From the NCBI GenBank assembly GCA_037379345.1, contig CM074511.1:49978862-50042861 (forward strand): a stretch of DNA of 64,000 nucleotides, given 5' to 3'. Positions 1-64,000 of the stretch are shown piece by piece (positions within the stretch are counted from its first letter, which is position 1; each line of letters begins with the position of its first letter). The notes under the pieces are model-generated. The model was not told where the DNA came from and did no database searches. It was given only the letters and a program-made list of their open reading frames with translations. This DNA comes from Perna viridis. Lineage: Eukaryota. The position numbers and the translations under genes are program-made.

Positions 1-433
1 AAGGCGACTAAATAGTGCTCAGAAACCTAGTCGGGGGCTAGGCGCTCTGCCCACAGAACAACTGGGATGTGTGCCCCAGGTGGTGGAATGGGGTACCCCT
101 GGCGTGTTACATGCTGGGGTTGTCAGGCTATTATACCGAAAACCTGACTGCGAACCATAGTGGTGCACCGTGTTGGGAAAGATGCCACGTTCCTCGCACG
201 TTAAAGAACTCTGCTGTGGTATTCGATAGGAGTAGGAACCTTTTCGCTCCGCCACAGGAGGCTAAATTGCCCGATCTTATCCATCCCCCCTTTTTCCAGT
301 GGCAATCAAAATTTGTCGACCTTGTTATTCTTGTGACCCATCCTTTGTTTTTCATTTCATGTTCATTGTCTGAATATAGCTGAAATATTGCTGCTCGGAC
401 GTTAAACCCCAACAAACAAACAAACAAACAAAC
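1..433 (+). mobile_element. Structured SINE-like retroposon, copy 1 (5' end cut by window edge), (CAAA)n tail
   Basis: Near-identical to 61761-62197 and 26920-27368. Ends ...GGACGTTAAACCCCAA(CAAA)n. Contains GCACGTTAAAGAAC, which I recall from the Meta-domain of invertebrate SINEs (family label unverified). Confidence 0.85.
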
Positions 434-2634
434 TAAGAAAAAAAATATAATTGTGATTATTTTTCATAGTTGAAAACAATTTTGTCATAAAAGGAAGAAA
501 AAATATGCAAGAAATGATAGGAAAATTAGGTAACCTTGCCTTTTGAGATTTATTTGAGAGATCGATATCGTGCTTAGGGATACAGTTAGGGATCTATTTA
601 TAAATATTGCTAATAATCTCAAATCAGAAATATTTTGCTATTTGACAAAATTTCCAAAAGATAAAAATCAAATGTCAAAAACATAGAACTTATTATGATA
701 GCTATGTACATTCCTTTCCACCAGTAGTACATATTTCAAGTAACATCTAAGTTAATGGAAATAACACAACGAATTTCTCAACTTCTTAAATTTTATTTCA
801 CATTTTGTCAGTGTTTTCTGATCATCATCTTGGTCTGTTTTAAAGGATTAGTTTTATGTCAAGCATACTTACACATATTCATATTTGACGTGTCACTGGT
901 ATCTGTATTATACATGGCATTTAAATTACTCTCATAACAAGATTTATACCACTATGCCCCCTTTCTGGCGGATGCACAGCTTGAAGATGACCATTCATCG
1001 TTGTCCCTATCATAGGTCGAAAACTTTTGCCCATTGTGATAAGAGACTGAATCGCCTGAAAAAAAAATGACTTCTTTACGATACAATTTTAATTACGAAA
1101 ATGACAGGGAGAATTTGTTCTTAATAATTTTGAAATTCATATGTTAGAGATGACCATTTCTTTCAATGTTTAAACTTAATGTGTAAAGGTGTATGTTATC
1201 ATAGATGTTTTTTGGGGGGAATTTGGAATATATGATACAGTTAAAGCAACTTGTATAATCTGTCAAGAGATGAAATATCTGCACATGCCATGTTTTGGAG
1301 GAAATATTCCAAAAAAGCAGAGTTTATTAATACTAAATGTGTTAACAGAAAATGATATTTTTAAAAAAGAATGATACATTATTTTCATATTTGTTTTCAT
1401 TCACATTGTTTAGAGTAAAAGCAATGAGACAGTGATTAAAACAAGGAATATGATATTTATGATGCGGGGACAAAGACAATACCACGAAAACAGCAAAACA
1501 CATTAAGCAGAGAATTAATAAATAAACCCGATTCCCCAACTAGGAGCAAAGACCAAATGCACTGACAGAGTCTAAAAAAACTTTTACGGAGTTTGTCATG
1601 AACGATGGATATTACATTTTGTTCTAATGACGGAGACGCTCAACTTTTTCGTGAGGATTTTTTTCTTGTGGCAGCACTTCTTATTTAGAACTTCGACAGG
1701 CTATGACATTCTGTAGCAGCCGTGATACGTATCTTTACAGTTTTTATTACCTGTCTCAAAAATTTTGCATTAAATAAATGTATACTGATACCTCAAGTCG
1801 TCGGCTGCTGTATATTGGTTGAAAAGGAGCATTGCATGAATTTATGTTGAACATATAAATTAGTAGAAAACGTACCAGCATTTCCGTCATACATGGAACA
1901 TCAAATATTCAGCATACCTTGTACTATCACTATAATCGACCATTTCAATCTTTAAATCATGATTGGAATCTTCTGTAAGTTCGTATATAACATCATTTCC
2001 TAAATTAAGAATAGCATTTACATGAGAACAAAAACTCACCTAAATACACGTTGCAAAGTAGACAAAAAACAGGAGTTTTTTTTTCTTAGTAATTGGAATA
2101 AATGGAATAATTATTTTATGTGATTTCTTTTTTTCAAGATTTCTTAAACTCAAAAGGACTATACGAATAAATAATTCGTCTATTAGTATGTAGATAATTA
2201 TTCCCGTTGTATCAAAGAGTAATCAAGGGAACCAAGGTCAGGTCATTTCATAAACAAAATTGTTCATCACATTTCAATGATATGACAAAAACGTTTTTGT
2301 CGACCTTTTAATTTAAGTTGATTACAATTATTATTCATCATTTTTTTTAAAGTTTACTTTAGTCCAAATGATAATGCAGGTTTGGGAGGTCTTTTTTATT
2401 TTGTTTGTGCGCTACCCTTCAACATAAATATCAGATTAGCGATGGTCATCATTATGTGGACTAAGGTTACCTTATTTTCAAGTAGGGGAACAATATATTT
2501 CTCCATGAGTATTTCTATAATTAATTTGAATAAAACTTTATTCGATGAACAATTACAGCAATTGATATCATGCACCAAAAAAACCCCATATATTTTGATT
2601 GCTTCAATATCATTTATTTGTCTTTTGTGAGTCA

Positions 2635-3063
2635 GTATGTAAGAGTAATCGAGGGAACCAAGGTTAATGCGGTAAGCAAATGAATGTAATCCAGGGACAC
2701 AGACCAGACATGGAAAACAGACATACACAAAAAAGAACATAGAGTAACTAAAATCATAAATACAAGGTAACAAAAGCAAATGAACAAATCAGTTTTCATG
2801 GCGCAGATGGACACACCGTAACTATCCACGAGTTCATGATGACGACCATAAAACTTTTGTAGTGATGACTTCAATCTTGTAGCAACATAACCCTACCCCA
2901 GAAGCCTATTTGTTACAATTCTAACGCGATACAAATCGTATGCGTAGTCTCGGCAAGCTCTGGCATAACGTATGAGTTGTGATATGAACACTCCATACGC
3001 AGGTGCTGAAGGGATTTTGCCACAGATGAAAGAAAAGTTGAATGAAAAGTCATCTTGTAACTT
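2635..3063 (-). mobile_element. Penelope-like element, RT C-terminal/3' fragment
   Basis: Translates to DDFSF..FICGKIPSAPAYGVFISQLIRYARAC..LKSSLQKFYGRHHELVDSY. The same 3' sequence recurs near 4452, 33690 and 43385. Confidence 0.75.
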
Positions 3064-3699
3064 CATTACAAACCTATCCAATACTCTCCTCTTGGGTTTC
3101 CGAAACCTCTTTTATAATATTGCCAGTCTTGAAAAAAGTTTATACTCCCATCAAATCTGTGCTGAATAACCTGAAATATGTACGTTTTTTTTAAATGTAC
3201 ATGGAAAAAATACATTTATCCCAGTTAATGTATAAGACAATGTTATCATGGATATGTCGTTAGATATTTAAGTTCATCATATATACCATTCGGACATATA
3301 TTTTACACTGGTAGATATGTTCCCATTTTTAAACACAAAAAGAACGAATACCTTTCATATGATGATTTAGTGCCATATAAGAAATAGGAATTTAAAAATG
3401 CTTGTAGAAATACAAAGAAAGGAGAATGAACATCGATACATTAAAAACGAAACTCATTTAATACAACAATTGGCAGAAAACATGAATATGAAGAAGAACT
3501 TGTAAAGCTTCTCCGAAACAATAAACCATTCTTGCAAGATCAATTATATATTTTTTTTAGAGAAAAGCCAATTCTTCCGTGGGAGGTTGACATAGGGCCA
3601 ACTACTCTTTTCAAAAACGTCACGGAGGAATATTCATTCACTTTCAGGAAAGAATAGGTAGTAATAATATTTCAGGAATGAAGCATGAAAGTCAAAGCC

Positions 3700-4445
3700 A
3701 CAAATAAACACCCAGACACAAAACATTATTTTGCACATGGAATGTAAAAACAATGTATGAATTTGGAAAAACACACCAAATACCTGTAAGCAAAGAAATG
3801 TAACAGCACCAACTTCCTGTGCTAGGAGTTTGTGAGACAGGTTAAACAGATTCAGGGCAGATAAAATTAGCAACAGGTGAAACACTGCTATACTCAAGGC
3901 AGCAAGAACAAGGAGCACCACATACTTAGAAAAGTTCATCATGCAATGTTATGCCCCAACAAATGACACAGATGAACAGAACCCACAGCTACAATATGTA
4001 ATTGAAACAAAATCAAAGAAAGATATACATTGTATATTTTATTGTACATTAAATGCGAAAATAGGAAATGATACTACCATGCTTGAGTTGATAGTGAGAA
4101 AAGATTTCGGAGAGATGAATGAAAACAGTGAAATGCTCTGAACCTTTTACAGCTTGGTAATTGGTGGAAGTGTATTCCAAGACAAAAGTATACATAAAGT
4201 AACATGGATTTCACCTGAAAACGAAACAGAAAACCAATTAGATCACATCAATATTGGTAGTACCATCCAAAGATCACTTCGGGATATTAAAACACAAAAA
4301 AAGATGCAGACATTGGGACAGATAAACACTTACTTATTGGTTAAATTAGACTGCAATTAAACTACCAAACCAACAATATAAAGACCTGCCATACATATAG
4401 TACTGATCTCCTCAGAGACAAAATCATCACACAGGAATATTATTT
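3700..4445 (+). mobile_element. Decayed RTE-clade LINE, AP-endonuclease fragment
   Basis: QCYAPTND, LNAKIGND, FGEMNEN, LVIGGSVF, IHKVTWISP..TENQLDHI in broken frames. A probable 3' end of the same element lies at about 5320-5566. Confidence 0.8.
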
Positions 4446-4610
4446 AATACTACATTCTTTTGATGACCGCTATAACCTTGGTTCCCTTAATTGCTATTAC
4501 CCAACCGCAATCAGATAATTGATGCAGAAATTTCGGTGGAACACTAGTAACAAATAGAAAGATACAAATTGTATGTATTGCAAATTTTGATATGCTGTAC
4601 ATGTGTTTCA

Positions 4611-5320
4611 ATTAATCGACAACATAATTGCCCAGTGTGGTGGACGCGTTTTTCAACAAACGGTCGGCAATCAAATGGGAACAAATTGTGCTTCTCTATT
4701 TGCTGACCTATACCTTCACTCTTAGACTGACTTTATAGCTGATCTAATCCGAAAGAAAGAATATCGTTTGGCTGTATAGATGACGTATTATCTTTAAACA
4801 ATCCTAATTTTGGGGATTTGATACATCGCATCTACCCCAAAGAACTTGAGATAAAGGATACTACAAACACTGTGAAGTCAGCCTCATATCTTGACCTACA
4901 CTTAGAGATCGATGGTAAAGGAAAACTATTGACCAAACTTTACGACAAAAGACTTTTCATTCAAAATTTTCAACTTTCATTTCATCTGTGGCAACATCCC
5001 TTCAGCTCCTGCGTATGGAGTGTTCATATCACAACTCATACGTTATGCCAGAGTTTGCCGAAATTACCCAGACTTTTTGTATCGCACTAGAATTCTGACA
5101 AATAGGCTTCTGGAACAGGGTAATGTTACAACAAGAGTGAAGTAATCAGTGGAGATGTTTTATGGTCGTCATCATGAACTCGTGGATCGTAATGTTGTAT
5201 CCATGTGCGCCATGAAAACTGATTTATTAAACGTGTCATAGTTTTCCTTTCCTCGTTTGTCTACCCTGGACCTGACTTTTTATGAGCAACTAGGCAGGTG
5301 TTTCTAGAAAAGCAGAGGAA
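4611..5320 (+). mobile_element. Penelope-like element, reverse-transcriptase core fragment
   Basis: GGRVFQQTVG..MGTNCA.LFADLYL..IDDVLSLNNPNFGDLIHRIYPKELEIKDTT..SASYLDLHLEID..LTKLYDKR..AYGVFISQLIRYAR, with frameshifts. Confidence 0.8.
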
Positions 5321-6832
5321 CATAGATACGATGTACTCAAGGAAGCTGAAAACCACCATCATAAACCAGGCTCTGAGACAAGGCATTAGGACAACGAAAG
5401 CGGGAAAAGACTTAGAAATCCATGGATAAGATCAACAGAACAGCAGGAAAAATAACAAGTCAGGACTTGATGTCAGGCTGATAAGATCGCCCAGGACAGA
5501 GGAAAATGGAAATCTTCTTTAAATGACCAATATCCTGCAAAAGGATGATAGTGTTTAAGTCAAGTTAGTCATTTGTGAGCAACATTTGTACCTTATTGAA
5601 TTCCGAAAGATAGACATAAATTATACCGCTTCAGATAGTGTTGCAGTTCTCAGATCTACATGGATTTCATAGATTCCTTTAGATCTTTGGCGTGTTTTTA
5701 AGTATGTTAAAATTTCATACTTGAAAACAGATAAAGGCGATTAAATAACCGCTGATGAAAGATAAAACATGTTCTTGATTCACCAACTCAGTAGTCAGAC
5801 TTGTCTGGGCCCGAAATACATCACACTTTATTTATCATAAGTTGCAGTATTACAAATTTCAAAATACCGAAAATACTCAGGTTTCATTACTTCAACTGCA
5901 CATAGTATAACTTCTGGGATATTGATTTGCCTTCAAATTTTGATAGTTTGAATTAAATTACTTCTTTTATATAATTTATTCTTTTTTTTAGATCTCCCTA
6001 ATGTTTCTAATGTTGCTGATGATAAGTTACATCTTGAAACACGTGTATTTGCATTATATATGATCGGTAATTGTGAATTTAACAATATCATGATTAATTT
6101 ATGCTTTGTTCGAACATTAAATGCTAAAGAAGTTTAGGAAAGAAAAGATGGATAGGTAAATTCTTACAATTTCCAGGGTCAGAACAGTATAAAATATCAT
6201 TACAGTATCTGTCCTTACAACATAGCAGGCACTTGACATGGTGTCCTTCGGCTCGACGTCCGAATTTTGGACCAGTAGTGTGGAGACATGCTTAAAATGT
6301 GGATGTTAAAAAAATAACTGGTTGAATCAAAGATTTTTACATCCTTGTTTTGTATAGTTCCTATAAAGGTGCTTGAATTTTGTGCCACTATAATTAACTA
6401 TAATCCCCTGAAAAAGGAACAAAGACGTTCTAAAACAGAATCGATGAATGACTTGTACAGTACTATTGATTAAGGAGAAGACCATACCAAAGTTTAAAAC
6501 ACACCCACGAGTGTTGCTTAGCGTTTTTCGACGACGGATAAAAGAAAAACAAACAAACAAAAATACAAAACCCTACAACGTCTGATAATTTTGTTGTTTA
6601 TTCTAGTTCTATGTTCTGGATATATGTATGAGTACTGGTTTATTCTTTTGAACCTGAACCTGATTCTGTTATAATCATGCTGGTAACACACCTAAATGTA
6701 AAACAACAAAGATAGCCGACACAAATTCTCGCTTTGTTAATACCCAAAACTGATTATGGTTTTATGTTGTGAACTGTGTGATCACTGTTATTTGTTTCAT
6801 ATTTCAATCATTATGTTAAACAACTAGTTATG

Positions 6833-7347
6833 TTTTTTATGCCCCCGCAACGATAAGTTGGGGCATATTGTTTTACCCCTGTCCATCCGCCTGTAATTCC
6901 GTCCGTAATTCTGTCCGTCGCATAAGTTTTCCGCACTTTTTTGGGAAATTCTTGAAGATATTGAACTGATTTTTTTGTATGTGAGTCTTTCATGATTAAT
7001 TACAGATCGAGTTAAAGTTTCGTTCCATTACGCCGAGTTTTACTTAAATTATGGGCCCTGGACTTAAAAATTTCATGGAAATAATAGTTTTCCGCACTTT
7101 TTTGTAAACCCTTGAAGATATTGAACTGCTTTTTGAGTTTTACAAAATAATGGGCCCTGCACTTTAAAAATTGTATTGAAATAATAGTTTTTCGCTTTTT
7201 TTGTAAATGCTTGAAGATATTTGACTGGTTTTTGGTATGTGAGTCTGTCATGATTAGTTACATATTGAGTTTAAGTTTCGTTGAGCTATGCTGAGTTTTA
7301 CTCAAAACCACATGCGGGGGCATCATTTGTGTCTCACAGACACAATA
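6833..7347 (+). mobile_element. HINE/pearl-like non-autonomous element (Helentron-associated) with internal tandem repeats
   Basis: TTTTT-ATGCCCCCGCA start, nearby inverted GGGGCAT, TCCG-type microsatellite, two internal repeat units, then inverted TGCGGGGGCAT (7313-7323) and a TGTGTC/GACACA hairpin. Confidence 0.7.
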
Positions 7348-9908
7348 ACACATCTGACAAAGTGCTTTTTACAATTATGAGTTATGATATAGCTGTATGA
7401 AGGTTAAATGCGGGGGCATCACTTTATCTAGTTTTTAATTATTCAATATTCAAAATGTCATGTGATGTAAAACCAATCTCAAACCCGACTGCGGCGGATT
7501 TAGAAAAATGATTAAAGAGGGATTAGAGCAAAAACTACGCAAATCAACTATACCAAAGACTCTCATGTGTATTAAATGAAAATGATTAAAAATATTTACA
7601 GTCCTAACGTTTTGTAAATTATATTGTTTGAGTATAGCTGTATAATTTTATTTACTTCATTGTCAGAACATTGTACCAGTTAACAACCATTAATATTTTC
7701 TACTCCACTACACGAAAAACAATCTTGTCCAGACTCTAAAAATGAATGAAAATCAATTTACCTGAATACATGTAAACCGCTATACATCACATATCATATA
7801 TTAAGATTAAAATATAGATTTTTATTATATGTACCATAAGTGATTGATTACCCCTATTATTGTTTATCCTATATCGCATATCGTTTATTACATCGCTTGC
7901 CATATATTGCACCCCAATTTGAAATACACTTGAATTGTAGTTAAAATATCTGATAAATTTAACTGTATGATTTGCAATATTTCCGTGAAATAAGAACCAT
8001 ACATTTTGGGACCAGCGTCACTGTAATTTGTTTGTCAGAACATATGATTTAGTTTGTTTTTTCTACTTCTTAGACGGGTAGATATTTGCGATATCACACC
8101 ATGGACAATGTCATACGAACTAGTGGTATGAAAAATTCACCGTTGTGATTGGTTGTTTTGCGATTGTGTATTCCTTTCTAAAACATGTGATTGGTTGAAA
8201 GAATGTTGTGACTTTTCTAACGTTATTCTCCTGGCATCATTTGTGACGTCATAGAACGACAATCACTAAAATTTCAGCGATAACAGGGGTCGTATGCCAA
8301 ACGGCCAAAATAGTCCAAAGGAATAATAGAGATAAAGGTTCATAATCCGTGAAAATTGAATATCGCAATATATCAACTCGCTTTATCTAATTTCAACACA
8401 TAACAAACTCGTCTGTTAAAATGATGAAATCAAATAACTGGAGTTGTATTTTTGCGATAAACCTCAATGGTTTAAAAATGCTGCAAGCTTTGAAAAAAAA
8501 CTGTGACGTTATTAAATTCCAATTTGTTCATTAATCACTATTTTTGTATTTTCCATTTTTCAGGCTTGGTTGGTTTGCAAGCATTTTAGGTTTTTTTGTC
8601 TGACGCGTTAAATAGTATAAAATTTACCTGTTTTTACGTAGGCAATAGAATTGAACAGACCTGTACAATAATTGTTTATGGCATTAATCTAAAGTTGTTG
8701 CTGTTCTATTTTTTGTGTAGCTATTTACCTTTCAAATTTCAAACAAGGTCTAAAACAACATTATTATATTCTTAAGAATTTTAGAAGGAATATCCTATAG
8801 TGTTGGAACAATATAGCTAAGGAATTTATAAGTTGATGGACTCTCCCCATATTAAAGGAAAGATGTTTTGTAGTTTTCTTATTTTAAAACAGTTATGGTC
8901 ATAAGATTTGTATATAGATAAAAACTTATAAGATCATATGTTTTCAAGAATCAAGACAAATGTACTTATTTGTAATACATAAAGCCCAGAAGAACCCTCT
9001 TGTATATTTTTTTGTATACACATTTTTTTCTAATGTAATTATTTTTTAGTCCTATCAGTGGTTCTAATAATAGGTTTCAACTTATTTGTGCAGCTGACTT
9101 GATTTCTCAGCTGTTAATAAGCTAAATTAACATTTTTTGCAGTGCAGAATAAAAAAAGCATTTTTTTTTTCAGATTGGATACACGATTAAAAGTGTCGTT
9201 TGAAATGTAATATTTTTTGTGCATTATTTTTATTATTAATGGAAAGACGTAAACTTACTAATGATTTTCAAAATAAACCACGATCTCAAGTCCATGATCA
9301 CATTAATGCACGTTTGAGGTTCATTTAGTAAGATTTGGATACGTAGTAATCAGCGAACTGTTCATTTTAGTGCCTTTTTACAATAACAATTTTCTTATTT
9401 TCAAATCCAGAATCTTTTTAAAATAATTAATAAATTTTATACATTGTGCGCTGGTTTTAATACTTAACTATAATAATTTTGCTGAAAAAGTTGTAGTTTA
9501 ATGTAATATTAAGATATTAAAAATATACCCATGACACTTAAATATGAATCTAACGAAGCTCTTACAGTCATAATTCCAGGCATATGGGTTCATCTTATAC
9601 AACTGTTCTTAGTTGATTATTTACTGGTGGAATAAATTGGCCTGTTGTATAATGTTGACATATTCACTTTTATGAAATCGGGTTTTCTTACCTTGTTTTG
9701 TTTTATTTTGGTTGTTGGCATGTGTCGTGTAGAGATCAGAAGTCTACACATTTGAAAGGATTGATTTTTAATTGTCCTTTTACTGTTTTTTTTACGTTTC
9801 CGTTTCTGCCATTGATCTGTTTAACTTTGAATAGATACTTTCGGTCAGATGTACTTTCCTTATCAGGAGATAAAGCATTCATTCAATACATTACAGCGCG
9901 GACGTACA

Positions 9909-12900
9909 ATGACTAATATTTACTGTGAGTAGTTTATTTCATACAAGATTTGTTTTTTTTTTTGAAGAAAAATAATACTTAAAGCAACAAATACCAGATT
10001 CTTCTTTTTTTTAGTTTTTTTTAGTTTGAGAGGAAATGACCTGCAGAAAATAATGGGACTGTATTTCTCTCGATTTAAATTAAATTTTAGATTAACTTAG
10101 TGATTGGTATAAGGTTATAGAGGACAACATCAAGATAAAATTAAGATATAATCTAAGAAGCTCAAAAGCCCTGTATTCGGTCTGACAGAAAGTTATGCCC
10201 AGTGAAACGCTTTAAGATTTCCGAGTTAAGTGCAGCCGAAGTGGTCTAATAAAGCTGAGTGAGAAAACATACTGTAATACACAATTTAACATTTTCGTAT
10301 TGTCTTCATGTAAACAAAACGTTTATTAAATTTTAACAGCAGTCTTCATCGTAAATCGCGCATTTCATTTGTATTAAAAATAATCGTTATTTTCATCGCT
10401 GTTCTGAAAATTAAATTTTAGACTGTTCCATGAATTTGTGTATTTCGAAGTTTAAGATATAAACTCGGCCCAAAGCCAACCAAGGCGTCATCGGACCAAA
10501 TATAAATGGCATAGTAATTGATAAGATCTCTCTAGTGTATAACTTCGTCCTCTTTCAGGTTAAACCTGCCTCGTATAAGATCCAATTACCATTTGGTGTC
10601 ACAAAAGTTCTTATTGAATACATTAATCAATATAAATTGTTTTTCCCACTCTTTCTATGGTTAGTTAGATACAAGTTATAAATATTTGTTTTTGGTCTGC
10701 AGATGGGTTGAAATAATTTTGAACGCGTTAATGCCACTCAGCAAAGCAAGACCAATTATAAATCGAAATGCATAAAGTGGATTTTGCTTCTAGTGTATGA
10801 TATACTTAAAGACAATTGTACACAGACTTATTAATGCATTCGTGAAAACCTATTTGTGCATTTTATTTCAGTTACCATACTTGTAATATGTGTCGTTGGA
10901 TCAGGTAAGACGCTGCATAGGTTTCAACTGTTCAACAATATTCTTTACAGATTTTGTACTTAAACGCGTTTATTTTCTAAAACTTTTCAGTACTTTATTT
11001 CAAGTACAAAAAATACCAGTTTTATATACTGTAAATTTCGATATGCTGTACACGTGTTTCAGGGAGTAACCCCTCATCAGCAGCATTAAAATCAAATATG
11101 TAGGAAGATCATCATCAATATATTAGTTGTATACTCATACTCATTACCAAATCTATCGAACGAGGAAGCTAAATCCATCACCGAGAGGTTCTACCATATG
11201 CAATCCAAGGTGTTTTACGTATATTTAAATTTGGAATACTGTAAGATTTTATAAATAGGGTAGATAAAATGTGATATCATTCGGAGTCAGACAAGCCTGA
11301 CTACTTGGTAGGTGTATACCCTCGGGAACCTCAGATCCACCAGAGTGGTACCGACCCAGTGGTTCTTAAATACAAAAAAATACCAGTTTTATATATTATA
11401 AATTTTGATCTGCTGTACACGTGTTTCAAGTAGTAAACTCTCATCAGCAGCATTAAAATCAAATATGCAGAAAGATTATAATCAAAATATTACTTGTAAA
11501 CAAGAAGTACTCATAACCAAATCTATCGAGGAAGCCAAATCCATCACCGAGAGGTTCTACCATATGCAATGCACACCTTTCAATTTTGTTAAATAATATA
11601 AAATATGTTTACTGTTTACACTACTGTAATAAAGTAAAAGGCGAAAAATGTGAAACAGATTGTCCTTTTCGTTTTGCAAGCCGTTTTAAGAAAGATTTTA
11701 CAAAACCAAGACAAAAAAAATGAAAAAAAACCAACTTTCTTTAAAAGGGTTGTAAGGTCTGGTATTATCAATTATAAATGATTTATGGCTCTTAACGACA
11801 GACGATTTTCTTAACAGAATTATTCCAAATTTCTTGAATTTAAATAGAAAGTGGACCACAGTGTTTATCATGCAGTGGAGTGGAAAATGTGTGTCACCAC
11901 AGTATAGAATGTGCCAATGATGAGGTAAAAAGTAAATAACATTAACGAAATGTGTTTTAGAAAGAAATAAATACTTTGATGTTACAAATTTATTGTTTTT
12001 GAGGCATACTCATTGCCCAATTAGCTAAATTAATGATGGTATTAGACGAACAGAAGTTACACACTAATTACACTTGTATTAAATGTATGATTGCATAGAA
12101 TTGTCATTCATTTGAAGGACAAAATAGGCAGTCAAACAATTTAACAATTTAAAAACTAATTTTAAAATTGAAAGAACCCGCAGGTTCGTTCAATGGTTTA
12201 TAGTGTATTCAAATTTATGAATGAAGTACTTTTGAATTATACACAGCATTCAACATTTTCCTGTTTTAAAATGTTTGAACTACTTTTATATCAGGTTTGT
12301 TACATGCATCACTATGTCACAGAATCAGGTGAAGACTTGATAGATTACGGATGTATGTCTCCACAGGTATTTTTGACTGACAACTTATAAAATTACAATC
12401 GAACATGATAAAATAACATACAAGGTGTTGTGTCATACAAACACAGTTTATGACGTTTATAAATTCATATTTTCTTCCAATAATGTGTTAGTAATGATAT
12501 CTACTCCGCAAACTGATACGGTACCTCATTTGACAAGCATCTCAGCATATACTGTTTTTTCTAATACTGCAACCCTACCATTTTAACTTATTTAATGATT
12601 CAAGGAGGGACATTCGATCCTAAAAGCTTGAATTTTAGCTGTGCTCCTTGGTATCTTTTCTAATAAGTTATTTAACTGTGTCTGTTATTATCGTCAAAAT
12701 CCGATCAATTTAGTTCTATGCCTAATAATTTCTTTGCAAAGCGATATTGTTTTCAGTTCGGTTTCATTTGAATTTTTAACATTGCTTGTTTTTATTTAGG
12801 AGAATATTGTATCTTAGGTTATATCCGGTAAAAGACATCTTATTTGATTCCAAAATTTAGAAATCAGCCTACGATCTTATACATGACCGTATCCGTTTCT

Positions 12901-15900
12901 CACATAATCCGTTGTAAATCTTATAAGATTTAAATGTTCATTTTTAAATTATTGAACGAATATATTTTATAATGGAAGTAATCTTTATCACACCAATTTA
13001 GTTCTAAAAAAATGAAAACAAAAGAAAATATATATTTATCTGTTCCTCTATTAATATATATATTTAGATATTTGTATATATTTTTTATTCATTTATAGTT
13101 TAAACGTCAAACTACTGTGTCCCTATCCAATGAATAATCGCTACACCACTCGTTCTGTTCAAAGCAGCAACTTTGATCAACATAACATGATAATATTTGA
13201 CCTTAAAATAATGCATAGAGATACATTCAGCTTAACTTGAAATGAATTCTCAAATGAAGTTACAGTGGCTGGGTGTTTAAAGCAATTTAGTATTAGATCT
13301 CCGACAAAGAGTTCGTTCCATTGAAAAGTAAACTAAAATTAACAGTACAAAAAGTTTTGTTCAACTATAGTTTAGTATATTTGTTAGACATGACAATGTT
13401 TGTTCCAGCAATCAGGGTATGTTTTGAACTTTCTTCGATCATTTGTTTTATTTACTTCCCGGTTAATTCTTTGTATGTTGAAAAAGTCTATGTGTATTTG
13501 GTGACAAGAGAGAAATCAATATATTGATTGCCATATTGTAGGCATGTCCAAATTCTTATTCGCCTATACAAATAATTGGTCGCAGGAATGAGGGTCATCA
13601 TATCAAATGTACCCATTGTTGTAATACAAAACTGTGCAATGCCAACTTATCCTGTTCAAGTAATGGAAATATCCGTAAGTAAATCGACTATTCCTTACTC
13701 TTTAACATAATTTCTTTTTATTAGTCCATATTTTATAGCAACTTTAAAAAAGAAAAAAATGTTTCCTCTTTTGTAATATGTAAAATCTTAAAATAACTTT
13801 CAAGAGGGATAGTACTTTATTGTCGGCGACTTGATCAATTTTTTATTTTTCCTCCTGCCTGATGATTTCTTAGCGTTGACTACTAAAATGGTACAAAAGT
13901 ATTTGAAAATTTTCAGGCAACTTATCCATTCATCGACTATAACGTCGCCGATAAACAGCATAACGTCATTTTTAAACGTTTCCGAAGAACATCACATCTC
14001 GCCCTGTCAGACTTGCTGTCGCTGTATTTATATTATTATTTTAAATACAGAAAAAAAGATTGTTTTTATTAATTGGAAACACTTTTATCTTGAAGGGAAC
14101 GGAAACCATGAAAAACATCATGTAGATAAATAAAATCATTAAAAGACCTTGAACAACAGAATAATTACTGAAATCATCTAACATTTTATATCTAAATTGT
14201 ACTGTGCAAGGACGCTGCTTCAAAATGACATACATGTATATTTTAATTTTTGTTCAAGATTCTCAAACATTACCGCCAATGGAGTGTAGTGACTTACGAA
14301 TTACAAAAAGTGGAGTGTTTTCTATATATCCATATGGAACCTGGCAGCAAGAAGTTCGTGCCTATTGTTATGTTGATCCAAGGATGCATATCTGGACGGT
14401 AATTCAATTTTATTTGATCAACCAATAATTATTGCTAATATATAGCATCCAGTGCGAGAATCGTTAAAATAATAATATTTTCTTTCAAGAAAAGGATTTT
14501 TTAATCTAACAAATTAACAAATGCTGAAACTAAATGAAAGACGGGTCTGGGGTTATTATGCGATAAACATTTGGAAAAATCTTATGAAAACTCAGTGTGT
14601 AAACTGATATTATCATAGAAATATTCAATAAAGAGTAGTATTGATAGTATCATAAATTATATATTAAGCTTAGAATATAATTTTCTATCGCCAAGTTTAG
14701 GAAAATATGAAATATTTTTAAATGTGAATGAATATATTGACGTCGCAGGATTCAGCTTCAGTTGTATTTGGAATTCGGTAAATGCTTTATTGAGTATGTT
14801 TACAATGTTTCGTATTCGTGGTTTCTTTTCATTATTCACTGATGGTATTATTATTTCCAAACTTCATGAAAAACCAGATTTTTCCCATATACATGCACAC
14901 TTTATATATATAAATATATATATACACGATAGATATCAGTAATAGTAAGTGAATGTTATAGGATGAATACTGAGGTTCTTCCAGTATAAATAGTTTATAC
15001 TATGGCAATCTTATTTACAACTTAAAAACAACATATAATACAGCTCCTCAGCCGTTTGTAAAGATTTTTTAAAAAGTGTATATCCTTTAAGCAAACTGAG
15101 AGGATGGTAAACATATTTTAAAAACGCAAAAGCATTAATCATATCCATTAAAGGTAGATTTTTTGTTTGGTGAAGTATTTCTATAGTTCTATCAAAAACT
15201 GCGTTATACGTATCATACACATAAAAGTGTTATTCTAGGTGATTCAACGAAGGATTGATGGCAAAGTAAACTTCTACAGAGACTGGCAGTCATATAAAAC
15301 TGGGTTTGGGACCCCAAGTGCAGAGTATTGGCTGGGTAATGAAATATGTTTTACAACAATTAAGATAACATTCAGGGTATCATAAATCTTATTTTTTAAA
15401 TGCTAATTGAATGACAAGTAATATATGGCTTCGATGTTAAAACAGAAAATAATTAAGAAAGAATCCATGCTTTGTTGTAAAAATTATCTAGTCATGCAAG
15501 TTTGCTTGTGTCCATCATTTCTGAAATAACACGATTAACAAAATTAATAGTAAAAATATCGCATGGTCAGAAGAAGGGAAATACAAAACCAGTAATGTGC
15601 GAAAAATAAGTACAAAATAACACTAATAAAATACCCAAAACAAACAACATGAATTCAAATTTGATTGATGTGATCTATAAAGTAAATGTGATCATTGAGA
15701 AGCATTACTTACTAAACAGAACAATGAAAAGGAGGAGAAGTTGTAGTACGTTTCGACAATAAGTGCATTGATAATTTTTAAACTTAAAAACAGACTTTTG
15801 ATAAATCAAGTATCCTTTTTGAAGGGAATGATGTAATACATGAGCTAACAGAAGATTCCAATCACGCCTTAATGATAAGATTGACCGATTACAGTAATGT

Positions 15901-16576
15901 CACTAAGTATGCGGAGTATTTATCATTCCATGTGGCCAGTGAAGCCCAGGGGTACCGATTGACAGTTAGCCTGTTTGATGGAAATGCAAGTATGGACGAA
16001 AGTTGAAGATATTTTCAAATTCTAATACGCATTTTGTATAATTTGCCCAACTTAATTCTTTTAAAACAAAACATCAATGATTAAAGGACTTCAATTGTGT
16101 ATAAAATATAATATGATTTTAACTTGCCGAATAACGTACCTAACAAATGATTCATAAATCAAATTTGTTTATAATATACAACACATTTCTAACTCAAAGA
16201 CATAGAGCATAGTAATGACATCAGTTGTTTTTCTTTTTTAATTTGAAGACATTTGATGTAAATGGTTACGTTTGCTGAGATAGATAGTATGTCACTGTTA
16301 CAGATGTGATTTTTATATTAAAATGTTAAAGCTGACGACCTATCCTATCATAGCGGACAAAAATTTACAACACACGACAGAGATAATGATCCATATTCTT
16401 CCAACTGCGCAATTAGGTATAAAGGAGCTTGGTGGTACAAGTCATGTTACTACTCAACACTAAATGGGCTTTACATTACAAATCCTAAGGATAATACTGG
16501 GACAGGCATGGCATGGTACAACTGGCATGGATATCATCCGCTGAAGGAAACCATAATGATGATCAGAAGACATTAA
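9909..16576 (+). CDS. Secreted LU (Ly6/uPAR three-finger)-fibrinogen-related-domain protein, about 325 aa (paralogue B, intact)
   Basis: Exons 9909-9924 (least certain), 10872-10904, 11848-11924, 12295-12366, 13542-13674, 14259-14398, 15239-15335, 15825-15989, 16332-16576. All introns GT-AG; sum 978 nt, open frame. Signal-like [16 protein letters not shown]; LU cysteines from CLSC to CCNTKLCN; FReD motifs [22 protein letters not shown]...[22 protein letters not shown]...LNG, MMIR. Confidence 0.88.
11044..11085 (-). ncRNA. Type I hammerhead ribozyme 1
   Basis: Minus strand reads UGCUG CUGAUGA GGGG-UUACU-CCCU GAAAC ACGU GUA^CAGCA: complete core, stems I and II, minimal palindromic stem III. 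Predicted cleavage between 11049 and 11048. Confidence 0.85.
11411..11452 (-). ncRNA. Type I hammerhead ribozyme 2
   Basis: Minus strand reads UGCUG CUGAUGA GAGU-UUACU-ACUU GAAAC ACGU GUA^CAGCA. Stem II covaries with copy 1. Predicted cleavage between 11416 and 11415. Confidence 0.85.
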
Positions 16577-16929
16577 ATCATTATGATTGATGTTGTTAAT
16601 AATAAGACTTTAAAAATAAAACTATGTATATCATTTACACCCTGGCTCATTTGATGTTTAAGTGATATTTAATTTTGAACATGGTTTTAACAATATATTG
16701 GTATGGAAAATAAAGTATTATGATAAAAAAAAAGAAATATGGCCAAAATGGAAGTAAATGGTCATTTCAAAATGCTCTTTGAACAGTTGGTGTGCCTGGT
16801 GTTAAATCAAACTAAAACATACACTAACACGTCGATTTAAGTAAAGCAAGAAAACACTAACTATACAAAATATACACACTAAAACAGAACTTTTGTAAAA
16901 TATACATAAAATACTTATGTTTGCTTTTA

Positions 16930-17470
16930 TTGTTTAAACAAATGCAAAACATGCGTGTCTAAAAGATTTTTCATGTTTTTGCTACATGATTTTGGGTCTT
17001 TGAAAACTGGTGTAGCATTGGCGCTCATTGACCATCCTAAAACTTTCATTCGTTTCAAAATTAAAGATTTCGCGGTCCTTAACCACTCTGACAGAGAATC
17101 AATGTCTTCTTGTTCTTCTTGCGTAGTCCTCCACGTCATCTATAAGAAGTTTCGTTTTCGATGATCGATAAATCTCTTTTAACGATGTGACCAGAAGGAC
17201 CATTTGAATGGAGACTTTTTGCAAGAACAGTCAGGTGGTTTAGCCTTGAAGTCCTCAATATCGCCTTTTATCATTGAAATCATTGGCTGCAATGGTTGAA
17301 GTAAAGGAATATAAAATAATTGGTATGGATTTGTCTTTGAAATATGGGGTATTTTGTTGGTAACGTTTTTGTGATGGAGCATGTTAGCCAACTTAATTGC
17401 ATCTATACCTTTGTTGACAAACGGTAGTGGAAGAAATGATCGCTTTCTTAATCTTGACTTTTCACACAAA
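16930..17470 (-). mobile_element. Penelope-like element, decayed N-terminal ORF fragment
   Basis: FLPLPFVNKGIDAIKLANMLHHKNVTNKIP..PPDCSC..LSEWL..PVFKDP; resembles the pre-RT region of bivalve Penelope-like ORFs as I recall it. Confidence 0.6.
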
Positions 17471-18602
17471 CTGGTTTAAAGATTCTGTGGAAACCAATAT
17501 CCAAAATGATGGCAACATTATACATATACATATGAAAACATATGTTGCAATTTTTCCCACTTTACAGGATTCAATATTGATATATTTGAAAACATTTCTG
17601 ACTGCCAAAATATATGTGTAGTGTGAGTTTATATTAAAAAATAATCATTTTGGCAATTTAGGCCTGCAAAAATATCTCTAAGAGGGAGGGAGGGAGTTAT
17701 CTTGGCAATGGACTTCATGGAGATAAACAAAATAAACATTAAAAGTGATGTGCACATATTTGATAAACTTCATCACAAAAATAAATGATATGTTATCCGT
17801 AAAAAAAATATGACAAAAGTCCGTTGCTCTTCCAGAGATCAAGATGACTTAATTAAGAATTACAGATTATCACAACACTTCTTATCTCACTAAGCAAACA
17901 GGAATGCTCTATATGCTCCGTTATACCAATTATAATTAGCTCTATGGGATAATTAAGGATAGAATAGCCAATGGCCAACAAAAACCATGAAAATTATTAC
18001 AGTTATGGAAAAAAAGATTTTTGATAATAAAAATAGTGTGTTTTATACTGTTTTCCTTATGCGTACATTTGTACTAAAACAATTGTGTTTCTTAAAAGAG
18101 ATAGAATCGTTAAACTGTAACAATTACAATGCATTTAAGTTTAGGTGATGGTAAAAACGAGGATAAATAACGGAGTGGTAATACTACGCCGGTCATAATC
18201 GGATTTTAACTGAATAATATAATGCATCGCAACTCCGCAATTACTGTGTGAAAAGCGTTTGCATTCGAAGACACCTGATTCACATTCTTTTTGATTGAAA
18301 ATGATGTAGACATAAGAGAAATTCTGAATGAACCAAAATATGAAGTCTATAACTTACTTTACTTTTTTTGTTTTTCTCTAGAAATACAAGATGAACCCCT
18401 TTAATCATGTATTATATTTCCTATGTTGTATGTTGGTTCAAAGGTATATTTTTGATGTTTTTATATTACTTTATTATGAGGAAGGTGAAACCTTAAACAC
18501 TCCCGAAGAAACACCTAAGTTCTTTAATTACTTTTCTCAGCCTTGTTAATATTAACTTCCAAAATAGTTAATTATTATTATACGTTTATCTTATTTTCCT
18601 TC

Positions 18603-18604
<2 letters not shown>

Positions 18605-18689
<85 letters not shown>
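18605..18689. repeat. (TA)n microsatellite
   Basis: Uninterrupted AT dinucleotide run, forming the tail of the adjacent tRNA-derived repeat. Confidence 0.98.
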
Positions 18690-18692
<3 letters not shown>

Positions 18693-18905
18693 GTCTCAGA
18701 ATGTGACGACTCTATTCACTACACTGCTCCATCGGATCAAATTGATACAGGGAAGATATGTAAACGTATAGAAACGTCTGAAAAATTCCCAACGATATTA
18801 GAACTGTCAAATTTGCGATGCAAATTTTTTGTCGTTCCCTCCGCGGAACTCGAACTCGTACCGCTGTGACATCTATGGCAACACCGCCTGCACAAAGTCC
18901 AGCGA
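18690..18905 (-). mobile_element. tRNA-derived SINE-like repeat with (TA)n tail
   Basis: Reverse complement of 63250-63470, including the B-box-like GAGTTCGAGT. Confidence 0.75.
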
Positions 18906-19128
18906 ATAGTTCATTGAAATGAATGAATACCGTTAAAGATCTCAACATATATTCCTTTTAATAACGTTATCAAATTTCAAATATCAAATGTCAGATTGTA
19001 TTTGTTGAGCTTGCCATCATTTGATTTTATATGAATGTTATAACACTTTCAGGATATCACCAGAAAGATGACTCTGTCATCATTGTCACTGTTAAAGTGA
19101 TTATTTGCGCACATTCTTATCATTTTAG

Positions 19129-22100
19129 TAACCGTAGTCGTTTTTGGTGCTACTGTAGCAGGTATGGCATCTTTATTGCTCTTGGTTGGTAACAAGGTAT
19201 TAAATTATTCTTGCTTTTCATTATAAGAGTCTATGTGTATGATTGAAGAGCTGGTTTCAAGGTAACTATATTGTGTTTACAATTATATTGTAAGGTAGTT
19301 ATGTGTTTTAATGATTCCTGGAGCCAAAGTAATAGTGACCAAAATGTATCCCTTAAACGAGTTAATTAGGAAATTGATTTGTTTTTGTTGATTGAGGTCT
19401 AGAAGGATTTAATTCGTGTAAGTCATGTTTAGCGTTGTAGTCAGGATCAAGATTAGAAGATAAGAATTTTCTTTGATTTTAATAGGTCAAGATTACCGTC
19501 AAGATAAGGTTTCCGCAAGACTAAAATTTCTACTCTCGTTTTAACCTGTACTTGCAATTTATTAGCAACTCGGCGGGTAATTTAGAAAACCAGAAGTTTA
19601 CCCTATTGGTGCACTTGGTCCCTGTTCCAAGTGGTTTTTGAGGAGTCCTGGTCGCTTATGTATTCTAGTGTGTTCTATCTGTTTAATTTGTCAAGTATTC
19701 GTGTCCGAATCATTAATATCCCGTTCTCGTTATAATCATAGTCTATTTGCTTTAAATTGAAAATAATTTTCCTGTAGTTAACATTATAAACTTTTTGAAC
19801 TATTAGGGTCGCCATATTTGGGGGCTTTTAGACTCATTTTGTTTTAATTACCCTATAAATAGCATTGGCTTATCGAAAGCTCTCTGTGGTAAATACAATA
19901 AAACCTGTAAAAATTCGATATGACTTTGCGTTGTTGCTGGAAGAAAGCAGCGAAGACTGGAAACATACATCGTACCTCATGACAAATGTGACCATTCAAA
20001 TCGAATACGATATACGTCACAACGAAAATCAATCGAAGAAACTAATCTTTATAATGTAACGTATACCAATTCGATCTTTGATTAGTTTCACTCATCATGA
20101 AGAGCGATGTTTGCTTTCACTTTATTCGCCAATTCAAAGGTCATACTGCTTTTTATGGGTTGTATTTCGATAAATTACATTTGAAACAAACTTTGTTAAT
20201 TCACTTAGGACTCCGGCAAAAGTCGCAACACAATTTTCTTGTGAAATTAACATTATTTTGCGCCACTAATTATTGGAATGCCAATCTGCAAATTTAATTC
20301 ATTTTTCCGAAAACACAATCTATGTAATAAATAAGCTAAAAATGGTTGTTTAAAAACACAATTAAACGTTTTCCCAATCGTTAACACTTGAAGCTCATCG
20401 GCACTCGTCATCATATTTTGATATTCACTCTTTACATTTGATTTTATCTTTTAACTTTACAGAATCTGCCACCAAATGCTTCTCTTGTAGTGGAGTAGAA
20501 CAAGTTTGTAGTCACAGTATTCGATGTGTCAGTAACGAGGTAAATGGTTTACCAAATAAATCAATGACTGTCTTTATAATAATAATAATAATAATCTTTA
20601 TTTCAAGAGGGTTATACAGTCAGTTTACAAGCTAATCTTCCCTGAGGCCCTTACACACAAAAACTATATCTACAAAAAATAAAAAAACACATCACAAAAA
20701 CAAAAGCTGATTTTACAATACCATATCACTTTAAGACAATACAATATAGTACATTTAAAAAACAGTGTAAGCAGTAACAATTTTCTCTTTTAAGATTCTA
20801 TTATCAGTCTTTGAAAGACTGATAATAGAAGACACATTAGTTGAAGAAGTAAATGGAAACAGAGAAACGGTCTCTATTTCCATTTCCAATGATCTTTTTA
20901 TATTGCATTTTTGCAAAGTACAAAAAAAAACGGCAATTGTATCATGCAGCAATATGATATACAGAAGATCAACATTGAAAACAAATATTCAGTTTCGTTA
21001 TTTTGTTATTATCCTCCATGTATTGCTTTAAAGAAATCCATTATCTTAATTTAGGTTACAGACCACCAATTCAACCAATGACCATTTAGAACGTACGCAG
21101 AAATAGTCCTACGCAGAAATTACCCCTGCTCCTCATAGTGCTGTGAAAAAAAGTTCTCATCTTATTTAAAAAATTTAAACAGTTTCCGAAAGGAAAAACA
21201 TTTCTGTACATTTTATAGGTGCATTTTGCTTCTTGTGGTGTGAAGCCTCATCTCCATAATGGTTTCTAAATATACCCCTATCTTGTGAAAACAATGGGAT
21301 TTCCCATGCTATTTAGAGAGCCTTCACTTCCAGTGACCAGTACTGCACTGCAAGTCTGCTAACCCCACATGCCATTCTGAGGATTGTGAGCTGACATATG
21401 TAGAATCATGCTGATATATAGTCCTCTGCAGGTTAAAGTTAAGGTAAAGTCCAGAGAAGCCATTGAATATTGTGAAATTAGCATAGAAGCCTATGGGAAG
21501 TGGAATTAGTGGTTTCTAGCCTTAAATCATACAAGTTGACTTCTTGTAGTTTCAGACAATGTAAAATCTAAAAATCATAGTTGTGTAATGCTAATTTGAC
21601 ATGTGCATCGCACGGAAATGTTCGTAAGTACTTTTAAACTACAGTGATACATTCAACATAAATAATTTCAAAAAAGAAATTTTGAAACCCATTCAATCAT
21701 TTAAGTCACAATTAATTGAATATATTGAATAAACATTTAATTATTATGTAATTTTTTTTCATAAACGAACTTAAATGCAAATAAAAATATCTCAAGCTGT
21801 TTTTTTTTTTCTTATATGCTTTATTTTATAAATATATGTCATACTTTAAAACAAGTACTATCTTTAAAAAAGAGATAGCCAACGCAGTAATTTTTTATTA
21901 CTTATAATATTCATCACGAAATAACGCATGGCACGCTATTTCAATTTCCTCCTTCGAACCCCACTAAGTTACCAGTATTTGGCCAATCTGGAAACATAAC
22001 TTTGATCAGGTGACTTGCGTTTCCATGGAAGAGCGTCTGTAAGGTCAGAGGGTAAAAAGCGAAACTATACCGACTGGGTCGGAAAAAGCTGTTTATTTGC

Positions 22101-24749
22101 AAAAATATGCACTTTGACCTTTCATCATACTCTCGTTTAGTTACATTTTAACCAAAAATTTAACATTACCTCTCTACAAAACCAAGAAACAACATTGTTT
22201 TACTCAAGTATTTTTATTGCTATTATCAAATTTATCATCATTATTAATTTCTTGTTAAAGACCGATGTCTTTTGTTAGAGTATAACAATAGCAACTTTCT
22301 ACAGTACATACTTAGCTTGCAAGTACATTTAAATTGTTGCCTGGGTTTTGCTTTGCTTTGTTTTGTTTTTTTTTTCTTTCTTTCTTCGTAGCTGTAACAT
22401 CCATTCTACCAACAGAGTGTGAGGTTTTACAAATAACTACCAGTGGAGTTTATACCATCTATCTGTATGGCTGTTCCAGAAGTCAATGTATACTGCTTTG
22501 TGGACTCCAGTCTATATGCTTGGACAGTATAGTATTCCTTCATTAAATCATGTAGTTGCTTATCGGCCAATACAATTTTTTTAGTCGAACGGCTTTCCCA
22601 TTTGATTTTTTAAGAATTTCTTCTGTTTTTTGTTTTTTTGTATTTGTTGTTTTTTGTTTTCATGCATATACCACTATTTACCACGACATTCGATTTGTAT
22701 CCAATAAATTCAAACAAACAAAAATTTAAATATCTTAATTTTTAAGTTTATATACTCCAGTATAAAATCAATCTAATGCAAATTTTAAAAAAAAAAGGGT
22801 TTATCAATCAAATACGGCCTTTGTAAATAATTTTTAATTGTATTATATATATTTCGATGGAGTGTCCGTGAAGAAATGGTCTTACATTGTATCATCGGGA
22901 ATTAGTCGATTGGTTATTGCCAAACAGTACGTCATAGGTTTGTGATTTTTCAGTTGACATTTGTCGGGTAACACGAATGAATTTATGGTAATAATAAAAT
23001 AACCGAACTAGTAAACTCTAGAAAGTTGTCAAAAGGAATAGTCAAATGGAACGTCAGTAAAACAAATGATCTCCGTGACTGGATTAAAAGTAGATTTCCT
23101 TCAAATCATGCTTCGTTTTTTTTTCGGAAAAAATGTACTTACACCCGACTTGTTAACACTCTGAAATTTTTGTCATAAGTGAGAGAAATTCATTGTTTTT
23201 ATCCGTTCCACTGCACCCTAATCGTACAAAAAAGGGACATTGCGGGTCATACAAAGAAGGTTTGATGGATCACTGAACTGCTACAGAGACTGGCAGGAAT
23301 ACAAAGATGGTTTTGGTTCACCTGTTGGTGAATATTGATTAAGTACGATTTATTTTTGAAGCAATTTATACTCATAATAGCATCTGTTTCAACTACCTTA
23401 TACAGAATAGTATAATTCCAAATTTTTCACACATAAAAAAAGTTGTTTTTAGAATCTTTGTAATAAGATAAACTTCTGTTAAACGGAATGTTTCCTTTAA
23501 AATCGACGACCTATAAGTGTATATTTTATGCTCTCATTTTAAATAATTTGACTATTCTATTCAAGGCAATGAATATATTCTTGAAATTTTGTCTGGTTCA
23601 AACCACGACCTGAAAATCATTATGAAAGATTTTAATAATGTGACCAGATTTGCCGAGTACTTGTCGTTCCACGTGTCAAGTGAAACCAATAAAGATGGAG
23701 TCGTGATTGGTTCTTATGATGGCGATGCAGGTGAGGGCATTTTTCAAATTATTCTGGCCAAAAATTATTAAAGAAACATTTTAAGACAAGGCTTCATACT
23801 ACCTTTATATATCACATGATTCTAAAGCGAGAGTTACATAGTGTTGAGGGTGCACGTCCTTCCACATGTATTTCCTCACTTCAGGTACACAGGGGAGTAT
23901 CCTTATTTTATTTCTTACCCCTCCCTTCTTACACCACTGAAAGGAATTGAATGAAACCTTAAAAGAACTACATATTGAATATTTTAATCTCTTCTTTCTG
24001 ATTTAGATCATGTAACTTTCACAGAATATTTATTTAATATTGAAATATTAATGTATATCTCGTGCTTTGAATTCTAATCCAAATAATATTGGAGTTTCGA
24101 AAGGTGCATGCTATATCTAATTAGGTATCAATTTAGTAAGCATTTCTTACAGTTTCTTTCTGGTTTAAAACATTTATGTTTACAATGAGGACAAGAAAAA
24201 GTTAAAACATCAATGGAAAAAGTCGTTGTAAAGCAAGCATGTTTTAAATCACCGTGCTTCGATTTTTATACCTTAAGAATTAAAGGAGCATGTTCAAAAC
24301 CATATCAATGTGTGTGATAAAAGATAACATCGTGAAGAAAACATAAGTATGCTGATGATGAGCTTTTGTGGTGAAAAAGGTATGCCGTTATATTTATTGT
24401 TTAAGCCTCAACAAACACTTGCAGGTCATAACCAAATTAAGTTGACAACCGCCTGTTTGAGTGAACTCCAACATGTTAATACATATAAATATATCTTACA
24501 GGTGACTCATTTAGACATCATGATGGTAAACAATTTTCAACTTTTGATAAAGACAATGATGAATCGTCAGGTCACTGTGCAGATTTATACAAAGGGGCTT
24601 GGTGGCACGGTAGCTGTCACGATTCTAACCTCAATGGCTTATATCTAAGGGGTAGTACAAGTCAATATGCTACTGGTATGGTTTGGCATACTTGGCATGG
24701 TGATTACTATTCTCTTAAATCTTCAGTGATGATGATCAGGAAATATTAG
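19129..24749 (+). pseudogene. LU-FReD paralogue C, pseudogene
   Basis: Exons 19129-19161; 20463-20539 (SATKCFSCSGVEQVCSHSIRCVSNE); 22392-22526 (135 nt vs 140, frameshift near 22474); 23246-23342 (acceptor AG changed to GG, EY-TGA-L stop at 23336-23338); 23566-23730; 24502-24749 (GAWWHGSCHDSNLNG..MMIRKY*). The start exon and the two distal LU exons were not found. Confidence 0.87.
21054..21521. mobile_element. Non-autonomous TTAA-targeting DNA transposon (Kolobok/piggyBac-like MITE)
   Basis: Near-identical inverted copy at 58635-59101. Imperfect TIRs GGTTACAGACCAC / GTGGTTTCTAGCC; right flank TTAA, left flank TTTA. Confidence 0.8.
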
Positions 24750-25499
24750 TTGTCAGCAGTTTGCCTCTCTCTCAATAGATCGACATAGAAATTGGAATAA
24801 TGGAATAAAAGAACTTATAAAGATGACGATTCTTTGATGTAGGAATAAACTTGCCTCTAATACAAAACACAAAAATAACAATGAAAATAATTATTGTAAT
24901 ATTTGGTATACTGCACACGTGTTTCAGTGAGTAACCTCTCAACAGCAGCATAACAACCAAAAACCAAAAATAATCGAAGTAAAAATATAAATACCAAACA
25001 AAAACGAAAAACCAAACAAATCGAACTAAAAAGCAATATATAGCACCTAGACGTTCAACCATTACAATGCAAGGAATGAAGCCAAGTTTTGTGTTTTTAT
25101 TGAAATGGGATAAGGAAGACTAGAACTGCTCCATGAAATCAGAATAGTACTTCAAAAGATAGTCGAGTTTTTGTCTATTTCAACACATATAGCAAACACA
25201 CGTTTTTATTGAAATAAAAAACATAAAAAAAAATAAAATGTACATATTATGCAACAAATATTGAGTACAAAATGCTGAAAAACAGGACATCATTATACAT
25301 GATGAAAACCACAGTGGGTGATGATATTTAAAAAAAGAATTTTATAAAGGAGATTCAATTGTACCATGTAAAGGATAAACCATGGGTAGCACAGTTGTAA
25401 AATCTCAAAGAAAATGAAAATGGTAAGGATAAAGTATGGATCAAAAACAAATCTAACGGATTTCTACGGAAATTATTGCAACAACTTGAGAATAGACAA

Positions 25500-28400
25500 T
25501 CAGTTTTGTATCATAGTCATTTTAAATACCCATGCCCATTCACATGGCATATGATTGTAAGGTATATTAGGTATTGTGATGTATATCCCTTGTCCTCCGG
25601 GTCCTGCCGTCCATGTCAAAGAGTTAGGATAACCAAGCATGGTTACTTTAGTAGATTGTGATGGTATTGGTGATACTAGCTTCAGAACATTATTCTCTGG
25701 CCAGGCTAGTAAAATTCCAAAGACAACTATACCTTCTTCTTCGGTGTTTCTCATTGTATACCTTTATAAAAATGTAATATCTCATCGTTAAAGCCATGAC
25801 TTATACATGACAAACAGTAACTACATTAAAGTATCACGAATAATGTTGTGGAATCATAAGTGCGAACTGATACCAATGCACGAATATTTAGAAATTGTCC
25901 ATCTTGTTTACCATTGCATATTAAGCACTTAAGCATATGATTAAAAGAATTTAAAATTTGCAGTATAAAAGAAAGTTGAATAATATAGTGTTTCAAAAGA
26001 GTTGTGCTACATCTAAAAAAACAATCACATGATGCTCATTATTAAAGCCCGCTCGAACTCAAAAAAAAAACTAAAGAATAAGATTTGAGTACAATATAAA
26101 TATACCATAAATATTTTGTAGCGTTGTCGGTCTGGTGGGTCCATGGTACAGTGCTATATATACCTTCACCATTTACCCTCAGCCAGCTGCCGAACTGACG
26201 TAACCTTTCCTCAAAAACTGGTATTATTTTACCGTCTTTAGTAGGGCCTATATTCATAAGCATATTTCCACCGCAACTACAAACAGATGAAATGTGAAGA
26301 AAAAACAATAAACTTTCAAAATAGTTTGGAATTATGAATCATTTCTACTAGGACTGCTTCTAAAACGAAAAAAAAAACACGAAAAAATGAGTTATTAACC
26401 CATTATTAGTAAATGCCTATGATTTGACTGGCTAGGGACACGTTTACAAATCCATATATTAACCTGATGTTGCAAGGGCATTTATCCCGAGGTAACTGAC
26501 CATTGCCCCTGGATATAGCCCAAATTTGTAGATACCAAGTATATTCACGTCTTATGTTGACTTTTTCATGTAAGTATTTGAAAACCACGTTCAATACATT
26601 TTTCTAGCAACAAAAGAACGTATACTTCAAAATGTTCTTTTCTTGAATCAACAGTTACATAAGGTGTGATTGTTTTGTTTATACCTAATTATCCTTGTTC
26701 AAGAGTAAAGAAGTCTTAATTTACGGATATTGAATGAATGCAAATAACATATACTCTCCACTTCATTCCGTAAATATGGAATCAAAATGCATCCAAATAT
26801 CAAAAAGGAAATCGAGATAGTTACCTGCAAAGTTAGTAGTATTTATTTCAATTGTCACGCCCTTTGCGGGTCCTGGTGTCAAAAGAATAGGCCCGCAATA
26901 CCGCTTAGCTTGGCGTAAAAGGCGACTAAATAGTGCTCAGAACCCTAGCCGGGGGCTAGGGCACTCTGTCCACAGAGCAACTGGGTTGTGTGCCCCAGGT
27001 GGTATGGGGTAACCCTAGCATGTTAAATACTGGGTCGTCAGGCTACAATACAGAAAACCTGACCGCAAACCATAGTAGTGAACCGTGTCTGGAAAGATGC
27101 CACGTTCCTCGCACGTTAAAGAAGCATGCTGTAGTTTTCGCTAGGATAACCTTTGCGCTCCGCCACTGGAGGCTAAATTGCCCGACCCTACCCATCCCTC
27201 CCTATTTCTTTTGGCAATCAAAATTTGTCGACTCTATTATCCTTGTGTCCCATCCCATTTTTCGTTTCATCATCATCATTTCATGTTCATTTAATCATCC
27301 ATTTCATGTTCGTCGCCTGAATATTGGTAAATATTGCTGCTCGGGCTTAAACGCCAACGATCAATCAATCAACTGTCACAGATAAATACCTCAATACTTA
27401 TTCTTCAGATGACTATGTTAGAAAAAGTTTTTTTCTTTAAATTTTGCCTATTTTTATGTGGAGTTTAAAAGTATGTGCCAGGTTTTACTTGTATTAGACA
27501 CATGTATTTGTCGCTGTTGCAACCGACTGGACAAAATACCTGATAGTGGATGCAAATGTTGATATAATCTCATGTATACTAAGAAGCTGGTCTAGTTTGG
27601 CTGTTCTGCGGTAACCCCATGAATAAGTATCCACAGACATACAGTTCTCCCATTTAAATTTCAGGAGTTTACCTGAAATGCAATAAGGCATATACAGAGA
27701 AAAATGTGGAAAACTAGAGACGCTACAAAGAGATAACAACTATTAAAAAAGAACAACAAAAGTATTTTAACCTTCAACTACGGTGAAAACTTCCAACAAC
27801 CGGTGTCCCCTGAAAACCATGTATACCGGGTGAGGGAAATTGATATCACAAAATACACAAAAGATAAAAAAAAACAAAAATTCTAAATCAAACAAGATCA
27901 ACGAAGGCTAGCCTGTATTTTATTCAAATGTCATTCACATATACTAGATGTTAGAAGATATGACCAATTAGAATTGGAACAACAAAATACGATGATTAAG
28001 ATTGTCAAAAAATGTAACCTTCTTTAAACTGGTTGGTTACAAGTGTCTCTTTAACCTTAATCTACCCACCTGGGTTGTATTTGTCTCTACACGTTTTGTA
28101 TCCGCCATGTTTGCAGAAACATTCTTGACACCATCTATCATTAGTTACTACAGTTTCTTTCACAGGACTGTAATTATCAAAGTTAAGTTAGTCTTAAACC
28201 TTGGCATGGTTGTATGTCATATATTGGTATAACTATTATGTGTTGTAGTTTTTTAAGCGCTCACCTGATGAAGTAGGAGAAATTGCAGATATTGCAGGAC
28301 GGGAAGGCTGACTTCAAGCCAGTCAGTCGCCACTATACCCCCTAAAGACCGCGTGTTTGGTGGAGAAGCAGTTAAGACATTGTTTTAAATATTCGTGAAT

Positions 28401-30066
28401 TGGACCCAAGACTACCACCACCAAACTACCCCCCCTCCCCGCAAAAAAAAAAACGCACTCCAGGAAAACACGCTACCCTACGATCATCGAGGCGACGTAT
28501 CTTTTTGAAACATATGTTCTTTTTCATCAGCAACCAAGCTAACAAACAAACAAAGGCTTGTTTGAATACTTTTTGGTAATGGTGCAGCAACTAACAGTAT
28601 AACAGCAAGGTCAAATTCTTATATTTAAGTCACTATTTCGGTTTTGGACATAAATAACTTAAAGATGATCTACGCTAAAGAATATATATAAACCTTTCAT
28701 TGTACAACCAAGCAAGAAATTCCTTTGCTTCCCAATACTCCGCTGGTCCTGTTCCATCGGCAAGGTCTGACCAGACTATCTCTGGTTTGTATTTATTTAC
28801 AAGCTCGTAAAGCTCCGGCATTGCTTTCGCCTGAAATAAAATTAAAGATGTCATTACTAGAGATGAAAAGAAACACACATCATTGACCCTAATTTAAACA
28901 TCAGGTCGTACTCAAAGAAAGTACGTCGTTTTACAGCAGTAAAAGTCCTAAGAAGGGGAAAATAACACCCGAATTAACATTTAATTTCTATTAAAACATG
29001 CCTTATTTTACTATGATTTCGATAATTACTTACACCAATCGAATAAGGATAGAAGTCCTACCTTGACGAATTCCTGGGTTGTAAAATTTGCCCTTTTGTC
29101 TTCCAGCCACAGAGGGTGTAGCCATTCTGACAAACAATAATATGTTCCGAATTTAAGTTTTGTTTTGTTTCGAATGGCATTTGCTAAATCACCTGAAAAA
29201 AAGGAAGTAAACTCAAAACCGAAGTGAAACTTATGCAAGCAGGGAACATGTGCAATCTCGGATATGATTTTTTCTACTAGAAAGACTTTTGCTGTCAAAC
29301 ACAATGATAAATAAGACTGAACATTTGCAATAAATTTGGTGACTAGTTACCAACTAAATCTCTTTTAGGTCCAACAGCAACCGAGTTCCAATTGAATGAA
29401 TGGGATGATGGCCAATTAGGAAAGCCTTCTCCGTGTTTACTTGTCAGAACCACATACCTTAAAATATAATGAGAATAATCTGAGAGGTTATTAGAAGAAC
29501 TTCATTTTAATGTACTGCTCAAGTGATAAGGTGATGTCGTGTCGTAATATTTTTTCGTTAAACTGAAATTGAAAAAAAATGTGAACTCGTTCCCGTCTTC
29601 AAATCAAAAGAGTTTTGTGACGACACAAATCCAGGCTATTTAGTTTACAATGTAATACACAGGAATCCTGTAAGTGATAGTCAATAACTGTCTCCTTAGA
29701 ATTTAAATTAACTTACCCTGCACCAGACGCTTGCAATATATCTGCCCACTCGTCTGGGTTGAAAAACTCAGCTGTGAAATCCGGAGCAAAATCAGCATAC
29801 GTAAAATCAGGGCGATAGTTATTCTTCATGAACTGTACTATATCTTCAGAAGGGTGTTTCGACTTCCATAGAGGCCAGAACCATTCTGAGTGGAAGCTTG
29901 GTACAGAAAACACTCCCCAGTGGATAAATATTCCAAATTTGACTTCATCATACCACGAGGGTAACGGCCTAGCATCAAGCGAATCCCAATTAGGGGTATA
30001 TTTTGCGGAAACTAGACTCGTTGACACGAACGCTAATAATAAAACTGCGATTTCCCTATTCGCCAT
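25500..30066 (-). CDS. FUCA: Alpha-L-fucosidase (GH29), paralogue 1, 462 aa, variant pocket
   Basis: Exons 30066-29717, 29457-29351, 29192-29062, 28830-28694, 28167-28070, 27672-27540, 26276-26106, 25761-25500; GT-AG; 1389 nt open. Signal peptide; motifs FIHWG, SEWFW, KHGEG, WSD nucleophile, [22 protein letters not shown]. Confidence 0.95.
26859..27368 (+). mobile_element. Structured SINE-like retroposon, full-length short form
   Basis: Starts GCCCTTTGCGGGTCC and ends in a (CAAT)n tail. TSD TCAA(T/C)TGTCAC at 26848-26858 and 27369-27379. Lies in intron 6 of fucosidase 1. Confidence 0.88.
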
Positions 30067-30114
30067 ATTAAAGTCTTTGTTATTGTATAAACCGGTAGTT
30101 AGTGAAGCATTCTA

Positions 30115-30134
30115 TCACATGACAAGTCATGTGA
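30115..30134. promoter_or_regulatory. Paired M-box/CLEAR-like E-boxes upstream of fucosidase 1
   Basis: TCACATGAC-AA-GTCATGTGA, an inverted pair 49-68 nt upstream of the ATG. Confidence 0.6.
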
Positions 30135-32229
30135 ATTTTAAACATATATAACATCTAATCGATTCTTCTTAATACCTCTAATACCGGGTTTGCGGGTAGA
30201 GGCGGTCGATTTGACAGATCCTGATGGAATTCGAGTTTATTTTCTGGAACGCTATTCCACAAGATTACAAGGCTTTCCGAATGATTAACAACGCCTGGCC
30301 CGTGCTCGGTCATTTTTCGCTATGTTTTTTTTTTGCAAATTTATAATGGCAGTTTTAATTTTACCGCTGATTAGTAGACATCTTATTGAGAAGAAAGATT
30401 CCGAAATTACACTTACATATAAAGTACGCTTTTATTTATGAACAGTACAAATCAAGTTATTTATTATCGAGCACTAGTCGTTATCGAGCTGTCTATACGG
30501 AGTGAATGCTATAATTAATTCAGCTTTGTCAGCTTGACGAGGAGAAAAGTAGTAAAACCAAGGCAGGGGAAAATAAATGACAAAAAAAACTTCTTAATGA
30601 AACAGGAAATATGTACCAAAAGACTAAAAATTGAGATTCTGCCTAACTTTTCACTATTTCAAAGAGTGGCGTAGCTACTATGTAAACATCAACACATCTG
30701 TGTGCATCCTAACAAATTCGTTCTTAAAATATGATTCTCATCTTTTTTTCTGTCTTAAATACCCGTTGTTAATAACGGAGCTTTATAATGTTTCCGTATA
30801 ACTCAATTAGAAAAGACTTAAAAATAAATGAGACCGCAAGCCTCATGTTATGAAACAATTCGACCGCAGTTAGTATACATGTAAAAGTATTCCAGTTTCC
30901 TGTTAGTTTAGTTGGTTAGTTGAAACTTTTACCCTCAATTTATTTAATTCCCCATGGACATTCTTATACGGAGTGACTGCGGTTACAGTACTCGGGTTTA
31001 GTTCCCTTACAACCGATGATTTCATGATATGATATTTGTACCAGAAGAATATGTTTTTAAATTAATCAACTGAAGATCGATCCTGCTCTTTTAATAATCT
31101 CTTCAAACACACCTTAAAATGATAATTGAGAAGACTTTATGAAATCGTTGTCATTGCTTCAAGGTTTGAATACATAAAATCTACTAAAACAAAACCATGC
31201 AAAAGCAAGAGAAATCACGACAAATTATTAAATGCATATATCTTTTTTAAAAAAAAAAGAGCATGCAGACCTATCGTCTTTTCTGCTTATTTTGTTCTAG
31301 CATGAAAGATCTTCACAACGTTCTGAAATCTTTGTTAAGCAGCGAACACCCTTAATAAAATGTTAAAAAAAATGTATGCCGACCTTTTCTATCGATTCGC
31401 AGTAGTGTAGCGTGCCGTGACATACTAAATATGTGATAATAAAATTACCGATTCGATTCAAAAGGAAAATCCATATAACAAATGACAGCATCAAGGTGAA
31501 AACCGGAAAGTTGAAAACTACAACAATGGATAAATTAAATTGAGATAAATACTGTAATCTGAGTGGTTAAAATAACTTTGTTATATCTCAGTGGATAAAA
31601 AAATACTGACACGCCCCTATTCAGTTAAATACTTCGCGCAATAAACAAAACATCTGTGAAATCAATTGTAGTCAAAACAGTACAGAAAATATTATATTAA
31701 CAATGATTAAGGGAAAATAAAAAGAACTAAATACATATAAAATGCAAGTAAAACAAAGAAGATACCAACTTCAAAATAAGTCTTGAACTTTGTGAGGAAG
31801 GTGCGTCGAGATCAAGATTAAAATAATATGATGCGCGTAAAAAGTATGATTCAGAAATATAAATTTGTTGATATTATGAAAATCCATCCTCTATTATCTG
31901 TTTGTCAGAAACGGAGTATTCATAAAAAGATCTAGATATCGGAAATAAAACTTATTTAGGCAGCGTATACGATACGAATGAGGCGTATCGTGTAATAACC
32001 TTGGTCCAAAAGCCTGACTATCAGACAGCAATGGCCCATTATTTTATTACAGTATTAAGAAGAAAAAAATGTGGCATATCTGATAAATATAAACACCATA
32101 TGCAGGAGAAGCTGGTATGTCACTGCACAAGAAAAAAGAAATTTATGATTGTCTCTTTTGCCATATATATATATATACTATTGAGGGTCAATTGTTTATC
32201 TCGGAGTAAGGATAATAAGTAGGGTAACA

Positions 32230-32900
32230 TGTCTTCATGTGGACTGATTCTATGGCCTGGCGTGTCGGACAGCTATTCAAACCAGGGTATTCCATTTGAT
32301 TATATGCGTCCTCAGTTTCCTGAAAAGTGTGAATTATCTGCCACTGGCCAATAAAAGTCACTGTCAGTTGAAATTATTTTTCCGGAATATTGGAAGAATA
32401 GAAAGATTGTGGTTGAAAAAAAACCTTGGCTAAGATACTCATTTTTCAAAGAAAGTCTGCACTGACTGCATTGTTATTAGTTTGGCAATGAAAACGCTCG
32501 TGATATTTCCAATGGTAATTTGTTTTGCTTGAATAGGGTAAAATCCAGACTGCCTGCAAGAAATTAAGATCATCGTTAAATCTTTGTACTGTTAACCCCA
32601 ACAACAGGACAGTTACCATCAACTGCCGAATCCTGATCAAACTGTCACCTTTAGACTGACAATATCGTAAAACAGCCTAAAACAACATCTAAACAGAGCG
32701 ATAAAAGTTGTACCATTTTCAATGCGTCGTGTCCCTGTGGTGATGCAGAACAGGATACAATCCATATGCGACATACATGCAAGACCCACCAGGCATTGAG
32801 ACAACAGATTACCAAAATAAAATCCAGGAAAAGCAATAGCGAACAGTGGGTGCATAGCAGAAGACCAACATATTCGTAGAGGAAGGAGAAATCGAAGCAC
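32230..32900 (+). mobile_element. Heavily decayed I-group (RNase H-bearing) LINE 3' fragment
   Basis: Broken frames give HC...GNENA (RNase H-like), DSYHQL..DQTVTFRL....SLKQHLNR, and a C-terminal zinc motif CPCGDAEQDTIH....C....LRQQI. Confidence 0.55.
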
Positions 32901-33434
32901 GAAGACTGGTCAAATATTCTTAATTACACAGAGAAAATAAAGTTTGTACTAAATGATATCATGTTTTTGAAAGCCATGTATCTATGAAATGGATGCATTA
33001 TGATCATTTGCTGCGTTATTAGATATCAAAATTATTCATCTTTAGAAGTCATGTACGTGTTATATGGACTTTCCTTTCGGCTATTCCATTTGACTATCGC
33101 TAAGAATTTATCAGTTCGGGTTTTTTTTGTTGTTATTACCCTCCATAGTGATGGTTGGTGTGAGTAACACTAGCCAAGTGGCAGATTTCGACCTAAGTAC
33201 AGCAATTAAAGAGACCTCGTCTAGTTTAAACGTCTAGAAAACGGTGTTTATTGATGCATCGAATGGATGTTAACTCATTTAGATTTAAATTAAAATGTCA
33301 AGTCTAGTCACCTTTTGGCCGATAAATGTGCATTACATATGTTTAGTAAAATATACGGGTTTTCTCCATAATTTATGTCTAGCAGGCTCAACTGCATTCA
33401 CCCACCCATAACAGACGGACGGGCGCGTTGTCTG

Positions 33435-33592
33435 NNNNNNNNNNNNNNNNNNNNNNNNNNNNNNNNNNNNNNNNNNNNNNNNNNNNNNNNNNNNNNNNNN
33501 NNNNNNNNNNNNNNNNNNNNNNNNNNNNNNNNNNNNNNNNNNNNNNNNNNNNNNNNNNNNNNNNNNNNNNNNNNNNNNNNNNNNNNNNNNNN
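33435..33592. other. Assembly gap (N run)
   Basis: 158 consecutive Ns. Confidence 1.
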
Positions 33593-33599
33593 ACTAATA

Positions 33600-34330
33600 C
33601 ATATCAAACGACACCGTCCGACACAGACTCGACAGGGTAGTCAGTCCCCAGTTACACCAAACGATTAACATCAATTGATGTCATTGAAAGAGTAATCAAG
33701 GGAACCAAGATACAAGCGAAAACCAAAAGAATATATTCCAAGGATAAAGACTAGACAGGGAAAATAGGCATATGATGTAACCAAAATAACACATACAAAG
33801 AAACAATAGTAAATGGGCAACCCGGAATCCACTAAAAACTAGGAGTATGGACCTGGTACACCGGTAGGGTAAGCGTCCTCTACTTTCCAAGAAATACCTG
33901 CCGAGTTGCTCATTAAAGGTCACGTTAGTAGCAGACAAAACAGAAAAGGAACAATATGGCAAGGTGAACAAATAGGATTTCGTGGTGCAGATGGAATCAC
34001 CATAACGATCCACGAGTTCATGTTGACGACCATAAAACTTCAGAAGTGAATGATTTTAATCTTGTAGCAACTGAACCCTATTTCAAAAGCCGAATTGTAA
34101 AAAAGTCTAGCACGGTACAAAAAGTCCGCGTTGTGTCGGCAACCGCTTGCATAACTTATAAGTTGTGATATGAAAACTCCATACGCAGGTGCTGAAAAGA
34201 TGTTGATATGGATAGGAGAGTTGGCAAGGCGAAATGAGAAGTCATCGCGTTTATCTTATGGTTTGGTCACGAGTTCTCCTTTTCCATCGATCTTTAAGAT
34301 ATGATGCTGATTTCGCAGTGCCTTGTATTG
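33600..34330 (-). mobile_element. Penelope-like element 3' fragment
   Basis: Homologous to 2635-3063 and 4850-5300 (APAYGVFISQL, KFYGRQHELVDRYG). Confidence 0.75.
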
Positions 34331-35117
34331 TCTTTTATCCCAAGTTCTTTGGTGGTATAAATACGATACATAAAATCAACGTAACTTGGATTTAAAATTG
34401 GTTAAGTTTTTCACCATAGACAAGATACGAAGTGAATTTTTCAATATTACATGAAATAACAACCCTTCAATCCAAACAAACCATTGAGTAAGCTCTTGGG
34501 TTATTATGGGTACATTTATACGGTTATTTTGGCATGTGATATGAAAACTTCATATATGATATTATAGGAATTTTTATTTCGATATCTGACTTTCTGATAC
34601 TAGTACTAGAATTTCTTTCGGATTAGAAAAACGGCAAGAGTAACTACGCACAATTTTAATAAACAAAAATATAACAATGGGTCATTATTACAACAATATA
34701 CAAATGTATAATTCTCTAAAATATGCTTTTTTGTAGAAATCAACGTAAAATGAAAAAAAAAAGTGTTATTTATTCAGATGAATCCCCTTTTCCTAATTCA
34801 AAATTTGACTGTATGCATAGATGAATAATGTAAAAATATACACGTAGTTGCAATCGGACATTGTTCAGGCATAACCTTAAACACATAATATTAAACAATA
34901 AGGAATGATATAAAATATGTTGGATTTCTTTTTAGATTCATATATAAAAACACAGCTGTTTTGATGTCAAATAAGAATTATAATACCCACAAACTTGTTT
35001 AACCCATACACAAACACCCTTTATATTCAGATTTTCTGTTCATTTAAGTACGTTCTGAAATTCAATCCGATCTCAACACCAGTTTCCTGCTCTCACGTCC
35101 TTTAATCTCCTTTGTTC

Positions 35118-38100
35118 TCAGTTCTGTAATTGAGTTATTTGTAGAACCCATGCTGTAGTTGATGGTAGTTTGTTCCATGGTATATTTGACATGGTAACAT
35201 GCAGTCCTTGTCCACCTGGACCAGACACCCATTTCAATGGGTCCTCATACCCTAACATAGTCACAGTCGTACTCTGTGAAGGTATTGGTGCACCTAGCTT
35301 CAGTATCGTGTCTTCGGGCCACGTGAGGACGATAGCATATACGGTTTTACTAGACCTTGATCCCTTCATGGTGTACCTGTAAGTGACGCAGTAGATACAT
35401 GTACCAGTAAAATATGAACTTAAACAACGAAAAGAATGCAATCATTGACTTCTACTTCTTAGTACCTATATAAAAAAATCTAAGATATCAATTTTGTATT
35501 CATCGAATTCATGAGCACTTAAAATGTTATACATGTAATACATTGTACAGTAAACTCCAATTTGAGGAACCACATTCATTTTTACCATTAGTGTCTGTCT
35601 ATACAAAATCAATAGTATTTGAAGAACATTGATTTTGTGTAGAAACTAATTGAAAATTTTAAATTTGGCAAAATACTGCACATGTAAATACTGAAGCAAA
35701 ACAAATATTATCCTACCTACCATATTTTTTTGTCCTACCCTAATAATTTTATGACCATTTTGGCTCAAGTAATGTTAAATTCTAGATTATTTCCCTATTA
35801 ACCCAATGTAAAATGTTTTTGAAAATAAAAAAATGCTACCTACATACCCCATGTTTTCTTGCACGTAGCAGAAAACAATATTTTTTTGCCTAATGGCAAA
35901 TAGGATATTTTTCTACAAATTTTGAAAACACAAGAAGTTGCCATATCAAGATGCTAACTAAGCATACACTTTGGCACAATGAACTCACCATATATTTTTA
36001 ACCACCGTGTCGTTTTGATATGTCCACGGAACAGTACTATAGATCCCTTCATTGTTTATTTTTAACCAGTCCCCTAACTGTCTTAGCCTCTCTTCAAATA
36101 TTGGAACGATTTTACCATCTTTTGTTGGTCCTACATTCATCAACATGTTGCCTCCACAACTATAATAAAACGTTACAATGACAATCTCAGCGGGAAAAGG
36201 CACGTGGTAAAGGAATTCAAAGGTTCACTTTAGAGGGGTTGGTTTGGTTTTACTAAACAGAAACATAATAACATAGTAAAAAGGTAATGTATCATAAAAA
36301 CAGAAAAACTAAATTGCATTGGTAGATGAAAATTAAAATGTCACAATGAAGACGCCAAAAGATCAAATCTCATATAGTCTAATGGATATTCTAATACGAC
36401 GTACTTCAAAGCACTTTAGACTACAGCCATGGTAAAAAGTGATAAACATCTGACCAACATGGGCTATTAAAAATATGAAGAAACTAGTTCTAGTAGAATC
36501 GAAATAAATCACAGAAACTCCATTTTACCATTGTTTTACCACGGGTTGGCCATTTATATTGTTATTTACTGCCTGGGTATCGCTTGGCGTAAAACAATGC
36601 GACATAAATGGCCCGTGGTAAAACAATAAAAAAAATGGAGTTTCCGTGATTTATTTCTTAAGTTATTAGTCAAAACTAACTTTGAAAGTATATGTGACTC
36701 TTGGTCAACCATACTACCATATTGACATGCAAGACCATGTTGATCCCCAATCCTCACTATTTACCTTACTGTTGATGCCAGAGTTGTTATGATGTCGTGG
36801 ATGCTGAGAAATTCTTCTAGCCTGGCATTCCTTCTGTATCCCCAGGATGACTTATCTATAGTCATACAGTTTTCCCATTTATGGTTTTGTTTTTTGCCTG
36901 GAAGTAAATAATGCCTGTGATGTTCATTGGCCTGTGTTTTATCACATAACAAAGATAATTTTAGATGAGTTATATTTTAAGTAATTTGGTATTATAGTTT
37001 ACCTAAGCCAATCTTGTTTGGGTTAAAATTAAGGCACAAGTACGTCTGAAGATCAGTATTCAAAATGAAAACAAGTCATCTCTTTTGGAAAGATTAAATC
37101 GCCATTGCTCTATATCATAATTCGGTACCTTAACTTTAAGTACAATTTCATCAATTCCTAAACTTTTAGTACAGTGTGCGTCTCCAAATTGCGACTCAAA
37201 GAGATCCTTTATTTTTGTTCCTTCCCAAAGTTCTGGGCTAGTTACCCGTCGAACATGCCACCTCCCTCGCCCTAGTGGTTACCTGGATTATATCTATCTG
37301 TACAAGTGTAATATCCACCATGTTTACAGGCACAGCCCTTGCCCCACCGGTCGTTTGTTACCACTGTATCTTTAACTGGACTTGAAAAGAAAACACACCG
37401 AAGCATGAATTTGCTGGATTATGTGATTCGAAAAGAATCTATACCACAATTCAACGCTTTTTATATCTTCCTCTTAATTTTGTTCAATCTTGCATATTAT
37501 AATGTACAGGCTCAGAATGGCGAAAATAGTAGATATTCTATTAATTTTGTTCCTACCTTTCGTTATATAACCAAGCTAAGAATTCCTGCGAGGTCCAGTA
37601 CGTATCAGGCCCAGCGTCCCCATCTGACCAAACTATCTCTGGCTTATACTTGTTCACTATCTCATACAGTTCTGGCATTGTCTTAAACTGAAATCGATTA
37701 AAAGCCTAATTTTTTGTAGACGATGGATAAAGGAAACAGTAGCAGAAATTGCAGGCTCTTACCCCTTCCATCCCCTCGTGCCTCTCACCTTCATCTCCGC
37801 CAAACAAGAGGTGTGGTTGTTTTTTTAAGTTTCTTTCAATCGAATTATGGTAATGAATGCTTTCAGCACGGAAATCACGAAATTCTTCAAATGGGAAAAA
37901 ACAAATGCCACGTCTAAAAATTTCGTTCATAAATTTATTGGTCTTTTATATATAGTACAAGTTACAATCTTGTTAATTGCATTCTCAATTTTTAATGTTA
38001 ACATCAAAAGCTAAATAAAAAGACTAAAATCCACGTGATGACAGTTGTACGTGTAAAGCCATTCGTCTCCGATAAGGCTGTCAACCGAGTCCGACTGCAA

Positions 38101-39537
38101 ATAACCAATCATACTTTCATCCATGGACCCGTATGATATTGTTGCAGTTTAATAGATAGTCATACATTGAAAGCAATATTTAGTGTTCAGCACATATAGG
38201 CCCTACTTGTCTTAAGTATACGTAATGAAATACCTTCACAAAATCTTGAGTTGTAAAATTATTAGCCTTGTCTTTCAAGTATAGTGGGTTAAACCATTCA
38301 TACAAGGAATGATACAGACCAAAACGAATACTTGTTTTCTTCCTTATGGAATTAGCTAGTTCACCTGTAGTTAAAATTGGGACAGAAAGTTATACGTAAG
38401 GCATCGTTGATCTAAAACAATTGCATTAAAAACAACACCAAAACAAAACAAAACGACACGAAACAAACTTTCTTCATCAAGGATTAGGAAGTGTATCAGA
38501 TTTGTCCATTTGAACTTCAATGAGTAAGGATGTCATTACTGTTAGACACCCATAAAAAGTGCATTGCACATCATATGATTACATATATTTTAAAATGAAT
38601 TATAACTTGAAAATACAGCCAATTAGTACAAACAGTTTTAGTCTACTAAGTTTTCTACTACTATCAAATATTTTTCATGAAAATGTGTGGTTAATGACAG
38701 TGTACTGGTCTATTTTTAAAAGAATAAGTTGTTCTTTATTTTTTTCCATACCTACTAGATCTCTGTTTGGTCCAGATGCATTTGAATTCCAGTTAAAAGA
38801 GTACTTTGAAGGCCAGTTAGTAAAGCCTTCATGGTGTTTGCTGGTCAAAACGATATACCTGAATTACAATAACTCTGAAATTGAATCATTTCATATAGAA
38901 AAAAAAACAATATCACTCTATTTCTATAGTAAACGTGACTGGTATACTTAACATCTTATGTAACCAGGAAGTGATAATCAATCGTCAATCTGTCAAAGCA
39001 CGGTCGTACGTAATGACCAACTCGCTTGTTAAATAACTTTTGTTTGACACAAATAATAGTCTGGCGATAAACAAAATTTAGCGTTTTCATATTCCATTTA
39101 AGGCAAACAAAAAGTGATGAACCATAAATGTGATCATGCATGATGTTTGCTAAAGAGTAAACTGATAAGTTAAAGACTTACTGTGCACCTGAAGCTTGGA
39201 ATATGTCAGCCCATTCGTCAGGATTAAAAAATTCAGCTGTGAAATCTTTAGCGAAATCAGCATATGTAAAGTCTGGAGGAAAATTGTCCTTCATAAAGTC
39301 AACAGCCTGTTTACTAGGTTTTGGTCCTTTCCAATAATACCAAAACCACTCAGATATCAAACTCGGCACCGAAAACACACCCCAGTGAATAAAGATACCA
39401 AGTTTAGCCTCATCGTACCATGGTGGCAGTGGCCGAGAGTCCAGTGACTGCCAGTTTGGTTCATATTTTACAGTGTCACATGTTGTTAATCCGATTGAAA
39501 GAAACGTAAACAATGTAAATAATGCAATACTCGCCAT
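35118..39537 (-). CDS. FUCA: Alpha-L-fucosidase (GH29), paralogue 2, 461 aa, canonical pocket
   Basis: Exons 39537-39182, 38858-38752, 38364-38234, 37687-37557, 37380-37283, 36897-36765, 36159-35989, 35376-35118; 1386 nt open. Motifs [42 protein letters not shown]. Confidence 0.96.
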
Positions 39538-39547
39538 TTTTAAATAC

Positions 39548-39584
39548 TCACATGACTGAATCCTCAGGTGTACTAATCACGTGA
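39548..39584. promoter_or_regulatory. Paired M-box/CLEAR E-boxes upstream of fucosidase 2
   Basis: TCACATGAC (39548-39556) and TCACGTGA (39577-39584). Confidence 0.6.
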
Positions 39585-40278
39585 GCTTACTATTTACATT
39601 TTCTCTGAACTTAAAGCGTATATATAGATCGTTAATAATTATCAGACAGAATGAAAACACAGAACGGGACGACCAGGGGCTGGCATTTTCACGGGTTAAA
39701 AATATTTTCAATTCACGACTTTGGGTCAAGAATGCCAATATTATTTATTTCCATTTCACTGTCTGAGGTTTCTGGATATTTCAGGGTCACGGAGGTACTT
39801 TGCAGTTCGGCTAATTGCTCACACTGGTCAATGTCAGAAGATTTGTATTTTACCGCATTTCGAATGGTATAGCGGCAGTAAATGTATTATCGGTATGCAT
39901 ATAATTATAAGTATTCGGTGTTTCCAATATTTTCTGTTGTCCGAAGTTCCGTCAATATTGTAAAAAAAAATTTATATACATTTGTAATAATTTTTGATTT
40001 TGGTGAGGCCCGACACCATGTCCTTACATAGGATTGTGTATTGACGTCGGATACAGGTTTCCTAAAAAATCGGTGTTTTTCCTGGTCGGCCCTGTGTATC
40101 GGTGAGGGATAAGAGAACGAGCAAGAAATTTTTGGTATATGTATTCGAGATGAATCTGAGTATTGAATGCTGTATGTACATTTTTCCACTGCAATTAAAT
40201 GCCGCCTCCATCACATACGACGGGCTGTCGGCAAATTTACGATTTGTGTTGGTTTTTATTATGAAGTACATGTTTGCG

Positions 40279-40540
40279 CATCCTCCCCAAGTCAAGGTTT
40301 TGAGTCCACCCTCGCTCACTGAAGTATCAATGAAATCTTCATTGAAAAAACTGCTGTGTGAACAATTATAACATAATTTTTAATTTTACAGTATTATTTT
40401 CATGACTATTTTTATAATGATAATAAAATCATATCACTTCTACTATATACCTGAATGTCCTCTGGCATGTATCTAAATGCATCATAAATCTGGTCCTTGA
40501 GGGAGCGAGGTGGAACTCAAAACCCTGACTTGGGAGGATG
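40279..40540. mobile_element. MITE with about 45-bp TIRs and 9-bp TSD (Mutator-like)
   Basis: CATCCTCCCCAAGTCAAGGTTTTGAG... pairs with ...CTCAAAACCCTGACTTGGGAGGATG. Exact TSD ATGTTTGCG at 40270-40278 and 40541-40549. Confidence 0.85.
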
Positions 40541-41089
40541 ATGTTTGCGATGTATATGTACATCACTTGCATTGCGTCAATGTTAGAAGTGTGTCACTTG
40601 TTGTTCGTTGTCATGTTTAGGAGGAATATAGATAATACATATTTATTTCCTAGGAGGTGGAGCACAGGCCCATAAGACCAGAATTTTTTTATCACAAAAA
40701 ATATCACTAAATCATTTTGTTTCCATATTTGATTTATTATGCGTGTTCTCAGTCGTGTCCTCTAGTTATTTAATGTTGTTTATACTATGCCCAGTTTTTC
40801 TATCTCATTACAGCATTAAAAAGCAAGCGGATACGTCTGAGAACACACATAATTACTCAAAAATGGAAACAAAACGATTAAATATTTTTTTTAATAAAAA
40901 AAATAATTCTGGTCCCAAGGGCCTGTGAGGTGGAGGCCTGAGTATTTATTTTCATCTTTTTCGTGGCCAGACTATTTATTAAAAAATACTTTTGTGATAT
41001 ATAAGTATACATACTGTAACTATTTTAAGATGTCTCGATATTTCAGTTTTCATACATGTTTTCTGTGTGCCATTGTGAGTGGATCATGT

Positions 41090-43645
41090 CTTTATTACCT
41101 GCGTCGCCAAAAGCGGAAGCAAGTCTAGGAGTTAGGCCATACCGTCCGCCTGTCCGTCCGTAACACAATAAGATATCAGGTTGCCATCGCAACTCCTCTG
41201 AAACTACTGAACAGAAATTCCTGAAACTTGGTATGTACATGTAGTAGAGCATTGTATCACAGGGACTTTTATGTCACAGATTGGATCCATTAAATGGACA
41301 CAGATTGTACTAAAATGTTGTTTTAATGTAATAACCTTTTACATTTTATCATCCATGGCCATACGCTAAAAAAACTCGTAAACTATAGATGACTATTGTA
41401 AACAATCAAAACTGTGATTGTGTGAAAGCTGTATACTGTTGGAATCAGGACAAATAATAAGTTCTGAATATTTGTCAGAAATGGTACTTCTAATTCTTTA
41501 TAATCCATTAAACTTTCCAAAAACCCGTAAAAACGTCAAAATTCCGCATGTCAGGTGCAACACAGTGTAGGTTCAAAAAAGCTTAAGTAGTGAATTGCGC
41601 TATTGCAGAGGGTACGAAATTCGCCAAACTTTGCATGGAAGAATAATATCATATGTTCCTTTTGAGATAATTATCGAAATTGCGTTAATTTTAGGCAAAA
41701 AAATATTCAATGCAAAAATGAAAGTGTTGGTAAATGGTCAGATTTCTAAAAGTGTTCAGTAATCAAATTCTGTTATTAATGTAAGAACTTATTTACACAA
41801 TATTCTTTTCCGATTAATATTTCCTAAAAATGTACATACTTTCAGCAATTCTACGTCGACATTTGATAATATTTTCATTACAAATAAATTTTTTTGAAAA
41901 TGTCTAGGGAAATGTCAGATGTCAATATTTTCCGGGTTCGTTGAGAACATGTCATGCTCCAACGCAATTCTACAATCAATTGGCAATTTATTCTATAAAA
42001 TAATAATGCTTTGTAATTGTACATATACTTAGGAATACATATATTTCATTTTTATGGTTTAAACCGTTTAAAACGGATAAAATTCGAATAAAACAAATGT
42101 CTAGCGATTTGTCGAACTTTCACTTTTTGAACGTTTGGAGCGTTTTTCGTCGATCGGCAAATGGAACTAGACACTTATACTTGTCTCGCAATCACAAGTA
42201 TACAACATATGCAACTGAAAAAAATCGAAATCAAAGGGATATAAAAAGACTAAGAGTATCTGCATTTTGTGTTATTAACAAACGAAAGAATAAACCAAAA
42301 TAGAACAGAATAAATTCTTATAGTTTATAGGACTTCGACCGGAGTAGAATGACTGAAACGCAAAATAGTGTTGACAGAACTTTAAAAATGTATAGAAAAG
42401 CAGAATGCTAAAAGATAAAATGAATGCAGAAAAGGGAGTCATAAACATTTTTTTATTTTGGAAAACGCAAATGAGCAAATGAAAAGAAAATCGATCAACT
42501 ATCTAATGGGTGTTGATGAAAGCCCGATTTTCAGATGGATAGAAAGCTCTTTCAATCGAAATACTAAGTTGTGAAAGGTCCAAATTCTTCTATTGGTACT
42601 TGTAATATAAAATCATAAATTATATCAAAATGCACATTTTAACTTATCGCAGGAGAAAGTTATGTTCCCTCTCTAGACAGACATAGTGTGCATATATGTG
42701 GCGGTTGCATTCCACGCATTTGCAAATTTAATTTACCGGTAGTACTGATAATCAAATTAATTAATCTTTTCGTTTTTTTAAGACAATGTTCAAGATGTTT
42801 TAATTGCTATCAATAAAAAAATATTGTATATTTTGCTTTACCATACACGCGTTTCAATAAACAAACAAGCAAGAAACGAAGTGTCGACAAACGTCGAATT
42901 CTGATGTTACCGAATATGCCGCAATAACGTGTGTAACGTCATGGCGTATATTTCAGAGACAATAACTCACCTTGTGCATATTATCAGGAAATTCTGATTC
43001 TCCAATTCTTTTGGGAGTTATTCCCTTTTGAACTCAGAAATTTACCGTAAATTGTCATCACAACTCCTCTAAAACTATCCGACAGAATTTCATGAAACTT
43101 GGTGTGTTGCAAGAATACCAAATGTAGGGCATATGATCAGGAAATTTTGATTCTCCAGTTCTTATGGGTGTTATGCCCTTTTGAACTCAGAAATTTACCA
43201 TAAATCATCAGATATCAGTTGTCATCACAACTCCTCTAAAGCTACCACACAGAATTTTATAAAACTTGGTACATAGGAAGAATTAACACCATGTGTAGTT
43301 GTGTACATTATCAGGGAATTTGGATTCTCTATTTTTTATGGGAACTGTGTTCCGTATATCCGTCCCAAATACTTTATTCGTCGCATTTCCTCAGCACCTG
43401 GTCCATGCTCCCAGTTTTTAGTGGAGTCCCAGTTGCTCATTTACTTTTGTTACTTTGTATGTATGATTTTAGTTACTTTATGTTCTTTGTTGTGTATGTC
43501 TGTTTTCCATGTCTGGTCTTTGTCCCTGGATTACATTCTTTTGATTACCGCTATAACCTTGTTTACCTTGATTAGTCTTTCTCAGCAACTATAAATTACT
43601 GCTGCAGTGCGACGCAGGTCCAGACTTCGATTGGTCTAGCCTGGT
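41090..43645 (+). mobile_element. HINE-type element with nested insertions (unclassified about 41260-42720; Penelope 3' piece about 43385-43575)
   Basis: ACCTGCGTCGC sub-terminal motif, GTCC microsatellite, internal tandem repeats of roughly 140-150 nt, terminal inverted GCGACGCAGGT plus hairpin. A relative lies on - at 52195-52790. Confidence 0.65.
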
Positions 43646-44192
43646 TTTATTTTGTTCAGAACATACTGGTTCAACCGACTGATAGTAGACAGGTTTCAGG
43701 TTTTATTATTTATTTGTTAAAAATACTAAAATTAATGAGAAGGGGAACTGAATGATTGTCACAAATTTTATAATGCCTGCATGAGTACACTAAAAACCAA
43801 CAATATACACTACAGCTGTAACAAAACAATCCCATTAAAATATAAAGCAATATTAAAAAGACAAATAATGAAAATAACTGCAAAAAAATATAACATGGCA
43901 CATTTAAATAATCTAGTAGACAAACTGTCTCTGATTGTCTATCCTGTATATGTCTTTGTATCTTGTACTTCATGAAAGGATCGAAGAACAACTGCTCAAC
44001 AGAATAGAGTTAATGGCCTTTCTCAGTTATAACCTAGCGGACGCTGATACAATGTTTGCAAGCACACCAACTGATAAGAAAAGAGAGATATATGCCATTG
44101 TTTGCATATGATAATGTCAGCATCTATAACAGAAGAATAGTTTCATTGTTGTATTGAATAGTTGCAACCGTATACAAGTGATATGTCCAGGA

Positions 44193-47100
44193 TTAGTTGA
44201 GGACATCAGTAATTTTGAGTATCCATACCCACTGACATGGAAGTTTGTTCCAGGGTATTACAGGAAATGTCACATTAACTCCTTGTCCCCCTGGACCAGC
44301 AATCCAATCAAAATAATCTGGGTAGCCAAGCATACTGACGGTTGTTGATTGTGATGGAATAGGGGATCCAAGTAGGAGAAAATTATCTTCTGGCCAAGCT
44401 AGGACGAATGCATAGGCAACCTGTCCTTCCCTCGCCGTAGTCCGAGAAGTATACCTAAAAAAACACAAAGGAAACTACACAACTTTAAAGCATATATGTC
44501 AATATGTTAACTAAGTAAGATATTCACAATCAAGTTTTACTTTTTTGCCAGACACAGTCGAAATAATTTCACTTTCTACCCTTGGAAGACGCTCTTTTAT
44601 TCTGTTTCTTCGGAATTCTATTTCTTAATTGGCCCTGTCCAGAACTGATAACTTAAAAAAAAATTTCGAAAATTGAAATTGCGTCACATGTGCTATCAAT
44701 TTTAATGAAATGAAGACAATTAAAATAAAAATAAATATAGTCGACGCAGTGAAATTCTTTTCTTTACTTATAATTTTCTACTTTTCATTCAGGAAATAAC
44801 ACATGGGCACGCAATTTTAATTTTCAATACAGTTTTTTCGAATGCGACTAAGTTATTAGTATTTTGCCAATCGGGAACAGAATTATGATCAGGTGACTTG
44901 CGTTTCCATGGAAGGGCGTCTTTAAAGTCTATACCGACTGCGTCAGAAAAAGATCAAATTAAATTTTACTGCGTCAACTATCCTTTTCTTTCCAATTTCC
45001 CCTAATCTTTGCCTAACTGACCATCAATGTATATGACATCCATAGCTGAACTTTAAAAAATACTTATGTTAAATTCATTAGATCATACCAGACATTTTTA
45101 GCCAGAGTATCATTTTGATGACTCCAGGGCACGGTACTGTAAACACCCTCCCCATTAACATGTAACCAGCTACCAAACTGTCGGAGTCGCTCTTCAAATA
45201 TCGGAGTTATCCTTCCATCTTTTGTTGGGCCAACGTTTAAGGCCATGTTTCCTCCACAACTTGAATGGAAAAGTAACATGGTATAATCCAAAAGAAAATT
45301 TAGTGTAAAAATTATTGATTCGTTTGATCAAAAAGTCAAAACAAAAATCAATTTATAAGGATTAAAGATTTTAAATATCCTTAATTTGCTAGATAAACGG
45401 GTAGCAGAAAATACATGTAGACATTAGAAACAGGCCTCGCTTTGAATGTTAATGTTGTGACATCGCTGTCTATTCACATACCTATGTGCCAGTAAGAAAG
45501 AATTACCTGATAACTGAAGCAAAATGTGAGATGATTTCATGGATACTAAGGAAATCTGACAAATGGTTGTTTCTCCTATATCCCCAAGTATTCCTATCAA
45601 TCGTTAATCCTCCTTCCCATTTACGTTTCTGAAGTACGCCTTCAAAAAATTATTATAATTATAGAAAGTGGAAACGAGTGTGTTGAAGAGACAACCACCC
45701 TACCTAACATTATATAATTTTTTTCAAAGAAATATGCATCTGGGTAAATACTGTAGCTTTAGCTAATTCAAAAGCATGTATTTTCTTAATTGTTGAAAGG
45801 CCTTACCTATATTATAGGGTGATAACAAGAAGACAAAGGTTTTGAAAAATAGCTTGAACACGTGTGTTAAATTTTTTATCTGCAGTCACTCCCTATACCT
45901 GGGTTAAATCTGTCGGTACATGTTAGGTAGCCTCCATGTTTACACAGGCATTCCCTCCCACACCATCTGTCGTTCACAACTATTGTGTCTTTAACTGGAC
46001 TGGAACATATATAGTAAGTGATTCTGGTTAGTATAACTATACTATAAAGTCGCCAAGATGTATTATTGCTTTCTTTTCTTTTTTGAATCATGAAAACAGC
46101 TTAATTCCCTCGATCGAGAGGAATAACGAAATTTTTAATTGAATAAATATTCATTTTTAGATAAAGGTCACTATTTCTATTGGTGAAACTTTGTAAACCA
46201 TGTACCATACTTGTCATTGTAAAACTGAGCCAGAAACTTAGACAATGCACCATACCTGTCATTGTAAAGCCAGGCCAGAAACTCTGTGGAATTGAAGTAG
46301 TTAACGTCTCCGTTAAATTCACATATATCCGACCATAAAAGTTCTGGTTTATAATTATTTATCAGCTCGTGCAATGCCGGAGTAATTTTGTACTAAAAAA
46401 AACGATTAAAAACAGTGGTTGGTAAAAGTCAATTGATGCAAAATATATCAAGAAACACTGCGCGGAAATCCAAGGGAGTTTGAATACAATGTATAAGGTC
46501 CGGACCCATTTAAAACAACTATTTTCCATGCACTTCATGCGCCAAGTATAGTTTTCAAGTAACTCTTGCTATTGTTATGTGATATATGCATTAGTTAAAG
46601 AACATGTGGAATCATAATTACAATAATTTAGTGACGACTTATGGAAAAATGAAAGAACCTCTTAGAAATAAGAGAATCCTCGATTTATCACACACGAAAC
46701 AAGAAACAAGATACCTACTTTGACATAATCATTCGTAGTAAAGTTATTTCTTTTATCATTGAGATATAATGGGTTATACCACTCATGCAAACAATGATAA
46801 AGACCGACTTTAACCGAACTCTTCTTCCTCAAGGCTGCTGCAAATTCTCCTATTTAAAAAAAAGTACAATACAATATAGGCAACATTTCTCAATAGCGTG
46901 CGTACATGGCGTTGGTAAACTCAGTCTAACTAAAATTGAAGACTTGTTCGCTTAACTTTAAAAATTATCACTAACTCATGACTTTATAAAATCTCAGAGA
47001 ATCCATTGATCAAGACCGCAACCAACGCAGTTTGATTTTGTTCTGCTGATTTTCTTTTATCTTAACGGGCGCTTTTGGGAGTTTGATTTTACTGAGATAA

Positions 47101-48422
47101 TCAATCGATAACCATTAGAGTTATCGATGTTCAGTTTGATCGATAAGTTATGTCATGTGGGGAGTAACATATGACAGTGATTAAAGATGTGTTTTTAATA
47201 AGAAAGTGTTTTACTATAAATAAATTATACATTTTCCAGCATCTGTTCAGGTAAAACGATTCAGTGAAAAGAAAGCGTTATTTATTTTATTGAAACTTAT
47301 TTCATGCCAATAAGAAAAATATATCAGACCATCAATATGAAATTAATTTTGTTTTTGAAAGCCGATGCAATGAATATTAATGCAAAGGAGGCAAATGATT
47401 TCAGAGACATAAAATCTCCGTGAATCAATTCACTGATATACATACCGACAAGATCCCTACCAGGACCCGTGGCATTGGAGTTCCAATTAAAAGCAGTCAT
47501 TGATGGCCACATTGTATATCCATCGCAGTGTTTTGTTACAAATATGGTATATCTAGAAAGCATAGTGATACTATCTTGAGAGGCATAAGTTATAGGTTAC
47601 ACTAATAGAGGTTAGTAAATATATAATAAAGTTTAAAAAAAGGCTGCAGATGTTCATCCCATCTGGGCACCTAGTCCGAAGTCAGTCATTAAAGCAATAA
47701 AGCTATGCTCCTTCACTTTTAATTTCCGTGCGTTAATTTTCGGTTGTGTTCTGTATAAGCACATGGTGACAGTTACTTGATAAATGAGCATCACTGTTAT
47801 TCAACGTGTGACAGACTGTGGCCTTCGTGGTGGAAGTCGTAAATGTGTAAAAACACAGTCATAATTGATTTATAACATAGCTTTTAAAAAATACACATTT
47901 AAAAAAATAGTATATGGGCTGTGATGCATGACGCGTCTGACTATTTACTATTTATAACACACATTGATTTATTTTAAAAGAGTAAACAATGAATAAATTT
48001 GATCCATTAATGTACATATTATTATTCATAAATTCTAAATGAGTAAACAAAAGCAGCACATATATTTTCAGTTACCTTGCACCAGAGGCCTGAAATATTT
48101 CTGCCCATTCTTCTGGATTAAACAACTCAGCAGTGAACTCTGATGCAAAATCAGGATAGGTGTAATCTGGTCTGTACATATCCTTCATGTATTTGACAAC
48201 TTCGGGTGTTTTCCAGTGGCGCCAGTTATACCAAAACCATTCATTGTCTACTGCTGGCACTGACCAAAGACCCCATGTTATGAAGATTCCAAATTTACTT
48301 TCATCGTACCAGGATGGTAATGGTCTTGAGTCTAATGAGTTCCAATTAGGTTGATATCTGATTCCAGTGGTTAAAGATCTAGATGTGACAACAATAATGC
48401 ATAGGAATAATTTTCCCATCAT
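44193..48422 (-). CDS. FUCA: Alpha-L-fucosidase-like (GH29), paralogue 3, 462 aa, most divergent pocket
   Basis: Exons 48422-48076, 47552-47446, 46849-46719, 46392-46256, 45999-45899, 45639-45507, 45259-45089, 44454-44193; 1389 nt open. Motifs [43 protein letters not shown]. Confidence 0.94.
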
Positions 48423-48454
48423 TTTCAGTATCAGAGGAAGTACGGTTTTGTCAT

Positions 48455-48484
48455 GTCATGTGATTCGACAAAACTGTCATGTGA
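48455..48484. promoter_or_regulatory. Paired M-box E-boxes upstream of fucosidase 3
   Basis: GTCATGTGA at 48455-48463 and 48476-48484. Confidence 0.6.
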
Positions 48485-51048
48485 TGTACACAAACTCAAG
48501 TTTTACTTTTGCAATGTTAAGCGCTGATCAATTTTAAGTGGTAGATTTTTGTTGCGTAAAATAATAGTCAGACAGCATTGAGTTGAACTTCAGATTCCTT
48601 GAAAAATATTTTGTAAAGCTAATAATAAGACTATAACTTCCAGTAACTGAACATTTTAATAGATTTCTTCTCTGAACTCTTCTATTAGAAAAATAACAAA
48701 CCAACTGCCATTGTGCTTACTACAAGATTTAATAAGACATTGACATTCTATTTAAATTCAGTTTTAAAATTAACAGCATTGCGGGCACATCTAACGTATG
48801 GGCAATGGTGTAATCAACTTTGTATCTGCCTGATTCGTGCTTTTGACAGTTGAAGGTCCCCCTTATCTAGTTCTGGTGGTACGCCTATTCAGTTTTAAAC
48901 ATCATACAGTTCTTAAACCTTTTTGTTTGTTTCCATTTATTATAGGCCTCAAACAAAATTTTGGGGTATGTAGGATCACCCTGTCTGTCTGTCGACGGTC
49001 CTTGTAAACACTTCCCTTAGACCGCCCGGGGGACTTTGATGAAATTTTATACTAAGGTTCATCATTGTATGTAGATTTGAATGAAGGGTAATGATTACTG
49101 TAAGAGAACTCCAAAGGGAGATAATACAATCTAAGGGTTTAAAAATTACGGGTTTTACACGTAAAACCTCATAAGCGTACGTAACTCCCCCTAACCCACT
49201 CATGGGATTTTGATGAAATTTAAAAGGTTATGCATCACATGTAGATGTACATTACTGTTAGAGGGCTCCAAAGGGAGATAACCATAGGAAGTGGTGTGTT
49301 CCCTTAGTGACCTTGTTCACAACTCCTCTTGTTTATTTCGAGGCTCTTGTGCTTTGAAAAGTTACTTTTAATAACAGAGATGTAATTAACATTAAAAGTT
49401 TTACTAGGCAGCTAGTTTTCATTGCTTACTTGTATCATTCAGTAGGATGATTTAAAGGATGATTGAGTAAGGGCACTTTATGCTACATGATATCTTTTTT
49501 CAGGCTAAAAATATATCAGTCTAAGATATAACTACAATGCAGCCTGAAAAGTAATCCCAAGTAGAGTGGGACTAGCACAAAAATAATTTTGCAGGCCTTA
49601 TTAACTATCTTCTTGTAGGTTGAATGTTATATTATAATTAACTATCCTCTTGTAGGTTGAATGTTATATTGTAAATAGTGATAAATTAGTGTCCAAGCGT
49701 GTTGATGAAAATAATTGTCTGCATTATAACAACACTTTAAATTTTCTAATAAAACACCAACAAAACTTTAACCGTACAACATTTTTATTGTAACTATTTC
49801 CCAAAAGTTTTACATATAAAAACGTGCATATCAAAATATAAAGTATCAATCACAGATCAGCTGATTGGACGATTTTTCACTAATTAATTGCAAATAAATT
49901 AACAATTAACATAAACACCATTCTGTGTACATCTCTTAAGAATGTTGCAAATTTAAAATGAAATTTCTTTATCATGGAAACAATGTACCAGTCATTTTTT
50001 TATCTTGCATACCTCTTAACATTTTGAATGCTCAAAGGGGGAGATCTCCCTCTTTTTAGGTTTTCTACTAGGGAGATTTAGCATGACGACTTTTTGCAGA
50101 AAAAAGAATGATTTTGCAAGTCCAAGTACAAAGATAAGACGAAGATATAATGGCCATGATAATCTTGTTAAATTTCTTAGGGTTTCTAATCTATATTTGA
50201 GTAATGAGTTACATGTACAACAAAAGAATTAATTATTTGTAGATTGTTTCTCAATGATTATTATGGTACATAAACATTGTATTTATGTTAATTCAATAGG
50301 AACATAATTTGTGCAATAATTCTGCTAAGAGGGAGATTTTTGTCTCCAACATGGGAGACTCTCTCAGAGAAAGATTGGCCCAAAGAGAGAAATTCTCCCT
50401 CCTAAAGAGGGAGATGTAACAGGTATGGTCTTAATCTTATAAAAAAACAAGGATCAAGATACAGTATGTGGTCAATTCTAAGTATAACTTTACTCAAACA
50501 TAATTTGTACAAAACAGTAAAACAATACATTATATTAGAACAACACTGACACACATATAGCAAAAAAATATACATGTATTGGAATCAATTTAAAAATGAT
50601 TTCATAAAAAAAATAAAGAGTATCTGGCCATTCTGATTCAAAACAGTTAATGACATAATGTCTTTATGTTAACAACCACTCAAAATCTGTCACAACAATA
50701 TAAAAGACACATCTAGATATACTAAGACAAAGGTATACCTAATAAACCCTGCTAATAAACACAATATCCACTGCCAAATGATTATGTTATCATAAATACT
50801 GTCACAATCATCATAGACAAAGACAAAAAAGGATACATCCATGAATCTACTGAGGTTACATATAATAACATTGGAATTTAAACATAGCAACAAAAATGTT
50901 TGGCAAGGGCCCTGTCAGGCCAGCTGCTCTCGATATTCCTCCTAAAATATTTCCTTTACATTGAAAGTAAACTTTTACCTGCATAAATATAAATACTTAT
51001 GTAAAGCAAATATCCTCTTCAAATGAATTTGTTCTTGTTCATCTTAAA

Positions 51049-51484
51049 GGCTACAGACCACTAACATCACTTTCCAAAGACTCCAATTTTTATTTCATTA
51101 AGTTCAATAAGTTAATGAGCTTGTACCTGAAGTTTTAGCCTGGGGGAGAACATATATCACCGAAATGCTGCTTGCATACACTTATAGCTAGGAAATTTTT
51201 ATTAATAGTTTGCAAGTGCAAACACCAGTTACAAAAATTAAATAAGCTAAACGTTGAACAGGAATTCCCCCCATCATACAGAACTCATAAAACATAAATT
51301 CATAGTTAAAGTGACCATTTTATATAAAAAAAAGAATATGATTCTTTGCAAAAAAGAGGCTCATTTTTGTAGATTTGATGTGCACTTTTTCCTCATTGAC
51401 ATATCACATGAACAATAAAATTTGTGTAGGACTATTTTTGCATAATTCTAAAATCCCATTGGTTGAATTAATGGTGTGTAACCT
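51049..51484. mobile_element. Diverged member of the TTAA-type MITE family
   Basis: Termini GGCTACAGACCACTAA... and ...ATTGGTTGAATTAATGGTGTGTAACC resemble 58635-59101. Confidence 0.6.
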
Positions 51485-51703
51485 AAGCTCTGATCAAAGC
51501 CAGAAAAAGTCAATTCAATTGAACCATGTGACTAATATATATTGAACATTTTTCAGGGTGTTAATACCTTGACTACCGTACTACATGGTCCCATCCAGAA
51601 AGTAAAAACACTACCCTATAACAGAAATCATCTTTTCAGTCTGGATTTCATTATTGTACCAAGTCATATGGAATTCTTCTTGTGTAATACTTTCACTGTC
51701 TCA

Positions 51704-54700
51704 TCAAAATTTTAGACCCGTAAGCTTCAGTGCCCAGGCCCAATCACAAGGCATGGTCTGAAAGTTCAGCTCTGGTAACTGTACATTAATGCCCTTATTA
51801 TCAGGTGCAGGAGTCCATGAAATCTTGCCAGAGTAGCCCTGCATTGTAACAGTGGTACCAAATGAACTGATGGGTGCTCCTAATTTCAGCAAGTTGTTAT
51901 CTGGCCATTCTAACAAAATGGCATACACATCATATTCTGTAGAACCCTTCTTCATCGTATACCTATAAAAAAAAATGACATCATTTTCAATCAATGATTA
52001 TTAAACTTACATATTCCATATGTTAGTACCAGTATTATACAATTTTTTTTTCATGTAATGTGAACTTAAAAAAAACAAATAAATGTTATTATTGTCTCCC
52101 TTGTATCTGAAACAGAGGTTCACCAACAATTTTATTAAATTTCACTAACAGGCAGTTATTGGAGGGTACTAAGCTTATCCGTAACATTGAGAAAAAACAA
52201 GCTAGTCCAATCGATGTCTGGACCTGTGTCACACTGCAGCTGTGATTCATAGTTGCTAAGGAAAATTAGAGAATCATAATTTCCAGATAATATGCCCAAC
52301 TATATATGGTGTTCTTGCTACATATCAAGTTTTATAAATTTTGTTTGGTAGATTTAGAGGAGTTGAAATGACAAGCTGTTTCATGATGATTTAAGTTTAA
52401 TATCTAGGTTCAAAGGACAATAACTCCCATAAAATTAGAGAATCAACATTTTCTGAAAACATGCACAACTACATATAGTGTTCTTGAATACTAAATACCA
52501 AGTTTCATGAAATTCTGGTGAGCAGTTTAATAGGAGTTGTGATGACAAGCAGATACATGATGATTTATGGTAAATTTCTATGTTCAAAGCCCCATAACTC
52601 CCATACAAATTAGAAAATTAAAATTTCCTGATAATGTGCACAACTACATATGACGTGTTTTGCTACATCCTAAGTTTAAGGAATTTCTGTAGAGTAGTTT
52701 CAGAGGAGTTGCAATGACAAATGAACAGACAGATGGACAGAGTGACCCAACTCAATGACCTGCTACCACCTTTGGTGACACAAGTACAAAGTGTTTGAAG
52801 GGAATCCACTATTTCTAGGATTTAAAATAATGAACCTCTCTCTGCTTTTCCATTATGGTTCTCTCTTGCCTCTTTTACTTTAAATTTTGAAGCCCTGATA
52901 CTACCAGGTAGATACATGTATCTACTATTATACATGTTTGAATTAAACCACTAACCTTCAGTCCCATGTAGTAAATAATTCTAGACAACTTAAGGAGGTA
53001 GACCTAAGGTAAGGGACACAACTCTTAAAAATCATTGGAACATTTGTATTCAGCATTTTACATCAATCTCATGTAAGCATCAAAGTAACTTAGATTGATT
53101 TCATTCTGTGTCAAATAACAGTTGATAGGCTTTGGTGAAATTGAATATGATACAAACATATCACTGACTTCATGAGTTATGTCCCTTACCCTAGGTCTAC
53201 CTCCTCAATGTACATGTAAACCAAGAAGTCTTTTTTTATTAAATATTGTCAGTCACACTCCATATGCCTAAACCAACATTTTAAATTTAAAACTATTTTA
53301 CTTCAATATTATCTCTAGTCTATGCAAAATTATACATGTACACAACAAACATGAAGAAAACAACTCCAAAATCCAATATATGGATTAAATCTTACTTCGG
53401 GTAATTAACTCACCACACATTTTTAGCCACTGTGTCATTCTGATGAACCCAAGGTTTGGTAGCATATATAGCCTCACCATTGACATTAAGCCAGCTACCT
53501 AGTTGACGTAGTCTCTCTTCATTGATAGGACTAATCTTACCATACTTTGTTGGTCCAACATTAATCAACATATTACCACCACAACTACAATATGAAATGG
53601 TGAATATCAAGTCAAAGGTGTATGTTTTGTAGTTAGTCTTCTTCTATATAGCTGATGTCAAAATCAGTTAAATTTCAACATTTTAATGTAAATAACACAA
53701 TCTGATTATTGTTATCAATCAAAATGCAATTAAGATCCACTTTTAGTGCTTTTGTTTTAGCATTTCATAATTTCTTTTATTTAGAATGTATTATGCAGTT
53801 TTAAAATTATTTCAAATGAAGGCTGTTTCAGGAATAGTTGTATGGGAGGATTGGAAGACACTTTATATAATTTTATGATAATAGTGACAGTTAAAATTTT
53901 ATCTGGGAAATGAAAGTTAAGTCGAAATAAAACTGCTCCTGAAATTGCTCTAACATTTACTTTTCACTTTTCAAAAGTAAAAGATAACCAAGTATATGAA
54001 AATAGCATTTATTAATATTTATATAAAAGAACCTGATGACAAACTAAGGCTGTACCTGATTCTGAATAAGTGAAAGAGGTAAATTCACTGACACTAGTTT
54101 CAGGCCTACCTTTTTTGCCAAAGTTTCAACTTACTATTTGAAATTTTCTATTTGCCTATTTTAAAGCTAAAATTCTATCTGAATACTTATATACAGAAAA
54201 TACAAGCTGTTGTGTCATAATTTAGTCATAAGGATGGCACAAAACTCTGTTTCTACACAGTTTTCAAAGAATTTTCACAAAAATGAGAAGGGGTAGTTTT
54301 TTTTTTTATCAAAAACTATAAAGCGTAAGCTGTGATCAACAAAATCTGTTGTAAGGAGGGTATTTTTGTATTAATATTAAAGAGTTCGACAAACGCACTC
54401 TATATTTTCTACATAAAAATGTCTAATGAAATATTATGAAAGTACTATTATTCGTGGGGTACCAATTTTCGAGGTTTTTGTGGTCAAGCCAAACCATGAA
54501 ATTTGATTCCCAACGAAAAGGAGATACCCATTGATGTGTATACTGAAAACCTTAAAACCATGAATTCAAGAATCTACAAACACATGTATTCTTCCTAATC
54601 CACGATAATTGGTATCCACGAATTAAAGTACTTTCACAGTAAGGTATTTTAGCACAATTCGGCTAAATTTTCTAATTTTCCTTTATTTTCATCTACAATT

Positions 54701-57700
54701 TTAGTGTAACACATGAATTAACAGCAGTGAAACTTTGTTTTACCAAAGGCACATAATCAACTAGTGAATTATGCAATTTTCAATTTCATTTGAAATACTT
54801 AAGTTTTTGGGGCTGATTTTGACATTTTCTGAACAGACTCCTTTGTGGATGAATCACATCTTGTCTGATATTTATAAAAGAGTGCTAATGAAAGTTTCAT
54901 GAGTAGACATTTTTCTACATAAATTGGGTTGACTACCTGACAGTAGACACAAGCTGTTTCAGTATATCTTCTATGGAAAGATAATCATCCAGTCTGGCAT
55001 TCCTACGGTATCCCCAGGAGAACTTGTCTATTGTCATTGCATTTTCCCATTTATGTTTCTGTAGCTTTCCTTTCAAAATTGGAAATTAATAAAATAAAAA
55101 ATAGTTATCAATATATCAATTAATTCAAATTAGTTTTTTATGCATTTATTTCTTTAACCCTTTAGCAGAAATATCAGGTAATATTTTTTTTTCTTCGGTT
55201 TTATTTTATTGTCTAACTGCAAGCCATTAACTTATTTCATAGTTATTCATCAACCAAATGATAAGGGTTGTGAGTTTACTCAGAAATTGCATAAGAGCTA
55301 ACTTAAATAATGTCATATTTCTCAAGACCTCCACATTCTCTGTAAAAGGTGCCCCTGTTCCTTATTTTTATTACCATGCCAATAAAATCAAAACAAGAAA
55401 GCGCAGACCTCATCGATTTTATTTTCAGTAAATAGACTCTCATTAACTTCTGGAGGCAATAATATACAGTTATTAAATGGGTTGAATGCAATAGACCAGA
55501 ATATATGTTCTGAGGTACTGAGAACACTTGATCATTATCAGTGCCAAAGGACAAATGTTCTGGTCTATTGCATCCAACCCATTTAATAACTGTTTTATTA
55601 TCTAATTTGTCTATCAGATATAATAAAGAATGGAAATAGGGAATAGGTCAAAGAGATAACCATTTGACCAGGAATAGGAAAGTGACCGCTCTATGTTTAC
55701 GAATTGGCAGACGAGAGTCACATCTACGTTTTAACACACAAGCGTTTTGTGTGTAAATTCCAATTCAATGAAGCGCTTAAAAAAGTTCAACCAAGCAAAA
55801 GGCTTAGATAAAGGTCATTATGGGGTCAGTGTAATAAACTCCTCAAGGAGACTATTGCACCGTGCAATAGTACATCGACAGTGCAATAGATCGCCCTGTC
55901 CTGAATAAATTTTGAAAATAGAGAAAAATATGTGTATATTTAATAAACAAGATAAAACCTTATAATTAGGTAATAAAAAATTTTAAAAGAATATACCTTA
56001 TCCTCCTTGATATTTCTTGAATGGCCTGACAACCCAAGAAAATAGTGTTGAATGGCCCGAAACATTCCCTCAACTTTCTTCTAATTTTCTAACAATTTAC
56101 ATATAATGTGAATCATGTAACAGAAATTCTTGGTGCAATGGAAATTTGCTTACAGAATTTGATATGTACCTGGGTTATAGCGATCTGAGCAGGTAAAGTA
56201 TCCACCATGTTTGCAGGAACATCCCTTTCCCCAGCGGTCATTAGTAACAACAGTATCTTTCACTGGACTAAGATAAAAATTGTTGCATATATAAGAATCC
56301 TAAAATTAGCCTTTATTGGCTTTGTACTCATTCATATAATCTGCATAGAAAAAATACCTAAAATCGTTAATTCTCTGAGGCTGTAAGACTCCTCAACAAA
56401 CATATTTAACAAAAAATTAACATATGTACCTGGTTCTTTAATACAAATGTAAAATGAACCAGAGTATATTCAGCATAAATTAATAGATGCATGTGTATCT
56501 GCATGTACCTCTCATTATATAGCCATGCTAGAAATTCTGTGGAATTCCAATAGGTGTCTAAGGCTTCCCAGTCACCATCAGACCATATCACTTCTGGTTT
56601 GTAGTTGTTCACCAACTCGTACAGTTCTGGCATTGTCTTGCTCTAAATACACAAGTGAAAACTGTTAAGTCACAAATTAAATGCATAGTTGCTATAGGTA
56701 CAATCGTAAGAAATAAATATTAATACTTTAATAGTAAATGCTATTGATTGAAAAAAAATTGAAAAGAAACAGGAAACAGGGAATGTATCAAAGTGACAAT
56801 TAATCTACCAAACTGTGAAATAAACACATCCATTTATCTGACTATAGAGTTTAAACTTTAAAAACAAGAACAGTCAAACCTCAATATGTTGAACTCAGAA
56901 AAGTTGAAATCTCAGATAACTCAAACTAATTTGACAGTCCCAGCAAAACTACCCTTACTAAAATATAGTTATAAAACTGATGACTCGAACTCGGATGAAT
57001 CAAAATCTCGATCAACTAGAGGTTTCAATCAGTCCCCTTCAAGGTCTTCAAGGTCAATCAACTCAAATGACGTCCCAAAGAAAACTAATAAGTGGGAAAA
57101 ATGATTGCTTGATAACAAACCATTATAAAGGTTTGCTTTTACAATTAGTGATGCATAGACACTTGTACATGTATGTTCAACACAAAATAGCATGTGTAGA
57201 AAAAAAGAATTTGATCAAACTCAATTTCAATTGACACCAACAATGATTTTGGATTTTTTGATAATAATAATAAAAATTTTACTGAGAAATTTTATTTGTT
57301 GAAATGATATCCAATCATTGACATTTTATAACTAAATGCCAAACAGATGATAGTAACTGATGTATTTCTACAGTATTGTTATTACAAAAATAAGTATTTT
57401 CTAATATAAAAAAAATGAGTTTTTTATATTACAAATTCCTTTTCTAATATTACAAATTAGATTTCTAATATAACAAAACTCTTTTTTAATATTAAAAATC
57501 GATTGAATTTCTAATATTAAAAAACGATTTTTTAATATTAGAAATTGATTTTCTAATATTAGAAAATGGATTTGTCATATTCAATTACGATTTTTTAATA
57601 TTAGAAAATCATTTTGTAATATAAAAAAATGTGACTGATTTTGCAATATTGCAAAGTGATTTTCTAATAATACAAATTCATTTTCTAATATGACAAATTC

Positions 57701-60700
57701 ATTTTCTAATATTACATATTCAATTTGTAATATTACAAAATGTCTGATGTTTTATAATATTACTAAATCATGAATTTGTAATATTAGAAAATGAATTTTT
57801 AATATTACAAAATGAATTTCTAATATTAAAAAATCTTTTCTAATATTAAAAAAAAAATGATTCTGTAATATTACAAAATATTGATTTTTGTCCACTTTGG
57901 CTTGCCATAGCAAAAAAAACAATCAACAACAAATATATTTACCAGTTAAACTTGACATCGAGTGACTTGAACCTCAGATAACTTTTTTTCTTGTCCCTTT
58001 GACTTCTACTTAGCTTACCTTTACAAAATCTTGAGTTTTGAAACTTGACTGTTTGTCACTTAGATACAGTGGATGGAACCATTCAAATAAAGAGTGATAA
58101 ATTCCAAACTTTATATCTGTGTTCTGTCTAATGGCTGCAGCTAATTCACCTGAAGTACATGTACATCAACAGATGAAATCAAAATCTGTTACAGAATATA
58201 ATTACAAAGAACTACTCTAGTTACATGTAACTGCATGTACATAAATTACATGAATTACATGTATTAAAAAATAACCTTAATATTAAAATGAAAAGATAGT
58301 CCACCCATGCTTGCCTTGGTTGGAACATGTTTCTTTTGTTTTGGCTGTCCATTGAAAAAAATGTGCTCTCTGTATCTTGCATTTGGTACATTAAATGTAT
58401 ATATATCAGACAATCAGGTATGGAAATGTGCAAAATGAGTTAAGATTTTTCATGAGTTTGATTCTGGGGGCTTACATGTATGTAAATAATGTAAGGCCAA
58501 AAAAAAAGTATGTGTGTTTACGGTCATCCGACCGACCCTCATTTTATCGCCGCGACCTTTGTTTATCAGCAATTTTCTGAAATACCAGAAATTCTTGCTT
58601 TTTCTGTCACCAGTAATGGTATTTATCGTATTAAGGCTAAAAACCACTAATTCCACTTCCCATAGGCTTCTATGCTAATTTCACAATATTCAATGGCTTC
58701 TCTGGACTTTACCTTAACTTTAACCTGCAGAGGACTATATATCAGCATGATTCTACATATGTCAGCTCACAATCCTCAGAATGGCATGTGGGGTTAGCAG
58801 ACTTGCAGTGCAGTACTGGTCACCGGAAGTGAAGGGTCTATAAATAGCATGGGAAATCCCAGTGTTTTCACAAGATAGGGGTATATTTAAAAATCATTAT
58901 GGAGATTAGGCTTCACATCACAAGAAGCAAAATGCACCTATAAAATGTACAGAAATGTTTTTCCTTTCAGAAACTGTTTAAATTTTTTAAATAAGATGAG
59001 AACTTTTTTCACAGCACTATGAGGAACAGGGGTAATTTCTGCGTAGGACTATTTTTGCGTACGTTCCAAATGCTCATTGGTTGAATTGGTGGTCTGTAAC
59101 CTTAAACAACAATGGCTGCCAATAAAAAGCTGTCATACCAACCCTATTTTTTTTCAGCATGTGACAGTACCTAAGGGAGATAATAAATCATATGCTTCTA
59201 GTTAACAAACAACCTATAATTTTGGTTTGTTTTAGGTCATCCAGAACCATAACCATTTCTGAATTCTATTTGTACAACTGTGTGTATATTCTGTTAAGTT
59301 TTAAATCGATTTGCCAATGTACATTGTACAAAGGTATAATACAGAAGGGAAAGAATAGATTGTAAGCAAATACATGTACATAATGCAAACAGACTTACAA
59401 ATAAATTTTGAAAAAAGGAATATACAGTAACATACACGTACTGTACAGGTATATTTTGAACATTTACAGGTGTAGCAAAAACACATATTGTAGCAGTATC
59501 ATACTAAAAACCTGACATACCAACAAGATCTCTGTTAGGACCAGTGGCATTAGAGTTCCAGTTGAATGAATATTTTGATGGCCAATTTGTATATCCTTCA
59601 TGGTGCTTGCTGACGAGAACTAAGTATCTGAAATTAAAATGAAACATTGTTTTTTTTTCATTGTATTGTAATTCAATAAATTTAATTATATATTCATATA
59701 CATCTATATGTGGATCTATGTGCCCAACAAACACTGAACGAAACAAGTTTGCTTGTTTGTTGGTGTTTAACTCCCGAGCAACAATATTTCAGCCATATTC
59801 AGGTGATGAACATGAAGTGGATGATAAAATGAACATGAAATGAAATGGGACGGGACACAAGGACAATGGGGTCGAGCAATTTTGATTGCCACTAGAAATA
59901 GGGAGAGGTGGGTAGGGTTGGGCAATTTGGCTTCCTGTGGTGGAGCCCTATGGTTCCTACTCAGGGAGAATACCACCGTAGGGTTTTTTTAATGTGCGAG
60001 GAATGTGGTATCTTTCCCAACACGGTGCACCACTATGGTTTGCCGTCAGGTTTTCTGTATTATAGCCTGACAACCCCAGCATGTAACACGCCAGGGGTAC
60101 CCCATTCCACCACCTGGGGCACACAACCCAGTAGCTCTGTGGGCACAGTGCCCTATCCCCTGGCTAGGGCTGAACAAAACAAGTCATTGGGTTGACATGC
60201 TCCCTACCTTTTAATGTTCAAGGTACAACTAAGAAATTAAGAACAGTAAAGTGTATTGAGGAAGTCTAAATAGTTTCAGTTGGACCAGGAGTCACTGCAT
60301 TATTGACATTCAATTTTTAACCACCCCCCCCCCCCCACCCCACCACCACAAAAAAAAAATAATTTAATAATTTGTACGTGAATAATAAACTTACTGCGCC
60401 CCAGAACTCCTGAAAATATCTGCCCATTCTCTTGGATTATAAAATTCTGCGGTAAACATTGGTGCAAAATCTGCATAGGTAAAATCTGGACGGTAATTTT
60501 TCTTCATAAAATCAACCATTGCAGGCAAGGCTTTACCTTTCCAACTCCACCAAAACCATTCTGAAGAAAAGGCTGGCACAGAAAACACGCCCCAATGGAT
60601 GAAAATGCCAAGTTTTGCTTCATCATACCATGTTGGAAGAGGACGTGAATCTAATGAATCCCATGTTGGATCATATTTAGTCGCAAAAACACAAGAGAAA

Positions 60701-60732
60701 AGCAAAATGAAACCAACAACTTCCCTAGCCAT
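51704..60732 (-). CDS. FUCA: Alpha-L-fucosidase (GH29), paralogue 4, 456 aa, canonical pocket, probable ancestral lysosomal copy
   Basis: Exons 60732-60395, 59627-59521, 58149-58019, 56642-56509, 56267-56170, 55069-54937, 53584-53414, 51962-51704; 1371 nt open. Motifs [56 protein letters not shown], closely matching vertebrate FUCA1/2 as I recall them. Confidence 0.96.
52195..52790 (-). mobile_element. HINE-type element with internal tandem repeats
   Basis: Inverted relative of the ends and repeat units of 41090-43645. Confidence 0.65.
52994..53204. mobile_element. MITE with about 30-bp TIRs
   Basis: GGAGGTAGACCTAAGGTAAGGGACACAACTC / GAGTTATGTCCCTTACCCTAGGTCTACCTCC; flanks TTAA and TCAA. 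Confidence 0.8.
55458..55600. repeat. Short foldback MITE
   Basis: ACAGTTATTAAATGGGTTGAATGCAATAGACCAGAA is inverted as TTCTGGTCTATTGCATCCAACCCATTTAATAACTGT. Confidence 0.75.
57380..57895. repeat. Degenerate AT-rich minisatellite (about 22-nt unit around TTTCTAATATTACAAA)
   Basis: Roughly twenty semi-palindromic TAATATTA-centred units in intron 3 of fucosidase 4. Confidence 0.8.
58635..59101. mobile_element. TTAA-flanked MITE (same family as 21054-21521)
   Basis: TTAA at 58631-58634 and 59102-59105; imperfect TIRs. Confidence 0.85.
59749..60169 (-). mobile_element. Structured SINE-like retroposon, 5'-truncated copy
   Basis: Reverse complement of the family body. 15-bp TSD CTGAAC(G/A)AAACAAGT at 59734-59748 and 60170-60184. 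Confidence 0.88.
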
Positions 60733-60739
60733 TTTACTT

Positions 60740-60762
60740 TCACGTGACCAATCGATCACGTG
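60740..60762. promoter_or_regulatory. Paired CLEAR E-boxes upstream of fucosidase 4
   Basis: TCACGTGAC (60740-60748) and TCACGTG (60756-60762). Confidence 0.65.
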
Positions 60763-60969
60763 TCTTTTGTTTAATTTTTCGTTCAACAGACCATGTCATT
60801 TTGGGGTCAAAAGCCAGATCGCAGATGGTTGTGAAGAGGAGCATCGAACAAAATTGTATGTAAATGAAGTAAGTGCTTAAATCGTTAAAATTGATATGTT
60901 AAAATGAATAAAGTCTAACACCAGGCGTTCCGTAAACTTACTATGTTGACTCAAGTTCCTTCAGATGGA

Positions 60970-62256
60970 GCCCAATGCAGGTCCGGTTGTCAGTGGTCTG
61001 CAGCAGCGCTAAGAGACTATAAATAGCGCTCAGAACCCTGACCGGGGCACACTCTACACGTTGACATACTCCCAAACAGTTAGAGTGGGGAAACGCTCTC
61101 GGACCCACGTGGGTTCTGGGAGTAGGCCAGAGCGTCAACACAGCAGCCCAGCCGCTAGTAGGATATACTCTGACCGAGTTCTTCGGTCAGGTATCCCGAA
61201 GCCTGGGCTCCGCCACCAACACCAGTTGGTTCTACTAACCTACTAACATCGACCGTCAGAGGCCTGTATTGGTATTCTAGGTTGTTAAAAACCCCCAATC
61301 ATCATGACTGGGGGCTAGGGCGCTCTGCCCACAGAGCAACTGGGTTGTGTGCCCCAGGGTGGGAATGGGATACCCCTGGCATGTTCCATATGCTGGGTTC
61401 GTCGTCCAGGTCATACCTGACCACGAACCATATAATTATGTAGTGGTGCACCGTGTTGGAAAAGCTCTAGACGCCAAGTTCCTCGCACGTAAAGAATCCT
61501 GCTTTGGTACTCGACAGGAGAAGGAGCCTCAGCTTTTCTACAGGGCTAAATTGCCCGACCCTACCCTCCTCTCCCAATGGCCAGTGGCAATCGAAACTCG
61601 TCGACCCAATAATTAATCCTTGTGTCCCATCTCATTTTTTATTTCATCATAATTCCATGTTCATTTTATCATCTATCCCATGTTCATCGCCCGGATATAG
61701 CCCCGTGCAGGTCCGGGTGTCAAAAGAATAAGACCCGCAGCAAAGCTAAGGTTGTCGTAAAAGGCGACTAAATAGTGCTCAGAAACCTAGCCGGGGGCTA
61801 GGCGCTCTGCCCACAGAGCTACTGGGATGTGTGCCCTAGGTGGTGGAATGGGGTACCCCTGGCGTGTAACATGCTGGGGTTGTCAGGCTATTAATACGGA
61901 AAACCTGACCGCAAACCATAGTGGTGCACCGTGTTAGGAAAGATGCCACGTTCCTCGCACGTTAAAGAACCCTTGTGTGGTATTTTCCCGGAGTAGGAAC
62001 CATAGGGGTCCGCCACAGGAGGCTAAATTGCCCGACCCTTCCCACCTCTCCCTATTTCCAGTGGCAATCAAAATTTGTCGACCCCATTATCCTTGTGTCC
62101 CACCCCATTTTTCATTTCATCATCATTTCATGTTCATCGCCCGAATATAGCTGAAGTATTGCTGCTCGGGCGTTAAATCCCAACAATCAATCAATCAATC
62201 GCCCGGATATAGCTGAAAAAATTGCTGCTTGGGCGTAAAACACCAATTTATCAATC
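60970..62256 (+). mobile_element. Long form (about 775 nt) of the structured retroposon, interrupted by a nested short copy
   Basis: Same head (GCCCAATGCAGGTCCGG), an extra module of about 260 nt, a diverged body, and the tail resuming at 62213. Degenerate TSD TC(C/T)TTCAG(A/T)TG at 60958-60968 and 62255-62265. Confidence 0.8.
61701..62197 (+). mobile_element. Structured SINE-like retroposon, full-length short form, nested
   Basis: Perfect 15-bp TSD ATCGCCCGGATATAG at 61686-61700 and 62198-62212; (CAAT)n tail. Confidence 0.92.
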
Positions 62257-63164
62257 TTTCAGTTGACGTGTGTAAAATCACGTACGTGTAAGTTACTGCT
62301 AGGAGGTGGTCAGGCAAACTACATGTATTTTCTGACTTGGGGCCTTCCGAACGCATGGAGCAACACCATTCCAACCTCTGTAGTTGAAGGGGTAGAACAC
62401 CTCCGCATTTTGGTATGTTGTAACCCTACCCACTGATAACTGAATAATTGAGTTGTCTGAGCTAATAAAACTATTTGTATATCATTGGGCCTTTCATAAT
62501 GTAAGAAAACGTTTAAACTTTTTTTTGTACAATTAGTACAAATTTCGGAAAGAAAATGGTATACTAGTCTATAGTTAACTTACAACAGTAAATTACATGA
62601 ACCGATTTTCAGCCTTAATAAGTCACATTTTTAACAAGTCTCGAATGGTTTCTCGCAGGCATGCATCCATGTGCGACGGAGAAGCTGAAATAATCGAACA
62701 ATACCAGCTTGCAAGAACAATATAACAGTATAACTTTTAAAGTAAATTATATTGTAATGTCTAACTTACTGGGCAAAGTGAAAAGACTTTGTCATTCTTA
62801 CGGAGAGGTTATACCACTGAGATGCACTTATGAAAAGAGCAGACTTTCCAAAGAAACATTTTGTATTTTCTCTAAATTAGGCCAAACGGAGAAAATCTAG
62901 GCTATGGATTTTATGTGCCTGAATTCTGTTCGGTTATGTCATGCATTGTAATCATTTAGTTTTGAAATATTTAAATATCTGAACATCTTATCTGGTCTCA
63001 TTTGTCAGAGCTCAGTCCCCGGGCTCAGTCCTTGTGAAATGAACCTTTGTCCTAATGGGTCCGAGATAAGGAGGTATTGCTTGGCACTGATTAGTCGGTT
63101 CTTGGGCATCGGGACTCTCCATTCTTGTAAGCCGCATAGCCACCTGACCCTCCTGTTACATATA

Positions 63165-63476
63165 TAAAAATTCCCAACGATGTTAGAGTTGTCAAATTTG
63201 CGATGCAAATTTTTGGTCATTCCCTCCGCCTAGCTGGTCGAGTGGTCTAGGGCGCTAGACTGTGCAGGCGGTGTTACCATAGATGTCACAGCGGTACGAG
63301 TTCGAGTCCCGCGAAGGGAATGACCAATAATTTGCATCGCTAATTTGACAGTTCTAATATCGTTGGGAATTTTTCAGACCCATCTATAAGTTTACATTAT
63401 CTTCCCTGTATCAATTTGATCCGATGAAGCAGTGTCGCGAATATAGTCGTCACATTCTGAGACGTTTGTATATATA
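63165..63476 (+). mobile_element. tRNA-derived repeat with an inverted duplication of its own body upstream of the head
   Basis: A-box-like TGGTCGAGTGG (about 63236-63246) and B-box-like GAGTTCGAGTCC (63298-63309). 63165-63228 is the inverse of about 63311-63375. A second copy lies at 18690-18905. Confidence 0.75.
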
Positions 63477-63490
63477 CTTGTGTTTTCAGA

Positions 63491-63641
63491 ATGGGTGTGT
63501 TCATATGGTCGGCGATTATTGTGGCAGTTTTAGGTGTCATATACGTTCTATATCCTGAACCTGTTCTCACACACAAGGCAGAGGCATGGGAAAGAGGAGG
63601 CAGTTATGTAAATTATAAAGGATACAAAATATTTTATAGAG
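63491..63641 (+). CDS. MEST: First coding exon of a MEST-like alpha/beta hydrolase (gene continues beyond the window)
   Basis: MGVFIWSAIIVAVLGVIYVLYPEPVLTHKAEAWERGGSYVNYKGYKIFYR|GT: a hydrophobic anchor followed by P..L....W...G....YKG..IFY, as in the vertebrate MEST N-terminus. An acceptor TTTTCAG just before the ATG implies an upstream UTR exon. Confidence 0.78.
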
Positions 63642-64000
63642 GTATGATAGTCGACACCTCTTTGACACAATTTTACACTAAAATTATTATTCAATAAAAG
63701 CTGAGTGAAGTTTTACTTTAAGGATACTAATCAGAGCTTTTTTAATTTGGTTCCAATAAATAAAAACGGTATAAGAGATATAAATCTATTTGAAAAGTTG
63801 CAGGCGGGGATTTTTGAAGGGTAATCTAATAAAAAACGGACCGAAAGAAGTTTTTTTGTATATCCCAATACGGTTAAAGATAAGTCCATCCTATAAAGAA
63901 ACTCTTTACTTATAGAATTCAGTTGGGAAAAATTGAGATAATAATCCGAATAACAATATACAATTTCTGTTAATTCTAACAACAATACATAGCCCTTTAT

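Follow-up and report, generated by a model that had tools for sequence, protein, structure and literature searches.

The non-LTR retrozyme of the mussel Mytilus galloprovincialis has been described as about 5000 type I hammerhead ribozymes (HHRs) lying in 350-390-bp repeats, together with abundant heterogeneous circles. Its monomer cleaves at about 0.1 per min and is ligated by RtcB in vitro, with Penelope-like elements (PLEs) proposed as its mobiliser (PMC7229834). Monomer cleavage has been reported for invertebrate motifs whose helix III is 2 bp long (PMC7229834; PMC7761336). According to the account of the Xenopus retrozymes, one of nine predicted dimers cleaved in vitro (bioRxiv 10.64898/2026.07.22.740005). 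The hammerheads of PLEs, known as min-HHRs, are described as having no helix III, and those of the schistosome families have a helix II of 7-8 bp (PMC4209133). The reverse transcriptase (RT) of an anole PLE is described as starting internally, 111-118 nt into the ORF, with the hammerhead cut at 26; it prefers AT-rich targets and extends both strands (PMC11167929). Here we report a locus in the 64,000 nt of DNA that we analysed (the window). Very probably it holds 1.55 units of an abundantly repeated ~380-nt element, most likely a non-LTR retrozyme, each unit of which has its own type I hammerhead; the copy sits in antisense orientation within a predicted intron. It would extend the known mussel kind of retrozyme to what is probably another mytilid, an extension that would come as no surprise to a specialist.

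Two type I hammerheads lie 367 nt apart on the minus strand. In hammerhead A (11404..11463) the CUGAUGA of the core starts at 11447 and the predicted cut follows the GUA that ends at 11416; in hammerhead B (11037..11096) the corresponding positions are 11080 and 11049. The core is complete in both repeats, and the original prediction of two full-core hammerheads at this distance is confirmed. The stems that it proposed are also correct. Stem II is GAGU/ACUU in A and GGGG/CCCU in B, round a UUACU loop, and in distal stem I UUUGAU pairs with AUCAAA or AUCGAA. In stem I of both motifs a bulge separates 5-6 proximal pairs from 6 distal pairs. Helix III has the form AC-ACGU-GU, two base pairs with a palindromic tetraloop. 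Helix II has 4 bp, and its closing pair is G10.1-U11.1 rather than G-C in A, in B and in a relative at 24.9 kb of the window. Loops cap helices II and III while helix I is open, which makes both motifs type I and not the type III of plant LTR retrozymes. Assignment to the minimal class of hammerheads was mistaken, since min-HHRs are described without helix III (PMC4209133) and both helix III and a short, 4-bp helix II are present here.

The two motifs stand out from chance when their stems are taken into account. A type I descriptor that demands the core and helices I-III found exactly two matches on the two strands of the 64-kb window, namely A and B. Under the same descriptor, dinucleotide shuffles gave one match in 5 of 300 and two matches in 0 of 300. 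A loose core pattern without stems was not above chance, with 10 matches in the window and as many in 21 of 100 shuffles. The Rfam models scored neither motif as a hammerhead, at the gathering cut-off over the whole window or at E<=10 over 10900-11700. The best Rfam match was snoZ223, below its own cut-off, which we rejected as C/D-box mimicry of UGAUGA.

The whole insertion occupies 11005..11573 of the minus strand, with its 3' end at 11005 and a 5' truncation at ~11570-11573 where contigs of the family have loose ends. Repeat A (11371..11573, minus strand) is a 5'-truncated unit with hammerhead A, and its direct repeat at 11005-11207 on the same strand carries hammerhead B. The two repeats, of ~200 nt, are ~90% identical, with differences in 20 of 196 aligned columns and 9 gap columns in addition (86% by BLAST with gaps). 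Between them lies the remainder of the unit, a minus-strand spacer of 163 nt (11208..11370) with no ORF for an RT and GIY-YIG; aligned with the 5.9-kb and 24.9-kb copies, it lacks 13 nt that are present behind 11209 in other copies of the family. The predicted cut-to-cut monomer (11049..11415, minus strand) has 367 nt, 36% GC and, on the circle, a longest ATG-started frame of 40 aa, which places it among retrozyme units (~150-450 nt, GC below 50%, non-coding). Past the cut site of hammerhead B the element continues for a 3' tail of 44 nt (11005..11048, minus strand) with a U-rich tract at its end, the putative region of reverse-transcription start. No clean target-site duplication was found, the best match being 6 nt and not flush with the element ends; such a duplication (>4 bp) is optional in the definition of retrozymes. 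No empty-site joint was present among the 15 of 174 joints listed, and no tRNA-like part was found.

The abundance of the family was assessed by mapping 4 of 24 listed public runs on 10300-12500 at 82% likeness. The flanks have a depth of 65 in run X4 and ~100 in run X1. Over the flank, the summed contig depth is ~9,100 (X4) and ~9,800 (X1) at the ribozyme and drops to 3,400 and 3,900 immediately 5' of the ribozyme, then to 1,260 and, in the spacer, to ~240; these ratios give an order of magnitude and not a copy number. The depth at the ribozyme is therefore ~40 times that of the spacer, and the fall towards the 5' end may in part reflect greater divergence outside the ribozyme. The original prediction had named the absence of other copies of the 367-nt unit as what would speak against it; the family proved very abundant in the public DNA runs. 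Tandem units were found as well. Go-back joints that lead from 11573 to 11209 across 14 intervening letters occur in two X1 contigs and four reads of run X22, corresponding to a unit of ~379 nt, and 13 of the 14 letters are missing from the copy at 11005-11573. The joints listed (15 of 174) include go-back distances of 365+14, 345, 302 and 294 nt, so that the family has multiple copies joined head to tail. This abundance, the joints in other copies and the shortness of the longest frame all bear out the description of the unit as retrozyme-like, non-coding and multi-copy.

The two ends of the insertion differ in kind. Before 11005, contigs of the family (80 and 76) pass into flanks that are unlike (agreement 0.43), whereas those behind 11570/11573 carry on into the spacer (agreement 0.65-0.71), which indicates that 11005 is a 3' end common to the family and 11573 a local 5' truncation. 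Other continuations are found 5' of the ribozyme, for example behind 11110 in 98 X4 contigs. Contigs of X4 enter both junctions of the insertion and an X1 contig enters the left one; the insertion is therefore not private to the assembly, although either run may be related to the source of the window. The alignment of all four insertions in the window breaks off 44-53 nt beyond the cut site or its equivalent (48-53 nt in the other three), and all three other copies have damaged ribozymes. The decayed relative at 24873..25074 (minus strand) has the core CUGUUGA and one compensatory change in distal stem I. It lies between the converging 3' ends of the second fibrinogen-domain gene of the window and a fucosidase gene and is sense to the latter. 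A decayed, 5'-truncated monomer that includes the spacer is located at 5778..6085 on the plus strand, and the 13 nt after its cut site are deleted.

The differences between the two repeats are informative about their origin. None of 27 positions in the core, helix III and inner stem I differs between them against a background of 9.9%, which on its own gives P=0.06. When the repeats are set against the letters that most of the run depth carries (40 of 196 variant rows listed), one stem II pair in each of them has changed on both sides in a compensatory way. In repeat B an A-U pair became G-C (11062 and 11072), and in repeat A another pair changed from G-C to U-A (11431 and 11437). Two random changes in each copy would spare all four stem II pairs of both copies with a probability of 0.009, and neutral decay of once-identical repeats is therefore unlikely. 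Distal stem I, originally suggested as a possible docking partner of loop 2, shows one compensatory and one wobble change; such docking would correspond to the tertiary contact between loops 1 and 2 of canonical type I HHRs. When five copies from the window were aligned, 3 of 18 pairs had changed on both sides and 17 of 500 shuffles scored as high, a weak signal from few related rows. Because each repeat has a compensatory pair of its own, the two likely derive from functional variants that were not the same, brought together by a template jump or in a mixed array.

Folding calculations and RNA reads were examined for signs of activity. The hammerhead fold lies above the local minimum free energy (MFE) by 7.2 kcal/mol in A and 3.4 kcal/mol in B, and the hammerhead helices have a probability of at most 0.08 in the 569-nt precursor. 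Nearest-neighbour models leave out Mg2+ and core contacts. The 367-nt monomer is no more stable than its shuffles (z of +0.72 linear and +0.95 circular, 100 shuffles). With 59% of the predicted circle paired, this one decayed copy does not have the stable, highly self-paired character, a descriptive trait rather than a strict one, that is ascribed to retrozyme circles in accounts that give it with no shuffle control in the sections concerned. The helix III palindrome is predicted to be more stable as a duplex (-10.3 kcal/mol) than as a hairpin (+1.4 kcal/mol), and a double hammerhead through the palindrome is possible in this model. An obligate requirement for a dimer is unsupported; the claim that cleavage takes place only in dimers is not established for this architecture, given the rate at which the mussel monomer was described to cleave (PMC7229834).

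In one RNA run 1495 reads out of 10.4 million mapped to 10300-12500, and in a second run 1501 out of 12.9 million; those at least 99% alike to the locus were 1 of 1495 and 2 of 1501. Since 91-92% of the reads continue into unlike sequence, they look like other family copies within host transcripts. Four and three reads, respectively, carry go-back joints, which tandem DNA would explain too. Neither run shows a pile-up of molecule ends at the predicted cut sites; standard cDNA is poorly suited to show self-cleavage. The ratio of read directions varies along the element, and the exons have no reads that could serve as a control for strandedness. The search of public runs listed no RNA run that contains the sequence, a result without bearing on expression.

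The antisense position in an intron, as claimed originally, is supported by a gene model predicted from sequence alone. Exons bounded by AG and GT at 10872-10904, 11848-11924 and 12295-12366 join in frame to encode a hydrophobic and then a Cys-rich peptide. The first (10872..10904, plus strand) resembles a signal peptide and is followed by a donor GT at 10905. The second (11848..11924, plus strand) is a Cys-rich exon of a fibrinogen-domain gene, in frame with the upstream exon and 61% identical to a paralogous exon at 20462-20545. The predicted intron between them, 10905-11847, has 943 nt and contains the element in antisense. Both paralogous genes continue colinearly into Fibrinogen_C exons. 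No copy of the unit was detected by blastn at 17.9-20.5 kb, upstream of the paralogous exon, and the two RNA runs had no reads on the host exons.

The neighbourhood holds two tandem fibrinogen-domain genes on the plus strand (~10870-16576 and ~20460-24749) with small Cys-rich N-terminal exons. Four tandem alpha-L-fucosidase genes follow on the minus strand (25500-60800), ~9-12 kb apart, whose paralogous exons are 61-81% alike. For a fucosidase exon of the window, the best named single-domain relatives are Mytilus proteins with 73-78% identity, and one unnamed protein has 93%, which suggests a host within the mussel family but outside Mytilus. Several other repeats were noted. The segment 10522-10595 has a 40-fold raised DNA depth and a few RNA reads and is a piece of another repeat. 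An AT-rich minisatellite of 21 nt, with ~22 copies and internal inverted arms, occupies 57396-57888. A dispersed family of ~400-nt repeats, 80-96% alike and in both orientations, is found at 1-425, 26951-27324, 59747-60152 and 61310-62148.

How might such a copy arise? By analogy with retrozymes published from mussel, coral and axolotl, transcription reading through tandem copies would give RNAs that cleave themselves after GUA, a host ligase of the RtcB type would circularise the monomer, and a Penelope-like RT/endonuclease would copy the circle into AT-rich DNA. The shared 3' end and the fall in depth suggest that reverse transcription would begin internally, just downstream of the cut site, and would usually stop early. 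A doubly cut monomer cannot template DNA through the cut site, and the template would therefore have been intact across the cut, either as a circle or as an uncut multimer. Copying beyond one unit would have given the 1.55 units and so kept two ribozymes. The element is antisense, so the host pre-mRNA would not be cut, and it is probably a tolerated passenger in its intron; a 367-nt RNA would be released from 11005-11573 only if the minus strand is transcribed. That the insertions have a 3' end in common, 44-53 nt beyond the cut, fits a Penelope-like signature of internal priming and the internal RT start described for the anole PLE. It is the signature to be expected of PLE-type priming on a template intact across the cut, a step which the reports on animal retrozymes considered here have so far only proposed. 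The main texts on retrozymes hold no description that we found of a 3' end common to insertions; their supplements may bear on it.

Relics of Penelope-like RTs were originally proposed as the mobiliser. Such relics are indeed present, as two Naiad-type proteins used as queries match five places in the window. They are of Naiad type, but Naiads, which dominate bivalve genomes, are reported without canonical HHRs, and the four mytilid Naiad rows of that report carry no HHR_core note (PMC8557442). The queries were Naiad-type proteins only, and other PLE clades are possible in the window. One RT relic (4612..5238, plus strand) is 5'-truncated and broken, and its frame ends after the RT with no C-terminal endonuclease. 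It matches P0134 with a tblastn E of 2e-52 and P0165 with 6e-36. The latter is a full-length relative with an N-terminal GIY-YIG, CxC and DKA, and the RT relics of the window are assigned to the Naiad type on this ground. Immediately next to the relic lies a 3'-terminal fragment of the retrozyme-like element (4558..4611, minus strand), its last 54 nt, inverted and joined without a gap to the truncated 5' end of the relic at 4611/4612 so that both 3' ends point outward. Inverted 5' joints are described as typical of PLE insertions (PMC8557442). The joint at 4611/4612 is a single old and rearranged site, the Naiad 3' UTR is incomplete with a scrap at 4451-4500, and later recombination could have been helped by an 11-nt stretch of similarity close to the joint. 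The surroundings of 4558-5330 are presumably an older LINE relic, to judge by eye from motifs of the RTE type.

The joint raises the idea, which we consider rather unlikely, that the mussel retrozyme is carried by Naiad elements. A Naiad RT would start ~45-50 nt past the ligated cut site and prime the retrozyme and its own cDNA from opposite target strands, leaving the inverted joint at 4611/4612. If true, this would name an enzyme for an animal retrozyme, paired with a PLE clade from which the retrozyme cannot simply descend, and it would supply an in vitro assay with a defined start site. As it stands, the inverted Naiad joint suggests a candidate for the mobilising enzyme, one testable through the number of such joints in any mytilid genome. 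The literature that names Naiads together with retrozymes contains, in the texts covered, no test of Naiad mobilisation.

The same data may be read in other ways. The repeats might be the pseudo-LTR partial tandem of an autonomous hammerhead-bearing PLE whose ORF is lost, in which case the thousands of ribozyme fragments would be its 5'-truncated ends and the short unit a side product. The steep depth gradient from ribozyme to spacer and the varied continuations 5' of the ribozyme, such as that behind 11110, would then have a ready explanation. A fixed 3' tail with a partial tandem is a hallmark of PLEs, and the Xenopus retrozymes are described to descend from PLE pseudo-LTRs (pLTRs). We nevertheless regard this reading as improbable. 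The spacer, short and without coding capacity, is found again at 5778-5875 in a copy of independent origin, and the unit is joined head to tail in other copies. Helices II and III are of the retrozyme and not the min-HHR type, and none of the five PLE places found in the window has the repeat as its same-strand 3' end.

Two further readings concern function at this locus. Both ribozymes might be under selection here, with a minus-strand transcript yielding the 367-nt RNA that regulates the fibrinogen-domain host gene. The 27 unchanged core positions and the two compensatory pairs, despite 10% divergence, are what selection would leave, and the insertion is shared beyond the assembly (both junctions in X4 and the left one in X1), with the proviso that the runs may be related to the source. 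However, a mixed template gives an equal pattern with no selection, each RNA run has at most two reads that match at 99%, and neither run shows expression of the host exons. The copy also has a 13-nt deletion and many letters that are absent from more than 97% of the family depth, and blastn found no copy of the unit upstream of the paralogous exon (17.9-20.5 kb), all of which makes local selection very improbable. At the other extreme, an AT-rich repeat may simply have been duplicated locally, its hammerhead look being accidental or long dead. Such a reading would agree with the lack of an Rfam match, with a hammerhead fold that is not the MFE, and with the damage to the ribozymes of all three other copies in the window. 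It is hardly credible in view of the absence of paired motifs from all 300 shuffles, the way in which stem II and distal stem I have changed in compensation, and the tandem units and 3' end common to the family. Our preferred reading thus remains the partial tandem copy of a retrozyme of the non-LTR kind.

Searches beyond the window were also conducted. A scan of metagenomes with the full flanked motif gave 0 matches, and a shorter motif matched three distinct loci (four rows), none homologous beyond the ribozyme; one of these (L001) was rejected as a chance match. Another (L003) has a 115-nt terminal repeat and a 1123-nt unit with a type I hammerhead at 145-195 whose helix III palindrome is identical, and is otherwise unrelated. 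The third (L002) is a similar terminal-repeat contig of 1028 nt with a core motif. The viral contigs scanned gave 0 matches, and the motif is absent from the supplements of PMC12818792, which are tables without sequences, and from one supplement of PMC8557442.

How does the locus compare with the known hammerhead elements as they have been described? Plant LTR retrozymes (PMC7761336) share the arrangement of two hammerheads in direct repeats round a unique non-coding middle. Their features are type III HHRs, LTRs of ~350 bp, a PBS, a PPT, 4-bp target-site duplications and units of 600-1000 nt, whereas the present hammerheads are type I, the unit is 367 nt, a clean target-site duplication is missing and the repeats are a partial tandem. 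The min-HHRs in the pseudo-LTRs of PLEs (PMC4209133), such as those of the anole PAc (PMC11167929), are alike in the type I core, the helix III palindrome, the partial tandem and the fixed 3' end downstream of the cut. They are characterised by the lack of helix III, a longer helix II, an extra nucleotide after A9, a G10.1-C11.1 pair and a flanking RT-EN ORF; in their place we find a 2-bp helix III with a tetraloop, a 4-bp helix II, a G-U closing pair and no ORF, which sets the element apart from this class. The vertebrate non-LTR retrozymes (bioRxiv 10.64898/2026.07.22.740005) likewise consist of tandem type I HHR units dispersed as monomers and dimers, and 42-44% of the Xenopus copies are intronic, which makes an intronic site ordinary. 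They differ in that their parent PLE is known by pLTR homology, a parent not found here, and in that the present copy has 1.55 units rather than a full dimer. The non-LTR retrozyme of M. galloprovincialis (Cervera and de la Pena 2020, PMC7229834) differs in that cleavage and circles were shown there, whereas the present element is known from its sequence and is likened by description only. The likeness extends to the type I HHR, the length of the repeats (350-390 bp there, 367 here and ~380 in the family), the thousands of ribozymes, the GC content below 50%, the non-coding and heterogeneous copies and the mussel-like host.

Follow-up and report, generated by a model that had tools for sequence, protein, structure and literature searches.

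What does a fucosidase cleave once residues that hold its sugar have been replaced and those that break the bond have been kept? The question is raised by a 64,000-nucleotide stretch of the Perna viridis genome (the window), which holds four intact GH29 genes of the animal FUCA1 type (GH29A), P1 to P4, arranged in tandem on the minus strand (Table 1). All introns are GT-AG and none of the four genes has an internal stop. The P4 gene body is CpG-poor. A tblastn search recovered no extra or duplicated fucosidase exon in the window, with 0 of 128 matches falling outside the 32 known exons, so an exon switch of the type found in Mytilus (see below) is absent from P1-P4.

Table 1. Positions in the window of the four GH29 genes, the exons of P1 and P3, and key residues (numbers such as His129 refer to TmFuc)
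Feature	Position	Strand	Description
P1	30066-25500	-	GH29 gene, 8 exons, 462 aa, His129->Gly type
P1 exons 1-4	30066-29717, 29457-29351, 29192-29062, 28830-28694	-	
P1 exons 5-8	28167-28070, 27672-27540, 26276-26106, 25761-25500	-	
P1 Gly126	29430..29432	-	codon GGA, His129 position (O2 contact)
P1 Cys172	29134..29136	-	Ser173 position, change coupled to His129 loss
P1 Asp218	28765..28767	-	nucleophile, equivalent to human Asp225 (PMC9548408)
P1 Asp270	28083..28085	-	acid/base, equivalent to human Asp276 (PMC9548408)
P2	39537-35118	-	canonical GH29 gene, 8 exons, 461 aa
P3	48422-44193	-	GH29 gene, 8 exons, 462 aa, His34->Thr and His129->Cys type
P3 exons 1-4	48422-48076, 47552-47446, 46849-46719, 46392-46256	-	
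P3 exons 5-8	45999-45899, 45639-45507, 45259-45089, 44454-44193	-	
P3 Thr49	48276..48278	-	codon ACA, His34 position (O4 contact)
P3 Cys125	47525..47527	-	codon TGC, His129 position
P3 Cys171	46791..46793	-	Ser173 position
P3 Asp217	46327..46329	-	nucleophile
P3 Asp270	45912..45914	-	acid/base
P3 Gly285	45608..45610	-	O6-contact position (TmFuc Thr283, BpGH29 Asp327; PMC9774334)
P4	60732-51704	-	canonical GH29 gene, 8 exons, 456 aa; beyond 25500..48422

Pfam domains were tested on close relatives, P0200 (89% identical to P1) and P0004 (86% identical to P3), both of which match the catalytic domain PF01120 and the C-terminal domain PF16757 (E 2.9e-122 and 1.5e-111, respectively); P1 exon 1 itself matches 7PLS at 3e-36. 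The predicted structure of P0200 combines a modified TIM barrel with a beta-sandwich (pLDDT 76.8, falling below 50 in the acid/base loop) and has 7PLS as its best match (TM 0.86, 51% identity), which suggests that the mussel proteins share its two-domain fold. All sequence and fold matches listed for the mussel fucosidases are to GH29, none to GH139.

In GH29, His34 contacts fucose O4, His128 contacts O4/O3 and His129 contacts O2, with Trp67 as a further O2 contact (PMC11796335 Table 10), and the roles that a preliminary description of this DNA had assigned to the three histidines agree with that source. Every motif it had listed is also present: P2 and P4 are canonical, P1 carries HWG, KHGEG, YYC, WSDLA and RWC, and P3 carries TWG, KHCDG, YHC, WSDIC and RWC. 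The His34/His128/His129 triad of canonical enzymes (EC 3.2.1.51) is incomplete in both, P1 keeping His34 and lacking His129, P3 lacking the two. Set against 7PLS, P1 and P3 keep the equivalents of the nucleophile, the animal-type Asp acid/base and the Arg (R253 in P1, R252 in P3), as well as those of His133, Glu70, Trp71, Tyr177, Trp223 and Trp299. They differ at His134 (Gly in P1, Cys in P3), at His58 (Thr in P3), and in having Cys for the YHS serine, a longer post-nucleophile loop and an extra loop Cys. The substituted GGA, TGC and ACA codons each lie at least two bases from any His codon and the same residues are present in orthologues of other mussels, so neither chance nor sequencing error accounts for them.

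The KWE Glu, which had been counted as catalytic, is structural (PMC9548408). The RWC cysteine, taken for pocket remodelling, has two further Cys within 7 residues in 53 of 53 RWC rows and is found in His-His enzymes as well; it is likely part of a loop disulfide and was rejected as a pocket change, as was the second Tyr of YYC, because YYS also occurs in His-His enzymes. The Gly at the O6 contact of P3, within KWEGGL, had been overlooked.

Tandem duplicates often decay. That P1 and P3 are decaying, neutrally evolving copies is nonetheless scarcely credible, as their frames stay open although synonymous sites are saturated (pS 0.73-0.80, dN 0.23-0.34). Both fall in one mussel-family clade (support 99/97), and P2 is one of the canonical genes most closely related to the His129-loss clade; P1 is 74-76% identical to its Mytilus orthologues, and P3 is 75% identical to P0008. 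Between M. galloprovincialis and M. californianus, orthologues of the P1 type are 96.3% identical, and those of canonical genes 94.6% and 95.0%. Expression of P1-P3 is read from spliced contigs: in three of four runs these have all seven introns of P2 and of P3 spliced, and one intron (intron 3) of P1, while run X21 does not cover the genes and is no evidence of silence. The pocket change in P1 and P3 is old and expressed. The earlier view of intact, maintained genes is borne out, its converse of unexpressed and neutrally evolving ones runs against the contigs and the interspecies identity, and decay is largely refuted.

Is the loss of His129 peculiar to these mussels? Among 312 GH29 domains it has occurred in about 17 independent groups. 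His128 is kept in 14 of the 17, and 11 of these 14 use Gly, Cys, Ala or Val at position 129, each at least two base changes from His. Ser173 is also changed in 8 of those 11 groups, and in 15 independent pairs it moves in the same direction as His129 (9.3 same, 0.0 opposite, p ~0.004), while His34 and His129 change without coupling (14 pairs, p = 1). The association has exceptions: Ser/Thr173 is retained in 8 of 35 dereplicated His129-loss rows, including P0004, the closest relative of P3. In bacteria, Cys173 is present in 3 of 3 Gly129 domains and Ser in 90 of 94 His129 domains; the starts of the neighbouring ORFs of the bacterial Gly129 enzymes (L001, L002) held no substrate clue. The Val129 gene model of Toxocara, whose His129 twin is identical beyond residue 124 save three residues at the aligned end, may be mis-joined and was set aside as weak evidence. 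A separate Mytilus gene gives His129/Cys129 isoform pairs in four species from a duplicated exon. Within a pair just 3-4 residues vary, each of them encoded by exon 2 and His/Cys129 among them, and both exon copies are present in two Mytilus gene models. The repeated, coupled loss of His129 and Ser173, together with these duplicated-exon isoforms, points to a selected change rather than decay.

Could P1 and P3 still act on plain fucose, with altered kinetics, pH profile or linkage/aglycone preference and the Ser173->Cys change a mere released constraint? Both retain His128, Glu66 and the O2 contact Trp67, the post-nucleophile loop at the pocket entrance (TmFuc Met225 position, PMC9774334) has been rebuilt too, and the His34-substituted ClAgl29 enzymes retain weak pNP-fucoside cleavage. 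Plain fucose as substrate leaves unexplained why small non-polar residues, at least two base changes away, were adopted in 11 of 14 origins, and why one gene keeps His and Cys exon copies across four species; we consider it unlikely, with some real weight behind it.

Two further ideas of the preliminary description fare worse. Altered sugar contacts might indicate low-activity, lectin-like sugar binders, a reading that expects catalysis to be lost and binding kept. The reverse is seen: nucleophile and acid/base are retained in P1 and P3 and, with the Arg, His128, Tyr171 and Trp222, in 82 of 82 (redundant) His129->Gly/Cys/Ala rows, which also upholds the original claim of a remodelled pocket around preserved catalytic residues and makes a lectin very improbable. 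Release of 2-O-sulfated fucose from fucoidan-type food would make use of space at O2, and abalone, an algal grazer, has several Cys129 copies. In the catalytic domain, however, no column gains Lys or Arg clade-wide, the cationic His is lost, and what is gained is non-polar (Gly, Cys, Leu and Ile) apart from acidic residues in the loop; sulfated fucose accordingly has only a slim chance.

A different sugar altogether is a rather doubtful reading, in which P1 would act on 2-acetamido-L-fucose or 6-deoxy-L-talose and P3 on L-rhamnose or L-quinovose(amine). C2 and C4 are the positions at which rhamnose and fucose differ, and both the O2 and the O4 contacts are changed in P3. A rhamnosidase from gastropod liver is cited in PMC4693232, and a rhamnose-rich diatom polysaccharide has been described (PMC8857213). 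In ClAgl29A/B (PDB 7XSF-7XSH), replacement of His34 flagged a new GH29 sugar specificity and marks alpha-L-glucosidases/quinovosidases (PMC9774334, PMC11368710). These enzymes, however, retain the O2 His that P3 lacks, and to accommodate an equatorial O4 they required Asp in place of Glu66, Phe in place of Thr125 and a displaced aromatic, Phe290 (PMC9774334), where P3 carries Glu (Glu61), Val (Val121) and Trp. They also cleave pNP-rhamnoside at only 1/860 to 1/1200 of the quinovoside. On these residue needs, the weak rhamnoside cleavage and the uncoupled His34 and His129, a rhamnosidase role for P3 was ranked lower. BpGH29 (PDB 7LJJ/7LK7), a GH29 exo-alpha-L-galactosidase, likewise owes its non-fucose preference to one pocket residue, but that residue is Asp327, for O6, with His at the His34 position; P1 has Cys285 and P3 Gly285 at the O6 site.

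Of the substrates first suggested, 2-O-methyl-fucose fits the residue pattern best. Our preferred reading, to which we would give slightly less than an even chance, is that P1 and P3 are retaining hydrolases for fucosides whose O2 bears a small non-polar substituent, with 2-O-methyl-L-fucose the likeliest of these. Speaking for it, of the alignment columns (P4 residues 20-359) in which the 215 canonical rows show 85% conservation or more, 129, 173 and 256 alone shift across the 13-row clade; the residue after the nucleophile shifts too, being non-Gly in 13 of 13 clade rows and Gly in 211 of 215 canonical ones. Ser173 would normally hydrogen-bond His129, as their covariation suggests, and replacing the two by Gly or Cys plus Cys would leave a non-polar cavity at O2, although loss of the His could instead simply free Ser173. 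Some clade members also lack Glu66, which suggests several substrates or a loosened function. The Asp nucleophile and Asp acid/base would still run double-displacement hydrolysis, and signal-peptide-like N-termini may direct the proteins to lysosomes or the gut lumen, where they could digest methylated glycans, dietary or the animal's own. His34->Thr in P3 would be a later, separate change, giving extra room at O4 for 4-O- or 2,4-di-O-methyl fucose. Nematodes synthesise 2-O-methylfucose (PMC6272458, PMC7614267), and they too carry His129-loss copies. For molluscs the substrate, which the preliminary description had suggested, is harder to place: the consulted part of a mollusc glycan review names 4-O-methylated Mytilus glycans and methylated hexoses and makes no mention of methyl-fucose, and we found no report of 2-O-methylfucose in mussels in the literature consulted. 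More tentatively, and with a chance of perhaps one in three, His129 and Ser173 may form a reusable GH29 switch from fucosidase to retaining 2-O-methyl-fucosidase, flipped independently in mussels, abalone, nematodes, a sponge, a cockroach and some bacteria, and by alternative exon splicing in one Mytilus gene.

Such a switch has partial parallels. In alpha-galactosidase A as in alpha-N-acetylgalactosaminidase, the swapped residues line the 2-position. These GH27 enzymes are also duplicated lysosomal retaining glycosidases, and large-to-small swaps at two pocket residues distinguish them (PMC5478728, citing Tomasic 2010); the family and sugar are different and an N-acetyl group is admitted, so this is an analogy only. 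The GH139 enzyme BT0984, a 2-O-methyl-alpha-L-fucosidase, has the very activity proposed for P1 and P3 and houses the O2 methyl in a shallow non-polar pocket (PMC12282258), but its family is bacterial and unrelated, the mechanism proposed for it is an inverting one, and the likeness is functional and, on the mussel side, proposed only.

GH29 is reported not to target methyl-fucose, GH139 being called the sole family that does (PMC12282258), and methylation normally stops exoglycosidases on invertebrate glycans (PMC6935376). The literature consulted, some of it in part, names no animal enzyme that removes a methylated residue, and neither a characterised His129-substituted GH29 nor a mussel fucosidase expansion was found there, subscription journals being poorly covered. 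If the switch is true, these would be the first animal, and the first non-GH139, enzymes for methylated fucose, and would account for invertebrate recycling or digestion of methylated fucose glycans. Test pairs are at hand in P1 or P3 against P2 and in the Mytilus isoforms. Cleavage of methyl-fucose would be a new activity for the well-studied GH29, would offer glycomics a reagent with which hydrofluoric acid could be replaced for methyl-fucose, and would be relevant to the use that filter feeders make of glycans from algae and bacteria. Even if the substrate is not methyl-fucose, the P1/P3 type is a repeatedly evolved, mis-annotated subfamily whose function is worth defining.

The window is AT-rich, eukaryotic DNA carrying four tandem GH29 fucosidase genes, P1 to P4, all on the minus strand. 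Each has eight exons with GT-AG introns and lacks internal stops. The proteins are 57-68% identical, and comparisons among them give a pS of 0.73-0.80 and a dN of 0.23-0.34. Saturated synonymous sites together with this dN point to old duplications and constrained proteins, in agreement with the preliminary description, which took the reading frames to be intact and maintained and whose motifs each recur at the gene named for them. All four N-termini contain a hydrophobic stretch whose hydropathy appears typical of a signal peptide. CpG counts are 6-22 per 2 kb at 50001-60000, the P4 gene body, versus 29-67 across P1-P3. Low-CpG gene bodies in molluscs suggest gene-body methylation and a housekeeping gene, and from this drop P4 may be a constitutive enzyme and P1-P3 specialised ones.

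Features of the window
Feature	Position	Strand	Remarks
P1	30066-25500	-	462 aa
P2	39537-35118	-	461 aa
P3	48422-44193	-	462 aa
P4	60732-51704	-	456 aa
FReD (fibrinogen C-domain) gene	~22300-24749	+	two exons match PF00147; tail to tail with P1
Interspersed repeat, 430-500 bp	1-427, 26859-27372, 59747-60168, 61310-62198		copies 73-87% alike; one in P1 intron 6, one in P4 intron 1
High-copy repeat fragments	33876-34377 and 4815-5319; 43394-43650		between genes
Reading frame	4743-5087		by eye, looks like a retroelement remnant
N gap	33435-33592		158 bases, between genes

In Thermotoga maritima numbering, fucose O4 is contacted by His34 and His128, O2 by His129, O2/O3 by Trp67 and O3 by Glu66 (PMC11796335, Table 10), and the accessible part of PMC9548408 gives Asp276 as the acid/base of human FucA1 and Glu289, the KWE glutamate, as structural. 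P1 and P3 retain Phe32, Glu66, Trp67, His128, Tyr171, Trp222 and a Trp at 290, and the claim that they keep their catalytic residues holds, as nucleophile, Arg254 and acid/base Asp are all present. Position 129 is Gly in P1 and Cys in P3, and Ser173 is replaced by Cys in both; P3 is further altered at 34 (Thr) and 283 (Gly). The model of P0200, a protein 89% identical to P1, has a pLDDT of 76.8 (below 50 in the acid/base loop) and a TM-score of 0.86 to human FucA1. By sequence and fold P1 and P3 are GH29 enzymes, and their sugar pocket is not canonical. The RWC motif, also counted as pocket remodelling, probably does not belong to it: two more cysteines lie within seven residues in 53/53 RWC rows versus 66/272 RWG rows, and RWC also occurs in His-His enzymes, so its cysteine likely forms a loop disulfide.

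Protein searches and cluster look-ups place the window genes among mussels. A comparable array lies on a single 2.37 Mb contig of Mytilus edulis and comprises, going by accession order, P1 and P2 orthologues, more His129-loss copies and P4 relatives. In a 37-row tree built with the trait columns taken out, P1 and P3 group with 11 relatives in a single clade (support 99/97), His129 is absent from 13/13, and the nearest canonical relatives include P2. The closest relatives of P3 are 86% and 75% identical, the nearest from a named species being a Mytilus gene (63%). The P1-type genes of M. galloprovincialis and M. californianus share 96.3% identity; two other variant genes share 97.8% and 92.8% (a further pair, possibly not orthologous, 89.8%), against 94.6% and 95.0% for canonical genes.

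The change is narrow. Across P4 residues 20-359, eight columns at least 85% conserved among 215 canonical rows drop to half or less in the 13-row clade, and only 129 (13/13), 173 (12/13) and 256 (12/13) shift clade-wide. Directly after the nucleophile, 13/13 clade members have Leu, Ile, Met or Thr, where 211/215 canonical rows have Gly. Gly, Cys or Ala occupies 129 in 82 of 336 full-length rows, a set redundant in isoforms and cluster members; all 82 retain His128, Tyr171, Trp222, Asp224, Arg254 and the acid/base Asp, and 68 carry Cys, Val or Ala at 173, versus 0/215 canonical rows. Ser or Ala replaces Glu66 in 17/82, which speaks against one clean story.

Relatives plus 150 representatives of 50% clusters gave 460 domains spanning the core and both sites, reduced to 312. 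Here 27 are changed at both 129 and 173 (Thr at 173 scored as unchanged), 8 at 129 only, 1 at 173 only and 276 at neither; neither these counts nor the others in this paragraph stand for family-wide frequencies, as the queries were built from variant sequences. Over 15 independent pairs, 173 shifts with 129 in 9.3 and against it in 0.0 (median p 0.004); His34-His129 coupling was absent in 14 pairs (p = 1). The 312 domains hold 17 separate His129-loss groups. Fourteen keep His128, 11 of these take Gly, Cys, Ala or Val at 129, and Ser173 is also altered in 8 of the 11. Named carriers include four abalone species, Cylicocyclus, Plectus, Toxocara (doubtful), the sponge Sycon, the cockroach Diploptera and oysters. 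Among 97 bacterial domains from 79 loci, 94 have His129 (Ser173 in 90, two gaps, two other) and three have Gly129, all with Cys173; one Armatimonadota locus (L002:2924-5917) has two tandem genes, each Gly129 and Cys173.

Several lineages show further variation. In a conserved oyster clade (P0373, P0539-P0543), with Thr34, Gln128, Pro129 and Cys173, none of the three histidines remains, and the catalytic Asp residues are kept. His34 replacement with His129 kept arises repeatedly and independently of His129 loss, and Asn or Thr is seen in the P0050 cluster (oysters, Pinctada), P0203 (Mytilus) and P0026 (Batillaria). Abalone sequences (Haliotis; P0248, P0344-P0346, P0362-P0364) include multiple Cys129/Val173 copies, with three more on one H. 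asinina contig, and carry Val where the KWE Glu would be. Toxocara canis proteins P0388, P0533 and P0534 have one C-terminal part in common, and their first 124 residues come in two forms, one of them carrying Val129; this reflects either the use of alternative 5' exons or a wrongly joined gene model.

For a separate Mytilus gene outside the window, isoform pairs are annotated in four species, M. galloprovincialis, M. edulis, M. trossulus and M. californianus (P0012/P0141, P0149/P0148, P0138/P0011, P0139/P0144). The members of a pair differ at only 3-4 residues, all within the span of exon 2, position 129 (His or Cys) among them. Both exon-2 copies stand consecutively in two of the gene models (P0143, P0136). 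The protein sequences suggest mutually exclusive splicing of a duplicated exon 2, by which splicing likely switches the active site. Ser173 is retained in this gene and position 34 is Thr; the window contains no duplicated fucosidase exon of this type.

What could the altered pocket accept? GH29 enzymes hydrolyse with retention, which would be expected of P1 and P3 as they keep the catalytic pair. With the O2 imidazole gone and its likely Ser partner changed to Cys, the pocket would gain a small non-polar cavity, a better fit for methyl than for sulfate; no column of the His129-loss clade gains Lys or Arg, which also favours methyl. The closest logic is that of alpha-GAL/alpha-NAGAL, where two pocket residues switch specificity (PMC5478728, accessible part). 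Toxocara and C. elegans contain 2-O-methylfucose (PMC6272458, PMC7614267), and methylation normally blocks exoglycosidases (PMC6935376); the accessible text of PMC12282258 assigns 2-O-methyl-fucose to GH139 only, not GH29. The only methylated glycans found in the accessible mussel literature are '4-O-methylated' ones with branched fucose (PMC8699351); the substrate could thus come from the diet, or be something else. P3 shares His34 loss with GH29 L-glucosidases (PMC9774334, PMC11368710, accessible parts) but has neither the Asp66 nor the Phe125 of those enzymes, and it retains the Trp considered to keep out an equatorial O4, so its His34 change more probably makes room for a 4-O-methyl group than lets in a C4 epimer. 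Action of P3 on rhamnose (PMC4693232, PMC8857213, as accessible) is a minor alternative to this 4-O-methyl reading.

All members of the mussel His129-loss clade are annotated as plain fucosidases. The main texts of the accessible literature, including the GH29 survey PMC11189522 and few subscription papers, yielded no characterised GH29 enzyme without His129 and no report of the mussel clade. Part of the P3 stretch is present in twenty runs from six studies, none of them recorded as RNA. Assembled contigs from four runs were placed on 28550-48549, a stretch that ends short of P1 exons 5-8. Among the matches listed, contigs from three of the four runs skip exactly all seven P3 introns, all seven P2 introns and P1 intron 3; the fourth covers none of the genes. 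These spliced contigs indicate mature mRNA, their depth being no guide to ranking the genes. Together, the substrate of P1 and P3 is a prediction, and the change in their pocket is real, selected and expressed.
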